Positions 1 to 64,000 of a stretch of DNA of 64,000 nucleotides are shown in pieces; positions within the stretch are counted from its first letter, which is position 1, and every line of letters begins with the position of its first letter. Under the pieces are notes generated by a model that did no database searches, had not been told where the DNA came from, and saw nothing but the letters and a program-made list of their open reading frames with translations. Position numbers and translations under genes: made by a program. Source of the stretch: an uncultured Rivularia sp. (lineage in GTDB: Bacteria > Cyanobacteriota > Cyanobacteriia > Cyanobacteriales > Nostocaceae); NCBI GenBank assembly GCA_963665115.1, contig OY762007.1:1632001-1696000 (forward strand), written 5' to 3'.

Positions 1-403
1 CATCTTTAACGATGTTTATGGGTTTGGAACCGGAAAATATTACCCAAACCATATACGAAGCGGTAGTGAGAGAAGAAGATTTACCCGTGTATCCGAAACC
101 GATTCACGGTATGTCTTTTACTCCAGCTAACATTAATCTCAGTGCTGCCGAACTCGAACTAGTTGCAGCACTCATGCGCGAGATGCGACTGAAAAATGCA
201 CTTGCCCCCATACTCGATAATTACGATTACATTCTTATCCACTGTCCCACATCCCTGGGTATATTGAGCGTTGTTAGCTTAGTCGCAGCTACTCACATAT
301 TAGTCCCAATTTAGTGCCAGTTCAAATCATTTCAAGGAACCAATTTATTACTCAAAACTGTTGCTCGTTTGCGAAAAGGTGCAAATCGTTCTTTGGCGAT
401 CGC
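1..403 (+). pseudogene. parA: ParA/Soj family ATPase, partial and inactivated
   Basis: PANINLSAAELELV and YDYILI-CP-SLG motifs; in-frame TAG at 312-314 followed by CQFKSFQGTNLLLKTVARLRKGANRSLAIA, which breaks off at a HIP1 site (396-403). Confidence 0.85.
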
Positions 404-469
404 ATCTGAGTAAAATGTCACATAAGATACAATCACCATCACAGAAGATGTGACTGTTGTAATTCAACA

Positions 470-2167
470 TCAAGATGAACAACTATAGTGCGACACGCCA
501 CCAACGTCTCTTAACGCGCTAGGTCTTAGACGATAGTATTTATCTTCTACGTCTTGTGATTGCTCATCATATGGATAGCTCAGTACTTCTTGCAACTCTT
601 TAACTAACGTGTAGTCACCCTGCATAGCTTGTTGATAGGCAGGGATAATCAACCACTCTCGCCATGTGTATTTTGGATTAGTCTGTTTCATCGAAGTTGA
701 TAACGAGGCCAAGTTACCGTCGGGCAGGAGGCCGCGCCAGCTTTTTAGCCAAGATTGCCATTGTTCATCTTGTTGTGACGTTTTACCAATTAAGCTCTTT
801 TTCAAAGCTGAGACATCGCCTGGTATGTGGGATAACTCGCGGAAGAAAATGGTGTAATCCACATCCTCCTGTGTCATTAGCTGCATTAATTTCTTAAATA
901 GCTCTGGGTTAAATTCAGTTAAGCCAAGTTTGGTCGCCCACATTTTTTGGACTTGTTTTTGCATGGCTTCTGAAAAGCCACGACCTAATTGGTCGAACTG
1001 TTCTAAAGCTCCAGCATCTTCTTCCAGTAACGGTCTCACAGCTTTCCAAAACATATAATAATTCGCTTCTGCTGCTCCTGGCTGATTGAAGAATGAAAAC
1101 TTTTTGCCGCCGCCAGTCCAAGGTTGAAACCAAGGGTCAAAAATTTCACAAAACCCAAATGGTCCATAGTCGAGGGTAAAGCCACCAGCGGCGCAGTTGT
1201 CACTATTAAAATTACCCTGGCAATAACCAACACGTAGCCAATTGGCCACCAGTGAAGTAAGACGCTGGCGAAATAGCTTAGCCAACTCAACCAATTGATC
1301 TGCAAAACCAAGGTTTTGATTAATGTCGCTTTTGTATTCTCGCTCAATTAAATGCAACACAAGAGTGCTCAGTTCTTCTAATGCTTTTGGATGAGCATTG
1401 CTGCGAGCGCGGCGGGCAAATAACTCTAGCTGACCAACGCGCAAAAAGGATGGTGCAACGCGAGTTGAAATGGCCACAGGATTGTCCACCAAAATATCAG
1501 GGTCAAGGTCATGGGAGTCTTGAGAATACCAAGGCCGGGTAACGGTTTCAGAAAATGAAACATACAGTGTCAAAGAGCGCGATGTTGGAACACCTAAAGC
1601 CTGCATATATTCTTGTGCTAGAAACTCACGAACACTTGAACGTAGTACTGCGCGCCCGTCGGCACCACGGCAATAAGGCGTTGGACCACCACCTTTCAAT
1701 TGCATTTCCCAGCGCTGACCATTGATTATTCCTTCAAATATAGATATCGCCCGACCATCGCCATAACCATTACCCGTACCGAATGGACATTGTTGGGTAT
1801 ATTCGGTGCCATAAATTGACAGTGCATAACCCGTCGCCCAGCCAACCTGGCGCATAGGCTCATACGCAGCAGAGATATCACCAGAAAAACAGGAGCGAAA
1901 TTTTTCATTAAGCGCCAGCTCCGAGCTCAACCCAAGTTCCTTAAAAAAAGTACTGCTATGGGCTACATATTCTGGTTCTGCAAGCGGTGTGGGTGTCACA
2001 GGTACAAAATGACCAGAAAAAACCTGGCGGGCACGGTGATCATCACCATCGACCGTGGCATCAGGATCGGCATTTAAGGTGTCCATCAGAGAATAATCCG
2101 CCAATTGCACAAACTCATCGAAGGTTGTTACGTAGGGCTCAACAGATGGTTTAGATGGATATGACAT
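470..2167 (-). CDS. selO: SelO/YdiU family protein adenylyltransferase (ORF is open to 2233; ATG at 2167 is the likely start)
   Basis: [53 protein letters not shown] and C-terminal CSS motifs. Confidence 0.92.
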
Positions 2168-2259
2168 TGTTAAGTGCGCCCGTATTTTCGGGAAAGATTC
2201 ATGTTTAATTGAAGACTTTCTAAAGACTAGCATAATGAACTACCCCGCCGTTAGACGGA

Positions 2260-2880
2260 TGGGATTTCTAACTTCCTCATCTGTCTTATTGGACTTACCG
2301 GATTTTGAACGCTTCGCCTGTTGCAGTTGCTTGAAAGACCCCGTGTTTTTACGAGTCTTATAAGTAGAGCTACGAACATTCACGTCTACGAGGGCTATTC
2401 CATCCCCCGGTTGCCTAGACAACGCTGTCTGATACATCACTAAGGCAGAGTCTTTATCACGCTCAATTTCGAACCCGCAAGAGTCACAGACATTCAGGAC
2501 GGTTCGAGAAATCCGCCCAATATTTATGAACTTTGCCGCAATTCGGACACCTTTGTGATGGCTTCAATTTCTTAGTATTTAATACCAGGAGTAAACCGCC
2601 TTTAGCCTCAATTTTGTAACTTATCATTTCCTAACCGTGCCGACATTCCGACATCTAAAACAGATTTGTTGAGTCCGGCTTTTTGTCTTTTACGTTTACT
2701 ACCTTTTTTGGCTTTACGAGTTATATTCTTGACTTTTAACTCTTCAGTAACTCCGATGTCATAGCGACTTGCAATATCTGAAGTTATCTGATGCTGCCAA
2801 TTTTTACGTTGATTACCTACTTTACGTTGGAGTTTAGATACTTGTTTATTTGCTTTTTTCCAACGTTTAGAAGGTATATA
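2260..2880 (-). pseudogene. tnpB: TnpB C-terminal remnant
   Basis: Minus strand reads SKRWKKANKQVSKLQRKVGNQRKNWQHQITSDIASRYDIGVTEELKVKNIT..KAGLNKSVLDVGM, then a degenerate Zn-ribbon (CPNCG, CDSCGF) and RDKDSA; frameshifted, N-terminus missing. Confidence 0.8.
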
Positions 2881-2919
2881 TTATACATCATAATGATGTA
2901 TCAATAAAACCAAAAAATA

Positions 2920-3093
2920 ATGAGTACTGATAAAAAAGTGATGATGACATTCAGGATTACCGAAGCGGAAAGATCAATAGTGCAGCAATACTGTGAACTG
3001 ACTGACCGTAATCAAACAGATGTGTTCAGGGAATTTGTTCGTGAACTCGCACAAAGATTGTCAAAAAAGGGGACATCGAATCCCCTTTTTTAA
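2920..3093 (+). CDS. Small ribbon-helix-helix/CopG-like protein (57 aa, not in ORF track)
   Basis: MSTDKKVMMTFRITEAERSIVQQYCELTDRNQTDVFREFVRELAQRLSKK; upstream palindrome atacatcataatgatgtat at 2883-2901. Confidence 0.7.
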   Translation: MSTDKKVMMTFRITEAERSIVQQYCELTDRNQTDVFREFVRELAQRLSKKGTSNPLF

Positions 3094-3454
3094 CCGCGCA
3101 CACCATCCCCACCGTTTAGACAGGTGGGGAAATGGAGCCGTTTTGTTAAATGTAGAGCTTTCCAGACTAATCGACTTGGAGCGTAGCCCGCGAAGAGGCA
3201 TATTGGCACGGTGGTTAGCGTATGGTGGAATTTTCCCATAGGGTTCAACTGTTAGCTTTTAATCTGGGTAGCTCTTCGTGGCGCGGATGCTCTTGTACCC
3301 GCTTATATTTTCGCGGAGAGTTGAAATCCAACGAGCGTTATGCAGGACTAAAGTCAAGCTAGTGTGGTAAAGGTAGGAAGGCGATTTTCATAGAGAATAC
3401 GGTAGCGGACTGGGTTGAGAATTCGTCCTCACTAGTACATGGACGGCGTTGTAA

Positions 3455-5742
3455 CCCACATTCCGCACTTCAGGATGTAGTACAATGAAATACGAAATTT
3501 ATCTCCGATATGAATAAATAAAAACACTCAGAATATTTAAGTAAATTGGTTCTTCAACACTTAGTATAAAACTCATTAAGTGAAGGCTTCATAGCGGTGA
3601 ATCAACTCGTTGGCGAGGGCGAATTGAACTACCGCTACGCTTGATTCGATTGCGTTGAGACGGGCTTACAATTAACTCATAAAAACCCTAAATAGTCATA
3701 GCCCGCCTTAACGCCGCTTCGCTATATGCCGCTTTCAGCGGCACGCTTCGCTAACGAATCATAGTTCAATTCTTAAATAAGAAAATGAGACAATAAAAAA
3801 AATTGTAGAGGTAAAAAAGTGTCTCCAACATCAAAAGCAGAAATAAAAAATATCGACCATCTTGGAATAGTAGCTGGATTAATTGATGAAATAGGAATAG
3901 TTGAAACAATTAATTCCAAGTTAAGAATAGACCCTCGCGAGAAGATTTCAGCAGGAATTTTAGTAAAAGCTATTTTAATAAATGGACTAGGATTTGTGTC
4001 AAGACGTGAAGCTCGCCGTGGGGATACTCCCCACGGCAGACTTCACCTTTATATTTATTTAACCAATTTTTTGATGATAAAGGAATAAAAATATTATTAG
4101 GAGAAGATGTAGAAAGTGATTATATTAATGACGATAAGATTGGACGAGTTATGGATAAATTATACAAGTATGGATTAAATAATCTTTTTATAGAAATTGT
4201 ATTATCAGTAATAAAAAAGTTTCAGATAGATATAAAATATTCACATTTAGATGCAACATCATTCCATTTGCATGGGAAATACAACAGTGAAGAGAGTAAG
4301 GATAAATCTTCAGAAATACTTAGAGAAAGACCAATAATAACTAAGGGCTATTCTCGTGACCACAGACCAGACTTAAAACAAGTAGTTTTAGACTTAGTAA
4401 CAAGTGGGGATGGTGATTTACCGTTACTAATGAGGACTGGAGATGGAAATGAAGCAGATAAAGCCGTATTTGGAAAAATATTAGTCGAGTTTAAAAAGCA
4501 AATAGTTTTTGATAGTATTATGGTATGTGATAGTGCATTATATAGTCAAGAAAATATCCAACTAATCCAACATATAAAATGGATAAGTAGAGTTCCAATG
4601 ACTATCAAAAAGGCTAAAGAATTAATTCAGTCTGTAGAGATAGAAGAAGTAGACTCAGAAGAAAGAAAAAAAGAGCAGACTTAAATTTAGATGGATATAG
4701 ATGGAAAGAGGAAATAGTTAATTATGGTGGAATTAAACAAGTTTGGCTAGTAGTAGAAAGTGAAAAAAGGAAAAATAGTGATTTGGAGAAGCTAGAGAAA
4801 AAACTAAAAAAAGAAAGAGAAAAAGTTGAAAAACTTTTAAAAGAGTTAAGAAAAGAAGATTTTGAAACCCCAGAACAAGCTCGCTATAAATTAAAAGGAA
4901 TCAACAAAAAACTGAAGCTATTCGGAATTAAAGAAATTAACATAATGAAAACTAATGCTTCATGTAATAAGACTGTTTACAAAATGGAAGGAGAAAGTTA
5001 TCAAAAAATAGAAGAGATAGATTTACAAAGAAAACAAGCAGGAAGATTTATTTTAGCGACTAATTTAGTTGACGATGATAAATTAAAACCAGAAGAAATT
5101 ATTATAAATTATAAAAATCAACAGTCTTGTGTTAGCGAAGCGTGCCTCGAAGAGGCATGAGAGGATTTAGATTTCTTAAAGACCCTTTATTTTTTGCTGA
5201 TAGTTTCTTTGTTGAAAATCCTGAAAGAATAGAGAGTATGTTGTTTTTAATGTCTTTATGCTTATTAGTTTATAATCTCGGTCAAAGGGAACTGAGAAAT
5301 AATTTAAAAAGAGCCAAAATCGGAATCAAGAATCAACTAAGGAAGTTAACAGATTCTCCTACATTAAGATGGGTTTTTCAATGTTTCCAAGGTATTCATA
5401 TTTTAACCTTAAATGGAATTAATCAAATTGTTAATTTAACTGAAGAACGTAATTTTATCTTGAATTATCTACCGTCATCTTGTCAAAAATACTATTTACT
5501 TACTTGCGGATAAACATTTTTCTGCATAGTGAATCAAAATTTATCAATCTCCGAAGGAACAGTTGTTGTTCCGAAGTTTTCTAATACTTAAATAACTTGC
5601 ATTTATGAGCCAAATATTTTATGTTTAATATTTTTCTTCCTTCATCACATTAATTCAGTATTAATTATTTAATTATTCTGATTTTTTGCTTTTATCTTCA
5701 CTGTATTTTATTCGTGTTTCAATTTGAAGTGCGGAATGTGGG
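3455..5742 (+). mobile_element. IS1634-family insertion sequence
   Basis: 18-bp perfect terminal inverted repeats cccacattccgcacttca (3455-3472) and tgaagtgcggaatgtggg (5725-5742) around the transposase; no target-site duplication visible. Confidence 0.88.
3819..5513 (+). pseudogene. IS1634 transposase split into four ORFs
   Basis: IKNIDHLGIVAG, HLDATSFHLHG, ITKGYSRDHRPDLKQ, VCDSALY, GRFILATN and RGFRFLKDP motifs; broken by small palindromic inserts and a frameshift. Confidence 0.9.
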
Positions 5743-5955
5743 TTTTAAATTTACTTCCAATTGTATTTTCTCTTCAACAGAAAGTGGAGGAATCAGATTT
5801 TTAAATTCAGAGTCAATTTGAAGTTCTACGTTGAATGAGGGTGGTATTGATGGTGTAACTCTTTCTTCGTTTTCTTCGACAGTCTTTGCTTGTAGATCCT
5901 GTTGTTCGTCACAAATTATTGAAGCTGAATTTATACTCATAATTATTCCGCTCAC
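5743..5955 (-). pseudogene. N-terminal fragment of a ParB-like/plasmid protein truncated by IS1634
   Basis: LQIDSEFKNLIPPLSVEEKIQLE resembles ParB-like N-termini; the ORF's last codons lie inside the IS right terminal repeat. Confidence 0.55.
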
Positions 5956-5995
5956 GAGTTCTATTTTTTTTAAGTGAAGATTGTTGTCGTAAATT

Positions 5996-7542
5996 TCATT
6001 CCATTAGAGACGCAATAGTTCCATAAGATTTGTCAAATAGAACAGTGGCTGTTCCAGTTTCTCTATGTCTTGCTTTAGCTACAATCAGTTCTAATATCTT
6101 TTGGTCAGACGTATTCGGGTTATAATAAGTACTTAGGCAAAATTAATTGTGTATTTGTCATTGCGAGTGGAACGAAGTGAAACGAAGCATTCACCGAAGG
6201 TGTGGATCATCGCAGCACTTTGCGATTACTATGTCCTATCGGACACGCTTCGCTAACGCTGTCGCTCGTAATGACACAAATAATTTTGCACACCCACTTA
6301 CTCGTCCCTATATGCGAGGATAATGTTATCGGCAACCATCTCTAATATCCCCGACTGGCTAAGGTCGCTCATTGTTGGACGTTTAACTGGTCTACTTTCG
6401 ACAGCCCGATTAATTTGGGAAAGCGCCAATATGGGAACATTTAAATCGCCTGCCATTTTATAAATTTCCCTTGCTCCGCCTAATTCATAACTGCGATTGG
6501 CACTAGAATCTTCAGCCATCATCTGTAGGTAATCAATTACAACTAACCCTATTTTTCCTTTCTTGGTCTTGATTTGACGACATTCGTGAGCAATATCTGA
6601 AACTTTAATCCCCCTACTGTCACTAATGTAGAGCGGTAAAGTTGATGCAATATTGACAATCTTGTTGATATTGCTTAATTCCCAATCAGCCAAGGTTTCA
6701 CTCAAAGCTCGGTGTCTGCGGATGCGGTCGCTCGGTATCGGAACAAGGTCACAATTTTTATAATCGGAAGCAATGCTAATTAAACTCCATAAACGATATT
6801 CCAACTGCTCCTTAGTCATTTCCAATGAAAAAAATATCACTGGAAGAGAATGATGCAATATCATCCTCAGTGCCAGGTTTAAAGAGATAGCACTTTTACC
6901 CATTGACGGTCTGCCTGCAACCAAAGTTAAAGTACCTGGTTCAAATCCCACTATCAACTTATCTAGTTGCTTAAATCCTGTTGAATAAATAGGATTGACA
7001 TTTTCTATTTCTTTGTAAGCAGTAAAGGCTATTGTGCTGTTGTGTTCGGTATTAGAGCAAGTCCTTTGATTAGAAATTTGGAAGATTTTTTGTTCGGAAC
7101 TATCTAGTATTTGTGGTAGTTCAATTTCTGTCTGGTAGCCGAGTTGAACGATTTCGTTACCCGCTTTTATCAATTGCCTCCTTCTATACTTTTCCATAAT
7201 TAAATCGGCAAGAAAATCAATATTTACAGCTGATACTGTCCGGTCTACAAGTGTTGCTAATTTATTCCTACCACCTATGTTTTTAAGTAAATCGTGGTCA
7301 TTAAGCCAACTGATAATAGTTAGTAAATCTGTTGGTTTACCTTGATTATCTAGTTGTAGCGCAGCATTATAAATATCCTGATGACCTTTGATATAAAAAG
7401 CTTCTGAGATTAAGTAAAAACTGACTCGGGCGATAGCTTGAGGGTCTAGAATTATTCCACCGAGAACAGCTTCTTCAGCTTCTATATTTGCAGGGGGCAT
7501 TTGATGAATCATGTATTTATCCTTTTGGGAATTATGGTTCAA
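5996..7542 (-). pseudogene. dnaB: Replicative DNA helicase DnaB interrupted by a MITE
   Basis: PPANIEAEEAVLGG, AGRPSMGKS, FSLEM, VIDYLQ and LSQINR motifs; the C-terminus YYNPNTSDQKILELIVAKARHRETGTATVLFDK resumes at 6127 and ends at TGA 5996-5998. Confidence 0.92.
6128..6298. mobile_element. 171-bp MITE with TA target duplication (IS630/Tc1-like ends)
   Basis: TA at 6126-6127 and 6299-6300; imperfect inverted ends (gcaaaattaattgtgt / acacaaataattttgc; tgtcattgcgag / ctcgtaatgaca); removing it restores the dnaB frame. Confidence 0.85.
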
Positions 7543-8360
7543 TTTTCACGATTGCCTGAAGAGCTATTATTTTGGTGGCAATCGTCCTCTTGCAACAATG
7601 ACTCTTTACAAGCAACAGTTGCTGTAACGGTTTGTTCTTCTAATTTGCACTTCCACTTTTTCACTTGCTCTCTTGCTTGTATTCGAGAAAGTTCTTCTTG
7701 ATGCCTGGAACTTTGAGAAGCTTTATAAAAACGGTATTGAACTTCCCAACGGTTTTCTCCAGCTTTAGTTTTACTTGCTAACCATGCTTCTAAATCAATC
7801 ACCTCCTGACTAAGATTTTTCGCTTTTTCTTGACAAAAATTCAAAAAACTCGCTCGGTCGAAGTCTGAGAGAGTTTTTATAAAGTCTGAATAAGTCTTAA
7901 TAGTCTGAGGGGTTCTCAAATCACCATCTGACATAGGTTCTGGCTGCTGTTCGTTTCCTATAGGAAACTGAGATTCACTATGCGAAACCTTGTTTCCTAT
8001 AGGAAACTCAGTATCTTTGTATTGATCAGTGGTTATTTTAATTCTGACCTTCGATATTTGCGCCTCAATCAAACCAATATGGTCTAATTTTTTAACTGCT
8101 TTTGATGCTGCTCCTTTGGAGATGTTTAGCTCTTTAGCCATTTCCGTAATACTATATTCTAAGTGGTGATTACCTTCGGTAGAGCTTCGCTTAACGCCAA
8201 AAGGGTCGAGCGAGCGCAAGTAGTACAGCACCTTGATTTCGGCTCCCGTTAAGTTTTTCACAGTTTCTACCCATTCATCGTGAGTTAGTCGATAAAAAAG
8301 AGGTGTTTTATGTTTATTTTCGATAGAGTTATCGTTTACGCAGCAATTTCTGTGGGTCAT
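7539..8360 (-). CDS. Winged-HTH putative replication initiator
   Basis: LTGAEIKVLYYLRSLDPFG and SITEMAKELNISKGAASKAVKKL HTH; internal palindromic repeats; overlaps the dnaB start. Confidence 0.65.
   Translation of the reverse strand: MTHRNCCVNDNSIENKHKTPLFYRLTHDEWVETVKNLTGAEIKVLYYLRSLDPFGVKRSSTEGNHHLEYSITEMAKELNISKGAASKAVKKLDHIGLIEAQISKVRIKITTDQYKDTEFPIGNKVSHSESQFPIGNEQQPEPMSDGDLRTPQTIKTYSDFIKTLSDFDRASFLNFCQEKAKNLSQEVIDLEAWLASKTKAGENRWEVQYRFYKASQSSRHQEELSRIQAREQVKKWKCKLEEQTVTATVACKESLLQEDDCHQNNSSSGNREN
7953..8007. repeat. Iteron-like palindromes inside the initiator gene
   Basis: Perfect palindrome GTTTCCTATAGGAAAC at 7953-7968 and 7992-8007, with a degenerate copy at 7972-7988. Confidence 0.6.
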
Positions 8361-8510
8361 AATTTAAAAATAAGAAACATTCAAGCCGATTATTGGTCTA
8401 TTAATTGGACGCTTCAAAATCACTACCTCACGCTCGGTTGTTGGTGCTATGATATCGGTACTCAAAGCCGCCTCACTTATGCGTGAGTGGTCTTCCTTGA
8501 AAAGCAAGCA

Positions 8511-8556
8511 TTGCCGAAATAGCAATTAAAAAAATATAATATTGCTATATTAGCAA
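8511..8556. promoter_or_regulatory. Two putative operator palindromes TTGC-N7-GCAA
   Basis: ttgccgaaatagcaa (8511-8525) and ttgctatattagcaa (8542-8556) lie between the divergent rep and HTH genes. Confidence 0.5.
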
Positions 8557-8579
8557 TTTATCAGTAAAGAAATGTTGCG

Positions 8580-8915
8580 ATGAGCCAGCACAGAGAAATC
8601 TTTAATCAATTATTGTTGGCTTTTGATTATTCAGCCAAACAAGTTAGCGCTTGGACTGGAGTTCATCAAAGTCGTCTCAGTCGGTTTCGCACGGGAAAAC
8701 TTGATTTAGAAGCAGGAGAATTTTTCAGCTTGCTTGCCTGTATGCCGAAAGAATTTCAAGATAGTTTTTGGTTAAAGATTCGTACAGAAGAAATGGATTG
8801 GCGCGTCAAAATACTATCTGCGAGTGATAACGACATTGAAGAAATCCTTAGAGGACTGGCAGATCGATGGGCAAGCGTTGTAGATAAGGCAAAAATAGCA
8901 ACAAAACTTCCTTGA
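8580..8915 (+). CDS. XRE-like HTH transcriptional regulator
   Basis: SAKQVSAWTGVHQSRLSRFRTGK HTH; divergent from the rep-dnaB operon. Confidence 0.7.
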   Translation: MSQHREIFNQLLLAFDYSAKQVSAWTGVHQSRLSRFRTGKLDLEAGEFFSLLACMPKEFQDSFWLKIRTEEMDWRVKILSASDNDIEEILRGLADRWASVVDKAKIATKLP

Positions 8916-9114
8916 TGGCTCTATAAATCTTAGTATCTGAGCAACAAAACTTAAGAAGGCATCCGCCGAAAGAACGAAACTTGAATCGATTAATGTCTTA
9001 TTCCCTTCCGAATTGAGCTACCAGGCAAGTAGCCAATGTTATTTTTGAACGAAGCAACTAAACGCATTTTCAGCTTACATAATCTTTGCACTAAGCGTAA
9101 GCCATGCTGTGTTA

Positions 9115-9306
9115 TTAGAATACGAAAGGTTGTTCCTGTGTCTTCAGAGATATTCTTTGTTGGTGGGGCTTTGTTTTACGTGAATTTAGTTTCGGCAGGA
9201 ATGTGCCTCTTAGCCATAAAGTATTTCCACGCTGGTCGATAGTTATGCCAATTTTGGAAGCTCGCAATCTACCATTTGCTTGAGCAAGACGATTACTAAT
9301 ATCCAT
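9115..9306 (-). pseudogene. Tyrosine integrase N-terminal (arm-binding) fragment
   Basis: RLAQANGRLRASKIGITIDQRGNTLWLRGTFLPK..KPHQQRISL is typical of cyanobacterial phage-type integrase N-termini; no catalytic domain follows. Confidence 0.7.
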
Positions 9307-9555
9307 AAAAATTTACCCCAAAGTTTTTAAGGGACTGTTTTTTATAGATGTCACCCAATTTCAAGCGGACACACACGCAATACCCAACTGAGCAGCTTTT
9401 CTCAGATTTTAAATGGTAGCTAAAACTTGGACTAAATTTGTGCCTAAAATTGTGGGTTGATTCTACCGGATTTGACCTAAAATGGAACAAACGAAGAATC
9501 CGCTCCTCTAAGCTAGAAGGCGCTTGAGAAACGGGAAACAACGGAATATTAACAA

Positions 9556-9600
9556 AGGCGACACCCGGATTTGAACCGGGGGATGGAGGTTTTGCAGACC
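9556..9600 (-). other. 3' half of tRNA-Cys(GCA), attachment-site core
   Basis: GGTCTGCAAAACCTCCATCCCCCGGTTCAAATCCGGGTGTCGCCT gives the anticodon loop, T-arm and acceptor 3' strand; no 5' half or D-arm. Confidence 0.85.
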
Positions 9601-9741
9601 GATTGGCCGCTCCCCCAAACCCTTGCTGTAAGCGGCTTGTAAATTTCATACTTCGGTTTTTGGACTAAATTTGGACTAAACAATATTATTGATTAATTTA
9701 GGATGAACAAATAATTCGTTCCCTATTTGAAAGAGTATTTA

Positions 9742-10098
9742 TTAGTATGAACCAAAATCAACATCATTTAATTCGGACTCTTCAATTTCTGAAATGCCTC
9801 CCTTTGGTGACGGGTGGGCGATTGGGAAACTCAATAACAAGCTTTAAATCTCCTCCCATTGCCGCAATATACTTTTGTAAAGTTGAAATCATCAAATCGG
9901 TACGCTGTTCCAAACGAGAAATATTCCCTTGGTCAACTTGTAAAAGTTCTGCCATTTGTTTGCGGAGTAAATTTTCTGGCTTGTCTCAATTGCTGTCGGG
10001 GTCATTTCTTCTGCGATCAGCTTTTGTGATTCTTCTTCGATTTTTTTCTGTCGTTCTGGTGACAACTCTTGTAATTTTTCTCTAAAAGTTTTTCCCAT
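9742..10098 (-). pseudogene. HigA-like XRE antitoxin, frameshifted; only the cognate toxin's C-terminus survives at about 10100-10190
   Basis: LQELSPERQKKIEEE..LRQARK, QGNISRLEQRTDLMISTLQKYIAAMGGDLKLVIEFPNRPPVT. Confidence 0.75.
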
Positions 10099-10492
10099 AG
10101 GTTCTTCTCAATTTTCATCTTTTTGATTTTTGAGTGGGGTTAAGTGTTCTTCAAATCTGTCATCAACCGTCTTAATAAGTTGCTCAAGAACGAGAATAGG
10201 TTATTTCAAGGTGCGATCGCCACTAAAAAACCTAGTCTTATTGAGAATTAACTAATGTAATTGAGAATTTGGCTCCGAGTTCACCGGCATCGCGTTGCTC
10301 CCATTAATTCATCAGCGCGAGTATCAACTTCAGAACCGCTGCTGCTTGAGTAGTTTGTCTTATAATATTTAATAATAATGTACTAACAGTGTACAAGTTG
10401 CTTTCGAGCCACCTTTACGGAGGTTGTTGCTCAACTGAACCTTTTTGAAGATAAACTACCTTTCACCATTAAACCGAGGATGCGAGAGTTAA

Positions 10493-10762
10493 ATGACCGA
10501 ACCGCAAGTTGGATTTTCAGGGCTAACTGAAGTGGTAGAATTTTTAGCGAATTTCCCTACTCCCGAAGCTATTATTGCTTCGCGTCCGTCGGAAACTCTT
10601 CAAAGTCAGATTAGTAATTTGCTAGAAAAAAATAGGACTGTTGCTTTAACACCTGAAGATGAGAAAATATGGCAAGATTATCAGTATTTAGAACATATTG
10701 TAAGAATGGCAAAAGCTAGAGCTTTCTTAAAGCTGAAGGAAACTCAAGCGTTGTGGGAGTAA
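10493..10762 (+). CDS. Hypothetical protein of the family usually paired with an HNH gene; a possible HNH start remnant follows
   Basis: EVVEFLANFPTPEAII..RPSETLQ..LLEKN..LEHIVRMAKARA. Confidence 0.65.
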   Translation: MTEPQVGFSGLTEVVEFLANFPTPEAIIASRPSETLQSQISNLLEKNRTVALTPEDEKIWQDYQYLEHIVRMAKARAFLKLKETQALWE

Positions 10763-11780
10763 AACATATATCAACGCAGTTCTACGTAAACAGGTTTATC
10801 TGCATAGCAAGAGGACGATGTAAATGCGATTCAACGTATTCCTACGCGATAATTATCCTTTGAAGTTCATCGAATACCAAAAGTAATAATATGAAGTCCG
10901 GTTAATTACTTACTATATGGCGACTAGCAAAAAAATTGTTAGCCTTTAAAACCTGTATTTCAAGCATGAGAGGGGTTATTAATCAATAGCGGTCATATAA
11001 CGTTCATCAATTCGCGATTATATGCGGACAATTGTTTGTAGCAATGAGTTTGTACTAATAACAATCCAGCTACTATTACTAAATATAGGAACATGATTAT
11101 TCATGATGCTTGTTAACTTGATATTGAGCTTACAGTAATAGATTAGCTTCAGTAAATCGGTGTAAACTTTTTTTAGACTGATACATGGGAAAGTAAAAAT
11201 AGTACAAAATTCAACTGATTTATTGTCATAACATTACCTTTCTTCAGATTTGTTTATACCAACAGGTTTGAACCCCTTCATTTATTTAATAGGTTTATTC
11301 AGTTGAAGATTTATGCACTTCCGCTTCAAAGTAAGGTTACTAGGGATGGTAGAGTAGGATTTTTGTCGATTAAGTAGAGGAAACCCGAGTGCCAGTTAAT
11401 ACCGATTAACCCGATTTAAGTAGATATTATCCAGTCACCGGACTTGTATAAGAATTTGTTTATAGAGTTTCCAGTGCATACCGAAACACTTTCCGGCATT
11501 GTTTAGGAAATACTTGCGTTTATGAAGTACAGAGAAATTTGCTGATTTCTGGCTGTTTAAGGTTACGTTGCTTGAGCAGATGTGTTACCACAATTCCTAT
11601 ATGTAAGTAATATGCCTGTAAATATAAAAAATGTATTAAGTTACTCTTACGAATGGTTTTACTACACCTCAGATTAAAGTATAATATTCAATAAATTTTT
11701 GTAGGGCTATAGTTTTATATACATAATATAGCCAATGTATTCATTTAAGCAGAATCTTTTTTGTAGTTCCAAATAATGCT

Positions 11781-12668
11781 ATGAGATGGTCTATATCTAC
11801 ACATAATTGCTTTCGTAAATGTCAAAGACAATATTTTCTACAAAATGTCATGGCATTTCATAATGCTAAAGACCCAATTCGCCGGGAAGCATTTATGCTT
11901 AAACAATTTAGTAGTTTGAATGAATGGCGAGGAAGCTTAATCCATCGGGCCATAGAAAAATATTTTGTTCCATCTTTAAAACAAGCTCAACTTATTTCAG
12001 AAAATGAATTCATTCGACAAACAATTGCTTTAGGCAAAAGGCAATTAGAATTCTCTAAACAGCAAAAATATAAAGAACCTAATTTTAAGAAAAAAGATGC
12101 TGGCGATTCTTTTCTTGCATTACGAGAGCAAAAAGAAGATATTGATAGTTTTTATGAAACTATTATACAGTGCTGTAAATATCTTTATTCACAGACTCGC
12201 TTTCTAGCATTTTTACAAAATTGTCATCGTTATAGTGCAGAGAAACGAATACAATTTAAATTTAATGGTACCACGCTCATAGGTCAATTAGATTTAGTAT
12301 TAGAGTATAGTGATAAAAAACTATGTATTATTGATTGGAAAACAAATCGCAATCAAAATAGTGATTACTCAAAACAATTATATTTTTATGCTTTTGCGGC
12401 TTTAAATAATTGGAAAAATTATAATGCAGATGACTTATTGTTGGTTGAAGCCAATTTACTTCAAGGAAAGTTAATCAAACATAGGGTAAGTGAAAAAGAA
12501 TTATTGGAAATTGAAGACTTTATTTACCGTAGTACTTCGGATATTCAAGCTGTCACTAGAAACCAAAAATATAAAATAGAAGACTTAGAAAATTATAAAT
12601 ATGCAAATAGCTCACTATCTTGTGAATATTGTAAAATGGAAAAACTGTGTGTGAGGCTTGCTTCATGA
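11781..12668 (+). CDS. Cas4/RecB-like PD-(D/E)XK nuclease with predicted Fe-S cysteines (ACE-like Argonaute partner)
   Basis: N-terminal CQR cysteine plus C-terminal CEYCKMEKLC; GSLIH, E..GQLDLV..IIDWKT..QL motifs; ATGA overlap with ago. Confidence 0.88.
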   Translation: MRWSISTHNCFRKCQRQYFLQNVMAFHNAKDPIRREAFMLKQFSSLNEWRGSLIHRAIEKYFVPSLKQAQLISENEFIRQTIALGKRQLEFSKQQKYKEPNFKKKDAGDSFLALREQKEDIDSFYETIIQCCKYLYSQTRFLAFLQNCHRYSAEKRIQFKFNGTTLIGQLDLVLEYSDKKLCIIDWKTNRNQNSDYSKQLYFYAFAALNNWKNYNADDLLLVEANLLQGKLIKHRVSEKELLEIEDFIYRSTSDIQAVTRNQKYKIEDLENYKYANSSLSCEYCKMEKLCVRLAS

Positions 12669-15001
12669 TTACCCATAGGATTAATCTTTTTCCTATTAAT
12701 AACTTATCCGAATTAAACTGTACTTATAGACTTTTAGAAATAACTAATCTTCCAGAAAAGCACCCAACATATTTAGAAAATATTCATCGCTTGGCTGGGA
12801 TGGTTGCTTCTTCCATACGTAAACCGGTGTGTGTCTATTGGGAAGATAAAAAAGCTTATCTTGCAACTACTGCTTCTATCGATAAGATTAAATTACAATG
12901 GCGCTTAACTCCACACATTGCAAAGCTTGTTCCAAAATCTACTGTATATAAATTAGACTACAGTAATATTGGCGCTAACCAAGTTAAGCTAGCTCTTCGT
13001 TTACTAAGTTATCATATTCGCTCTGCATTGATAAAAACTCCAGAACTTTGGAACGATACTTCGAGAACATTTTACTTTCGGGAACCAATGAATTTTGGAG
13101 ACAATACCCAAGTTGATGTATTGCGAGGATTTACATATCAACTTCATTATCTATCAGACTGTAAAATTTACATTTCCTTAGACTTAATTGTTCGGTATAT
13201 CGATAGAATATCCTTGCTAGAACGTCTGAATGATGGAGAAGAAATAAACGATTTCAAAATGCAACATTTTCTCTATAAATTTGGCTTGCAGTGGTATCGA
13301 ATTCAATTAATAAATACTACAGGTAATTCAATTAAAGAACAATTATTTACCTCAGATAGAGATAATAATATATATAATGTTTTTGACTATACTTTGCAAC
13401 ACTCTAATGCGCCACATCTTGATGAAATAAAAGCATTAAACCATAATTCACCTGCAATTAGCTATAAATATCCTAATAAAAATATTGAACGTTACGGTGC
13501 TGCATCCTTATGCTTCAAAACATACAAAACTAATGACCCACAAGTATCAAGTTTACACAAGCATTCCATTCTAAAACCTCATGAACGTTTACAAAAAAGT
13601 GAGGATATTATAAGTAAGTATTTTCATTCTATTTTATTTGCTAACCGAACAAAACTTGACATAGCGTCTCAAGCTTATAAAAAAACTATAGAAAATTTCA
13701 AAATTCCCGATTTACTTTTTGGTAATCAAAAAGTGCTTCAGGTCAAAGTTAATACTGAAGAGACGGGAATCAATATTCAAGATTATGGAAAATCAAGATT
13801 AAATTGGTTGTTAAATAAAGAAATAGGTTTATTTACACGAGAATCACTACAACCTCAGTATTTATTTATACCTAATTCGCTCAACAGTTCTATTGCTAGA
13901 AAGTTTCAAGAAAATTTCATAACTCAAATGGAAAAGTTTTTATCACGAAAATATAGCATAAAAACAATTATTTATAATGACCGGGAAGCCAAAAATTTAT
14001 ATCAACAGGTAGAAGCTATTAAGCAAGCAGTTGAAGATAATAATATTGATAGAGGGCGAGGATTTTTAATCTTACCAGAGAGTGCTCATTCAGGTTTACA
14101 TAATTATATTAAACGAGAACTTTTTGACACTTTACAATTTCAGTGTGCAGATGCAGCTAAACTTAAACATTTTTTCTGTTCTAGTAATGAAGGTTATATT
14201 TTAAAAGAAAATAAGAGAAGAAAATTCATCTCTTATCTACGTAATGCAGCATTGGGAATGTTGTTAGTAAACCGTCAATGGGCATTCGCACTCAAAGACC
14301 CGCTATATTATGATGTGTACATAGGCATTGATGTTCTAAATGATTTTGCAGGCTTTACGTATATTTACAATGGAGGTAAAAAATGCTATTTCCGGCATTA
14401 TCCTGTTAATGGCGAAAAACTCACTAAAAAACAAATATTTAATATTCTTAAAAAAGATTTACAAAAAGATATCAGCGAATTAAAACTAAACCACAAATCA
14501 ATCGTTATTCATCGAGACGGACGCAGTTATCATGAGGAGGAGCAAGGTTTTTTTAAAGCAATCGAATTACTAAAAGAAGAAGGATTCTTAGCAGAAAATA
14601 TTCAAATTGGGGTAGTTGAGATCCATAAAACCAGCTCAGCACGTATAAGACTTTATTATGAAGAAAACGGAAGGATAAGTAATCCTTCAATTGGAGACTA
14701 CTTTATAATTAATGACCAAGAGGGTACTGTGTGTACAACTGGTAATCCGTTTAAATTTCCTGGGACAGCTAATCCTTTACATATTTTAATCGCGTATGGC
14801 AATTTAGACATTGCTAAAGTACTTCGCGATGTGTTTTCACTAGCACAGCTAGCAGCTTGGGCTGCTCCTGATAAAGCAGTCCGAAATCCAGTTACGATTA
14901 AAATAGGAGATACTTTTATTGAACACATTGCTAGTGATTCTGATACAGAAAATGCACTTTACAGTGAATATGAACTGGATGAAGAGGAGTTAGAAACATA
15001 A
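12665..15001 (+). CDS. ago: Long prokaryotic Argonaute with catalytic PIWI aspartates (778 aa from ATG 12665)
   Basis: PIWI motifs YIGIDV, IVIHRDGR, VEIHK, GTANPL, DVFSLAQL and PVTIKIGD; MID motif HNYIK..QC; length fits N-PAZ-MID-PIWI. Confidence 0.93.
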   Translation: MITHRINLFPINNLSELNCTYRLLEITNLPEKHPTYLENIHRLAGMVASSIRKPVCVYWEDKKAYLATTASIDKIKLQWRLTPHIAKLVPKSTVYKLDYSNIGANQVKLALRLLSYHIRSALIKTPELWNDTSRTFYFREPMNFGDNTQVDVLRGFTYQLHYLSDCKIYISLDLIVRYIDRISLLERLNDGEEINDFKMQHFLYKFGLQWYRIQLINTTGNSIKEQLFTSDRDNNIYNVFDYTLQHSNAPHLDEIKALNHNSPAISYKYPNKNIERYGAASLCFKTYKTNDPQVSSLHKHSILKPHERLQKSEDIISKYFHSILFANRTKLDIASQAYKKTIENFKIPDLLFGNQKVLQVKVNTEETGINIQDYGKSRLNWLLNKEIGLFTRESLQPQYLFIPNSLNSSIARKFQENFITQMEKFLSRKYSIKTIIYNDREAKNLYQQVEAIKQAVEDNNIDRGRGFLILPESAHSGLHNYIKRELFDTLQFQCADAAKLKHFFCSSNEGYILKENKRRKFISYLRNAALGMLLVNRQWAFALKDPLYYDVYIGIDVLNDFAGFTYIYNGGKKCYFRHYPVNGEKLTKKQIFNILKKDLQKDISELKLNHKSIVIHRDGRSYHEEEQGFFKAIELLKEEGFLAENIQIGVVEIHKTSSARIRLYYEENGRISNPSIGDYFIINDQEGTVCTTGNPFKFPGTANPLHILIAYGNLDIAKVLRDVFSLAQLAAWAAPDKAVRNPVTIKIGDTFIEHIASDSDTENALYSEYELDEEELET

Positions 15002-15016
15002 GGTAGGATAGAAAAG

Positions 15017-15454
15017 ATGAGTACAATAGGGATAGTTTCTCAGGAATATAAAAATACAGCTAACTTATTTAAAAAATTTAACGAAGCTATTGTTTTGCTT
15101 AAGAAATGTCATTTTAAACCTATAAGTTCGGCAAATATAAACGAGGAGGAAATTGTTGGTGCAAGAAAAGTAATAGCAAGCATTTTAAGTCAAATTATTG
15201 CACAACTTAATGACGATAATTTACCTAAAGAAAATAAACAAGAATTATCGCTGATTCCACCTTTTTTTATTAAACGTCTGCAAGAACAACATAGAGGAAG
15301 TCTTGAATGGTATATAGAGGATTTAAATAAAGTTTATAAAGCTCTTATGGAGAATCAAGCACTAACTTTAAGCTTTATAGATTGTCTTGATAAATTGTGC
15401 GAGCAGCTTGATGTGGAAACAACACGTTTGTATCGTAAATTACGGAGACGTTGA
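15017..15454 (+). CDS. Hypothetical alpha-helical protein, third gene of the ago operon
   Basis: 15-bp gap after ago with a purine-rich RBS; 145 aa; basic C-terminus RLYRKLRRR. Confidence 0.8.
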   Translation: MSTIGIVSQEYKNTANLFKKFNEAIVLLKKCHFKPISSANINEEEIVGARKVIASILSQIIAQLNDDNLPKENKQELSLIPPFFIKRLQEQHRGSLEWYIEDLNKVYKALMENQALTLSFIDCLDKLCEQLDVETTRLYRKLRRR

Positions 15455-15460
15455 GTAAAA

Positions 15461-16618
15461 ATGACATCTGAGTTTTTGCGCGGACAAGTTCAGTTACTGT
15501 TTAAGCGTTGTAATGTATTGCGAAAACATTTACAGTTGCTAAATAATTTACCAAAGGATATGAGCTTGTATGTAAATAATTTAGATGCAGAGCTTGAGAA
15601 GTTAGCACATGACATCAAGCTAATTGTTGAAGATCCAGATTTAGGTGTTGACTATCTTTTAAATAACCAAATTAATACATTTAGACGGTATACAGAACAA
15701 GTTAACTTAATAGAAGCTTATCCACTTAACTTATTAGACCAATTCAATCAGAAGGATTTGTATTTTTACTGTTTTGCTAAATATTTTTGTCAACAAATAC
15801 AATACGGGTACGAACCACCTCTAGTCAGTACTCATAGTAATGATTATTTCTATGCATTCACAACTGCAAATATGATTAGTCTTCCCTTGTGTGAAGACGA
15901 ATTTTTACTAGCAATACCAGATTTTGTGCATGAGCTAGGACATATATTCTATGATAAAAATGAAGAAGACATTTTTAGACCATTTGCCGAAGTTATAAAT
16001 ACATATGTGCAAGAACAAAAGCAAAACTTAGCTAATCAATCTTCCTCCAAAGCTTATCAAGATTATTTAAATTTGTTAAAAAAAACTTGGCTGCAAGAGT
16101 ATATTATCGAGTTCTCTTGTGATATTTTTGCTACCTACCTTGTGGGTGATGCTTATGGTTGGTCGCATTTGAGATTGATACTTCAATCACATTCAGAAAT
16201 ATATTATCCAAGCTTTGGTGAGGAAGGAACACATCCTTCTGATGAAGCGCGAATGAGAGCAATTTTAATAACATTGAATGAACTCAGAGATTCACAGCAG
16301 GCACAAAATATTTCTCAACAGTGGCAGCAGTATAAGAAAATTGTGCTTGATTCACCTAACGAAGAATATGCATATTGCTATCCAGATAATATTTTACAAA
16401 AACTTGCTCAAAATGTAATAAATGTATGTGATAAGGTTGGACTAATCTCTTACCAGAAACAACCATCCCAAGATGGTAATCTACCCTTTTTACTGCAACA
16501 AGCATGGAAGGAATTTCATAACAACCCTACAGAGTACGCAGAGTGGGAAGAGCAAAAAGTTAAGACTCTAAAATCAATGTTATTGCCGTCAACTTCTAAC
16601 AGACCCCTGGTGACTTAG
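15461..16618 (+). CDS. HExxH zinc metallopeptidase-like protein (Lit/U49- or M48-like)
   Basis: VHELGH, downstream EFSCD (third ligand) and GTHPSDEAR motifs; coiled-coil-like N-terminus; 6-bp gap to the previous gene. Confidence 0.75.
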
Positions 16619-16848
16619 TAATAGATATTTTCGCGGGTTCTAATACTACTGGTAAAGTTGCCGAAGTAGAAAATCGTTTGTGGTTGGCATTTGAGGAAAA
16701 ACCAGAATATTTAGCTGCTTCAACATTCCGATTTCTCACTAAAGAAAATACCGTCGATGAAATACAAGAAATTTATAATCTCATTATGCAGGGGGAGTCA
16801 GTAAATTTGAAAAATTATCAGAAGCAAACAGTATTAAACCTTTTCTAA
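16590..16848 (+). pseudogene. C-terminal remnant of a beta-class (M.PvuII-like) DNA methyltransferase
   Basis: [51 protein letters not shown]-binding motif I; not in the ORF track. Confidence 0.8.
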
Positions 16849-16892
16849 ATATAAGCGAGAAAAATAAATTTGACCAAATAGAGGAAACTTAA

Positions 16893-17699
16893 GTGCCAGT
16901 TAATGCCGACAAACCCGACTTATGGAAACAAGATATTGCTCAGTCGGTAAACTTGTACAACAACTGGTTTATGCAATTTGCTCCAGTAACATACCGCCAA
17001 ACCCGCACTCATACAACACAGCAAGTAGAATCAGCATTATCTTTTACTGCCAATTTGACTAATATTACACCTGGTACACTGCGGCAACATCCATCGGTAT
17101 TACAAATACTTCGGATGGCAACCGCACCACCAATAGCACGGGATAGACTTATTGGTTTGGCTGGTGTTTCGCCTAATTTAGTCAAAAATATGGAAGATAA
17201 GCAACGTATTCCACCAAGAATGGAAAGTACGCTTGTTGATATTGAATTGGAAAGAATTAGTCAAGTAATCGCACAGTTAATTGATAAAGGTATTTTTCCT
17301 GGTTACTCATATTTACCTGGTGGAACTAGATTAAAATTTAATAGTATTGAGCCAGGAAATTTTACATTTCGACTTAATATTCCGGTAAATTTACAATCTG
17401 GTAAAAAACAAGTTAATATTCCCGTAGATGCTGTAATTATGCCATTAAATTCATCGCCAAGTGATTTACCTTTATTAATAGAAGCAAAGTCCGCAGGAGA
17501 TTTCACAAATCCTAATAAGCGCCGCAAAGAAGAAGCAGCTAAAGTTGCACAATTAAAAAACAGTTATGGTAATAATATTCGTTTTATTCTATTCTTATGT
17601 GGATATTTTGACAGTGGATATTTAGCATATGAAGCAGCAGAAGGAATTGATTGGGTATGGGAACATCGCGTCGATGATTTAGCTTTATTTAACATATGA
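16893..17699 (+). CDS. XamI-family restriction endonuclease, probably with an internal in-frame deletion
   Basis: VNADKPDLWKQDIAQSV, LRMATAPPIARDRLIGLAG, IEAKSAGDFTNPNKRRKEEAAK and GIDWVWEHR motifs. Confidence 0.85.
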   Translation: MPVNADKPDLWKQDIAQSVNLYNNWFMQFAPVTYRQTRTHTTQQVESALSFTANLTNITPGTLRQHPSVLQILRMATAPPIARDRLIGLAGVSPNLVKNMEDKQRIPPRMESTLVDIELERISQVIAQLIDKGIFPGYSYLPGGTRLKFNSIEPGNFTFRLNIPVNLQSGKKQVNIPVDAVIMPLNSSPSDLPLLIEAKSAGDFTNPNKRRKEEAAKVAQLKNSYGNNIRFILFLCGYFDSGYLAYEAAEGIDWVWEHRVDDLALFNI

Positions 17700-19252
17700 A
17701 TTTCACTAAGTTAACGGAAGAAACGAGAATACAGCGTCAAAATAAACTCGACGCGAAAAAAACTCAAACTGAACGTAATAAGCTTGGTCAATTTGCTACG
17801 CCAACAGAATTGGCGGTCGAAATTATAGAATATTCTAAGAAATTACTATCACAAAATAAAAAAATAAAATTTCTTGACCCTGCATTTGGTACTGGTGCAT
17901 TTTACTCGGCACTGCTGCAACTATTTTCTCAATCGAAAATTGAATCTGCCGTAGGGTATGAAATTGATTCACACTATGGTAATGAGGCAATTTCACTGTG
18001 GAAAAATACACCGTTAAAAATAAATATTAGTGATTTTACAAAAGCTTTACCACCTAAAAATCAAGAGGAAAAAGCTAATCTAATCATTTGTAATCCACCT
18101 TATGTCCGCCACCATCATTTAAAGCGTAGTGATAAACTAAAACTACAAAATAAAAGTCTAAAAATAGCTGGAATTAAACTAAGTCAGTTAGCAAGTTTAT
18201 ATTGCCATTTCTTGTGTATTGCAGATGCCTGGATGGCGAAAAATGGAATTGCTGGATGGCTGATACCGAGTGGATTTATGGATGTAAATTATGGACAAGA
18301 AGTAAAAGATTATTTACTTAATAATGTAACGTTAATGCGCGTTCATCGTTTTTGTCCAAATGAAGTGCAGTTTGATGATGCGTTGGTATCAAGTACAATT
18401 ATTTGGTTCAAGAAAACTTTGCCGTCACTAAATCATACAATTGAGTTTACTTATGGCGGTAGTCTTACAGCACCCAAAGAGAGAAACTTAGTTACATCTG
18501 ACACATTACGCAATACTTCCAAGTGGACTAGCATTGGATTAGTATTTAAACCTAAAAACTTCAATTCTAAACAATTTAAATTAAAAGATTTATTCAATAT
18601 TAAACGCGGATTAGCAACGGGAGCCAATAATTTTTTCATTCTAACCAGAGAACAAGTTACTGCTCATCAAATTCCTACTCAGTTTTTGAAACCAATTTTA
18701 CCAAGTCCTCGCTATTTATTAGTAGAAGAAATTGAAACTGACATACTTGGTAATCCCCTTTTAGAACAGCAGTTATTCTTACTTGATTGTAATTTGCCTT
18801 TACCTGAAATACAAAATAACTATCCTACGCTTTGGCAATATCTCCAGATAGGTGAAGACAGCGGTATTAGTTCCCGCTACTTGTGTAAACATCGCACTCC
18901 TTGGTACTCTCAAGAAAATCGCTCTCCGACTCCATTCCTCTGCACTTACATGGGACGAAGTAATAGCAGTCGCAGAAAACCGTTCCGATTTATGCTGAAT
19001 CATTCGAGTGCGATCGCCACTAATGTGTACTTGATGTTATACCCGAAACCTATTCTAAATGAAGCTTTTTCGCGTCAGCCTTCATTGAAAAAGGATGTGT
19101 GGCTTGCTTTAAAAAATATTTCCGATGAAGCTCTAATTTCTGGAGGTCGGGTGTATGGAGGTGGTTTGCACAAATTAGAACCGAAGGAATTAGGAAATGT
19201 GCTTGTTGACTTATCGTCCATTGCTTACATTGACAATAAGCTAGTTTATTAG
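17696..19252 (+). CDS. N6-adenine DNA methyltransferase (gamma class) paired with the XamI-like REase
   Basis: GQFATP, FLDPAFGTG, NPPYVRH, IKRGLATGAN and GRVYGGGLHKLEPKEL motifs; ATGA overlap with the REase. Confidence 0.92.
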   Translation: MNFTKLTEETRIQRQNKLDAKKTQTERNKLGQFATPTELAVEIIEYSKKLLSQNKKIKFLDPAFGTGAFYSALLQLFSQSKIESAVGYEIDSHYGNEAISLWKNTPLKINISDFTKALPPKNQEEKANLIICNPPYVRHHHLKRSDKLKLQNKSLKIAGIKLSQLASLYCHFLCIADAWMAKNGIAGWLIPSGFMDVNYGQEVKDYLLNNVTLMRVHRFCPNEVQFDDALVSSTIIWFKKTLPSLNHTIEFTYGGSLTAPKERNLVTSDTLRNTSKWTSIGLVFKPKNFNSKQFKLKDLFNIKRGLATGANNFFILTREQVTAHQIPTQFLKPILPSPRYLLVEEIETDILGNPLLEQQLFLLDCNLPLPEIQNNYPTLWQYLQIGEDSGISSRYLCKHRTPWYSQENRSPTPFLCTYMGRSNSSRRKPFRFMLNHSSAIATNVYLMLYPKPILNEAFSRQPSLKKDVWLALKNISDEALISGGRVYGGGLHKLEPKELGNVLVDLSSIAYIDNKLVY

Positions 19253-19339
19253 GTAATCTATTAAGTTTTTTCGGATGAAATAAATCCCAATCAAAATGCC
19301 GAGGCTTTTCACTCACTAATTGCCGATATTTCTACATGT

Positions 19340-19693
19340 TTAGCTTGCTGTTCGACCAGAACGAACATAGATTTGTTCTTTATCAATATCAAACAATTCC
19401 ATTTCAGTTTTGTAATCGCCGATTTTTACTTCCATATTAGAAAGCAAGTTTTCGACGTTTGGTTCATCTTTTTGATAAGGAATGTTCTCATCAATTTGAG
19501 TTCTGACAACACCAGGGATGAATTGTGTATCTATTATTGGTAATTTGTCATCAACTGCAATATCGACTAAGAAAATTTCGCACATTACAATAAAGATAAT
19601 CGCAAACAAAACAACCGGAAATAAGATATTGTTGATAGTTTGAATGGTAGTAGAAATTTCAAATGCCGAACAATCAAACAAAAATTTAAACAT
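19340..19693 (-). CDS. Hypothetical membrane protein
   Basis: One hydrophobic segment; co-oriented with the upstream cluster. Confidence 0.5.
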   Translation of the reverse strand: MFKFLFDCSAFEISTTIQTINNILFPVVLFAIIFIVMCEIFLVDIAVDDKLPIIDTQFIPGVVRTQIDENIPYQKDEPNVENLLSNMEVKIGDYKTEMELFDIDKEQIYVRSGRTAS

Positions 19694-19942
19694 TGTAGCT
19701 CCTCCAAATAGTTATTGGATGATTTGTAAATATCACCCAGTAGTGGGGAGATTCCTCCCCGTACTGAATGTATCTAACAAATCATGCCCATAATCCTGAA
19801 GGAAAGAGAGTTTTACTACTTTTTTGTAGCAGATAAACTAAGTTTCCCGAAATTTGCAGTGTTTTCCAAGAGATGAGTAGATAGACACCCTAAGTTATGA
19901 TAGGTTATTCTTGAATTTCTAGATTGAAGTTGGAAGTTTGAT

Positions 19943-21241
19943 TCATTGTCTGACCCTACTTTTATTAGCTTTCAACCATCCAATAAAAGTCACAAGATTA
20001 TAATTGTACTTAAGTTCTTGCGGCACAATTGATTCGTAAGGGTACACCGGAATACCATTCAATAAGAAACGGTATTGTCGTTCAATTTTTATATTGAACT
20101 TTGGGCAATTATTAACCCTAACATTAATACCCGTATCGCTAATTTCAACAGTAGCAATACCCTTCAACTGTTGAGCAAATTCATCAATTTTAGATGAATA
20201 ATCAAACTCAATTACAGTTCGTACTGAAAAATATTGAATGTAAGAAAGCAATCGAGCGTGTTCGCCCAACTCCACTAGTTTGTCTGAATCATCAAGAAGA
20301 ATTCCTGCCCACGAAAAATGAAATCTACGATTGGTGTAGTCATCCCAAAGAGTTAAAGTGCCGTCGTCATTTTTCATCAAAGTTGCTTGATTTACATCAA
20401 TGCTTTGATTCAACTGCTCAATTGTCTCTTCACGCTCGAATGGAAAATAAACCCGTTTTTGATGTTTATCGGACTGCCAATCGGGGCAAGTACAGTTAGA
20501 GTCGAACCCATATGGATGCATTCCGCAAACGATTTTATTTGCTCCATGAAAATTGCGACATCCAGCACATATTTCTAGATTAAAACTAGAGAATTCCTCA
20601 TAGGAAGATTTAAATTCTAATTGAGGACGGTAGAAATTAACAAATTCACAAACAGCATTCCAAGGGTTTGATTTTAAAGATGAAAATGCTTTTCCAATTA
20701 GCTTCTCCTCATCAAAATCGAGGTCAAATAATTCCATTAAGCTATTTTTACGACGTGAATCTAAAAAATCGTAAACAACAACTTTTCGTAATGCTTCATC
20801 TTCTATCCTTCCAACAATCAACTTCGTGTCGAGATGAGAACAACCTTCAATTCGCATTATCTGATAAAGATATAGCAAATCATTATTTTCAGTCGTTGGG
20901 ATACTCCCACTCGACTTAAATACTACGGGATTAGTATCATTAGAAGCTAAAGATTCCTGCTCATCATCCAAGTCAGCATCACTTACAATCGAAGCAACAC
21001 AAGCAGCAGCGAAAGAAGCAGATACAAATCCAACACCTCCTAGAAAGGTAGAACCCATTCCTAGATATAATGTTTGTTGAATTCGTTTATCTGGTATTGT
21101 CTTTACTCCAGCTTTTTCAAGACTAAATAAGCCAGCACCGCCAAAAACTGCTATCGCACCAACAGCAATTGCAACTAATGAAGTTGCTCCTACTGTCAGA
21201 TTAATTGCTTGAAATGCTTTGATACAAAATTTATTAAACAT
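19943..21241 (-). CDS. Hypothetical membrane-anchored protein with a Cys-rich motif
   Basis: Two N-terminal TM segments; CAGCRNFHG..CGMHPYG..CPDW. Confidence 0.7.
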   Translation of the reverse strand: MFNKFCIKAFQAINLTVGATSLVAIAVGAIAVFGGAGLFSLEKAGVKTIPDKRIQQTLYLGMGSTFLGGVGFVSASFAAACVASIVSDADLDDEQESLASNDTNPVVFKSSGSIPTTENNDLLYLYQIMRIEGCSHLDTKLIVGRIEDEALRKVVVYDFLDSRRKNSLMELFDLDFDEEKLIGKAFSSLKSNPWNAVCEFVNFYRPQLEFKSSYEEFSSFNLEICAGCRNFHGANKIVCGMHPYGFDSNCTCPDWQSDKHQKRVYFPFEREETIEQLNQSIDVNQATLMKNDDGTLTLWDDYTNRRFHFSWAGILLDDSDKLVELGEHARLLSYIQYFSVRTVIEFDYSSKIDEFAQQLKGIATVEISDTGINVRVNNCPKFNIKIERQYRFLLNGIPVYPYESIVPQELKYNYNLVTFIGWLKANKSRVRQ

Positions 21242-21484
21242 AGTTTATCCCTCTCTAATATAGGTAACAAAAGCAAAAGTTACTCTTGCCCCGGCATATT
21301 GACAATTGGGACTTGAGGAAAACAATTAACCTACGCCTTACTCTTTGTTTTCGGAATTATTTTAATTCCGTACTAATATTTTCAGTATCGGCAATCATTT
21401 ATCCCCAATGGTAATAGCAAGAATTGAACTTACTTTATTGACACTGCAATAATTCCACCAGGAATATCACCCATTAGAAAACTT

Positions 21485-23510
21485 TCAAATATCATCTTTA
21501 TTTCGCTCTTCCAAACCAGCAATAAATTCAGTAACAATATTCCTGATTCGCCTATATTTCCTACCATCAGCACGAGATAAATTAAACACCTCTTGCAATA
21601 TTTGATGCAGTTCGTAACCTCGACTATGGAGTGAATGAATCTGAGATTTGGTTAAATCATCAAGGTTAATGTTAAAATAAAATTCTTCCTTTTGATTATT
21701 TGTAATAAGTGAATCGGTTGTAGATTTTTTTGATTTTTTAGGGAAGTTTTGATTATCAGAAGTATTTTCAATCGAAAAAGTTAAAAAATCTAACCCGGAA
21801 TCCCAACAAGAAGTTTCACTAGGGGTACTCATCGCTTGCTCAAGATAATCCCCAAAATCAGCTTTTGTACCTAAAAATAAACCTTGAAGACGCATAACAC
21901 CTTTAGGAGACTTATACAACATATCCCCACTACCTAATAAACTAGCAGCACGGTTATCGTCGGGATTACCCAAAATAATTCCACTATCTTCAGGGACGGG
22001 ATACCATGAAAGCAACTTTACCGGAACAATTTGACCGAATCAGGGGTTTAATTACATCTTTATCGGGACGTTGGGTAAACAGAAAAATATTGATTCCCGC
22101 AGCACCTGCTTTAGCTAATAGCTTCATCAAATCCATTTCAATTGAGTCTTTGTAGCTACTGTCTGAAAGTAAATCAAAACATTCATCAGTTACAGAAACT
22201 ATTCGAGGCATGGGACAATCGGGAAACATCTGATTGTACTCTTTAATATTTTCAACTCCCACCCGTTTAAATTCCTCGTAGCGAAGTTCTTGCTCTGCTA
22301 CCAAATAGTTGAAAATTTGCAGGGTGTTAGCTGCATCTTCTGCAACGGGTGCGATGAGATGGGGAAGTCCATTGAAGCAAGTCAGAGATACTAATTTAAC
22401 GTCACTCAAAGCAAGTTTGACCAAACTGGGAGGATAGCGCAGTGCCAAATACAGAACCATTGCTTTTTCAAATTGACTCTTTCCTCCACCAGTCATACCC
22501 CCTCCCAAGGTGTGATAAACATTCGAGTCGCAAAGTGAAATTTCAATATAATTGCCATCAACATCCACACCACCGGGGATAACTATTCGATTAATATTAA
22601 TCTCACTTGTTAAGTCAACGTAATCACTGAAATGAGCTATCTGTCGTTCAAGTCTGGGAATATCAAATACAACAGCACCCGGTACAACAGATATCATTGG
22701 TGGGTTTTCAAAGCTCAATTCTTCTCCCAATTGCTGAACCAAATCGCTACCAAGTCCTTGAACCTTCTTGAAGCTAACTCCTTTTTTCAATTTGATTTTG
22801 ACACGTTTGAAAGTGGGACCAACTTTAGTATCGACATAGCTACAGCTAACACCAAAATCATTGAGGGTTTCGACTAAGGTGTCACCCACCTTATGATTAA
22901 ATTTTTCTTCGACTTCGGAAATGTCTTGTTCGGTGCTACTGATTAAATTACCGTTGTAGGGGTTTGTTTTACTGTTCGGTAAAGGTAAAGATGGAATTTC
23001 TCCAGTTTTTTTAGCAACTAATTCGGCTGTTTTATAGACCAATTGCTTGAGATAAATATTTTTTGTTGAAGAAGCAAGCTTAACTAACTCTTGATAGGAT
23101 TTACTTTCTTGATATAGCTTATATAGTTCCAGAATGAAAGCATCTCTTTCATATTTACTGATGTATCGATTGATTAAAATATACCCTAATGCTAGTTTGG
23201 AGAAAGCTAAATCTTCCAAGTTTAATTCTTCCGAGCAAACATCAATTATTCGGTCACAATCAGTACCGCTTGTTACAGCTTGGTAAATAATTGCAAATAA
23301 ATAATCATGGTCGTAATTCTTGACGGGGCGAATTATTTTACTACCAAAGTCCGCTTCTTGAAGGATATTTGCCACATACAACTGCTGGTTGAAATCAAAT
23401 AATTGTTCTGCTTCTGCAAGAATATATCGGTTAGATAATCCCTGTGATTTAAGAACAGTAACAGCTTGATGAATTTCGGTGTTAGTATAATTTGACATAT
23501 TAACGAACAA
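21485..23510 (-). CDS. FtsK/SpoIIIE-family DNA translocase (single +1 frameshift at about 21994)
   Basis: Walker A GGMTGGGKS, DVKLVSL, Walker B VTDEC, GAAGI..TQRP, and AASLLGSGDML in the second frame. Confidence 0.85.
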
Positions 23511-24590
23511 CCCTCCGAGACAATTGCTTTTGGTAATAGCGACTCAATTCGCTCATAGCTTTTGGATTTTGGTTGTAAGAATTGCACGGAAAAGAAGCCC
23601 AAATTTTACCAACTTTACAAGCAGCTTGAGTAAAATTGCCCGACTCAACATCAGAAATAGCCTTGTTACGACGAATATATTCAATAGCCATCCTATCTTG
23701 TGATTCGGGAGAAAAATCTGGCAGGTTTAACTTTGGCTGCAAATCCCACCAAGATTTGTCGAGCATTTGATAAGCACCAGCAGCAGTAGAACAGGTTTTC
23801 TTACCATTAATTGGGGCACATTGTTTAATTAACGGATGAGTTGAAAAATTATCAAAAGTGCCATTAAAAACTAATTGTCGATAACTTTGGATTCCACTTG
23901 TCCCCGGTTTCAGCCCAGCGAATAGTTGCTAAAAAAGCCTGCATTCGATCGAGGTGAATAGTTAGAGTTTACTTTATGCTGTTCTAAATAGGGACGTGGG
24001 TTAACTGGCTTATTATTTAACCTCACCTCGAAATGTAAATGCGGTCCTGTAGACATTCCCGTGCTTCCTATCTTGCCGATTTTTTTTCCTGCTACAACTC
24101 TTTCTCCTTGTCTTACAAAAAGCTTGCTAGCATGACCATAAAGGGTTGATTTACCAGCACCATGATTAATAATCACAGCTTTTCCATAACCACCTCTCCA
24201 ACCAGCAAACTCAACTAAACCTGCTTCAAATGCATAAATTGGAGTACCTTTAGAAGCACCAAAATCAATACCCGAATGAAACTTACGTTCCCGAGTAATA
24301 GGGTGAATTCTCCAACCAAAACCACTGGTGATAGGTGAACCTTTTATTGTGGGAAAAGCTGTACTTTTAGAATCGGTAAGCTTGTTGGTGTTTTTTGCTA
24401 ATCTTTGGAGTAACCTAATTGGTTGTTGGGATTCAACCCATTTTGAAACTTGAGGAAGTGTGATCGCCATGCTCAAAGCCAAAGTAGCAAAAGCATATCC
24501 CCAATTTCTATCGATAGACAAACCGCTACCGGACTCTTTTAAACCTACGATTTTAGTGTTGTTACTTTCAATTTCCAGTTTTATTCGCAT
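23500..24590 (-). CDS. M23 peptidase-GH104/lysozyme fusion, frameshifted near 23900-23950
   Basis: ITSGFGWRIHP, HSGIDF, YGH and TGPHLHFEV motifs; then AFLATIRWAETG, STAAGAYQ, DFSPESQD and WASFP; removing 5 nt joins the frames. Confidence 0.85.
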
Positions 24591-24825
24591 TCTGACAATT
24601 AGAATTGGTGGAACTCAGTAACTTCTCAAAATTGTTGAGAGGATTGTTGCAAATCGAATCAGTTGGTGTGGGTTTGGGTTTGGGTTGAGAAACAATCGCA
24701 GTGGAAATTGGGAATTTAATTTTTTGAGTTACATTACCCAAGTTGTAAAACTTAAGATATCCCGGTTGGAGAATATCCAGTACCCACACCAAGAAAGTCA
24801 CCCCAAAGAAAATTTTGACCAACAT
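24568..24825 (-). CDS. Small hypothetical membrane protein
   Basis: N-terminal TM segment; overlaps both neighbours. Confidence 0.6.
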   Translation of the reverse strand: MLVKIFFGVTFLVWVLDILQPGYLKFYNLGNVTQKIKFPISTAIVSQPKPKPTPTDSICNNPLNNFEKLLSSTNSNCQNANKTGN

Positions 24826-25310
24826 TATTCCAATTGCCGAAATACAGGCATTGAAAATGAGGGTACTTCCTCTGGTACAACTTCAATCTTCTTCCCGGAA
24901 GCATAACCTGGTCCGGTATAGCTACCATTGAGTAAAAAATTAACCAACATTACAAACAACCACAACCCAACAGCAGCGACACCAATTGGAGACTTTATAC
25001 AATCGCTGAGGAAGTAGGCAGGATACCAAAGGAAACGCGCTTGGTTCTGAGGATGCAATCTATGAGCTTTCCACGTTTCTACATAGGGAATTTCAATTTG
25101 AGGGACTTTTGGTTTATAGCTCGTTTGTGAATTGACGTACCTTACTTCTACAGGTTGGGAATCAGTAGACATTGGTATTCCTGGTTGCTGATTTACTACA
25201 CCTCCTTGCTGTTGAACTTGGTTCAACATTCCCTGTAAGCGTGTGGTAGGAACAATTGCACCACCATCGGAATAGTCAATATCAACATGATTGCGACGAT
25301 TTCTGGACAT
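24825..25310 (-). CDS. Hypothetical membrane protein
   Basis: TM segment IGVAAVGLWLFVMLVNFLL; tight operon spacing. Confidence 0.65.
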   Translation of the reverse strand: MSRNRRNHVDIDYSDGGAIVPTTRLQGMLNQVQQQGGVVNQQPGIPMSTDSQPVEVRYVNSQTSYKPKVPQIEIPYVETWKAHRLHPQNQARFLWYPAYFLSDCIKSPIGVAAVGLWLFVMLVNFLLNGSYTGPGYASGKKIEVVPEEVPSFSMPVFRQLE

Positions 25311-25319
25311 ATTTAACTC

Positions 25320-25820
25320 CTAATTTGCAGTATTATTGGGATTGGAATTATCGTCTTCCCACAAATCTTCTTGTTGAAGTTGAGAATAAAATTCTTGTGG
25401 AGATAATGTTTCAGATTCGCTCACTACATCTAAATCAGATTGATTAGATAAGGAACGAGAGGGAAAGTGAATTAAGTTATTGCTAGAAATACTATTCACA
25501 TCAGGATTAACAGGTGGAGGTAATTGAACATTATTCGAAGTTGTGGGGGCATTTGTATTTACCGAATTATCAATCATCTCATCATCTTCAATTATGTTGT
25601 TGTAATCAGAAATTCCCCAACCCAAAAAACCAGCAAAACCACCGATAAAGATGATTGCACTCATCCAATGTACGGATGAATTGGGGGACGGCATCATCTC
25701 TACCGTTGTGCGGGTTGAACCAGAAAGAGTGGTACGGATAGGAGTACGTTTAACTGCCGCTACAACGTTTAGCGAACATAAAGCTATACAAATTATTGCA
25801 GCGGCAAATTTGGCGTACAT
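25320..25820 (-). CDS. Hypothetical membrane protein
   Basis: Two hydrophobic segments and an acidic tail. Confidence 0.65.
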   Translation of the reverse strand: MYAKFAAAIICIALCSLNVVAAVKRTPIRTTLSGSTRTTVEMMPSPNSSVHWMSAIIFIGGFAGFLGWGISDYNNIIEDDEMIDNSVNTNAPTTSNNVQLPPPVNPDVNSISSNNLIHFPSRSLSNQSDLDVVSESETLSPQEFYSQLQQEDLWEDDNSNPNNTAN

Positions 25821-25883
25821 ACTAAAGTCTCCTTGGTTTAGGATTTGAGATTACAAACATTAATTAGAGCTTCGTTTGGTTAT

Positions 25884-26720
25884 TTAAGGTTGAGTATCTT
25901 CTGGATTCGGAGTAGCTGGTCTGACTGTCTCTTTCATCTCTTGCAAATAAAGTTTTCGTTCCTCCTGTTGTTTTTTGATTTTTTCACGAATTTCTCCTAC
26001 TTGAGCTAATTGTTCAACTGGATCTGAATATCCACGGGCACGCAATAACTGCGCTTGAGCAAGGGAATATGGTTCTTGAGCATTACGGATTTGCACTAGC
26101 ATCTGATTCAAATCCACTACGGGTTGAGACTCCAGATTTTGCGCGTAATCAATTGCTTCGAGTTTCCCTAATATCATTACAGCAGCCGCACCTATAGGAA
26201 TCTTTTCTTCTACTTTCGTTCCGTCAGTTTTGCGATAACCCCAGTAAAAGGTATCATTACCAGAAGCCGCTTCTAGCAAAACGTCTAGGGAGTTGAATTT
26301 AACTATCTCTAATGCAGGCATATAATGCAAACGGTAAAAACCTGAATCTTCATCGCTCTGCATCGTAGATATTTGGCTTTTGAGTTGCTGACCCCATAAT
26401 GCTGCTGCCATTTGTCGCCAACCGCTCAAATTTGGCGTACCTTCAACAGAAGAGTAACTGGAAAGATGGTCAATGTTGTAGTCAGTTCGGGTAAGCTTTT
26501 CTAGGTAGACTTCACGTATTTGGGAAACTTGTGTCTTAGCCTGCTGTACGGCTGAAATTTGATTCCTTCCTGGTATCTGTTGCTTCCAGCCAACCATCAA
26601 AGCTACTGCACCAATTATAGAAATTGCTCCAACAGTGGAAAAAGCCGTCCACAAACCTATACTTACCCTTTTCTTCTTTTTAGTTGGCTTTTTATCTTGA
26701 ACGGGTACGGGAGTAAACAT
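25884..26720 (-). CDS. Hypothetical bitopic membrane protein
   Basis: Basic N-terminus, one TM segment, helical C-terminal domain. Confidence 0.7.
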   Translation of the reverse strand: MFTPVPVQDKKPTKKKKRVSIGLWTAFSTVGAISIIGAVALMVGWKQQIPGRNQISAVQQAKTQVSQIREVYLEKLTRTDYNIDHLSSYSSVEGTPNLSGWRQMAAALWGQQLKSQISTMQSDEDSGFYRLHYMPALEIVKFNSLDVLLEAASGNDTFYWGYRKTDGTKVEEKIPIGAAAVMILGKLEAIDYAQNLESQPVVDLNQMLVQIRNAQEPYSLAQAQLLRARGYSDPVEQLAQVGEIREKIKKQQEERKLYLQEMKETVRPATPNPEDTQP

Positions 26721-26733
26721 TGGAACTAATCAT

Positions 26734-26952
26734 TTAAGTATTGTCAACAATCAAACTTAATTGCGGGCGTTTATTCAATTCGCGTGCAACAGCAATTCCT
26801 GTACCACCAACAACTATTCCGGTTAAGAGCAATAATGGATTCAGGGCAAGGGTTGCACCTATTCCCATCAATTGACCGACCATTCCAGAAACGCCCAAGT
26901 TCATTAATAATCCACCTGCGGTATTAACTAAAAAGTCAAATGCTGCTTTCAT
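26734..26952 (-). CDS. Small Gly-rich membrane protein
   Basis: Hydrophobic, GxxxG-rich; operonic. Confidence 0.6.
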   Translation of the reverse strand: MKAAFDFLVNTAGGLLMNLGVSGMVGQLMGIGATLALNPLLLLTGIVVGGTGIAVARELNKRPQLSLIVDNT

Positions 26953-27199
26953 TTTTATTACTCTTCCAAATTACAATTAGTGCCAAAATTAACCCAATTA
27001 TTTCGCCAATCCCCACTCCAATCAAAATAGGTTGAATGCTGTTAATTTCTTGCCTTTCTTGAGTTGGGGGAACTGCTACCCATGTTCCAACAACTGTTCC
27101 AGTTAAAACACTGAGAAAGTTTATACCAACTGCAACCGTTGCATTATTCCGCATTTGCAATAAACTTTCATCACGAAACTGGTAACAAATAGGTAGCAT
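26936..27199 (-). CDS. Small two-TM protein
   Basis: Two hydrophobic segments; operonic. Confidence 0.6.
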   Translation of the reverse strand: MLPICYQFRDESLLQMRNNATVAVGINFLSVLTGTVVGTWVAVPPTQERQEINSIQPILIGVGIGEIIGLILALIVIWKSNKNESSI

Positions 27200-27207
27200 T
27201 TGATTAA

Positions 27208-27840
27208 CTATTTCTTCGGAGATTGCTTTATTTTCTGCTGCGAGGACTTCAACTGTTTCTGCTGCGGTGTTGATGTATTCAGCAGTAGGGGATGTGCTTC
27301 CTCCCCCCAGTTGACTTTGCCGAAAAAATCATTATCAATGCGCGAGTTAATCCGCTCCTGAGCTTGGTCAAATTCATTTAAATTATCTCCAGTTCCACTA
27401 AATATAAATTCCTCTAAAGCAAGAGTAGAAGATTCCAGTACTACTCGATGACGTAATTGCCCCAACTGAATGCCTCTATCCGTATCCCCGTAAAGCATTC
27501 CTACGAAACTGTCTCCAGGAGCTTGTTCTGGATCTACACCAAATCTTTGTTTGATGTATTCACGCTTGTTGAATTTGCGATCGCCGAAGGCGGCTCCTAA
27601 AGGAGCATCGCCTAATTCTTCGGAACTATTACGCATCTCAATCAAATGCCGAGCAGCCTCTTCAAGAGACATATTTTCTTTATTTGCAGCAGCTTTTAGA
27701 TTAGATAGTTGAGATTCGACCTGTTCGCTAACAGTATTACCGCTAATTTCCAAATCCAATAATTGGCAAATATTTCGCACAACTTCAGGTGACACTTGTA
27801 GCTGTTGTGCTAGCTGATTGATATGCTTCATTACGCTCAA
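27208..27840 (-). CDS. Hypothetical protein with an in-frame palindromic insert
   Basis: Possible N-terminal HTH; GC-rich insert at about 27577-27612 next to a HIP1 site. Confidence 0.65.
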   Translation of the reverse strand: MSVMKHINQLAQQLQVSPEVVRNICQLLDLEISGNTVSEQVESQLSNLKAAANKENMSLEEAARHLIEMRNSSEELGDAPLGAAFGDRKFNKREYIKQRFGVDPEQAPGDSFVGMLYGDTDRGIQLGQLRHRVVLESSTLALEEFIFSGTGDNLNEFDQAQERINSRIDNDFFGKVNWGEEAHPLLLNTSTPQQKQLKSSQQKIKQSPKK

Positions 27841-28189
27841 TTATCCTAATTACTGTTTGTACTATTGGGTTATTTTTTTCTGCTTCAGATATGTGCTTGG
27901 TCAAAAAATCATACAGAGTCATCTTGTTAACAAGACGTAAATAAGAATCTAATCCACCAGCAGGAATTACCTGCTCTAAATATTCTTCAAAGGTTAATCT
28001 TCTAATCCTAATAGCAACATAAAAAATATCAGCTACTTCAACTGCTGCTGCATCAAAATATCCTCCGCGCTTCTTAGGTTTCACGATTCCCGCGTATGGG
28101 AACCACTGCTGTAAGGCTGCAATTGAAATTCCATATCTTTGAGAAAGTGTCTTCTGCGTGTAGATAACGTTTTCATATACCATACCCAC
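27785..28189 (-). CDS. MerR-like HTH hypothetical protein, first gene of the cluster
   Basis: YTQKTLSQRYGISIAALQQW. Confidence 0.6.
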   Translation of the reverse strand: MGMVYENVIYTQKTLSQRYGISIAALQQWFPYAGIVKPKKRGGYFDAAAVEVADIFYVAIRIRRLTFEEYLEQVIPAGGLDSYLRLVNKMTLYDFLTKHISEAEKNNPIVQTVIRIIERNEAYQSASTTATSVT

Positions 28190-28937
28190 TCAATTCCAAC
28201 GTTGAGGTGATTGTCTGTAGGGAAAAAGGCAAACTTAAGTATCACAACAACATTTGTTAAATATTTTTTATTTAACGAATCCAGCTACTTTAATTCAGGT
28301 TCAACTGGACTTAAGCTTAGTTAAATTTATGCCTAATTCAGCAAACAATTGTTAGGTTACATATTGTATATTGGCAATGCAAGCAGGTTTAGATATATGA
28401 AGTAAAAAAAATAAAATATGTTTGATAGTGTCAAAATACGCTTTAGTAGAAAAATATGCTCAAAATAAAAAGAATGATATTGAAATTTTCTATCTAAATC
28501 TATAATTGGCATTATTCAATCTAGAACATTATGCAGAAGAAATCGCATCTTGTGGGCGGACTTTCAACTAATCCAAAAATTTGATTCAGCATGATGCAGC
28601 TGCGGTGATTGCTACAAATTATCCAATTGGGGATCTGTTCGCAGCAGCTTTTACGAAGGTGTATTATCAATTCTTTCTGCTCGGGATGGTGTTGGAGGAC
28701 GAAGTAAGTGGGGAAAATGGTTAAAATTATGATTACTGGGGAGGCATTACGGGCGAGGAGGGGAGCAACGCGATTTTGTGAACATGGGTTTAGATTCTCA
28801 ACAATATAGCTAAATTATCTAATTTTATTGATAATTTAGCTGCGATCGCACTTTGAAATAGTCTATTTTCGTTCCAAATTTTAGTAACCCACTTTTTCGC
28901 GTTGCCCCCGGCGAGGAGATGGTTTTTTTTAAGGAGT

Positions 28938-29340
28938 TTGACATACTCCCAAGGATTCTATCCATGGGATTCTGGGTTCAAACAGAGATTGCAGTCTCAG
29001 ACTGTCTTACATCTCCTAGCCCAATGGTTGATGCCCCAACCATTTGAATATTACGAGCAGCGTTTTCGTCTCTTCCGTTAACTACTTGGCAAGAAGGACA
29101 ACGCCATTCTCTGGTTGATAATTCGAGCTTTTCTAGGACGTGACCACAGTTAGAGCAAGTCTTGCTCGATGGATACCATTGGTCTATAAAAACTAGCTGC
29201 TTATCTTTTTTCTTGGCAACCCATTCCAAGATTTCTAGAAATTCGCCAAAAGCTAAGTCAGATATCTTCTTGCCCCAAAGGCGTTGCATACCTTTAAGAT
29301 TAAGTGTCTCGAAGCAAAGCACATCAAATTTATCGGTTAA
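28938..29340 (-). mobile_element. tnpB: IS605-family right end with tnpB 3' remnant
   Basis: FETLNLKGM, PSSKTCSNCG, WRCPSC..RDENAARNI; right-end hairpin ending TCAA at 28938. Confidence 0.85.
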
Positions 29341-29576
29341 GTGCAGATAAATCTGCTGTTCGCAAATCCCCCCAGGAATGTGGTGGGCTTTGCTTATAAT
29401 TCTGTAAGAGCAGCACTTTTAAATATCTGATGAAGGAATTAGATATCTAGGGAATTTATTTGGAACTATGATTTTTGCGATTTGAGCAATTTAAGCTATC
29501 GCACTCGATAAACCTACCAAACTTTGTGCAAAATTTTCTCTTAACTTTGGCGATCGCAATAATCACCAAACAAGCA

Positions 29577-29735
29577 TCAAGAATCGGAATCACTAAATAA
29601 TGCAGTTAAATCTCGATAACCGCTAATCACTCGAAAAATTTCAACATTTTGCCCTATCGGCATGTAAAGTATGAGGTAACTATCTACGGATAGACTACGG
29701 ATACCAGGTAATATTTCATCTCGTTGTGAAGGCAT
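29577..29735 (-). pseudogene. ParE/RelE toxin C-terminal fragment
   Basis: RDEILPGIRSLSVDSYLILYMPIGQNVEIFRVISGYRDLTALF. Confidence 0.7.
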
Positions 29736-29804
29736 TAAAACGGAATAAATAGTAATTTACCCGAAATAACACTTTTGTTAAGAATCTCTGAGGATTCGGC
29801 TCAT

Positions 29805-29955
29805 CTGTAGTTATGGGAGTCATAGACTCAACTACTTTGATTGCTACTCAACAGAAACTTGCCGGACGCTTCACACGCCCTGTATACTCAGATGAAGGTG
29901 CCAACCTTCGTTACAAGCCTGAATACACACCTAGTCCCTCACGGGTCTAGGCTTA
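29805..29955 (-). ncRNA. Putative omegaRNA-like structured RNA downstream of a TnpB/Cas12f-like gene
   Basis: About five nested or adjacent hairpins (cctag/ctagg, tgtattcag/ctgagtataca, gaaggt/accttc, gggcg/cgtcc, gtagtt-gagtc/gactc-aactac). Confidence 0.5.
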
Positions 29956-29969
29956 GATTTTTATGCTGT

Positions 29970-30670
29970 TTATGATACGAATACAGCATCTTCTTTATAT
30001 CTTAGGACAGCTTTAAGCCCAATGTTTCTTGCGGCGTTGACTCCGGAATGGGCGGTGTATCCAGATGGGGACTTTACCCATGTTGCGCCGGGGTTATATT
30101 CAATGTTTTGTTCGGTTACGGTTTGAGGAATGTAATTTTGTCTACTTACATTGTTCCCCCACAGGTCAAGCTTAGAAGTATTGCGAGGATTAACGCGAGT
30201 GGTCAGAATGGAGTAATCGTTATAAGCTCCTATTTTGACGTTTTGATAAATCTTATCTTTAAGCCAATAAGAACGTTTTTGTTTGGAACGTTTGGAATAC
30301 TTGCCTTTTTTGGGGCGCAGATTTTTTAAATGCTCGAACGAAATAATTGCACAACCATACCCCTTGGCATAATTGATTATTTCCCGAGCAACTTGATAAC
30401 CCATGTCTTTTTCTCGGTTACGAATTTTCTCCCACTTTTTAAAACAATAACCTTTGTGGATAATCGCTGTTTTGTTCATTTTGACAGCTATCTTTCCTAA
30501 ATCCCTCATCAATCAGATTTAATCCGTTCGGAGCTTTTATGAATCGTCTGGCGCACTCTCGTACTTGGTTATCTTCGATTTCTAGGACAGATAGTATTGC
30601 CGCATGATTATCTAAATCGATATCCACACCTAAAACACGAACAACATCTTTACTTATTTGACAAGAAATT
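29970..30670 (-). pseudogene. TnpB/Cas12f-like RuvC protein, C-terminal part, frameshifted and 5'-truncated
   Basis: VLGVDI, ISFEHLKNLR, RVNPRNTSK and HSGVNAARNIG motifs. Confidence 0.7.
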
Positions 30671-30679
30671 CCAAGAGAA

Positions 30680-32589
30680 CGCAAGCCCAGAGTTTTTAAA
30701 CCTGGGTTAGTTCGATGTGAAGCGAATTTATTCGCCGTCTCCCCTTTCCGCGAGCGCTTCAATAAACTCCCTAACTTCACCTTGCCAGTTAGGAACATTT
30801 TTCAACTTTTCTTTTACTTTTGGGGTCAATCTAATAGCTATTTGTGCTGTCAATGGTTGTTTTCTGTTGGTAGTGAAGCCTTCTTTATGCCCTTTCGCAA
30901 AATGTCCTTTAGAACTTCTCATAAACCTGTTGACGATATGGTAACTAATGGCTATACTGTTTGTAGCACTATTTGAGAGGTCGAGTCAAATGGCACGAGC
31001 AAAAACCCCGTCATTTATTACCGAGATACCGTTAAAGGTAGACAGCAAGCAAGAAAAAGAATTGCTAGCACGATTTCAAGCCGCCAGACAGCTATACAAT
31101 GCTTGTTTAGGCGAAGCTCTAATCCGGTTAGAGCTAGTACGGCATTCCGATCCATACAGGCGAGCAAAAAAGCTCAAGGGGGCTAGCAAAAAGGAGCGTC
31201 AAGAGCTATTCAACGAGGCGAGAGAACAATATAGATTCAATGAGTATGGGTTATGTTATGCAGCAACTCGGACAGCAAATGATAGTAAGTGGATAGCTAG
31301 TAAGTTAGGCGCTCACGAAAAGCAAACAATAGGTAAAGTCTTGCGGGGGAATCCTCCCCCGCAGAGCTTTACGTAAAAGGGCATTCAATGCTGTAGAGAA
31401 GATGTTGTTTGGGAGAGCTAAAAAAGTACGATTCAAAGTTGCGACGCGCTTTAAATCCGTTGAAGGTAAGTCAAACGCTACGGGGATAAGGTTTATCAAT
31501 AACCAGGTTCTATGGAAGAAATTAGCGTTAAATCCGATTATTGACTGGAGTAATCCGGTAATAGTTCACGGATTAAATTCACCTGTTAAGTATTGTCGTA
31601 TCTTATGGCGTAACCTTAACGGCAAAAGGCGTTGGTTTATCCAATTAATTCAGAGCGGTTTGCCGTATCAAAAACCGACTAACTACGTAACACAAGGGAT
31701 AGTTGGATTAGATATTAACATCTCTGATGTTGCGTTTGTTGCTGATAATAAAGCTGGATTACTACCGTTTGCAGAGAACGTTTCAACTTTTGAACGCGAG
31801 ATAAAATCGCTTCAAAAAAAGATGCAGCGCTCTCTAAAAACGCATAATCCAGATAATTTTGAACCCGACTTTGATAAAAATGTTGGGAACAAAATCGTTC
31901 GCAAGAAAGGTAAAGTCAAGAAAGGTAAAAAGCAATGGATAAAGACGAGAAATTATCGTCGAATTCAAGCTAAAAAATCTGAATTAGAACGTCGTAAATC
32001 AAGTTATTCAAAGTCTCAAAACCGTAGATTAGTTAACGAGATATTGCGTCACGGTAACGTCATAAAAACCGAAAACGTAAGCGTTAAAGGTTGGCAGAAA
32101 CGTTACGGCAAGGCTATATCTGCTAAATCTCCGGGATTTTTTCAATCAGAACTAAAACGCAAAGTTGAGAATACTGGCGGACAGTTCATTAAGTTTTCTA
32201 CTAGAAACACCGCTCTTTCTCAAACTCATTCTTCTGGTATTCGTATCAAGAAAAAATTATCGGAAAGAGTTCATCACGACGTAAACGGATTTAAAATGCA
32301 TCGTGATTTATGGAGCGCGTACCTAGCTAGACACGTATATGATGATTCTCTTTCTGTGGTGGATGGTCTTTTAGACTATCCGTGGTCGGAGCCGATCATG
32401 ATGGATGCATGGAAAGAATATAATCAACAATCTGCAAGCCAAGTAGCCAAGCGCAAAAGCAGGAGATATCATAACTCCTCGGAGCAGATATCCGTCAAAG
32501 AGCTAAACCTTAACCAGATAGCCAACAACGGCGACAAGTTAGGGTGTATGCCTGAATCGAGCGCGTCTTCAGACCTGAGAGTGGCTCAA
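30680..32589 (+). mobile_element. IS200/IS605-family TnpB element lacking tnpA
   Basis: Left hairpin cccag..ctggg (about 30685-30706); right end finishes with TCAA at about 32589; the genes on both flanks are truncated at its ends. Confidence 0.7.
30728..30922 (-). CDS. Small RHH-like protein divergent from tnpB
   Basis: LTAQIAIRLTPKVKEKLKNVPNWQGEVREFIEAL. Confidence 0.65.
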   Translation of the reverse strand: MRSSKGHFAKGHKEGFTTNRKQPLTAQIAIRLTPKVKEKLKNVPNWQGEVREFIEALAERGDGE

Positions 32590-32619
32590 TATTACTCCAT
32601 CGAAACTATTAACTTTTGA
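30990..32619 (+). pseudogene. tnpB: TnpB frameshifted by a 40-bp palindromic insert (31333-31372)
   Basis: TPSFITEIPL, ARQLYNACL, RuvC motifs VGLDIN / KTENVS / HRDLWSA; removing the insert restores GKRAF. Confidence 0.88.
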
Positions 32620-33203
32620 AGAATTTATAGACTGGTTGCCCAAAAATTCCGCAAAACGATACGAATTACACGATGGCATAATTATTGAAATGCCTCAACC
32701 GAGTGGTAAGCATGAAAAAGTAACAGGTTTTTTAGCAGGAGAAGTTAGCGTTGAGTATAAACGCTTGAAATTGCCGTATTTTATTCCAAAAACAGCATTA
32801 GTAAAGCCACCAAACAAATCCGGACGGCTATTTACCCGATGTAGTTTTGATTAATGATGCGAATTTAGAGAATGAGCCTTTGTGGGAAAAAGAATCTACT
32901 GTTACTAAAAGTGCTTCTATTCCTTTGATAGTAAAGGTTGTTAGCACGAATTGGGAAGATGACTATTACACAAAGTTTGGTAATTACCAAGCGATGAAAA
33001 TACCAGAATATTGGATAGTAGATTATGCAGCATTGGGTGGAAGAAAATTTATTGGAAATCCCAAGCAGCAGACATTTTTTGTGTGTGAGTTAATTGATGA
33101 TGAATATCAGATGACTGCTTTTAGAGGTGACGAGCGAATTCTTTCTCCTGCTTTCCCCCAACTGAACCTTACAGCACAGCAAGCCTTTGATGCGATTGTT
33201 TGA
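32591..33203 (+). pseudogene. Uma2-family endonuclease, 5'-truncated and frameshifted
   Basis: LLTFEEF, RYELHDG, VVSTNW and IPEYWIVD motifs. Confidence 0.85.
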
Positions 33204-33328
33204 GAGAGTGTTTGAACAATTTATTTTTTTAAATTACTTTAAAACATAAGACAATCATAATCACCTTAAAATAAAATATAACAATTACAATCAAGAAGAA
33301 TTCTTTAGTTTTGGGTTATATACTGAAC

Positions 33329-33535
33329 ATGAGACAAGTAATCATGTACAAAGATGAGGATGGTTATTGGGTTGTGGAATGCCCAAGCTTAAAAGGATGT
33401 ATTAGCCAAGGCAAAACAAAAGAGGAAGCCCTATCTAATATTAAAGAAGCAATTGCTGGATACATTGCGGCTTTAGAAGAAGACGGTTTACCTGTTCCTA
33501 CAGATAATTTTGAAGCGTACCTGGTAGTTGTATGA
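33329..33535 (+). CDS. hicB: HicB-family antitoxin (short form)
   Basis: DEDGYWVVECPSLKGCISQGKTKEEALSNIKEAI. Confidence 0.9.
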   Translation: MRQVIMYKDEDGYWVVECPSLKGCISQGKTKEEALSNIKEAIAGYIAALEEDGLPVPTDNFEAYLVVV

Positions 33536-33756
33536 GTAAGCTACCGAGCATTTCTGGAAAAGAATGTATAAAAGCTTTGGAGAAAATAGGTTTTTACCAA
33601 AAGCGCAGAGAAAGTAGTCACATTATTATGCGGCGAGATGACCCATTTAGCCAAGTTGTCGTTCCTGACCACGATCAAATAGCTAAGGGAACCCTACGAG
33701 CAATTATTCGAGATATAGATTTAACAGTAGAAGAATTTATCGCTTTGCTTGGATAA
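33532..33756 (+). CDS. hicA: HicA-family toxin
   Basis: SGKECIKALEKIGF, SSHIIM, VVVPDH and KGTLRAI motifs. Confidence 0.9.
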   Translation: MSKLPSISGKECIKALEKIGFYQKRRESSHIIMRRDDPFSQVVVPDHDQIAKGTLRAIIRDIDLTVEEFIALLG

Positions 33757-33810
33757 GTTTGTGTATCCGTTGTATAAAATTTAAAATACAAACAAAGATA
33801 ATTACTTAAT

Positions 33811-33916
33811 ATGGTTAATAAAGAATTACTAATTAAAGAAATAGAATCTTTACCTTCAGAATTATTAACTGAAGCATTCGATTTTATTCGTTTTATCAAA
33901 GTTAGTCATGCCAAGG
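33811..33916 (+). pseudogene. DUF2281-like antitoxin N-terminal fragment
   Basis: LLIKEIESLPSELLTEAFDFIRFI, fused to a VapC fragment. Confidence 0.6.
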
Positions 33917-34149
33917 CTCAATGTTATATTTCGACAATCGTTGTTTCTGAACTTATGAAGGTGTCTACTGTTCGCAGCAGGTCGAAAAGAATTTAGAAAT
34001 ATTAGCGCAGTTAACCCAAAATCTGACAGTTGAACCACCATTTGACCTAGATGCGGCTGTTAAGTTTGGTAGGATTCAAAGCGAACTTACAAAAATTGCT
34101 AAACCAACAGAGGAAATTGATGTGTTGATTGGTGCAGTTGCGCGATCGC
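33917..34149 (+). pseudogene. VapC/PIN toxin internal fragment
   Basis: CYISTIVVSEL..GVYCSQQVEKNLEIL..FDLDAAVKFGRIQSEL..KPTEEIDVLIGAVARSR, ending at HIP1 34142-34149. Confidence 0.7.
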
Positions 34150-34360
34150 GTAAAAATGCTTTGGTGATTATTACAACCCTGACAAGAAAGAGCCAAATTA
34201 CTTAAAGAAGGTTTCTCCACCTTTACTTTTGGGGATAATATGCTCGGCAGAAAAAGCTTGAATTGCAAAACTTTCTTGGCTTCTACAATATTCACAACAT
34301 CCGGTCTTCTCTTTTTACTACAGACTTTTTTAACTGCGCCCTCACTCTTGAATCGGACAT
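34150..34360 (-). pseudogene. HNH endonuclease fragment
   Basis: EHIIPKSKGGET and NLALSCQGCNNH in shifted frames. Confidence 0.7.
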
Positions 34361-34755
34361 TAATTTGTTGCGTGAATTCCTAAATTTTCCATCAATGCAG
34401 TTAGTGACACACCACGCAAACGTGCTAACTCTGCTAAATTTTCTATACGTTGTGCTTGGATTTTTTCTATTTCCTCAGTCAGTTGTAATAACCTTTGATG
34501 CTCATCATCTGTGAGAGTTTCTTCTTCTCGTTTAACTTTTAATTCTTCGTAATCTTTTTGAAGATTATCAGGAATACCTTGATTAATTTTAAGCAATAAT
34601 TCTGCTTCTGTTTGCGGCAGTCGGGTGGCTTTACGTTGCGCTTTTAAAACAATAACTTGCGATACAAATTGTTCTAATTCAGACAAGTTTAATTGCTCAA
34701 CTGCCTTGAGCAATTCTTCTGAAGATAATTGTACTTCAACTTTGAGGATTGACAT
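34360..34755 (-). CDS. Hypothetical protein (HNH-partner family)
   Basis: LSSEELLKAVEQL, EAELLLKINQG and LAELARLRG motifs. Confidence 0.75.
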   Translation of the reverse strand: MSILKVEVQLSSEELLKAVEQLNLSELEQFVSQVIVLKAQRKATRLPQTEAELLLKINQGIPDNLQKDYEELKVKREEETLTDDEHQRLLQLTEEIEKIQAQRIENLAELARLRGVSLTALMENLGIHATN

Positions 34756-34899
34756 TATCTACTTCTTGCCTGGTAACTTATCAATAATTTTATCTTAAAA
34801 TTTTGCACCGTTGTCATATGTCAATGACCGATTGTAGAGATTACAGCCGCAATATAGATACATATCAATACCGAAAAATTTATGTTTCAATTATTTGTT

Positions 34900-35757
34900 T
34901 CACCCCTTCTCCTCAAACATCATCCGAGATATTAGTTTTGTAAGATGTGTTGACTCTACACCAAACCGACTAGCAATCAAAAACTGCTCTTCTTCAGTCG
35001 GCATTTTATCGAGCGTCAATAAATACTCCAAAAACGGTTGGGAATTCACTCCAAGCAAATCATCTTCTGTTGATTGCGATTGTGCTGTAGAGTCGGCTTC
35101 TGCGACGTTACTTTGCTCAAGCTGCGGGTGTTGTCCCATCTTTAAAAGTAACCATTCCTCTATTTCTCCTTTCTGTGGTGGTTGCAAGCCAAGCGTTTGA
35201 CAAGTCGCAACGAATTCTTGTCCAATCAAAGCATCAACATAACATTGCTCCAACCAAGTCAAAAATTCCTCATTTTGAGGTAATTCTACTCCTTGTTTAA
35301 CGCTAAAAGTTTGTATTTGTCTACCCAAACTAATTCTTTCTAGTAGGTTTGGGGTAGTATCTACTTCTTCACTAATAACGTGAGGATCATTTGACCCAAA
35401 AGCCATTTTATCTAAAAGCCAAATAGCTACTTGCCCAGATTTCGGAACTGATAAATTTAGAGTTTCACAAGCAATAGTTAATTCGGTTCCCAAAGAAGTA
35501 TAGCTTGCAAGCCAATCCTCCAAATTACCCGAACGAGGAGTAATTCCCTTGTTCGATAAACTAACAACCTCCAAACCTAAATTGACTAACTTTCTTACTA
35601 CCATTGACAAGCTCTTACCCCATTCAGGTATCAGCTTCTCAATTTGAATACGTGTATCAACATTAATATGAAAAGTAACGCGGTCCTTTTGCACATCAAC
35701 TGGACGACCGCGCTTTGGAGGTAGCTTTGGGTTTTGCTCAAACTGTTGTTTACTCAT
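34900..35757 (-). CDS. Hypothetical protein with an N-terminal RHH-like domain
   Basis: KRGRP..RVTFHINVDTRIQIEKL..SLSMVVRKLV. Confidence 0.65.
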   Translation of the reverse strand: MSKQQFEQNPKLPPKRGRPVDVQKDRVTFHINVDTRIQIEKLIPEWGKSLSMVVRKLVNLGLEVVSLSNKGITPRSGNLEDWLASYTSLGTELTIACETLNLSVPKSGQVAIWLLDKMAFGSNDPHVISEEVDTTPNLLERISLGRQIQTFSVKQGVELPQNEEFLTWLEQCYVDALIGQEFVATCQTLGLQPPQKGEIEEWLLLKMGQHPQLEQSNVAEADSTAQSQSTEDDLLGVNSQPFLEYLLTLDKMPTEEEQFLIASRFGVESTHLTKLISRMMFEEKG

Positions 35758-36140
35758 GCTTATCCCAGTTTATCGAAACCACAAAGCATATTTGAAGCAT
35801 TTTAAAACAATTATTTTAAAAAACGTTACTTTTAATTTGTGTGAAAACAATTTAACACTGATTAAAAATTACAAAATGTAAATAAAACACATACATAAAT
35901 CTAGATTTTGATATTCTTGATTCATCAAGCACAAAATTGATTGCAATCGCAATCATTGTTACTGCTACTTGTGATGCCCAAATGGGTTCTATAGCTGTAT
36001 TGTCAATTTTTTTAATCAATGGTGAGGTGTCCAACAATATAAAATATTGCAAGAAATACCACCCTCTCGAATCGGTTGCGTAGAAACTAACTTCCGCTAA
36101 AACACAAGGATATTGTTGTGTAACGTACTTTGATTACGAA

Positions 36141-36624
36141 TTATTGGCTGTATTTTTGTGTTTTATGATCTGAAGTTTTCTCCAGCTTTAACCATTCGCT
36201 CATTTCTTGCTCAATTAATAAATTGCATAGGTTGCTTACTGTTCGTTTCTCCTTATTAGCTCGTTGTTTGAGAGCTTCCATTGTTTTCGGTTCAAGATCA
36301 ATTGTCTTCCTTGGGGTTGCATATTCAACTTTGGAGCCATTCATCGAAGGTTCAAAACGAGCAATCATTGATTTTTCTAACTCATCTATTAACTCTGGAC
36401 TATCACTTTTCAGCCAAGCGATGCGAACTTCACCAGGTAAATTTTTGAATTCATTGATTCTATGATGAGAATCCCAACGCTGTCTTAATACTGTTGCTTT
36501 ACCAACGTAAACAACTTTGTTGTCATGCAGCACGAAGTAGACTGCACAAATTAAGGGTAGATGCTTCCGTTTCGAGAGCGAAATTGTGGGTAATTTGAAC
36601 GGGTCAAAAGAGTCCCGTATTCAT
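36141..36624 (-). CDS. GIY-YIG nuclease with C-terminal RHH (+1 frameshift at about 36615)
   Basis: AVYFV..VVYVGKATVLRQRW..H, LEKSMIARFEP.MN; C-terminal TIDLEP..LKQRA..TVSNL. Confidence 0.75.
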
Positions 36625-36797
36625 TTATTACTTTGATTAACTCTACTTTCAATCCATTGCTCTATAAGCTGCCTAGATTTTTCGCTCATATTTGTCCCTT
36701 CTCTAGCGCACCAGACTTTAAATTCCGTTCGTAGGGACTCAGGTAGAAAAACTCTAAAGCTTACAGTTTGGTCTTCTTTTTTGTTCTCATCCGACAT
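36621..36797 (-). CDS. ParG-like RHH protein (58 aa, not in ORF track)
   Basis: VSFRVFLPESLRTEFKVWCAREGTNMSEKSRQLIEQWI. Confidence 0.75.
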   Translation of the reverse strand: MSDENKKEDQTVSFRVFLPESLRTEFKVWCAREGTNMSEKSRQLIEQWIESRVNQSNK

Positions 36798-37063
36798 AAA
36801 CAGGTCACATATACCGCACGCTCATTTTCTGCTAGTTAACTCAGTTTGGAAATAGCCCACAAAACCTTGTTGATATATATGACCTATATGGACTATGATA
36901 ACTGTGTTGATGAAAAACTTCTACTGATTCCATATATAAGTAAAAAGGAAAAACCTGCTTATTTATAACAAAACTGACTCGGAAGGGATTAAAAGTTTAT
37001 TAATCGACACTTGATTCCGCTATATCCTTCTTTATCTCTAAAATTAACTTAAAAATGCCTTAA

Positions 37064-37321
37064 TCAATCAGAATCAAAGCTAGCTTCTAGTTCTTCTATA
37101 GAAACATTTTTGTATCGTGCATATTCTGTGAGTTGCTGATTAATGCCTTCAAAGTTAGCCTCTAATCTTGCAGCAATAATTTGAGCCGCAAATGCAGCCG
37201 GAGGACGACCCCGAAGTTTTGCCCATAGCTTTAGTTTCCGAAAATCATAGGGGGATAGGGTAATCGAAAAACGAACGTTGTCTTCTGCCATGTCTAATAA
37301 TTCTTCTCGCTGTGTCTTCAT
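37064..37321 (-). CDS. Hypothetical RHH-like protein
   Basis: VRFSITLSPYDFRKLKLWAKLRGRPPAAFAAQII. Confidence 0.7.
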   Translation of the reverse strand: MKTQREELLDMAEDNVRFSITLSPYDFRKLKLWAKLRGRPPAAFAAQIIAARLEANFEGINQQLTEYARYKNVSIEELEASFDSD

Positions 37322-37649
37322 TAATTTACACCTTCTTTATTACCTTGTGGGATGTTGTGGTGATGCTCTAAAGAATCTATTATTGTAAATATAGCATTAA
37401 AGATGCTTGACAGAATCTCTAGATATTCTCTAGAGTAAAAATTGTTCAAAAATAATTTATACGCGGGTCTAAAAATACTTGCAACTTAGATAAGAAAAAT
37501 CAAATTTCAGCTTTGAGTACAAAAGTTAAATATGCAGTCAAACCAAGTCCTCCAGAATTGCTCGGAGGAGAATTAATTAGAAATTCGACAACTTCCAACA
37601 TGAAAGCATCACTCAATTCAACTCCGAGCATCTGTTCCACCACATATTT

Positions 37650-37823
37650 TTATGAAGATTCCTCTTCTTCTGATTCAATCCAAGAGAGGATTAATTCTTT
37701 AGCTTTTTGGCTCATGGAGGTTTTATTGCGAGCGCAAGCGATTTTAAATTGTGTGCGTTCGTCATCGGACAAAAAAACCACAAGCTTTACGGTTTTTTCT
37801 TCCGTTTTTTTCAAGTTAGACAC
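37650..37823 (-). CDS. Second ParG-like RHH protein (57 aa, not in ORF track)
   Basis: VKLVVFLSDDERTQFKIACARNKTSMSQKAKELILSWI. Confidence 0.7.
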   Translation of the reverse strand: MSNLKKTEEKTVKLVVFLSDDERTQFKIACARNKTSMSQKAKELILSWIESEEEESS

Positions 37824-38009
37824 ATTTCACCCATTACGATACTTACCCCAATTATGTCATTGAGATAAATATCAACATATAGGTAGACTATGCATTCTGT
37901 ACTAATATACCTATATAGGGTATCATTCAAAATAATAAAATTTTAGTTTCGAGTCCAAAATTTAAATGCTCCCGTAAACTCCTTTACTTTTAAACAGGAA
38001 TCTTGAAAG

Positions 38010-38642
38010 ATGAAAAACTGCGAAATCCTGAAAAGTTTACCGCAACAAGGTTTAGAACCCAGGCAGTTCCTACGCCACTGCTTCGGTATTGCCGAACTGA
38101 CTCCCTCTGAGTTGCTTGAAGAAGAAACAGACAGCCAATATCGCAAAAAATGCATTACGGTATTTTGTGCAATCTTTGATATTCAGCGAGCCACGGTTCG
38201 TAAATGGGGAAGCGACCTCAATTTTGAAGGAATGCCTAAATACTGTAGGATTGCTCTTGCTTATATCTATGCTGCTCAAATTGTGCCTCGTCAGCTAGGA
38301 AGCATCCTAAGAGGGGATTTTGTTCCACCATCGGTTGATGCTCAAACGTTTTTAGAGAAAGTCCTTTTAGATGGGTTAACGGAGCAGGAAATATTACAAA
38401 CTGTCTCTCATGCTAATTTTCGTGGCACTTGTGTTAAAACCCTTACCGATGTTTTGCAAATAGGAACAAAATCAGTCCAGGATTGGGGGCAAGATATGTC
38501 GTTTCAAAAAATGCCCCAAATTCACAAGCATACTTTGGGTTATGCATTGGCTGCTATCTCCCAAGTTTCATCAACTGACGCTTTTCTCAAGGCAAGCAAG
38601 CCAGCAGCAACAGTGTCTAAAGCTCTCTCAACAGCGGCTTAA
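38010..38642 (+). CDS. Hypothetical protein with two tandem HTH-like repeats
   Basis: C..IQRATVRKWGSDLNFEGMP and C..IGTKSVQDWGQDMSFQKMP. Confidence 0.75.
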   Translation: MKNCEILKSLPQQGLEPRQFLRHCFGIAELTPSELLEEETDSQYRKKCITVFCAIFDIQRATVRKWGSDLNFEGMPKYCRIALAYIYAAQIVPRQLGSILRGDFVPPSVDAQTFLEKVLLDGLTEQEILQTVSHANFRGTCVKTLTDVLQIGTKSVQDWGQDMSFQKMPQIHKHTLGYALAAISQVSSTDAFLKASKPAATVSKALSTAA

Positions 38643-38718
38643 GTTATTCAAATTGGTTGGATTAGAAAAATTGGTCTTTGTGACAGACCAAACACTATAA
38701 AAGCAAATCGAATTTATC

Positions 38719-40440
38719 ATGACTGGACTAATTCTTGCAACCGAAAGGTACACCGAGCAGAACTATATTGACTCCAATCCTACGGTACATATCGAGCAGA
38801 GTACATTGGAGTATCTGTATGCAGCATTCTCGCTTTACGAATGTAAGCAAACTCTTAATAGAAAACAATATCGCGGACTGTTGGAAGAGTATGGATGGGA
38901 TAAAGGGACTACAGAAGAAAGGCGATCGCTAAAAATTGCAGAGAATTTTCAAGCGTTTGTTGGTTGTCCGGAACACCTAGCTGTATTGCCTGTACCCGTA
39001 CTAGTGCGGTTATGCTCGAAGAGTTACAACGTTTTGATTGAAAAGTTGCAAGATATTCCTATTGGAGGATTGACTTGCAGACTTGTATTGGAACTGATTA
39101 ATGAAAGAGGAAAGTTTCTCAAATCTCAAAAAACAGAGAAAAAAGCTGGTAATTGGCGAGCAACACCAGATGGTAATCGGTATTATACTTTCGGCAAGAT
39201 TATGGAGGATGACCATCAAACAGGAGTGCTTGCAGATAAGCTGATAGAGCAGTTAGGGTTTTCCCCACAGCGAATTGTCAGAATAGCAATTGCTGACTTA
39301 TATGAGAAGCAACAAGCTGAGATTGTAACAGATAAAATTAGCTCTCTAACTGATTTGATTGATGATAAAGAAGGGAGCGACACTATAAACTCGGAAGATG
39401 TTGAAAGTCAAATAAACTGGGAATCCAAACAACAAGATTTTGAATCATTATTGCAAAAAGATACAGAAAATACTGAGCCTGAATATACTGATAAATCAGA
39501 CATTGACTCTGAAGAGGTTGTAAAAGAGGTATTGTCTAATACACAATTAGAGACACAAATTACTTCTGAAGCACCTATCTCTAAAAAATTAGAAACAATA
39601 CCTACACCTCAAGAATTGGTAAACAAATTACAATTGGTTCGTTCGTTACCATTGCCATTTAATAAGCAGGATAGAAAGTTTGCTTGTGAGGTGGTAAATT
39701 CTATTGCTTCGACTTGTGATACTTGGGAATCTATCGCTACAGCTACCCAATGTGATTCGATGTCTTTAGCGTTTGTAATTGGGTTTTTGGGAGATGAGCA
39801 AAAAGCTTGGTTTGAAAACTTACCCAAGCTCTTGGCAGAGTATGCTGTAACTCATCCAGAAGAGTTGATTTGGGTTGATGGAGTCATCCGTACCAAGGCT
39901 TTAGCAATTATGGGTTTTGAAGTTGGTAGTAAGGTCGAGGTGACAACAGATAGTCATAGCTGCTTCGGGCGCAGAGGTCATGTTGTTGATTTATCAATGG
40001 AAAACAAAGTTCCTATCGGTGTAAGATTTCCAGGAATTAGAAAATATTTTTACTATACAGATTTAAAATTAATTTGTAATCAAAATCAAAATGATGCTGC
40101 ATCCGAAGATATTTTAAACAAAGTTGAAATGTTAGTGCAAGCAAGTTGCTGGGAAGAAGTTATTTCGACAACAGAAAGTTGGAGTGAAGAATTAAAATCT
40201 ACTGTTTGGCAAGCTTTGAGTGAAGAAGAAAGACAGCGTATTAATGAGTTGAAAAATCGGCATTTTGAAAAACTTGATAAAACACCTCAAGTTGGAGATA
40301 AGGTGATTTGGAATAATTGTCCAGGAAATTTAACCAGTTGGCAGCCGTTTTTAATTACGGATATACAAGGTGCGGAAGCACAATTAGATGTTTATATGTA
40401 TATGGTGCCGTTAGCTGAATTATCCAAGGTTGAAAATTGA
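38719..40440 (+). CDS. Hypothetical plasmid protein with C-terminal KOW/SH3-like segments
   Basis: 573-aa ORF; FEVGSKVEV..GRRGHV and PQVGDKVIW. Confidence 0.75.
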   Translation: MTGLILATERYTEQNYIDSNPTVHIEQSTLEYLYAAFSLYECKQTLNRKQYRGLLEEYGWDKGTTEERRSLKIAENFQAFVGCPEHLAVLPVPVLVRLCSKSYNVLIEKLQDIPIGGLTCRLVLELINERGKFLKSQKTEKKAGNWRATPDGNRYYTFGKIMEDDHQTGVLADKLIEQLGFSPQRIVRIAIADLYEKQQAEIVTDKISSLTDLIDDKEGSDTINSEDVESQINWESKQQDFESLLQKDTENTEPEYTDKSDIDSEEVVKEVLSNTQLETQITSEAPISKKLETIPTPQELVNKLQLVRSLPLPFNKQDRKFACEVVNSIASTCDTWESIATATQCDSMSLAFVIGFLGDEQKAWFENLPKLLAEYAVTHPEELIWVDGVIRTKALAIMGFEVGSKVEVTTDSHSCFGRRGHVVDLSMENKVPIGVRFPGIRKYFYYTDLKLICNQNQNDAASEDILNKVEMLVQASCWEEVISTTESWSEELKSTVWQALSEEERQRINELKNRHFEKLDKTPQVGDKVIWNNCPGNLTSWQPFLITDIQGAEAQLDVYMYMVPLAELSKVEN

Positions 40441-40472
40441 GTCGATTAATGTAACAGGACCTATATTTTGAT

Positions 40473-42860
40473 TCAAGCAGAATGTTTAAAAATAACTAAT
40501 TCCAGCAATTCCTCAAACAAAGAATCACCAAAACTTATTAACCTTAATGAAGGTGTTTCGTCAAAAGTTTGTGGATAAAAGGTAATATTATATGTATTCC
40601 CTTGATATGTTAGCTGCCAAGTTTTTTGCTGATTGGGGGTAAAAATGACGTTGCAATTTTTTAGAGTTACTGAAGTAGTAAATAACTGCTCGATGTTTTG
40701 TGGTGTGAAGGGTGAAGGAGCAATCGGTTTTTGAATTTCAGCTAAGTCTGCATCCATATCCATGACAATCATTTCTTCAATGGCAAGTTGTGAAGCAGGG
40801 GTGTCTATGACTGAATCGAATTCCGACATTAATACGTCTTCCTCTTCTGGATCTGCGCTCATTGCTGCTTGTTCGATGAAGGTGGGGACTTGAGCTAAAA
40901 TTGGTTGCAGATTACCCACTACCGTAGCAAAAGCATTAATGTGATCGCGCAATTTTCTGTAAACTTTTGCTTCTACGGTGCCGTCTTAATAAAAGTTGTG
41001 AATCCTGACGGTAGAATATCTTTGTCCGATCCGATCTATTCTACCAATACGTTGTTCGACTCGCATGGGATTCCACGGCATATCATAATTGATTAATACT
41101 CCACAATTTTGTAAGTTTAATCCTTCGGAAGCGGATTCGGTACAGAGAAGAATTTTGATTTCATTATTGCGAAAGCGTTTTTTGATTTCTTCTTTAGCAA
41201 CGACTTTCCAAACTTGTTGATTGCTATTATTACGATCAATTTGTAAAAGTTCTCCACCTCTACCGGAATAACAAGCGATTTGACTACCGTAGGATGATTG
41301 CAATGTTGCTCGCAGATAGTCCATTGTGTCGGTGTATTGGGTAAAGACAATCGCGCTTTCACGAGCTAAAAGTTCTTGACGAAGGATTTTGATAAATTCG
41401 GAAAGTTTGGTATCTTCCCCGGTATTGTCAAACTGTTGTAATAAATCTTCAAGGTATGCGATTTCTTGCGGGTCTACTTCTTCTTTGATATTTTCTAGAT
41501 AAGATTCCATCCCCAGAATTACAGCATCGGAAGCGTCATCTAAATCGGCAATATCATCGTTGGTTAAGATATTACCTTGTTGAGTTAAAAGAAAATCTAA
41601 ACGGCGTTGCAGAGATGATTTAATGGCGTAAAATGAACTGGTTAAGCGTTTGCGGTATAGAGTCATTAAGAAACCCAAACAGGAGCGTTGGTCTTTTTGC
41701 GCTAATCTGTAAAAATGTCTGACGTAATCGCTGACTGCTTGGTAAAGGGGAATTTCCCGTTGTGATTCTAAGGTAATAGCGTTATCGCATACTTCTCTAA
41801 TAGGAATATCTTTTTCTAAAAGTCCGCGTTGATAGTATTGTCTTAAAGTATCGCGGGTATGACGAAACATTAAATCTTTGAGCGGAGTATTAGCGGTGAG
41901 ATATTGACAAGAAGCGGTAATAAAATCTTTATCTGCTAATATTTTTTTATGGTTGACGATTTTTTTACCACGCTGCCAGGTATCCTGTATTTTGTAAGCG
42001 AGAATTCGGTCTTTTTTTCGTAGGAATTGTTCTAATCTTGAACTTGGTTTTCCACCACGTTGAAAATAATAATGTTGATTATTATCATCTTCTACAGAAT
42101 CAATAATCCGAGTATCAAATTCTATTTCAGGTTCCCACACAGGTTTAACATCGGGAGTGTATTGTAACAGCTTTCTTTTTACAGCTTCCGGAACATCAAA
42201 TACCCGCACATTCGGTGAAATATCAAACCAAAGTTGTTCAAACCGAGAAATTTCTTCTTGTACCCTATCTAATTCCCTTCCACCTTCCCAAGAGCAATAA
42301 ACATGAAAAGATTCGACATTTTTTGACCAACCGCTGATAGATTCGTTATTTGAACCGCTAAAAGCTAAATTATCCCCGTTACTATCAGTAAAGATACCAA
42401 CTTTTTCATGAAAAATATGCTGTGGATCTAATTGCTGTTCGCTTGATTCGGGAATACCATTTTCTTTGAGAGGAATAGCAATTTTAATATCAAGATAATT
42501 ATTCGCAATCAACCAGCTAAGAATTTCAAAATGCTTGAGTTGAGAAAAGTTTTCTGGTGGTTTTAATTCCGTATCTAAACGAGTCAATAAAGCATCTCTT
42601 AATGCAAAACCTTGTTGAATTGCTGATAAATATTGCTGGCTAAATTGACAACCCATAATTAAACGGATTTGTCCTTGATGATGTAACATTGCTCCCAAAC
42701 CACGAGCAACTTTACTCAAAATTGCGCTGCTAAAAAAGCCAGATTTACGGTCATATTTAATCGCAGATTCTAAAGCAGGAATATAAAAATCAGCAATAGT
42801 ATTATCGGTGTTGCTAAAGTAGCTTATATTCCAGGAATAATCGCGTAGTAATTTGGGCAT
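40473..42860 (-). pseudogene. PLD-SNF2 helicase of the DUF499 system, internally deleted with a premature stop
   Basis: PLD motif IFHEKVGI..GSNNES; HELICc motifs SASEGLNLQ and WNPMRVEQRIGRIDR; Walker A and DEAH absent; in-frame TAA at 40986-40988. Confidence 0.85.
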
Positions 42861-43049
42861 ATTATGACGTTATGGTAGAAAAACCTCACCCCCAGCCCCT
42901 CTCCTTATTAAGTAGAGGGGGGTAAGAATTGAAGTCTTTCTCTTAAGATAGCGTAGTATTTAGTAACCGTATTTACCAATATTTTTATAAACTATCAGCC
43001 CATTCACGTACAATATTATGTGCGACTCCAGCTTTATTAAATCATTTTT

Positions 43050-43733
43050 TTAAAGTGTATTTGGGTCGATTCCTTGCTGTTGTAATTTAGCTAAAAGTTG
43101 TTGAAGTTGTTGCTGCTGTTGTACATTTATTTCTTCTGGTGTTTGGTATCTATTCCCATTTTCGTCATACCAAAACAACCATTCTCGCGTTCTCCCTTGA
43201 TAAATTCCTTGTTCTCTTCCAATACCTAAACCTATTTCTGGCATCCAAATTTGATTACCTGGTTGTAGAATATATTCACCGTTAACTAAACGATAAACTT
43301 CTAAACGTTGACGCTTGCGACGTAGACGGGTTGGGGCATAAATAACGTAATATAATATCCCTAATTGGGCATAATCTATTTTTTTCTGTTCGTATTCTCC
43401 GTTGTAGGTTTGAGAGACAACTTCTAAAGTTAAAATTGGGGGAATATTATCTTCTTCCCAAAGCACGTAACTTGAGCGTCCGTTTTCTCCAACAAATCTT
43501 TCTACGTTTAAGCTTAGAAAACCATCGGGAACAATCGGATTTTTGCTGGGTTCGTAATAAACACCCATATTAATTCCAAAATACCAATCATCACGATTTT
43601 GCCAAATTGCTGACAAAATTGCTAATAGTAAATTAGGTATTAGTATTTGTAGTTCGCTATCCACGGGGGTATCGTCAGAATCAGGTAATTCTGCGGAAGA
43701 TGGTAAACAATTTAAGGGATTGTATTGATACAT
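43050..43733 (-). CDS. Uma2-family endonuclease
   Basis: LPDSDDTPVDSELQ, VPDGFLS, LEVVS and YYVIYAP motifs. Confidence 0.9.
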   Translation of the reverse strand: MYQYNPLNCLPSSAELPDSDDTPVDSELQILIPNLLLAILSAIWQNRDDWYFGINMGVYYEPSKNPIVPDGFLSLNVERFVGENGRSSYVLWEEDNIPPILTLEVVSQTYNGEYEQKKIDYAQLGILYYVIYAPTRLRRKRQRLEVYRLVNGEYILQPGNQIWMPEIGLGIGREQGIYQGRTREWLFWYDENGNRYQTPEEINVQQQQQLQQLLAKLQQQGIDPNTL

Positions 43734-43928
43734 AATGTTATCCCTTGATAAAAGGTGTGATTATATTTTACTATTTTTTATAACTTGTTATAACTTGTTC
43801 CTTGTCTCTGGCAAGGAATACAGAAAAGAAGGCTCTGCCTTCCGCTGTGAAACGATGCAGAGCCTCTGATAACGGCATTCCAAGGTAGAATCTTGGAACG
43901 AGATAACGAGATAGTCCAGTACAGCACC

Positions 43929-46109
43929 CTACAAATCTAATTCTAATTGTCCTCCTTGATTCAATTCTAATTCTTGTTGAACGTAGGATACTTTGGATTT
44001 AATTTCATCCATTGATAACCACAGTTCTTGTAATACTTTTTCTTCGGGGATGCGTTTCTTTTCGTCGCGAGTTTGCGGGATAACTTTTAGAGCAACTTCA
44101 AATGTTCGCATGAATAAATCGTTGCTGATTAATCCGGTATTTTTCAAAAATCTGCGGATTGGTTCGATGTTTTCTTCTTCTTGATAAAGGGCAATTATGG
44201 CATGAAGTCCGTCTAATAGATGTTGCGCGGAAAAGTCGTTTTCGTTGACGGAGAATGCGCGTTTTTTGAGTCTTTGTTGGGGTGTTAGTAATTTACAGTT
44301 TCCGCTTTTTGATTCAATTAATTTATGCTTTTTGGCTAAGTCGGAAACGTCAAAACCACCGACAGCTAATGCGAGTTGTCGAGCTTCGTCAAAGGGAAAT
44401 TCGCGGGCTTCAAAGGTGTCCCATGCTAATATATACCATTGGGTTAATGCATCGATGCCGTTGAAATCTTTACCCTGTAATAAGTTTTGCAATCGGTATT
44501 CAACTATCGCTTGACGTACTTCTTCAAATGCTGCTTTGGGTGCGATTTGATTTCCAGCGCTGTCGAGAATAGAGGTATATTTGGTAAATACGCTCAAAGC
44601 TGCACCGAAAGCGGTTAAGCATAAATCGATACCGGGGGGCTTGATGCGGTAATTTGGATTTGCTACTTTGTCAGCATCGGGACGAGAATCTTCGGTGAGG
44701 GATTTTTCGATTTCGGGAGCTTTTTCAAAGACGATATTTCTGATATCAATGCGAACGTCATCCCACCAAGCTTGTTCGGCTTCGGGGTTGCGTTTGCGAC
44801 ATACTAAAAGTACGGTGCTGGATACGGCATTTTTTTGAGCTTGGTGCAGATTTTGGGGATTTTCGGTACTCACAGCCCAAGAAGCGGTAATCTCGAAACC
44901 TGCATCGATGAGAGATTTTGCTAAAACATCCCAAGCACCGGAATCTTTGTGGTTAAATTGTACTGTCATTACGCCATCGTCGCGCAAAACTCGGTGGTAT
45001 TCAGCAAAAGCCATTGCCATTTTTGCTTCGTAGTCTTGGTTAGCGAGTTCTTCGGGGGATATTCCCATATTGCGGAAGCGGGAAGGATTGGCGACGGCTT
45101 CGCGGTCTTTGTCGGTGAGTTCGAGGTAGAATAATTCCGGGAAGATATCGCCGAGGGTGCGTTTTAGCCAGACGTAGAAGAAATCTGAAATATCCGCGTA
45201 GGGAATTGTGCCATAGTAAGGTGGGTCAATAACAATTGCGTCTACATATTTATCAGCAATATGAGTTAAATTATCGGCTGATGCAGCATCTATTTTAATT
45301 ATTTTGGGTTGATATTGTTCGATACCAGGTAAACTTTGAGAACTCGATTTTGTTGCAATTAGACTACATACTTTTTTATAAATTGATTTAAAAGCGTTCG
45401 CAGTAGAAAACCATAGTTCTCCTGCACCACTTGTTTCTGGATAATTCCACATTAAGTTCAATGCGTGTTGCGTAGAAGCTCTTCTAGTAGTAGCCGCACT
45501 TGCCTGCCAATGAGATAATCGACAGTTTTTATCAATACATCTGTCAAATATCATGCTTATATAAACTAAAATTGCTTCTGCTTTATCAAAACCATATTCT
45601 GACAGAATCATTTCTTTTGCATCATTATCCTCCTGCAAATCGGGACCAAATTTCAAGGGATATTCCATTGCTGCTTTCATCGTCACCACAGCAACGGGAT
45701 TTAAATCGGAAGCTAATACATTTAACCCATATCTCGCTGCTTCAAAGGGAATACTACCACCACCCGCAAACGCATCTAATACAGTCGGTGTGCGAGTTCC
45801 CCAAGTCTTTTCACAATAATCCTGTACTTTCTTAATCCTTGTGGAACTTGGTGGAGTTTTGTAAAGCTTGACTTCCTTTCCCGGTACCAACCCCAATAAA
45901 TGCTCAAATTCCTGCATCGTCACATCTGCTGGTAACAAAGAAGCCAAAACCGAAGCGCGACTAAACGACAAAGGCTTGCGAGAATACCATCTATGTAAAC
46001 CCTTAAACGGATTTCCCCCATGCTCGTAATATACCTGCTGATTAAGCAATTGTACCGGCATCATTTTCTCGATGAACAGTTGGGGACGTTCGGGGGTTGG
46101 GTTGGACAT
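43929..46109 (-). CDS. DUF1156-domain adenine methyltransferase, probably internally deleted
   Basis: LHRWYSRKPL, VLDAFAGGGSIPFEA, IDPPYY and DFFYVWLKR motifs. Confidence 0.88.
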   Translation of the reverse strand: MSNPTPERPQLFIEKMMPVQLLNQQVYYEHGGNPFKGLHRWYSRKPLSFSRASVLASLLPADVTMQEFEHLLGLVPGKEVKLYKTPPSSTRIKKVQDYCEKTWGTRTPTVLDAFAGGGSIPFEAARYGLNVLASDLNPVAVVTMKAAMEYPLKFGPDLQEDNDAKEMILSEYGFDKAEAILVYISMIFDRCIDKNCRLSHWQASAATTRRASTQHALNLMWNYPETSGAGELWFSTANAFKSIYKKVCSLIATKSSSQSLPGIEQYQPKIIKIDAASADNLTHIADKYVDAIVIDPPYYGTIPYADISDFFYVWLKRTLGDIFPELFYLELTDKDREAVANPSRFRNMGISPEELANQDYEAKMAMAFAEYHRVLRDDGVMTVQFNHKDSGAWDVLAKSLIDAGFEITASWAVSTENPQNLHQAQKNAVSSTVLLVCRKRNPEAEQAWWDDVRIDIRNIVFEKAPEIEKSLTEDSRPDADKVANPNYRIKPPGIDLCLTAFGAALSVFTKYTSILDSAGNQIAPKAAFEEVRQAIVEYRLQNLLQGKDFNGIDALTQWYILAWDTFEAREFPFDEARQLALAVGGFDVSDLAKKHKLIESKSGNCKLLTPQQRLKKRAFSVNENDFSAQHLLDGLHAIIALYQEEENIEPIRRFLKNTGLISNDLFMRTFEVALKVIPQTRDEKKRIPEEKVLQELWLSMDEIKSKVSYVQQELELNQGGQLELDL

Positions 46110-46221
46110 GGGTGCGGGAGATTGGTAATTTTTAGATCATGTATATTGTAGTGCTTACCACGCAAACCGAAACTTATAAAAATATGCAGTCTTTTATAAT
46201 AAACTAAAACAAGGATTAATC

Positions 46222-46833
46222 ATGGCTCAATCATTAACCAAATTAATTACAGTGCAAGAATTTCTGGAAACTAAACCAGAAAAGGGACGCGATGAATTGC
46301 ATAATGGAGCAATAGTTGAAATGGCACAGCCCATAGGGGAACATGAAGAGGTAACAGGCTTTTTAACTATTGAAGCTTCTGCCGAAATCAAGCGCTTGCA
46401 ATTACCGTATTCAATTCCTAAAACAGCACTAGTGCGATCGGTTAGTAACGAATCAGCGTATTCTCCAGACTTGTTAGTACTGAATAAACCGGCTTTAAAA
46501 TCCGAAGAATTATGGACAAAATATTCTACAGTACAGTTAGGTGCTTCAATCCCTTTAATAATTGAAGTTGTTTCTACAAACTGGCGCGATGATTATTATA
46601 GAAAGCTAGGTGAATATGAGGAGATTGGTATACCTGAATATTGGATCGTAGACTATTTAGGATTAGGTGGAACCAAATTTATCGGTAAACCAAAACAACC
46701 AACTGTGTCTATTTATAATTTAATTAATGATGAATATCAAATTGCTCTATTCCGAGGAAATGACCGGATTGTCTCTTCCACTTTCCCGGAGCTAAATCTC
46801 ACCGCACAACAGATTTTTGATGCCGGAAATTAA
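46222..46833 (+). CDS. Uma2-family endonuclease
   Basis: ELHNG, YSPD, IEVVSTNW and IPEYWIVD motifs. Confidence 0.9.
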   Translation: MAQSLTKLITVQEFLETKPEKGRDELHNGAIVEMAQPIGEHEEVTGFLTIEASAEIKRLQLPYSIPKTALVRSVSNESAYSPDLLVLNKPALKSEELWTKYSTVQLGASIPLIIEVVSTNWRDDYYRKLGEYEEIGIPEYWIVDYLGLGGTKFIGKPKQPTVSIYNLINDEYQIALFRGNDRIVSSTFPELNLTAQQIFDAGN

Positions 46834-46843
46834 CAATTACCAA

Positions 46844-46864
46844 TCCCCAATCCCCAATTACCAA
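46844..46864. repeat. STRR-type heptamer repeats
   Basis: caattaccaatccccaatccccaattacc; similar tracts near 47378, 57730, 63418 and 63540. Confidence 0.6.
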
Positions 46865-46867
46865 AAA

Positions 46868-47296
46868 TCAATCTCCTAACAATACCCGAATTGCTTTTAA
46901 AGCAGTCCGTTTTTTACCGTTACTAACTTTTGCAAACCAATAATGAGATTCTTCGTTACTCATTTCTTTAATTCCAGTAGCAATATTAGCTATTCTTTCT
47001 GGTTTAGAAAGCGGTTGTAATGTTTGAATCAGTAAAGCCAGATTTATTCCCGTTTCTTCACTAACTATATAAGGTGTTTTACGAGTATTATTTAAGGTTT
47101 TGGGGTCGTAATTATTCGCTTTTAAACAATCGTATATCGCTTGCTTTGCCATAATTAAAGCATTACCTTTTAAACGTCCAATCCGTTTCGCAGAAGGACG
47201 TTTTTTTTCACCAGCTTTTTTATAAGCACACTGGTATAATTCCAAGGCAAAATTATTGTTATCTATGGGAACTACACGTAATTGGAATTCTTGCAT
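46868..47296 (-). CDS. DUF3780-like small subunit of the DUF499 system
   Basis: Start at MQEFQ; MSNEESHYWFAK..ALKAIRVLL; lies between the DUF499 and DUF1156 genes. Confidence 0.65.
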   Translation of the reverse strand: MQEFQLRVVPIDNNNFALELYQCAYKKAGEKKRPSAKRIGRLKGNALIMAKQAIYDCLKANNYDPKTLNNTRKTPYIVSEETGINLALLIQTLQPLSKPERIANIATGIKEMSNEESHYWFAKVSNGKKRTALKAIRVLLGD

Positions 47297-47499
47297 TTTT
47301 GAGGAATTGGGAATTTGTAATTGGTGAACCAGTGTGGTCTTGGGGGTCTCCCCCATGAACAACTGGTGAACCCGAAGGGTAATGGGTAATGGGTAATTAA
47401 ACATTGCTGGTGTAGAGACGTTATATATAACGTCTCCCAAAGTTTACCGAAAAAACCAACCAGTGAAAATAAATTTAATTAACTACTAAATGATTACAA

Positions 47500-50400
47500 T
47501 TAATAAGTTACCTTCACTGCTAAATTTAACCTGTCAACCGGATTACGATTAAGGGCACCTTTGATAATACTAATTTCTGAGCCTTCTGGTTGCACTGCAC
47601 AGGAAAATTTAATTTCCAGCTTCAACATGACATCGGCTTGAGCATCTTGATTATTCAACAATGCGTTTATCGCTGCTTGGAAGCTTTGAAACCCTTTTAC
47701 CGCTCCTTGGTATTCTAATCTGACAAACTGTTCCCCGGCGCGAATGGTTGCCAATTGATCGATTTCTATGGGAAGCTTCATTAATAATGGTAAAGCCGTC
47801 ATCAATTTACGGTAGTCCATTACTTGATCTACGGATATGGCGATAAATTCGATACCAGTAATTTTGTCATCGTGAATGCGATCGACTAATTGATTAAATA
47901 CAACATTTGGGGTTCCTTCTAAATTAAATTCTGCTGGTTTTGCTTTAAATAAATCAAGATTATCCCATGAATCACTACCGTTTTCGTTACTGGTAGGATT
48001 TGGCTGAATATTATTTCCGTATATGGTTATTTGATTTTCTTTTTCGACTATTTCACCATTACCGTAGTCGGCAACTATTTTAAAGTTTGTGGTTTTATCA
48101 ACTTGAGCTTCGTATTCATCGCTGGGACGAAATTCTCCTGCTATCAATTCCCCATCTTGATAAAGTGCAATTTTCAAAGCTCCCGATGCTTTCCACCTTA
48201 CTTTTACAGGTTTAATTGAATCTGTACTATTCATTAACTGAGTAGAAAGTTGAATTTCTCGGGGTTTGGGTAATTCTAAAATTCCCCGACGATAAAGCAC
48301 CATCCTTTCAGAAAATTCAATGGTGTCGGGTAAATTCAAGTTCCCATCCGGGGTTTTTATAAACATCTTTTCTCCCACCTTCATATCCCAACTACCATTT
48401 TGCAAACCAGTACGGATGGTATCTCGCAATTTAGAAACTTCTGCATCAAGCAGGATATTTAAACCCAAATTTTTGGCGAATTCTTCTCGTAAAGCTTTGG
48501 TTGTCCAATGTTGTAATCCCGCTAACCAAACTTTCTGTAATATATAAGCTGGTGCATAAGGTGAAGCATTTTCCGAACGAATTTTCTGACAATCTTTAAG
48601 AGCTTTTAAAATCGCATCCTGCTGATTATTTTTACCTTTAACATCGCTAGCATCTTGCGCTGGTAAAGTATAGTGCATTAACCCTTTTGGTGCTTTTACT
48701 TGGTCGTTAGCAGCATAAAATAAATGACGATAAGCATTAGTTAAAGATATTCTCACCTTTAAATCAAATTCCCCTTTCTTTTGTCTTAATTGCTTCTGCT
48801 GACTTTCTGACAAATCTTGTAATCTATTAGCTGAATTGAGAATATTTAATATCGCCAAATATTCCCTCGCATTATTAATTGCTATATCTAATTGACTCTT
48901 ATTAGCAGTTAAAAATAACAAGCGATTTCTATAAGTGCGAAACTTTCCAGATTCTCCAGTTTCACCAAATATTTTTTCTACAAGTAGCGGCGCACCTTCA
49001 GTTGTAGCAGAAACTGTTGCTTCGTTAAAATCAATGATACATAACGCAATATTATCGGCAACATCATCTACATCTCCCGGTGATTCTGGTGCAGAAACTA
49101 ATTTAAATAACCTTTCTGCAAAAATAGTATCTCGACGTTTTCTTAACTCATCTTTAGCTTCAGTTTTACCAATTTGCTGCTTTTCTTCCGAAATAATCTT
49201 ATTAATTGATGGTTCTTCTTTAAACCTAGCAATAGAAGTAATACTGTCATTTTCTAAATACCAAGCAACAGTACTCAATCTTTCCAAAGCAGTATCAACA
49301 AAACTAGTTCCTAACCCCGGAGTTAATAATGATAAATTTAATTCAGTACGTCTAATGCCCGCAACCACACCTTGATTAATCGAATGCAAAAAAATGGTTC
49401 TTGCTACCCAAGAAGAAAAAGCAGGTTTACCAGCAGCTTTCCATTCACCATCTTGGATTTGAGCGTGTGCTTCTCTCCCATCTGCATTATATATGTCAGC
49501 GGATATCGCCAAACGTAACAAAGGACGTTCTAAACGTGAAGTTAATTCGCTGGTAATTTCTTCTTCTATTCCAATAGGAATATGATGGGGATGAATTAAA
49601 GGTATCCAATTATTTGTTTTATTTCCCGAATTTGAACTATTCCACAAATAACGAATAACCCTCGCAAATAATCGTAAAGCACCCCGAGTACGTTGGAAAT
49701 TTTGAATAGAAGCGATTTTTTTATTAAGTAAACTAAAAAGTTCGGGATGGAAGGGATAACTTGCTTCTATAGTGTCAGCGTAACGGGAATCTTTACAACC
49801 ATCGGGTAAACTAACGCTGCTAGCTTTATAACTTTGCAAATATTCCTTTGCTGCATTTTTACCTGCTTCGGTGTCAATACTAGCAAATAAACGCTGTTTC
49901 ACAATATTATAAATTTCCACATCAGTACTAGGTTTTAGAACCCTTTCCTGTCGTGCTGAAGCTGAAATCGCTTCTTTTATTTCCGTAGTTTCTTCCCCGA
50001 AGCTATCACCAGAATCAGCCAAAGTATAAACAAAAATTAAATTATTGCTAGAAGCTGCTAAATCCATCAAAGAAAATAAAAAAGCAACTACCTGCTGTGC
50101 TAAATCGCTTTTACCAACTCCTACCGCTTTACTAACTCGTAAATGTTGAGCAATTTCATCTAAAATTATTACAGTCGGTTGTCCTTGAATAATTCTTTCT
50201 AAAACAGCAGTACCGGGGCTAACTCGCTGCTCGTCGGAACCCTTGAGCAAACTATAACCATCAATCCCCCCGATTTGGTAAGCAATTTCACCCCAAATCG
50301 TGTACGTCGTAATACCTGTATCTGCGTGCAAAACTCCTTCCACCGGAGTCAAATCTTGACAGGCGATCGCCGCTACCTGAATAGGGGGACGTTGTGGTAT

Positions 50401-50751
50401 TACATTTAAGTCAGCAAAACGTTCTAAACCGGGAATTTCTCTACCATTTTTAGCAATATGCCATAAAGCAATTTCATCGTGAGTTTTACCACCACCAAAA
50501 CTAGTTTCCAAACGGATAATCGGAGAACCCACTTTCTCACCAACCAAACGTCCGAATACTTCCGAAATCAAAGTTTTTAATCCCTCAGTAGCAAAAGTAT
50601 TACTAAAGAAAGTTGTAGAATCTTGGTAGACATGGGGAGCTTTACCTTCAGTAACTAACTTTAACTTCGCTGCAAATAAATCTAGTGAAAGTTCTCCGGC
50701 TAATATTTCCGCTCTAGGAACGCAGGTTTTAAATATAGAAGGTAGCTGCAT
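47500..50751 (-). CDS. DUF499 AAA+ ATPase
   Basis: CVPRAEIL, LETSFGGGKTH, TIWGEIAYQ, IILDEI, SYPFHPEL and FQRTRGALRL motifs. Confidence 0.92.
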   Translation of the reverse strand: MQLPSIFKTCVPRAEILAGELSLDLFAAKLKLVTEGKAPHVYQDSTTFFSNTFATEGLKTLISEVFGRLVGEKVGSPIIRLETSFGGGKTHDEIALWHIAKNGREIPGLERFADLNVIPQRPPIQVAAIACQDLTPVEGVLHADTGITTYTIWGEIAYQIGGIDGYSLLKGSDEQRVSPGTAVLERIIQGQPTVIILDEIAQHLRVSKAVGVGKSDLAQQVVAFLFSLMDLAASSNNLIFVYTLADSGDSFGEETTEIKEAISASARQERVLKPSTDVEIYNIVKQRLFASIDTEAGKNAAKEYLQSYKASSVSLPDGCKDSRYADTIEASYPFHPELFSLLNKKIASIQNFQRTRGALRLFARVIRYLWNSSNSGNKTNNWIPLIHPHHIPIGIEEEITSELTSRLERPLLRLAISADIYNADGREAHAQIQDGEWKAAGKPAFSSWVARTIFLHSINQGVVAGIRRTELNLSLLTPGLGTSFVDTALERLSTVAWYLENDSITSIARFKEEPSINKIISEEKQQIGKTEAKDELRKRRDTIFAERLFKLVSAPESPGDVDDVADNIALCIIDFNEATVSATTEGAPLLVEKIFGETGESGKFRTYRNRLLFLTANKSQLDIAINNAREYLAILNILNSANRLQDLSESQQKQLRQKKGEFDLKVRISLTNAYRHLFYAANDQVKAPKGLMHYTLPAQDASDVKGKNNQQDAILKALKDCQKIRSENASPYAPAYILQKVWLAGLQHWTTKALREEFAKNLGLNILLDAEVSKLRDTIRTGLQNGSWDMKVGEKMFIKTPDGNLNLPDTIEFSERMVLYRRGILELPKPREIQLSTQLMNSTDSIKPVKVRWKASGALKIALYQDGELIAGEFRPSDEYEAQVDKTTNFKIVADYGNGEIVEKENQITIYGNNIQPNPTSNENGSDSWDNLDLFKAKPAEFNLEGTPNVVFNQLVDRIHDDKITGIEFIAISVDQVMDYRKLMTALPLLMKLPIEIDQLATIRAGEQFVRLEYQGAVKGFQSFQAAINALLNNQDAQADVMLKLEIKFSCAVQPEGSEISIIKGALNRNPVDRLNLAVKVTY

Positions 50752-51143
50752 AATAGATTGTTTAGTTTTTTCTTTTTTAGTTTTTAATTATACGCCTTGT
50801 ATAAGCGTAATTATGTAATATGCCGTTCAAAATTACCGTTTTATGCAGTTCATTCTATTCTAAGACAGTACCACGATGCATCATAGCTATCCCTCACTCG
50901 ACAATATATGATGTGTGGCAACGAAAATATTATGCGATTATTCAATTACTAGCAGATACGTATAGCTACATTAACGAGGTAAAACTTAAAATCTTCCGGT
51001 TAAATAATACGGGAACTTGCGACAGAACTTAATTGTAGGTTCTTTCTTTTACCCAATAACAAATTGTATTTGGTTGAAAAGAAATTAATGCTTATAAACA
51101 AGTATCGATTTCAACAAGCAACTATAATGATTGGGGAAAAATA

Positions 51144-51389
51144 ATGATTCAAGTAATTGATTCAGATCGGATATTCGTTTCAAACTTAAAACAATTCATC
51201 AGTAAAGCTGACAAATTTATCAAAACATATTACTCAGGTGTCAGCGATGAAAATCAAGTTCAAGAAATAGTGCAAGAATTGAAAAATTTAGTATTGGATA
51301 CAGATTTGAAACAATTGGAAATTGATTACCAGAACTATTGTGAAATTAAAGACTTGATGGGAGATTGCGATGAATCGGCTTGGTTTTGA
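51144..51389 (+). CDS. Hypothetical protein
   Basis: 81-aa ORF with upstream ggggaa RBS. Confidence 0.5.
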   Translation: MIQVIDSDRIFVSNLKQFISKADKFIKTYYSGVSDENQVQEIVQELKNLVLDTDLKQLEIDYQNYCEIKDLMGDCDESAWF

Positions 51390-51706
51390 CTGGATGTGAA
51401 AGGTTGATTTATTCTTCTACTGCACCTAATGCTTTGAGTGTGGAGATTTCGGCTTCGGTTAACCCTTTGACACCTGTGATGTTCATGCGTTCGTAAGGGC
51501 GATCGCTTTTTAGGGTTTTGAGACATTTGCCGGTTTAAGTATTGCTAGTATCAAGAGCTACGTCAATTAGTAATGTCCAGTGTAGCATCTCCTAATACTT
51601 AATTAAAATTAAGGATTTTTACTGAAAAGCAGCAAAACAAGATGTAGGTATTATTAACGACAGTATATGCCGAATGCTGTTTAAGATACCTAGATTCAAA
51701 TTAAAT

Positions 51707-52432
51707 ATGCAAAATAGTTTTTTTCAAGCAGCGAAGAGGTTTTTTAACCCAGAAACCTTAATTCCCTTTTTGATCGGGTCAATTGTTTTGTCCTTACTGG
51801 GTAACGCTATTAGTGACATATTAAAAGCAATTGTTGGCGATACTTTACAAGACGCAGTTAAAATTGCGATCGGCTCAGTATTAATTTTTATATTTTGTGT
51901 TTGGTTAGTAGCGAAATCATTAACGACAAATTTAGCACCGATAGATTTGGGTAAATCTTCTCCTCGCAAACATAAGGGGTTGATATTATTAGTCAGTCGA
52001 GAAGAACCCTGTCGCACAGCAATAGAACATCATCTACCCGAACTAAAATATTGCTGGTTGATTTGTTCTTCCCAAACTATCAACGTTGCGAAAAAACTAC
52101 AGCAAGACTTTCCTAAATTGATAATTCCCGAACCATTAGTAATCAAAGATGTGTATGACCCGGTAGAATTTTCTCAAGTGGTTATGAATGTTTACGATTG
52201 TCTTCCTAGCCGTTGGACAAAAGATGATATTATCGCTGACTTCACGGGAATGACTGCTCAGGGTAGTGTGGGGATGACAATTGCATCTTTATTAATGCGA
52301 CAATCAAAGTTGCAGTATACTCCAGCAGAATCAAGAGATGGTAAACCTACTGGAAATTCTTTAAATCCGATTGAAATTGCGTTAACGGAAAGAAGATTGG
52401 CACGGAGCAAGAAATTGAAAGAAGTTTATTGA
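51707..52432 (+). CDS. TM-CARF effector (Cam1-like)
   Basis: Two N-terminal TM helices; CARF-like GLILLVS, CWLICS and IIADFTGMTAQGSVGM motifs. Confidence 0.75.
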   Translation: MQNSFFQAAKRFFNPETLIPFLIGSIVLSLLGNAISDILKAIVGDTLQDAVKIAIGSVLIFIFCVWLVAKSLTTNLAPIDLGKSSPRKHKGLILLVSREEPCRTAIEHHLPELKYCWLICSSQTINVAKKLQQDFPKLIIPEPLVIKDVYDPVEFSQVVMNVYDCLPSRWTKDDIIADFTGMTAQGSVGMTIASLLMRQSKLQYTPAESRDGKPTGNSLNPIEIALTERRLARSKKLKEVY

Positions 52433-52485
52433 ATTGATCTAATATCTTCGCAATACAATTCGTCTTAGTGTATTAACAGGTATTG

Positions 52486-53037
52486 TTAGTTGAATAACCT
52501 TTTTACCGAAACCTTTATTTCTTCAAACGCAATTGGATTTATCTCACCCGATGTAAGAGTTGTTTCTTCAATGTAATTTCCGTTAACCGGGTTGCGAAAA
52601 ACTTTAACGAGGCGATTTTTTAAATCCACAACCCAATATTCTTTAATTCCTGCTCGGGCATAAGCTTTCCGTTTCGTGTCTAAATCTTTACTCAAACTAG
52701 TATTCGCATATTCAATAACCCAGAAAATATTTTCTGGATATGGATGACGAGTTCGGTAAAGTTGTCGATTTGGTTGAACAATTGCTAAATCTGGTTCTGG
52801 TTCGGAATTTGTCTCTGGTATTGTTATGGGCTTTGCGTCACGTATAAGTGCTTTTTCTCCGAGTAGAGAACGTAAATAGTCCGCAGCATCCGTACTAGAC
52901 TGCGCGTGTTCTGGCCCTTCTGGAGGCATTTCTACGATTTCTCCATTTAATAATTCAACCTGACGACCATAAATAAGACCAACTTCAATCATTCGGTGAT
53001 AGTCATCAAGCGACCATTTGGCAGTAGTGACGGTCAT
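52486..53037 (-). CDS. Uma2-family endonuclease
   Basis: VELLNGEI, SEPEPD, IEYANTSL and GIKEYWVVD motifs. Confidence 0.9.
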   Translation of the reverse strand: MTVTTAKWSLDDYHRMIEVGLIYGRQVELLNGEIVEMPPEGPEHAQSSTDAADYLRSLLGEKALIRDAKPITIPETNSEPEPDLAIVQPNRQLYRTRHPYPENIFWVIEYANTSLSKDLDTKRKAYARAGIKEYWVVDLKNRLVKVFRNPVNGNYIEETTLTSGEINPIAFEEIKVSVKRLFN

Positions 53038-53168
53038 CTTTAAATATTGTACAAATCGGATGGGACATTTATATTATATTTTAGGGGTCGGAGATAGTTT
53101 TTTAAACAAAAGCCCGGTAAAAACTAGACACAAAGAAGCAAACGTTTTAATATTTGATTATCAGCTTG

Positions 53169-53326
53169 ATAGTTGAAAACGCTACTTGTACATCTAAAAC
53201 CTGATTGGTTTGAGTTCTTCCGCCGACTGGATTAAGTCGGATTAGTTGGAAACGTATTACTTTTTTAATCTGAGATTAATTTCTAAAATCTTCCACTGAC
53301 TGGATTAAATAGAATAATGAAAAAAC
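53169..53326 (+). CRISPR. Minimal CRISPR array: one intact 37-nt repeat, two degenerate repeats, two 36-nt spacers
   Basis: Repeat CTTCCGCCGACTGGATTAAGTCGGATTAGTTGGAAAC at 53217-53253; degenerate copy at 53290-53326; 3' remnant atagttgaaaac ending 53180; spacers 53181-53216 and 53254-53289. Confidence 0.8.
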
Positions 53327-53356
53327 CCTCTAAATCTCAAATTAGAAGGTTTTTTT
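53320..53356. terminator. Bidirectional intrinsic terminator between the array and the CARF-RelE gene
   Basis: aaaaaaccctctaaat..attagaaggttttttt hairpin flanked by A and T runs. Confidence 0.6.
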
Positions 53357-53401
53357 GTTTTAGTTATAAGTTGGAATCGCAAATCCATTTTGAAAGCAAA
53401 A

Positions 53402-54535
53402 TTAAGGATTATTATTAACTTCAGGTTCTAAACCATAACGACGTAATAGTAATTTACCTTGAATAATAGTATTACTAACCCGTATACCTTGAGTTATGCG
53501 AAAATGGTCAATATTTCCTTTATTTGTATATTTATCATACTGTATTCCCCCATGTTGTCTAAGAATCGCAGTATCACCATTTGACTCATTTAATAAACGG
53601 GTAACATTAGCTAAAGTTTCTTGTAATTTAACCCGCTTATGTTTTTCCCTCACTCTGTTGTAATCAGCCCTAAAACTATCTTGATATTCCAATTTAGAAA
53701 AAGAAATTAAATCCCCAGCTAGTAAATCATCTTTACACTGATTCCAAATTAGCTGTCCCCAGGTTGAAAGGGTCATTTTTCCATCAACTTCACCTAACAT
53801 AGTTTCGGGAATTCCGTTAGTTTCCTGGGGAGAAAGTCCCGCACCAGCGTTTAGTAAAGCTAGCTGCATTGTGTAAGGTTTAAATAAGGAAGTATCTACA
53901 GAAATTGGTAAGCGAGGAATAGTAATTAAATCGGATTTTTGACCTTCAAATATGTAAATTATTTCATCTGCGTAAAACATTCCAATGGTGTTGAGATAAC
54001 CTTGCAAACTCTTGAAACTACCCACCAAATTAAAACAAATTTTGTATTTGCTTTCCCTTAAGGGTGGAATAGTTTCTTGCAGCCAAACAATTAAGTCATC
54101 AATTCCCACAGAAAAATCTTCGGTACTCGCAGTAGAAAGTCCGCTGGGAGCATAAATACTAGTATTAGTTAAACCTTGTTTCCTGAGAAATGTTTCGACA
54201 ATTTGAGCGGTATTTTTACCTTGAATTGTATCGGTAGCAATCAGAAAATGGTAATCCTCTTTTCCTTGACTTAAATCTTCTTGGTAGACACCGTAAATAC
54301 CGTTTAATTCCGCACTTGCACGACGAATTTGGGGAATATTAACATTTTCTAACTGTACATTCGCTCTTTGTTCGAGATTATAAATAATCTTTTTGACATT
54401 TTCTGGTGTTTCTTTTTCCTTAAAATTGGCTGCATCGCGCAGTTGTGCATACCAATCTTTTTCTTCGGGGTTAGCGCGATTAATTTGATTTGTTAGTAAG
54501 CTGGTGCCAATGGTAGATAAAATTACGCGACGCAT
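53402..54535 (-). CDS. CARF (APE2256 family)-RelE effector, Cami1-like
   Basis: ILSTIGTSLL, SAELNG, ATDT..G, NLVGSFK and YIFE motifs; C-terminal RelE-like domain DHFRITQGIRV. Confidence 0.85.
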   Translation of the reverse strand: MRRVILSTIGTSLLTNQINRANPEEKDWYAQLRDAANFKEKETPENVKKIIYNLEQRANVQLENVNIPQIRRASAELNGIYGVYQEDLSQGKEDYHFLIATDTIQGKNTAQIVETFLRKQGLTNTSIYAPSGLSTASTEDFSVGIDDLIVWLQETIPPLRESKYKICFNLVGSFKSLQGYLNTIGMFYADEIIYIFEGQKSDLITIPRLPISVDTSLFKPYTMQLALLNAGAGLSPQETNGIPETMLGEVDGKMTLSTWGQLIWNQCKDDLLAGDLISFSKLEYQDSFRADYNRVREKHKRVKLQETLANVTRLLNESNGDTAILRQHGGIQYDKYTNKGNIDHFRITQGIRVSNTIIQGKLLLRRYGLEPEVNNNP

Positions 54536-54614
54536 GATGTTTTTAGTTGATTATCTCTAAAATTATCAATTGTAAATAACTAAAGCTAATTAAGATGCTT
54601 GTTGATATTTAGTC

Positions 54615-56333
54615 TTAATTCGGTTCCCTTCCCCAAGATAGTTTTAATTCTTTTTCTTTCAAGTTTTTAATAAATGTTTGTAGTTGATTACCTTGCGATT
54701 GATGTTTCCAAGGAGTGCGATCGCCATGAAATATGGTTACAATTTCTAAGTATTGATTGTTTGACACGGGCAACATCCGATGCCAAACTGAACTGAAGAA
54801 TTTTGGTCTTGTATCACCTTGATTTTTACCACCGATTGCTGGAGTAGTCTTGAAAGTATCGTCATGAAATAATTTTACAGCTTGAGATGTATTTACAACC
54901 TTACTGTAAACTGTTACTCGGTTAGGATGCCAAGCTTCTCGCCAACTCATTGCTGATGGCGGTTTTGTACCCAGTCGATTCTTGCAAAGTTCGTATAAAT
55001 TATCCAAAAATTTATTTAACTCTTTCGTTGTGTTTATATTTGCCCAACTAGAGTTTAAGCATTCCCAATGACAACCAATATGTAAACCCTGAGCTAACTT
55101 GGGATAATTATGATAAAACTTTTTATGGGACACTCTGCGCCAAGATTTACCAAATCCACCCATAATAAAGCCGAATTTAAGTACCTGTTCGATAAAGCGG
55201 AGGTCTTCTCTAGATGGCACATTTATGTGTAATATTCCCTCGGTATCATAAGTCGGAGTAAGGTCGTTTTGGTTATAATTTTCCTCACATACTTCCCAGA
55301 AAATATTTACAATCCCGGGGTTTTCTGAACTACCAAAAAACTTATTTTCTACTTGTTTAATCACTTTTTCATGATTACAAACTCCACCCAAAAGTCGTTT
55401 GATATGACCTCTTAAAGTTGCTTTAAATACGTTAGGACGAAATTCTGGCTCATCACTACGTAAAAGCGGACTAACACCAAATCCATTAAAACGAATATTT
55501 AAAGGATACTCAGGTATGCTAGGAGGTTGTGAAGGAATATGACCACCCAATCCATAGCCGGTACTGGTTTTACCTCCTAAACCATTTTGTAATGCTTTCA
55601 ATAAAATTTCTTCAATTTCCTTCCAGTTAATATCGGTGTTACTGCAACTTAATTCAAAAGTACAGGTTGGTTGATAAAAACTAATACTTGCAAGGGCTTT
55701 AGGAGAACCTCCTCCTTCCACCTGACGTGTTTGTTGAGGATGAATTACATCAACAATGCGGTAACGAGTTTCAGAAATAACCTGCCTATTTCGACGGATT
55801 GAAACTTGTTTCGTACCAGCCCAATCTCCTATGGGATAAGCACGGTGAAAACGCAAAATTCCCGGAACTAATTCCTTATTGTCTCCACAGTATTTAATAG
55901 CTTGCTGTGGAGTACAAGCACGTCTAAATAATCCTTTAATACTGCTACCTGGAATAAAAGGGATTCCATTCTTTCCTAAAGCTGGACGGAGAATACTATC
56001 TTGACCGCAATTACTAAATAATCTAAACGGAAACTCTATTTTGATACGATAAGTTTTATCAACGATGCCAAGTTTTGGTTCTTTATGTTGATAACGCGGT
56101 TGGTTATTATTGTTGGAATTAGGATATACCCATTCATCACGCCATTGTTCTAAATCTTCGTTATTACCAGCGAATTGTAGACTACAACGTCCCGAAACTT
56201 GAGCGCGATACATCATTGGTATCTGCTCTATATTCATATTTAATTGAGAATTATTTCTCGATTGTTCTTGTTCAGTTGTACTTTCTGTTTCAATACCGAA
56301 TTGTTTCGCTACTTCACTAAGTCCTCGAATCAT
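54615..56333 (-). CDS. cmr6: Cmr6-Cmr1 fusion RAMP (type III-B variant)
   Basis: PFIPGSSIKG and GLGGKTSTGYG (Cmr6); KATLRG, FFGS and MGGFGKSWRR (Cmr1). Confidence 0.85.
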   Translation of the reverse strand: MIRGLSEVAKQFGIETESTTEQEQSRNNSQLNMNIEQIPMMYRAQVSGRCSLQFAGNNEDLEQWRDEWVYPNSNNNNQPRYQHKEPKLGIVDKTYRIKIEFPFRLFSNCGQDSILRPALGKNGIPFIPGSSIKGLFRRACTPQQAIKYCGDNKELVPGILRFHRAYPIGDWAGTKQVSIRRNRQVISETRYRIVDVIHPQQTRQVEGGGSPKALASISFYQPTCTFELSCSNTDINWKEIEEILLKALQNGLGGKTSTGYGLGGHIPSQPPSIPEYPLNIRFNGFGVSPLLRSDEPEFRPNVFKATLRGHIKRLLGGVCNHEKVIKQVENKFFGSSENPGIVNIFWEVCEENYNQNDLTPTYDTEGILHINVPSREDLRFIEQVLKFGFIMGGFGKSWRRVSHKKFYHNYPKLAQGLHIGCHWECLNSSWANINTTKELNKFLDNLYELCKNRLGTKPPSAMSWREAWHPNRVTVYSKVVNTSQAVKLFHDDTFKTTPAIGGKNQGDTRPKFFSSVWHRMLPVSNNQYLEIVTIFHGDRTPWKHQSQGNQLQTFIKNLKEKELKLSWGREPN

Positions 56334-56346
56334 AATATTTTATTTG

Positions 56347-56871
56347 CTAGTAATTGTGATTATCATAATTATCAGAACTCTTAATTTTATAACGTTGAGT
56401 CCACCAAACCAAAGCATCACATAATTGAGTCAATACCATTAAAGCAATGCGTTGTTGTTCGGGTGGCATTGACCAAATTTCTTTCGCCATTGCTTGGATA
56501 TTTCTAGTTTCTTCGCGCTGTTTTTTTTCTTTGATAGCTTTGAGCCTTTTTTTATCATTCTCTTTCTTTTCTGACTCTGTTAAATAATAAGTTACATCAT
56601 CATTTGGTAAAACAACATCAGCATTTTGTAAGATTTCTTCTAGTGTATCCCAGACGGATTTCCAATATTTACCTTTCGCTGGTTTCTCTCTACCAAGTCT
56701 GAGATGTTCTCCCCAAAACCTTTCTAAACCATATGCAACTGACATTCGCATTTTGTGCGATTCATTTAAGATGTCTTTAGCATCTCGATTTTGTAATACT
56801 AAAGTTTGAGCATAATGGTCAAGTTTATAAGGTTGCCAACCTCTTGTTTTGTTTGTTTGTGCTTGTGTCAT
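56347..56871 (-). CDS. cmr5: Cmr5/Cas11 small subunit
   Basis: Helical protein between cmr4 and cmr6; YGLERF and LVWWTQR motifs. Confidence 0.75.
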   Translation of the reverse strand: MTQAQTNKTRGWQPYKLDHYAQTLVLQNRDAKDILNESHKMRMSVAYGLERFWGEHLRLGREKPAKGKYWKSVWDTLEEILQNADVVLPNDDVTYYLTESEKKENDKKRLKAIKEKKQREETRNIQAMAKEIWSMPPEQQRIALMVLTQLCDALVWWTQRYKIKSSDNYDNHNY

Positions 56872-56877
56872 AATTAA

Positions 56878-57729
56878 TTACTGCTGAGTAGATTTTAAAG
56901 TTACTTGAGTACGACCGAATCCGACTGATTCTAAACCGCCAAAATAGAATTCTTGGGTTTCATTCATATTGGAATCATTAATAAATTCTTCCCATTTTAC
57001 TGGCTTCTCATTGAAGGTTTTCCGTAATGCTATAGGAAAAGTCATAATCGTCCCTTCTGGTAAAGCTTCAACATTAAAAAATGCCCCACCTTTAGCTTTT
57101 TTCTGATTGTCTTCAAGCGCAACTCTACTTTGACGATAAAGTGCCATATCGTGAATCATTGAAATCTCTGTATCATCAACTACTAACAGTAAGTAACGTT
57201 CGGCATCACTAATCTCAGAAGGCATATATTCTTTGAGCTTTTCGTCTTTCTTTTCAAGCGGCAAAAATCCCAAATTAAAAAATAAAGTCTTGCTTGAAGT
57301 TTTGCCGTAATAACTATACGGTTCAAAATTATGTGGTGGTTTACCAGTTAATTTTTGATAACGCTTGAGTAAAGTTGGGCAAGAAACTCTTACTACTGGT
57401 TGATTAGGACAATAGACAGGAAGCCACAAAATGGAAGCATACTCAAGCTTGACTATACCTTCAGTAGTGGTATCCTCTTTACCCAGTTTCGCATCTTTTC
57501 CATACCAATATTCAACTGGGCTAAGTCCTTCTCGAACTTGTTCCTCACCCATTGTTTGCAACCGCATATCGCAGCGAAATCTCCCCCGAATCGAACTACC
57601 AGGAATAATCCCTGTTCTAGTAAATTGGTCGCGAAAAATTAAATTAAGATTACCCGTTTCTTCTCCAGCGCTAGCTCCAGTATACAGAGGTGCCAAAGTT
57701 TCAATGATGCCGTAGGCTTTGTGATACAT
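56878..57729 (-). CDS. cmr4: Cmr4/Cas7 RAMP
   Basis: IIPGSSIRG, FFNVEALPEG and FGGLESVGFG motifs. Confidence 0.9.
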   Translation of the reverse strand: MYHKAYGIIETLAPLYTGASAGEETGNLNLIFRDQFTRTGIIPGSSIRGRFRCDMRLQTMGEEQVREGLSPVEYWYGKDAKLGKEDTTTEGIVKLEYASILWLPVYCPNQPVVRVSCPTLLKRYQKLTGKPPHNFEPYSYYGKTSSKTLFFNLGFLPLEKKDEKLKEYMPSEISDAERYLLLVVDDTEISMIHDMALYRQSRVALEDNQKKAKGGAFFNVEALPEGTIMTFPIALRKTFNEKPVKWEEFINDSNMNETQEFYFGGLESVGFGRTQVTLKSTQQ

Positions 57730-57772
57730 TTTAGTTGTTAGTTGTTAGTGGTTAGTTGTTATTTATTACTCA

Positions 57773-60614
<2,842 letters not shown>

Positions 60615-60754
60615 TTATATTTATCAACAAAATATAAGCATTAATCTGTTTTTCTGCTTTAAGGCAAGTCAGCTAAATTTACTAGGCTTAGAAAATATGT
60701 AATTTAATATACATTGATACTTGTTGTTGCACAAGTCATCTAAATCACATTTAC

Positions 60755-61747
60755 TTAACATTTAGTCAAATGAATCAAAACATCAGCTAATGCTTGTACC
60801 ATCGCACGAGTTGATAAATTTTCTCCTCGCTCTAATCGATGCACGCTACCAGTAAGCAGAGATGTGCTTTCTAACAATTCGCTTGTATTCTCTTGCCAAC
60901 CGTTGCTAAACAAAACTTCGTCTTTGACAGCATTTAGCTGACTGTGAATTTTGGCAATGACTTTTAATCCTAATGTTTGACAAAAATCTTCCCACTCTGC
61001 AAATTTACTCGTGTCTCCCGACAAAATAACTGCGTGGGTTGCTGGTTGCATAATTAGCTTGTTTTCGTCGGTAATTTTGCCACCAACGTCAATGATATTT
61101 ATTAATTGGTTCACACTCTTTACCCATTGTGCAGCTTCTATCGCAAATTTTGGGGTCACAGGTGCTTTATTTCTGCGTTTGCAATCCTTTGCTACTTGCT
61201 CGTTATTTTCGTAAGCTTCTTGATGCCAAGACCCTTCTCCATCAGGGCAAGCCGTGATTATATATGGATAAGGTGCCCCAAAATTACTGAAAATAGCTCT
61301 TTTTAAGCCATCCCTTAAGCATGATTTTCCCGATTGTGGAGGACCGCATAAAACGACTCTGATGGGAGAAAAACTTTCTTCTGGAAATTCTTGGGTTTCA
61401 ATCAAATCTCCTACTTGATATTCTGTGGAGCCGTGTACGGAGGTAACAATATAAACTTTGTGCCTGATAGCACCATCTGCTGTACTAATTTTACTACTCA
61501 GTTTGGGGTCGAGTACGGCGACTGCTTCGTATAAATGTACGAGTTTATGGGAAAGAATATAAGCAACGGGAACTGATTGCGGCCCATCAATTAAGATGCG
61601 CTTGCCTCCGGAAATCTCACCAGAATCAATCATTTGGTTGATTCGAGAGAGTGCGTCTTTAGCAATGCGATCGCCTTGTGCGGGAACGTTACGATTAAAA
61701 CCAACGTGCAATACGTCTCCTTCTAATTTAATTTGGTAGCTTTGCAT
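60755..61747 (-). CDS. csx3: Csx3/Crn3-like ring nuclease fused to a P-loop NTPase
   Basis: IDGPQSVPVAY..H..AVLDPKL..IVTSVH; Walker A GPPQSGKS, ACPDGEG and DVGG. Confidence 0.75.
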   Translation of the reverse strand: MQSYQIKLEGDVLHVGFNRNVPAQGDRIAKDALSRINQMIDSGEISGGKRILIDGPQSVPVAYILSHKLVHLYEAVAVLDPKLSSKISTADGAIRHKVYIVTSVHGSTEYQVGDLIETQEFPEESFSPIRVVLCGPPQSGKSCLRDGLKRAIFSNFGAPYPYIITACPDGEGSWHQEAYENNEQVAKDCKRRNKAPVTPKFAIEAAQWVKSVNQLINIIDVGGKITDENKLIMQPATHAVILSGDTSKFAEWEDFCQTLGLKVIAKIHSQLNAVKDEVLFSNGWQENTSELLESTSLLTGSVHRLERGENLSTRAMVQALADVLIHLTKC

Positions 61748-61956
61748 ACTTTGTATTTCTCTGACTACTGGTTTACTATGACATGGAAGTGGAATAGGCG
61801 TATTCCATATTTGTAGAAGGTAGCTTTGCTAAATCACAATGTGAAGTGATGATTTCACATTGCTGGAGACGTAGCAGTGCTACGTCTCTACAAGGGTTTT
61901 GTGTTTCATACAAAATGTAGGTGATTATAATTTATCTTTGATTTAATCTACATTCT

Positions 61957-63403
61957 TTACCAAACAATAAAATCCGAATTATCAAAATCTTGCTCTTCAA
62001 AATCTTGACTTTCAAAATCCGAATTTTGAACGACTTGCTCCGAACTATTCAACCCACAAAAATAACAATCATCCGTCTGTAAATATGTGGTATCAGTTTT
62101 ACGCCATTCGCTATTGGGAAACTCATAAATCCAATCAATACCAGAATCCACATTCATAAAACCGCTTACTATACCGTGAATCACTCCCACAGCGGTACTT
62201 GCACAAATACTATTCAACCAAAATACTGAGGGGGTCATTTACTCCTTCTAAATAACCCGCATTTTCAGCCATATGATTAATTTCTGATGGTGCAGACTCT
62301 AAAGCAGCGCGTTGTAAGTTGATGATGTTACCGCACATTAAACACCAATCACCACCCACAGGAGGAATTGTGATTCTACAGTACATTCGCGGTGTTCCAT
62401 CTGATTTCACGTCGATGTGAGTCCCCAAGCATACCAAAGGACGCATATACTTTAATGCAACTTCTTGAGCAGTTTTGCGAGAAAGATGATTATCAGTAGC
62501 AACTATAATCAAATCGCAATTAGCTATTTCTTGCGTGGCTGTTTCGGCTTCAATAGCAGTCGATATGGTTTTGACATGAGAACCACAAGCGTAAATTTTT
62601 TTAATCAAATGCTTGACATAATGGACTTTGTGCCAATTCTGCTCGACCATTTCTTGAGTTGCACCCGTCATCCGATTTAAGTTGACTTGCTCTAATTTAT
62701 CGGGGTCAACCAGCACCCAATTTTTGACACCCAGACGACCTAATAATTCCGCAAAAATAGAACCAATTCCACCACAACCGATTAATCCTACTTTCAATTG
62801 ATTCAAAGTTTTTTGATTGGTTTCCCCAAATGTTTTTTGACGAGCGAACATTAAATTAGGGTTGTCAAAAATATTTTCAGAATCAGAGATTTCAAATAAT
62901 GAATTACAAAAATCAACCTGCTGAAATTCTCTTCCCTTCCTATCCCATATCCGAAACTTACAATTATCTAAGCCTTCATCAAACACACCCGAAACCAAAC
63001 GGGGTTTTTCAGGGAAATGAGATGCAATAAACTTTGCATATTCTGATTCATAACGGTTATCAACATAAGAAAACTCAGGAATACCCACACCAGCATGAGT
63101 ATGAATATGGACTATATCCAAACCGGGGAATAGATGATTTTCTAACAGATAAGAATGGAAACGTTGAGTTAAAACCAAACCATCGGTAGATTGATGTTCG
63201 TAGCATTCAGAAGTTGGAACAACCCAAGTCTTGGGAATATATCTAACTTTGCGTTTTGAAACCTGATGACGCTGACAAAATAGAAAACCAATTACTTCTT
63301 CGTTGAACATCCGAGAAGAGAGCATCGATTTTTGAAAATCAGACCACATTTTTGGTGGTACATGAAGAGAAAATTTAGTATTCATGGTTAGTTGATGATC
63401 CAC
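61957..63403 (-). CDS. JAB peptidase-ThiF/E1 fusion (single +1 frameshift at about 62232)
   Basis: JAB: EEVIG..HIHTH-x7-FSYVD; E1: GCGGIGS, DPD..NLNR, ATDN, CLMC and CYFC. Confidence 0.88.
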
Positions 63404-63569
63404 ACCCGACCGGTGAAAGTTGTTAGTTGATAGTTGTTAGTTGATAGTTTAGATTTATGGTGCGTGACGGTAATTTCAAATGATTTTGTTACAAGTGATA
63501 AGTTATCGTAACCGTCACACACCCTACAAAAATAAATATCCTACTTCTTACTTATTACTTCTTACTTAA

Positions 63570-64000
63570 TTAATCGTCACTATTAATCGCATGACGTGCT
63601 GTTACAAACAATGTCGTGAGATTGTGACCGTTTTCCGCATTATTACTAGGTCGCCAAGAATTCAACCAAACATCGTGATTAAATCCTCCTCCCAATCCGA
63701 CACAATACCAATACCATCCTTGTTCGCTTAAAAATGGGGCACCGTAATAGCTTTGTCTGGTAAAATGATGGTCGCCTTCTCCTACAGTATTCCAAGGATA
63801 ATTTAGATAGCAGCCAATCGGAGGAAGTCGAGGGTAATCTGACGGTAATAGAAACAAAACATCAGTATTGGAAACCTTAAATTTTTGAGAAGATAAAGGC
63901 ATTCCCTTAATCAAAACAGCAGTATATCTAGTATCACCAACAGTCTTGCTACCAACGATTATATTTTTAGCAACTTTTTCTAATAGCTTAAGTTCTTCTA
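63570..64000 (-). CDS. Prokaryotic E2/UBC-like protein, 5' end outside the window
   Basis: LLPSDYPRLPP, GWYWYC (candidate catalytic Cys), W..GHNL; frame stays open to position 64000. Confidence 0.75.
   Translation of the reverse strand, partial: EELKLLEKVAKNIIVGSKTVGDTRYTAVLIKGMPLSSQKFKVSNTDVLFLLPSDYPRLPPIGCYLNYPWNTVGEGDHHFTRQSYYGAPFLSEQGWYWYCVGLGGGFNHDVWLNSWRPSNNAENGHNLTTLFVTARHAINSDD

Follow-up and report, generated by a model that had tools for sequence, protein, structure and literature searches.

A conserved Argonaute operon of Rivularia sp. encoding a Cas4-like nuclease, a predicted zinc protease and its predicted plug

Introduction

The closest described systems are the operons of D-R prokaryotic Argonautes (pAgos), comprising a PnyAgo/HpeAgo/MbpAgo group and a PliAgo/RslAgo group, which share with the locus presented here the Ago lineage, a DEDD tetrad, the D-R lysine and a Cas4-like nuclease directly upstream (PMC9360449). 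PliAgo, RslAgo, PnyAgo, MbpAgo and VbAgo have been studied as RNA tools, their natural role being stated as open (PMC9360449), and purified D-R Agos show activity by themselves (PMC9360449). PnyAgo was reported to cleave DNA weakly at long reaction times (PMC9360449) and MbpAgo to have residual DNA cleavage (PMC13219720), and VbAgo, from the same lineage, possesses an acidic auto-inhibitory tail and dimerises upon target RNA (PMC13219720). The Ago and Cas4-like nuclease pair is already published (PMC9360449) and covered by PADLOC pAgo class II. In the available text of PMC9360449 the operon is given with the nuclease and a HTH or sigma-70 gene, and not with the two downstream genes called here genes 3 and 4. 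Within the accessible text of the literature searched, neither these two genes nor an in vivo defence role of D-R operons was found described; the genes may appear as unknown orthogroups in supplementary lists of PMC6299218 and PMC12094033.

The APACE1 system also combines a long catalytic pAgo with a four-Cys nuclease of the Cas4 family, but its Ago and nuclease belong to other clades, it cuts DNA and, in the available text, it has no protease pair (PMC12094033). The pair described here may correspond to APACE2, which is uncharacterised in the available text of the same source; of the ACE2-clade traits (longer, four Cys, D-DxK), its nuclease shows four Cys and D171/D185/K187 in a protein of 295 aa.

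Architecture of the Locus

The window analysed is a stretch of 64,000 nucleotides from an uncultured Rivularia sp. that carries four co-oriented genes (Table 1). The nuclease and Ago genes are joined by an ATGA overlap (12665–12668), and spacers of 15 bp (Ago/gene 3) and 6 bp (gene 3/gene 4) follow, so that the ORF coordinates confirm the layout first annotated. A GTG at 12647 would extend Ago by 6 aa, but its homologues begin at the ATG. The four genes are intact, as are their catalytic motifs. The operon had been described as free of frameshifts, and a single contig of run X1, which is possibly the source of the assembly itself, agrees by spanning 11000–17296 with 0 differences; two metagenome runs differ within the operon by a small number of substitutions and by one deleted base, at 16604, where the tail of gene 4 is unconserved. 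The initial annotation also saw damage in most neighbouring systems; this was examined in part and holds for a transposase, for Cas10/Cmr2 (Table 1) and for a XamI-like REase, of which 57 bases are present in the window vs 213 in two other runs. The operon lies between replication-type genes (DnaB-like and FtsK), a setting typical of a mobile element. The promoter scan returned 29 matches against 30.1 expected by chance, and its best match is thus no evidence of function.

Table 1. Coordinates of the operon and of features around it in the window
Feature	Position	Strand	Remark
Transposase	4151–5513		broken into several ORFs
Best sigma-70-like promoter match	11658–11685	+	10/12, about 95 bp ahead of the nuclease
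Cas4-like nuclease gene	11781–12668	+	295 aa
Ago gene	12665–15001	+	778 aa counted from ATG
Gene 3	15017–15454	+	145 aa
Gene 4	15461–16618	+	385 aa
Cas10/Cmr2	58871–60575		broken into several ORFs

Argonaute Lineage and Cas4-like Nuclease

Three PIWI aspartates had been noted in the Ago; they are present, but this understates the site, which is a complete DEDD tetrad (D556/E584/D618/D749, aligned with D563/E598/D632/D765 of PnyAgo). The protein matches PADLOC pAgo_II (E 7e-160), and its strong relatives in the PDB are all RNA-cleaving pAgos, namely MbpAgo (9WMD, E 6e-105), PliAgo (E 1e-73) and VbAgo (E 3e-30); with PnyAgo it shares 27% identity over the full length. In a tree of 83 sequences, rooted on just two outgroups and with supports of 0.91–0.95 at the bracketing nodes, it falls inside a clade with L130 (a VbAgo-like Ago), RslAgo/PliAgo and PnyAgo/MbpAgo on deeper branches. 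Its MID pocket (H479/K483/Q493/R537, or HKQR) is identical to that of the MbpAgo-like L010 and of the HKQK type, the HKQ-type MID being shared with MbpAgo, and not of the RHSY type of the PliAgo group. Three residues ahead of the last catalytic Asp lies K746, at a position where lysine is conserved in D-R pAgos (PMC9360449) and where the two outgroup Agos carry F and Y instead. The C-terminal tail is acidic (12 of the last 30 residues), a feature that is weak in the PnyAgo subgroup (4–7 of 30), which nonetheless retains genes 3–4.

On these sequence grounds the Ago is placed in the D-R lineage formed by the five Agos named above. It nests among DNA-guided, RNA-cleaving pAgos, which makes RNA, cut under DNA guidance, very probably its target; this specificity is read from phylogeny, because the closest characterised Ago is about 27–31% identical. 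A likeness of the pair to cyanobacterial long-A/ACE1 (APACE1) and cleavage of invader DNA by the Ago, both proposed in the initial annotation, found no support. CtAgo (9IAD) is not matched by the window's Ago at E≤1 in a PDB sequence search, whereas the second Ago of the genome, which has an ACE1-like gene upstream and served as positive control, matches it at 1089 bits; a true APACE1 sits elsewhere in the genome. Cleavage of DNA is likewise disfavoured by the RNA-cleaving relatives and by K746.

The nuclease matches Pfam PDDEXK_1 (E 1.5e-20) and PADLOC Aga_Cas4-like_Nuc class II (E 4.8e-56). Its active-site stretch reads D171...D185-W-K187, and these three charged residues, together with C14, C281, C284 and C290, are kept in 34–35 of 35 homologues, in agreement with the PD-(D/E)XK motif and four cysteines first annotated; the cysteines presumably hold an Fe-S cluster. 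Homologues are 280–362 aa long (n = 74). Its supposed likeness to ACE1 did not hold, since CtACE1 (9IAB) is matched at E 0.006 only and over a partial stretch. Judging from its relatives, the enzyme is reasonably likely to make guide DNA.

Gene 4, a Predicted Zinc Protease

Gene 4 encodes a soluble protein with no TM segment (model pLDDT 94.8), composed of an N-terminal three-helix bundle (1–95), an edge strand (128–133) and the motifs H157-E158-x-x-H161, E217-x-x-x-D221 and H258-P259...R264. Among 90 sequences H157 is kept in 89, and E158, H161, E217, D221, H258, P259 and R264 in all, so the HELGH, EFSCD and THP motifs picked out initially are well founded. Alignment with M48 (HHalign probability 94%, E 1.4e-7, 155 columns) brings the motifs into the same order; M48 enzymes (HtpX, Ste24/ZMPSTE24, BepA-like) share the edge strand, HExxH, ExxxD and HP...R, but gene 4 differs from them in lacking membrane segments and a PF01435 match, which was not reached by any of 70 members at E≤0.05. 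One of 70 members matches M78 (E 0.019) and one of 70 the capP model (E 0.041). Scans of Pfam, PADLOC and NCBIfam gave the protein no name, and its profile found nothing among PDB sequences; a Peptidase_M13 match (E 7e-4, below cut-off) leaves HExxH uncovered and was rejected. With the full-length query the fold lists were filled by generic helical bundles at the N-terminus, and ZMPSTE24 was the sole peptidase among the matches listed, weakly so (Foldseek rank 4, E 0.65; VIA Z 7.2, rmsd 8.0–8.5, about 200 aligned). Gene 4 forms its own unnamed family of 346 clusters at E≤1e-30; in the protein atlas it falls with unnamed clusters (0.98), the nearest named groups, M48/U49 (0.78–0.79), being a lead only. 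Two distinct homologues bear a CHAT-domain fusion in which the His and Cys motifs are intact, which lends the family an effector-like character. The product is predicted to be an M48-like gluzincin with HExxH and a third zinc ligand supplied by a Glu further downstream and, from its relatives, protease activity is highly probable. The zinc protease of the initial annotation thus looks active, with M48 similarity and invariant motifs.

Gene 3 and Its Predicted Complex with Gene 4

The gene 3 product is modelled as a soluble helical bundle with a basic C-terminal helix (pLDDT 70.8) and a conserved N-terminus (M1, S2, D/E3, hydrophobic 7, Y11). No family was found above cut-off in Pfam, PADLOC and NCBIfam, a fold search gave nothing at E≤0.001, and the protein atlas returned solely unnamed clusters (score 0.81). 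In the modelled complex with gene 4 (ipSAE 0.89/0.89/0.87, best control 0.00) at least 93% of contacts agree between runs and partner pLDDT is at least 84; 116 of 157 solved complexes attain the ipSAE mark, as do 2 of 215 mismatched pairs, figures that apply here only roughly. Gene 3 residues 1–12 contact gene 4 residues 126–135, D154, H157, E158, H161, E217 and H258, and a second site lies on the three-helix bundle of gene 4. With good confidence in the model, the N-terminus of gene 3 would sit in the zinc cleft, and gene 3 is predicted to be a plug of the protease, either inhibitor or substrate. Modelling of the pair had been proposed at the outset, with the 145-aa protein as adaptor, inhibitor or substrate, and the prediction is in line with the last two roles.

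Linkage and Distribution

Among Ago-selected metagenome loci with enough DNA, gene 3 follows Ago in 76/76 and gene 4 follows in 64/64; conversely, Ago lies ahead of gene 4 in 43/44 genome loci. In 401 Bacteroidota genomes, Ago and gene 4 occur in an identical set of 6, always adjacent (6/6), and strong gene 4 matches come with Ago in 3/3. The distances of gene 4 and Ago correlate at 0.82 (66 loci); these loci, like those counted above, are kin and not independent. The initial annotation had allowed that homologues of genes 3–4 might lie mostly apart from pAgo; the 43/44 and 6/6 found beside Ago, with the 76/76 and 64/64, speak instead for the one conserved unit that it proposed. The order nuclease, Ago, gene 3, gene 4 is also found at the PnyAgo locus (L039), on a Runella slithyformis plasmid (L163), in L010 (whose Ago is about 5/795 residues from MbpAgo) and in the VbAgo-like L130; the RslAgo locus likewise carries both downstream genes. 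The operon is not only cyanobacterial and ranges over several phyla and archaea, and genes 3–4 are near-constant members of the D-R pAgo lineage. Remote gene 4-like proteins are also encoded apart from Ago (L183, E 2e-7).

As to sampling, a single-sequence scan of genome contigs with gene 4 gave nothing and an alignment scan then gave 45 loci; for the Ago collection the broad alignment had no sufficiently conserved stretch, and a closer one was substituted, which skews the sample to relatives at 32–64% identity. Viral contigs gave a single 45-residue match (E 1e-4), dropped as its locus had none of the four profiles.

Proposed Mechanism and Alternatives

In the reading preferred here, the Cas4-like nuclease would make DNA guides from invader DNA, Ago would then cut matching invader RNA, and gene 3 would plug the active site of gene 4 until target-bound Ago frees the protease, whose cleavage of cellular proteins would probably lead to arrest of the infected cell. 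Taken as a whole, this sequence of guide making, RNA cutting, plug release and cell arrest is the best explanation, held with a confidence just short of even. A target-induced change of Ago (release of the acidic tail or dimerisation, by analogy with VbAgo) stands about an even chance of triggering the unplugging, and the output is presumed to be growth arrest or death instead of gene regulation. More tentatively, D-R Agos may be the sensors of a DNA-guided, RNA-triggered protease: target-bound Ago would pull on the gene 3 plug or license its cleavage, and the freed enzyme, of a new gluzincin family, would then cleave some protein of the host or of regulation.

It is unlikely, though worth serious consideration, that genes 3–4 are regulatory, the unplugged protease cutting the operon's own HTH repressor or the partner of the sigma factor so that operon expression rises and no cell dies. 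An HTH-type regulator lies directly ahead of the nuclease in 70/79 relatives (after HMM rescue), which favours a regulatory output; the same 79 loci, with at least 700 nt upstream, include 42 with an Xre HTH and 26 with a partner gene of about 200 aa, preceded by a sigma-70 gene in L039, L165 and L166. A simple motif scan found no IrrE-like HExxH ORF right upstream of the regulator in 77/79 loci, and precedents exist in CapP, which cleaves CapH (10.1101/2022.04.27.489752), and in Csx30/CASP-sigma, where Csx29 cleaves a sigma inhibitor (PMC10028731). Yet the operon-HTH profile found no HTH in 8400–11800 of the window (best E 0.044), and cyanobacterial L002–L004 and L167 also lack such a gene before the nuclease while genes 3–4 stay under purifying selection (dN/dS about 0.2, measured for L002 vs L167; gene 4 of L004 is split). 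The best operon-type HTH of the genome (79 bits vs 108–179 in true members) adjoins the APACE1 locus, beside its own IrrE-like gene. CapP/CapH and IrrE/DdrO also place an HExxH peptidase in a defence operon, usually with an Xre HTH in front (10.1101/2022.04.27.489752); they are M78, however, whereas gene 4, matching M78 in a single member as seen above, is predicted to be M48-like, with 385 aa, a helical docking bundle and a separate predicted plug, at the far operon end. The absence of the HTH or sigma-70 gene, by which the window differs from published D-R operons, is a lineage-specific loss and has no bearing on the Ago family.

Rather less probable is that gene 3 is a latent effector and the substrate of the protease, loss of its first 5–7 residues freeing a toxic bundle, for example on membranes. 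The modelled N-terminus across the catalytic residues and the second site on the three-helix bundle would suit a dedicated substrate. A hydrophobic residue is a usual P1' for gluzincins, and position 7 of gene 3 is hydrophobic (L 59, I 21, Y 4, F 2, of 90 sequences). Read against thermolysin subsites, however, the best-ranked modelled contacts (gene 4–gene 3: 131–4, 132–5, 213/216–6) suit the opposite chain direction, as in an inhibitor, no less well. Latent effectors activated by proteases are common in defence (PMC12642450), but gene 3 matches no effector family and has no hydrophobic membrane segment (maximum 19-residue hydropathy 1.39; 2/107 above 1.6), and a pore-forming role found no support in hydropathy.

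That genes 3–4 are a toxin-antitoxin or maintenance pair travelling with the operon, or that the protease merely matures or recycles Ago, as by tail trimming, is improbable: copies are found on plasmids and as transposon cargo, and the window's lies between DnaB-like and FtsK genes, but close gene 4 homologues are almost always beside Ago and share its history with the kinship stated above, and D-R Agos act when purified alone. Most improbable is APACE1-like DNA interference with an added protease branch, which the cyanobacterial host, the Cas4 partner, the intact tetrad and the slight DNA cleavage by PnyAgo and MbpAgo would suit, but which the absent CtAgo match and the faint CtACE1 match oppose.

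Conclusion

If the sensor reading holds, the operon would be to Argonautes what Craspase is to type III-E CRISPR systems, although made of unrelated components, and would be the first case in the literature searched of a proteolytic effector serving a catalytic long pAgo. The analogy is one of working: both would join a guide-programmed RNA cutter, a protease and a small partner, with a sigma factor in one subgroup, but no protein family is shared, Craspase using crRNA-guided Cas7-11 and a CHAT cysteine protease instead of a DNA-guided Ago and a zinc gluzincin, and none of the window's four proteins matches Cas7-11 or the TPR-CHAT Csx29 in Pfam, PADLOC and NCBIfam. Activation by target RNA was shown for Craspase and is supposed here. 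E158, gene 3 residues 1–12 and the Ago tetrad and tail are testable residues, and this copy brings two natural controls, being without the HTH gene and residing in a genome that also has a DNA-targeting APACE1. Should the protease be switched by target RNA, inexpensive DNA guides could program the operon to convert an RNA signal into protease activity. In the text consulted, D-R Agos were studied without the two downstream genes that accompany them almost everywhere, which may explain why no defence role has been recorded.

Genes 3 and 4 as constant neighbours of the Argonaute

Genes 3 and 4 of the Rivularia operon belong to the system of the DNA-guided, RNA-cleaving Argonautes (D-R pAgos). 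Among 45 genome loci selected by gene 4 (Ago being counted only with at least 900 nt upstream, and L018 having too little DNA), an Ago gene lay just upstream of gene 4 in 43 of 44, and the sole Ago-less locus, L044, is a 136-aa fragment. When loci were selected by Ago instead, restricted to the 80 highest-ranking of 171 metagenome matches, gene 3 followed Ago in all 76 that extend at least 300 nt downstream (leaving out 4), gene 4 followed in all 64 that extend at least 900 nt (leaving out 16), and the nuclease preceded Ago in all 51 that extend at least 400 nt upstream (leaving out 29), the few split genes (e.g., in L004, L068, L087 and L104) being scored as present. The neighbour counts called for in the initial annotation are near-constant in genome and metagenome loci and bear out its placing of both genes beside Ago and nuclease; since the loci are kin and non-independent, the counts express constancy and not a P value.

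Ago and gene 4 occurred, adjacent, in the same 6 of 401 unselected Bacteroidota genomes, with a stop in one gene 4. Among 401 cyanobacterial genomes, 3 had both. In 2 more the sole match was a weak one, in PIWI, to other Agos, and in another 2 it was a weak gene 4-like one (E 2e-7), with no Ago near the one of these examined. A distant 427-aa gene 4-like protein in genome G204 (HEVAH, EVFAD and HP...R; E 2e-7) lies in another three-gene set without Ago, and the match in G380 scores equally. Five of six plasmid matches were full-length Agos, all five with the four genes. Named hosts include Cyanobacteria, Bacteroidota, Acidobacteriota, Chloroflexi, Proteobacteria, Cloacimonadota and archaea. 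Characterised members are among the loci, which include those of Pedobacter nyackensis DSM 19625 (L039), whose Ago has the published D563/E598/D632/D765 of PnyAgo, and of a Runella slithyformis plasmid (L163), together with an Ago that has about 5 differences from MbpAgo in 795 positions (L010), a VbAgo-like one (L130, E 1e-197) and a PliAgo-like one (L017).

Assignment of the window Argonaute

The PDB matches of the window Ago are 8XIH/9WMD (E 6e-105), 7R8F-type entries (1e-73; presumably PliAgo, judging from length and sequence) and VbAgo (3e-30), the rest being weak short-pAgo hits. 9WMD is MbpAgo according to the accessible text of PMC13346755. In the available part of Lisitskaya et al. 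(PMC9360449), D-R pAgos are described as having DNA guides, RNA targets, a DEDD tetrad and an upstream Cas4-like nuclease, and are marked by a HKQK-type MID in the PnyAgo group and by a lysine that precedes the final catalytic Asp by three positions. The window Ago has the tetrad D556/E584/D618/D749, MID residues H479/K483/Q493/R537 and lysine K746. In a FastTree phylogeny of 83 Agos (20 near-duplicates excluded by hand; rooted on two outgroups only), the VbAgo-like L130 branches first, the RslAgo/PliAgo group next and the PnyAgo/MbpAgo group after, the latter as sister to the clade with the window Ago (supports 0.91-0.95). Because the tree places it among tested D-R members, at 27-31% identity, the window Ago would be expected to target RNA.

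CtAgo, the reference of APACE1 (a DNA-cutting cyanobacterial long-A pAgo with ACE1 nuclease), was absent among these PDB matches at E<=1, and a second Ago of the same genome, used as positive control, matches CtAgo (9IAD) at 1089 bits. The genome has both APACE1 and the window's system, two distinct things, since the second Ago matches CtAgo and has an ACE1-like gene and the window Ago lacks the match. Divergent from this APACE1 pair are an Xre HTH gene and an IrrE-like HExxH gene, CapH/CapP-like.

Operon integrity and setting

Re-reading of the sequence confirmed the four ORFs, ATGA overlap (12665-12668) and 15- and 6-bp gaps first described, and contigs from three public runs match the sequence, as expected of an operon claimed to be free of frameshifts; the sole frame change among run contigs comes from the loss of one base in two metagenome runs, within the part of the gene 4 tail that is not conserved. 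The nuclease was rightly called Cas4-like (PDDEXK_1 and the PADLOC Ago-associated Cas4-like class II model), and Ago matches PADLOC pAgo_II; genes 3 and 4 matched no curated family in family-profile scans.

The operon is AT-rich (GC 0.30-0.33 vs about 0.37), and its neighbourhood holds DnaB-like, FtsK and transposase genes, a type II R-M pair, DUF499/DUF1156 and type III CRISPR RAMP/Cas10 genes; the flanking genes suggest an integrated mobile element. The window copy of the XamI-like REase may carry an internal deletion, since it has 57 bases where contigs from two other runs have 213. In a Nostoc MAG (L002; L003 is similar) a type V-K CRISPR-associated transposon probably carries the operon as cargo.

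Features of the operon, its surroundings and related loci
Location	Feature	Remarks
Window 11781-12668 (+)	Cas4-like nuclease	
Window 12665-15001 (+)	Ago	
Window 15017-15454 (+)	Gene 3	
Window 15461-16618 (+)	Gene 4	
Window 6298-8915; 19340-28189	Operon flanks	DnaB-like helicase, replication-type HTH, Xre-like gene, FtsK, M23 peptidase
Window 16893-19252	XamI-like REase, N6 methylase	Directly 3' of operon
Window 40986-50751 (-)	Helicase, DUF1156 methylase, DUF7680, DUF499	Interrupted by Uma2 genes; resembles a BREX-related cluster
Window 53402-61747	Type III CRISPR-type genes (RAMPs, Cas_APE2256)	Cas10/Cmr2 in two ORFs, 58871-60575
Window 62210-63403	ThiF-family gene	Far end of window
G000:C1:6975730-6980176 (L128)	APACE1 pair, same genome outside window	ACE1-like gene 6977064-6977930 overlaps and precedes CtAgo-like Ago 6977921-6980176
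G000 5155882-5156739	Further ACE1-like gene	Stands alone
L002 1073-4164; 15037-16993	Mu-transposase, TniB, TniQ genes immediately 5' of operon	Farther along, remains of a type I R-M system, also a presumably Cas12k-like gene
L163:9232-11411; L166:89-2502	Multiubiquitin, ThiF, DUF6527 genes	Flank operon on Runella and Spirosoma plasmids
L039:2830-4057; L165, L166	Sigma-70-like gene and partner of about 200 aa, weak HTH similarity	Bacteroidota operon start; partner gene in 26 loci
L183:817-2100 (G204)	Distant gene 4-like protein	
L016 8001-9830 (P0098, gene 4 homologue)	CHAT caspase-like C-terminal addition to gene 4	His and Cys motifs present
P0152 (gene 4 homologue)	CHAT caspase-like C-terminal addition to gene 4	His and Cys motifs present
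P0147 (gene 4 homologue)	C-terminal addition to gene 4	Second HExxH-bearing region
P0167 (gene 4 homologue)	C-terminal addition to gene 4	Unknown tail

Gene 4 and its predicted partner

The gene 4 model (pLDDT 94.8) has three helices bundled at the N-terminus and a short sheet of three strands, together with the helix that bears HExxH and another that bears E217/D221; a sequence check found no membrane segment. HHalign against 22 cyanobacterial M48 domains (probability 94%, E 1.4e-7, 155 columns) pairs the edge strand, HExxH, ExxxD and THP...R. The family is large and has no name, with 346 clusters matched when E is capped at 1e-30 and 2014 when the cap is 1e-3; five longer homologues were checked, including two distinct CHAT fusions with HFxGHG and LNxC and one with a second HExxH region.

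Gene 3 is modelled as a helical bundle (pLDDT 70.8) and is conserved mostly at its termini (S2 89/90, D/E3 82/90, Y11 83/90; C-terminal FR(K/R)L helix). Modelled with gene 4 residues 1-376 and zinc, it gave ipSAE values of 0.89, 0.89 and 0.87 vs 0.00 for three controls, with at least 93% of contacts in common between runs and partner pLDDT of at least 84; the ipSAE mark is reached by 116/157 solved complexes and 2/215 mismatched pairs, a rough guide for this complex. PDB sequence and fold searches returned no similar complex, so the model is unlikely to be reproducing a solved pair. These pair scores, of the kind proposed at the outset, support binding of gene 3 to gene 4. The long helices of gene 3 are predicted to pack against bundle helix 58-86, and its residues 1-12 to contact the edge strand, D154, H157, E158, H161, E217 and H258, an arrangement compatible both with gene 3 being cut and with its simply blocking the site. 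The small protein, offered as adaptor, inhibitor or substrate, is thus upheld as a predicted partner of gene 4, as its putative inhibitor or substrate. Astacin has an Asp-switch inhibitor; by analogy, the acidic residue 3 of gene 3 relatives would suit such an inhibitor, the window gene 3 having Thr there.

Proposed mechanism and rival explanations

We favour, at a little short of an even chance, a joint model in which the nuclease would produce ssDNA guides, Ago would cut complementary RNA, gene 3 would hold gene 4 shut, target-bound Ago would release this plug, and the freed protease would cut cell proteins and arrest the cell. That target RNA switches the protease on is itself a tentative proposal, somewhat below an even chance. 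The accessible text on VbAgo (PMC13219720) describes an acidic tail that blocks the channel until guide loading, and a dimer formed on target RNA, a possible trigger within the lineage by analogy. A similar acidic tail closes the window Ago, and a basic helix closes gene 3; among Agos of the PnyAgo subgroup the tail is weak.

The main rival, which we hold rather unlikely, makes genes 3-4 a regulatory arm: an HTH-type gene precedes the nuclease in 70/79 relatives, and such logic has precedents in the available parts of the CapP/CapH (10.1101/2022.04.27.489752) and Csx30/CASP-sigma (PMC10028731) reports. However, five cyanobacterial loci, that of the window among them, have no such HTH-type gene and their genes 3-4 are still under purifying selection (dN/dS 0.21 and 0.17 vs 0.18 for Ago, one pair), which argues against regulation as sole role. 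Release of gene 3 as an effector by cleavage (protease-activated effectors being described in the accessible part of PMC12642450) is unlikely, and an uncoupled maintenance pair, or Ago trimming, is improbable. Cleavage of invader DNA by an APACE1-like Ago, as initially annotated, is the least probable of all, in view of the D-R pAgo PDB matches without CtAgo at E<=1, the D-R motifs and the tree placement.

As for the sigma-70-like gene and its partner of about 200 aa, only the former is mentioned in the available text of PMC9360449; the partner's product is a candidate anti-sigma factor and protease substrate.

Relation to published systems

Both the Ago-nuclease pair and the regulators that go with it have been published (PMC9360449, in its accessible part), where, Fig. 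1b apart, the main text mentions no peptidase and three supplement files likewise lack gene 3-4 terms. APACE2 is left uncharacterised, and no peptidase is mentioned, in the available text of PMC12094033; neither peptidase nor protease appears in the accessible main text of PMC6299218, PMC13346755 mentions no operon, and gene context is not treated in the available part of PMC13104665. In the accessible part of PMC3702460 a zincin is recorded solely as a rare fusion with PIWI-RE, which is another family. Searches of the accessible literature gave no account of genes 3 and 4, and paywalled papers or supplements could have one.

The window operon is thus genuine and intact; it represents, in an HTH-less cyanobacterial form, a D-R pAgo operon that is widespread and of which genes 3-4 are two overlooked core genes. 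With it, the natural role of RNA-cutting pAgos in cells becomes directly testable.

Follow-up and report, generated by a model that had tools for sequence, protein, structure and literature searches.

The predicted E2 and JAB-E1 genes at the end of the window (the whole 64,000-nucleotide stretch of DNA analysed) make up the 3' half of a cassette of five genes, which encode an NYN RNase, a small membrane protein, a ubiquitin-like protein (Ubl), an E2 and a JAB-E1 fusion. Its setting is an RT-linked type III-B CRISPR locus; as judged from its sequences, the cassette is a variant of Type I Bub in which the E2 has Cys for Ser, BubE is missing and an NYN gene has been added. The JAB-E1 fusion (BubCD) and a catalogued association with CRISPR were already known, and coupling to CRISPR is a proposal.

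Gene order in the CRISPR locus

The order on the minus strand is RT-cas1-cas2, array, cassette, csx3-ATPase and cas10-cmr. The cas2, cas1 and RT genes (L001:16078-19166) are upstream of a 90-repeat array (L001:9382-15858), which is itself upstream of the cassette, all beyond the window (L001 is G000:C1:1690001-1710000, and the window position is the L001 position + 58000). The sequence-only reading had the conjugation module heading the CRISPR locus; this was ruled out by the same-strand adaptation genes and array upstream, which place it mid-locus. The same reading had the E2-like, JAB-ThiF, csx3-ATPase and cas10-cmr genes on the minus strand with short gaps, and these were measured at 166, 209 and 179 bp, the E2/JAB-E1 gap becoming 184 bp if JAB-E1 starts at the likelier ATG at 63385. 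Scans for promoters (11 versus 24.4 expected) and terminators (5 versus 4.2 expected) gave counts at or below chance.

Downstream of the cassette is a csx3(Crn3)-AAA ATPase fusion (60755..61747, minus strand; PADLOC PDLC01045 Csx3-AAA, E 1e-113), a predicted cA4 ring nuclease of a family described in PMC6546367 and PMC12409355. It is followed by a short-form cas10/cmr2 with a GGDD palm motif (58871..60575, minus strand; PF12469, PF22335 and PDLC02051; two ORFs owing to a 1-nt frameshift) and by cmr3, cmr4, cmr5 and a 572-aa Cmr6-type RAMP (54615..58883, minus strand; PADLOC Cmr3, Cmr4, Cmr5 and Cmr6). The type III-B assignment was deduced from Cas10/Cmr2 with GGDD, Cmr3-6, the array and the adaptation genes, and GGDD was kept in all 37 full-length Cas10 proteins next to a cassette. 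A CARF-RelE effector (53402..54535, minus strand; PDLC01934, E 1.5e-150; PF09651) is of the type named Cami1, and a TM-CARF effector is encoded on the plus strand (51674..52432; PDLC01943, E 1e-119). About 1 kb past the latter gene is a restriction-like DUF499/DUF1156/helicase cluster, so the window is also a defence island. None of the 88 array spacers matched the rest of the genome.

Cassette proteins and their relation to known tagging systems

The JAB-E1 gene (61957..63403, minus strand) is divided into ORFs at 62210-63403 (ThiF, E 1e-26) and 61957-62238 (C-terminal). The protein is about 475 aa in relatives, and in the closest relative it is one 475-aa frame. The break near 62230 is one of the 1-nt frameshifts in the window, the others being in cas10 near 59930 and in cmr3 near 57978, all in G runs. 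These were checked in four sequencing runs of one study, three of which covered the stretch. The extra base was absent at 59930 in all three covering runs and at 62230 in two of the three, being present in run X1; at 57978 it was absent in two runs and run X1 contained both forms. The frameshifts are probably assembly errors, the alternative at 62230 being a real mutation in one subculture.

The JAB residues E36/H101/H103/D115 and the E1 crossover Tyr384 (62252-62254) were kept in 71/71 JAB-E1 proteins after ORFs of 380 aa or less were dropped, and the crossover loop contained Tyr and no Cys in 96/96 cassette proteins (ORFs under 430 aa dropped) and in 2/2 canonical Bub proteins. The best PDB match was BubCD (E 4e-16), with the Tyr aligned to BubCD Y370, and the JAB-E1 of an intact relative matched BubCD over residues 29-399 (E 8e-17). 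The E1 is predicted from these alignments to form a Tyr oxyester, and since its crossover loop has no Cys, an E1 thioester assay would mislead. The sequence-only reading had taken the JAB-E1 fusion to be unusual; BubCD is the same fusion and defines Type I Bub, and its novelty was therefore rejected. Type I Bub (6E.1) operons, which comprise BubAB, BubCD and BubE (Ye et al., 10.1101/2024.11.21.623953), are class 6e of Iyer et al. (PMC1779556).

The E2 (161 aa, minus strand; PF14462, E 4.8e-6) occupies 63570..64000 and 55 bases beyond the window (L001:5570-6055). Its model (pLDDT 90.5) most closely matched Citrobacter BubB (Z 12.5, rmsd 2.8, 126 residues aligned), the next match having Z 9.9. 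The predicted catalytic residue is Cys118 (63702-63704), which is present in 40/40 alignment rows, and His97 is also conserved. The motif W-x-W-Y-C was found in 123/123 cassette loci read, 2 loci without motif coverage having been dropped, while WSRH was found only in 2 canonical Bub loci. MAFFT aligned Cys118 with the Ser of canonical WQRWSRH, which is BubB S333, the stretch bounded by two invariant Trp being free of gaps in the shortest members; hhalign gave a different register at low confidence, with the Cys two residues from the Bub Ser. BubB His335 and Asp299 are not kept; the Cys would replace the BubB Ser-His-Asp set (S333/H335/D299).

The sequence-only reading had expected a Gly-ending Ubl just past the window, and a predicted one was found 95-301 bp beyond its end (L001:6095-6301, minus strand, 68 aa), ending in PKIVKG plus 3 residues. 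The fold matches of its model (pLDDT 83.8) were tied between BubA (Z 8.0, rmsd 2.8, 63 residues aligned) and ubiquitin (Z 7.7). The IVKG end is followed by a stop, by a non-conserved tail or by a fused E2, which is the pattern expected for JAB maturation; Ubl-end counts were taken from locus surveys and not from the alignment whose rows were picked by the motif [IVT]KG, in which K-G is invariant by construction. Among 62 loci, 1399 synonymous and 472 non-synonymous codon differences from the window's Ubl were counted. The earlier designation of a ubiquitin-like conjugation module was borne out.

Two further cassette genes lie upstream of the Ubl. The first encodes a 115-aa coiled-coil/TM protein (L001:6474-6821, minus strand, outside the window), whose match to the PADLOC 'CorA-like' model (PDLC01177, E 1e-38) suggests that an earlier catalogue of CRISPR genes included it. 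The second encodes the 191-aa NYN RNase (L001:6864-7439, minus strand, outside the window; PF01936, E 3.6e-29), of which the acidic residues D12, D99, D124 and D126 were kept in 92-95 of 96 homologues.

The cassette resembles Type I Bub in its JAB-E1 fusion, JAB E/H/H/D residues, crossover Tyr without Cys, BubB-like E2 fold, beta-grasp Ubl with a conserved terminal Gly and the absence of any E3 seen. It differs in that NYN is added, as is the TM protein in cyanobacteria, in its location in type III CRISPR loci and in having the Ubl and E2 mostly as separate genes, whereas BubAB is fused. The two genes are separate in this genome, and the Ubl-E2 fusion is retained in some members (1 of 78 genome loci and several database homologues). 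BubE (DUF6527) was sought as PF20137 and not found in the genome, which is 99.9% complete, and two BubE queries over 168 loci matched only their own 2 loci. Structures have been solved for Bub pathways, their target and biological role are not known from the literature, and phage protection has been shown for no Bub operon. The present variant gives a Bub-type pathway a natural context, type III loci of which some are plasmid-borne, for testing its role and target.

Membership of two other families was ruled out. Bil (Type I/II) similarly combines Ubl, E2, JAB and E1 without an E3, but its JAB is separate and its E1 is IAD-AAD-CYS, whereas the cassette has one ThiF adenylation domain, with Tyr and no crossover Cys, fused to JAB. 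Type II CBASS Cap2/Cap3 likewise couples E1, E2 and JAB domains to a nucleotide-signalling immune system, but in Cap2 the E2 and E1 form one protein, whose conjugation substrate is the cyclase, whereas the cassette has a dedicated Ubl and a separate 161-aa E2 gene. The PADLOC E1-E2 models aligned with JAB-E1 over its E1 domain alone, and no CD-NTase was evident among the annotated genes.

Linkage to type III CRISPR loci

The cassette is found in type III CRISPR loci of many cyanobacteria, and its CRISPR association was catalogued by Altae-Tran et al. 2023 (PMC10910872, Table S3 and Fig. 6D legend). The example given there (JAAUYB010070855, 3244-3730) is the E2 of a locus also recovered here from the same contig (L174); it is 69% identical to the window's E2 and has the same neighbours, the five genes standing together beside cas genes or an array. 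That entry gives a label alone, with no Bub link, catalytic analysis or experiment in it.

Among the best 80 of 100 loci, all 39 genome loci with at least 8 kb of flank on both sides were CRISPR-linked; 38 contained cas genes or an array by scan and the 39th contained III-D cas10 and csx10. As a base rate, the zone extending 10 kb from any array or cas gene makes up 2.5% of the window's genome and contains 0/3 NYN paralogues. Co-occurrence with cas10, which the sequence-only reading had put forward as a check, was found among 61 related genomes, this Cas10 family being present in 14/15 cassette carriers versus 8/46 non-carriers after two weak Cas10 matches (G032 and G053) and one weak E2 match (G018) were dropped. 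As 8 of the 22 genomes with this Cas10 family have no cassette, CRISPR does not need the cassette. Cas10 was downstream on the same strand in 40/44 loci and cas2 upstream in 34/39, these cyanobacterial loci being kin and not independent. The concern that homologues might mostly lie outside CRISPR loci thus did not hold for the cyanobacterial clade, and we are highly confident that the cassette is stably inherited with type III loci.

In a distant clade, with E2 about 30-37% identical, the cassette and cas6 are arranged head-to-head within type III-D loci; cas6 was present in 12 loci, which include two near-copies. Because the cassette and the RAMP operon converge in the III-D loci, co-transcription with cas10 is not a general feature. 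Placement of the two CRISPR-linked groups in one clade was rejected (AU p 1.6e-49) with 27 selected rows that were picked after a quick tree had been seen, the tree reported being that quick tree.

In the flanking DNA available, cassettes also occurred without cas genes, 4 next to TraD/relaxase/integrase genes and 3 next to HerA-like ATPases, from which it is deduced that the cassette does not need CRISPR. These relatives on integrative elements, together with some cassettes on annotated cyanobacterial plasmids, are what would be expected of a self-contained stress or defence operon riding in CRISPR islands, sharing their regulation but not functionally coupled to type III. A WYL-type TIGR03985 gene in 24/80 loci (the best 80 of 100) is consistent with such an operon, WYL regulators accompanying canonical Bub as well, and a single insertion, spread afterwards by descent and on plasmids, would account for the cyanobacterial counts. 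Against it, the cassette kept its position in several cyanobacterial families as the adjoining Cmr genes were exchanged, two separate clades are CRISPR-linked, and the frequent neighbours in the best 80 of 100 loci were cas genes rather than mixed defence genes. In a small control, 2/2 canonical cyanobacterial Bub loci had no cas gene within the 12-15 kb examined. This explanation is considered unlikely.

Proposed pathway and its target

The enzyme identities are held with high confidence, and a working conjugation pathway with good but lesser confidence. By analogy with Bub biochemistry, JAB would cleave the Ubl after IVKG, releasing the tail or fused E2, and the E1 would adenylate the terminal Gly and form a Ubl-Tyr oxyester. 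From the alignment alone, the Ubl would then be handed to E2 Cys118 as a thioester. Such a mixed Tyr-to-Cys relay is unlike Bub (Tyr then Ser) and Bil (Cys E1), and would be intermediate between Bub and Cys-only ubiquitination. No match to a CARF or SAVED family was found for NYN, TM, Ubl, E2 or JAB-E1 in Pfam and PADLOC, and direct control of the cassette by cOA is therefore unsupported; no cOA sensing is predicted for it, although a sensor of unfamiliar type would escape such a search, and CARF effectors are supplied by the locus itself. Most tentatively, target choice might be left to the E2, with no E3 (the Bil arrangement), and fall on an invader protein. The small membrane protein has an N-terminus that copies the first hairpin of the Ubl and might tether the machinery to the membrane, and NYN might act as an RNase, probably trimming crRNA or cutting RNA alongside.

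Transfer of the Ubl to protein was weighed against a role as a ThiS/Urm1-like sulfur carrier or transfer to RNA or a small molecule. The Ubl is weakly ThiS-like (E 5e-4), the E1 scores as ThiF and the usual partner is an RNase, but the unit includes an E2 with invariant Cys, and the nearest counterparts of the E1 and E2 are BubCD and BubB, whose acceptor is protein. No rhodanese or desulfurase stood out either among the families that often adjoin the cassette, as read from sequence starts and incomplete annotation. A carrier or non-protein acceptor is accordingly regarded as very improbable.

The sequence-only reading had named Cas or phage proteins as targets. The Cas part fared poorly for the Cmr subunits, which were swapped beneath the cassette and were not seen in III-D loci, arguing against a Cmr subunit as the target. 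An invader protein is the best reading, held at slightly less than even confidence, and Bil is a precedent for tagging phage proteins. With the same reserve, the cassette is proposed to be a Bub-type tagging pathway that assists type III defence as an accessory arm, with invader proteins as its likely object. If it is CRISPR-coupled, protein tagging would be added to type III immunity; no study of such coupling was found in the literature searched. Relatives of the cassette were not found in viral contigs searched with two alignments.

The tag may instead regulate the CRISPR machinery, conjugation or non-covalent Ubl binding controlling NYN, Cas6/crRNA maturation or RT-Cas1 acquisition. NYN adjoins crRNA-biogenesis elements in both clades (it directly follows the array in cyanobacteria and diverges from cas6 in III-D loci), and this locus has no cas6, three copies being elsewhere in the genome. 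A Bacteroides NYN beside cas6 was reported as a non-specific RNase and proposed to trim crRNA (10.1101/2024.04.08.588522). The B. fragilis case is similarly a type III-B locus with NYN near crRNA-processing elements; the likeness is drawn from genomic context, and that report mentions no Ubl machinery. In several distant loci the NYN gene is contiguous with the Ubl gene or overlaps it. JAB-E1 distances followed those of cas1 (rho 0.86) and csx3 (0.78) more closely than those of cas10 (0.51) and cmr4 (0.20), the gap being narrower on the 14 loci holding all genes (cas1 0.81, cas10 0.65), but co-divergence with cas1 may reflect plain linkage. Systems combining NYN and Ubl were also found away from cas genes (L133, L135, L160, L164 and L198), and few possible targets are common to III-B and III-D loci. 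NYN as a universal Lys acceptor was rejected, as its domain has 0 Lys in locus L151 (and 1 in three others). NYN was absent in 5/23 distant loci with at least 900 bp upstream. Regulation of the CRISPR machinery is judged doubtful, ranking below an invader target.

A more speculative combination, also unlikely, is that type III CRISPR twice recruited a Tyr-oxyester-to-Cys-thioester Ubl pathway that would switch NYN or the crRNA machinery, with a hairpin-mimicking membrane protein localising the reaction. If true, post-translational ubiquitin-like control would be wired into CRISPR immunity. Eukaryotic NYN RNases with ubiquitin-binding domains offer a parallel to the pairing of NYN and Ubl. When longer NYN fusions were sought, one 337-aa protein was found, with NYN as its sole annotation.

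Layout and integrity of the locus

The sequence-only reading had placed a ubiquitin-like conjugation module, consisting of an E2 and a JAB-E1 fusion, at the head of a type III-B CRISPR locus. When the locus was read beyond the window end into the 8.69-Mb single-contig genome, the four minus-strand units it had named (E2, JAB-ThiF, csx3-ATPase, and cas10-cmr) were found at the positions claimed, with gaps of 166 to 209 bp, and the Ubl it had predicted just past the window was present there, with a predicted beta-grasp fold and an I[VI]KG ending. In 5'-to-3' order, HD, RT, cas1, a four-helix-bundle gene, cas2, a 90-repeat array, and two opposite-strand ORFs are followed by an NYN RNase (191 aa), a coiled-coil/TM protein (115 aa), the Ubl (68 aa), E2, and JAB-E1, and then by csx3-AAA, cas10, cmr3, cmr4, cmr5, a Cmr6-type RAMP, and CARF-RelE, with a TM-CARF gene further on. 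From this order the module was deduced to be a five-gene cassette, with three genes beyond the window end, that lies in the middle of the locus rather than heading it, with RT, cas1, cas2, and the array on its 5' side. The CARF effectors and ring nuclease belong to the locus itself, and no known cOA sensor was found in any cassette gene of the Rivularia locus.

The ORFs between the array and NYN (plus strand, 7824 to 8984 of L001, the segment 1,690,001 to 1,710,000 of the contig) are a DUF4112 gene and a 228-aa gene, unannotated, with a signal-peptide-like start; the pair occurs only in the closest relatives (6 of 80 loci, the best 80 of 100 relatives). Genes for a DUF499 ATPase, DUF7680, a DUF1156 methylase, and a helicase lie at window positions 40473 to 50751 (minus strand), with about 1 kb between them and TM-CARF, and we take them to be a restriction-like defence cluster; the helicase and methylase seem short for their kind, perhaps through truncation. 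Short repeats between operon genes, at window positions 57730 to 57760, 61860 to 61900, and 63418 to 63450, one of them an inverted repeat, match contigs from a wide range of other locations and could serve in RNA stabilisation or processing.

JAB-E1, cas10, and cmr3 each contain one 1-nt frameshift, every one within a G run, and the relatives' genes are mostly intact. Contigs of three sequencing runs span the stretch. The extra base in cas10 was missing from all three, that in JAB-E1 was missing from two and present in the third (X1), and that in cmr3 was missing from two, with X1 giving both forms. The frameshifts are read as probable assembly errors, with a genuine mutation of JAB-E1 in a single subculture as the less likely alternative.

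Linkage to CRISPR loci

A genome scan gave 100 relatives, and among the best 80 (78 labelled cyanobacteria) a 3' JAB-E1 was found in 80, a 5' Ubl in 79, and a 5' NYN in 74, with cas genes or an array in 69 within the DNA covered. For the 39 loci with at least 8 kb on both flanks, tblastn and a repeat scan detected cas genes or an array in 38 (cas10 in 25, array in 33, RT in 26), and the 39th holds a decayed cassette with a III-D cas10 and csx10 upstream. As controls, 2.5% of the Rivularia genome and none of three NYN paralogues lie 10 kb or less from cas genes or an array, and the two canonical cyanobacterial Bub loci examined showed no cas gene across 12 to 15 kb. Co-occurrence with Cas10 was borne out in 61 related genomes, where 15 had the cassette, 22 the same Cas10 family, and 14 both, numbers that are descriptive because the genomes are kin; in carriers with cas10 more than 10 kb off, it was 15 to 36 kb distant or on a separate contig. 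Only 8 of 401 genomes sampled across the phylum, the Rivularia genome counted in, have the cassette, so it is rare; on two annotated plasmids it lies within III-B loci.

Several neighbours were recorded in relatives. Among the best 80 of 100, an M48 peptidase gene lies near the cassette in 14 loci and a WYL-type TIGR03985 gene in 24. A second, longer NYN gene is head-to-head with the cassette NYN at L026:11654-12655 and L132:12621-13589, and a Tn7-like transposon (TnsAB-like, TnsC, TniQ) splits the array adjoining the cassette at L019:916-6156. L059, labelled Acetobacteraceae, has a cassette at 79% identity and a cyanobacterial CRISPR repeat; the label is probably a binning error.

A metagenome scan targeting the family's far end (best 80 of 88 used) gave about 35 distant loci with E2 identities of roughly 27 to 46%. 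Where the DNA extends, the Ubl (ending in [IVT]KG), Cys-E2, and Tyr JAB-E1 are all conserved, and NYN is present in 18 of the 23 loci with at least 900 bp upstream. In one high-GC clade the cassette faces cas6 head-to-head, at 12 loci of which two are near-copies, and is convergent with type III-D genes (Csx15, TIGR03986 RAMP, Csx19, and one SAVED). Seven distant loci showed no cas gene within the 5 to 20 kb covered; their neighbours are HerA-like ATPases in three, and TraD, relaxase, or integrase genes in the other four. In a quick JAB-E1 tree, the sister of the cyanobacterial clade is non-CRISPR and the III-D clade is nested among non-CRISPR lineages; constraining the CRISPR-linked rows together was rejected (p-AU, 1.6e-49; 27 rows, with long branches in play). 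This leaves two histories, two separate uptakes of the cassette by CRISPR loci or repeated loss of an ancient link. In L133, L135, L138, and L144 the cassette is part of a small integrative element with a TraD-like coupling protein, a Replic_Relax relaxase, and a tyrosine integrase, NYN being absent from L138 and L144; an NYN-less copy in L155 is preceded by an integron integrase (L155:318-1358) and followed by csx15.

In cyanobacteria, JAB-E1 distances correlated with those of cas1 (rho, 0.86; 33 loci), E2 (0.79), csx3-AAA (0.78), and NYN (0.64), and less with cas10 (0.51) and cmr4 (0.20); for the 14 loci with all genes, the values were 0.81 for cas1, 0.66 for NYN, 0.65 for cas10, and 0.47 for cmr4. 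Close relatives share 93 to 100% identity in E2, yet only 53 to 92% in Cmr4. This makes it improbable that the tag is aimed at a Cmr subunit. That the cassette is an uncoupled passenger is regarded as unlikely.

Relation to Type I Bub and to published work

Type I Bub, as defined in the preprint of Ye et al. (10.1101/2024.11.21.623953), consists of BubAB (Ubl-E2), BubCD (JAB-E1), and BubE, with Tyr and Ser oxyesters. The JAB-E1 fusion, taken as unusual in the sequence-only reading, is therefore the defining feature of an established family. The closest solved structure to JAB-E1 was Citrobacter BubCD (E, 4e-16), and the alignment of an intact relative's JAB-E1 spans the crossover loop, with G-Y falling on Y370 of BubCD. 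The JAB Glu/His/His/Asp, both CxxC pairs, and the crossover Tyr are conserved in 71 of 71 proteins, and the loop has Tyr and lacks Cys in all 96 cassette proteins. Transfer of sulfur, or to RNA, is considered very improbable.

The predicted E2 model (pLDDT, 90.5) gave BubB as its top fold match (Z, 12.5; rmsd, 2.8; 126 aligned; runner-up Z, 9.9). Canonical BubB reads W-Q-R-W-S-R-H, the Ser being S333, whereas the cassette E2 reads W-x-W-Y-C, and the His and Asp helpers of BubB are not conserved. The Cys was found in 40 of 40 aligned homologues, at identities as low as about 22%, and in all 123 cassette loci with the motif covered. MAFFT aligned it on the BubB Ser; hhalign gave a homology probability of 97.9, in a register two off and of low confidence. 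The Ubl C terminus, I[VI]KG, is followed in 78 loci by a stop (47), a tail of 1 to 10 residues (30), or a fused E2 (1). BubE was found neither in the Rivularia genome nor in cassette loci; its matches were in 2 of 168 loci, both canonical Bub. The cassette therefore differs from Type I Bub in three defining features (Ser E2, BubE, and the BubAB fusion), and it is concluded to be real, strongly CRISPR-linked, and probably Bub-like in function.

The CRISPR association is already published, as a label: the Fig. 6D legend of Altae-Tran et al. 2023 (PMC10910872) places these domains among putative CRISPR auxiliary genes, and its example is the E2 of the relative locus L174, 69% identical to the Rivularia E2 with an identical neighbour set. 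Class 6e of Iyer et al. 2006 combines JAB-E1 with an E2 described as "inactive". By term search, CRISPR and NYN are unmentioned in the main texts of two Bub preprints, and the searched terms do not occur in two supplementary files attached to the PMC version; the main text of Shah et al. (PMC6546367), who describe Csx3-AAA, has no match for ubiquitin, ThiF, JAB, or NYN. No phage protection by a Bub operon is demonstrated in the text of PMC13373217 or 10.1101/2024.11.21.623953. No study of the cassette emerged from the literature searched; subscription papers and supplements may contain one. Added to the catalogue entry here are the Bub assignment with a Tyr-to-Cys relay predicted from sequence, a further association, with III-D loci, that is separated from the first by non-CRISPR lineages, and the Ubl-like N terminus of the membrane protein.

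Proposed relay and the membrane protein

In the proposed mechanism, JAB would mature the Ubl, E1 would adenylate it and hold it on Tyr, and E2 would receive it on Cys118 and attach it without an E3, probably onto invader proteins, by analogy with Bil; NYN would act on RNA. A tyrosyl ester should be reactive enough for hand-over of a tag to a thiol. Bil is described as tagging invader (phage) proteins without an E3 (Ye et al., 10.1101/2024.11.21.623953). The whole reading, in which JAB/Tyr-E1/Cys-E2 tagging of an invader target forms an accessory arm that is inherited together with type III systems, is offered tentatively, its chances falling a little short of even. A Bacteroides NYN adjoining cas6 has been proposed to trim crRNA (10.1101/2024.04.08.588522), and cas6 is absent from the Rivularia locus; that the cassette instead controls NYN or the crRNA/acquisition machinery is judged unlikely. 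NYN as a universal isopeptide acceptor was ruled out, since the NYN domain of the relative locus L151 has no Lys.

In 67 of 72 loci the coiled-coil/TM protein (L001:6474-6821, minus strand) opens with NGKL, the motif with which the Ubl also begins. In the Rivularia genome the codons differ between the two genes, suggesting that the peptide is under selection. The N terminus is possibly a Ubl mimic or docking peptide, and the protein may dock where the Ubl hairpin does. In it and its homologues (L034 to L112), the opening M-x-T-[VIL]-N-G-K-L is the motif of the first hairpin of the Ubl, and the remainder drifts.
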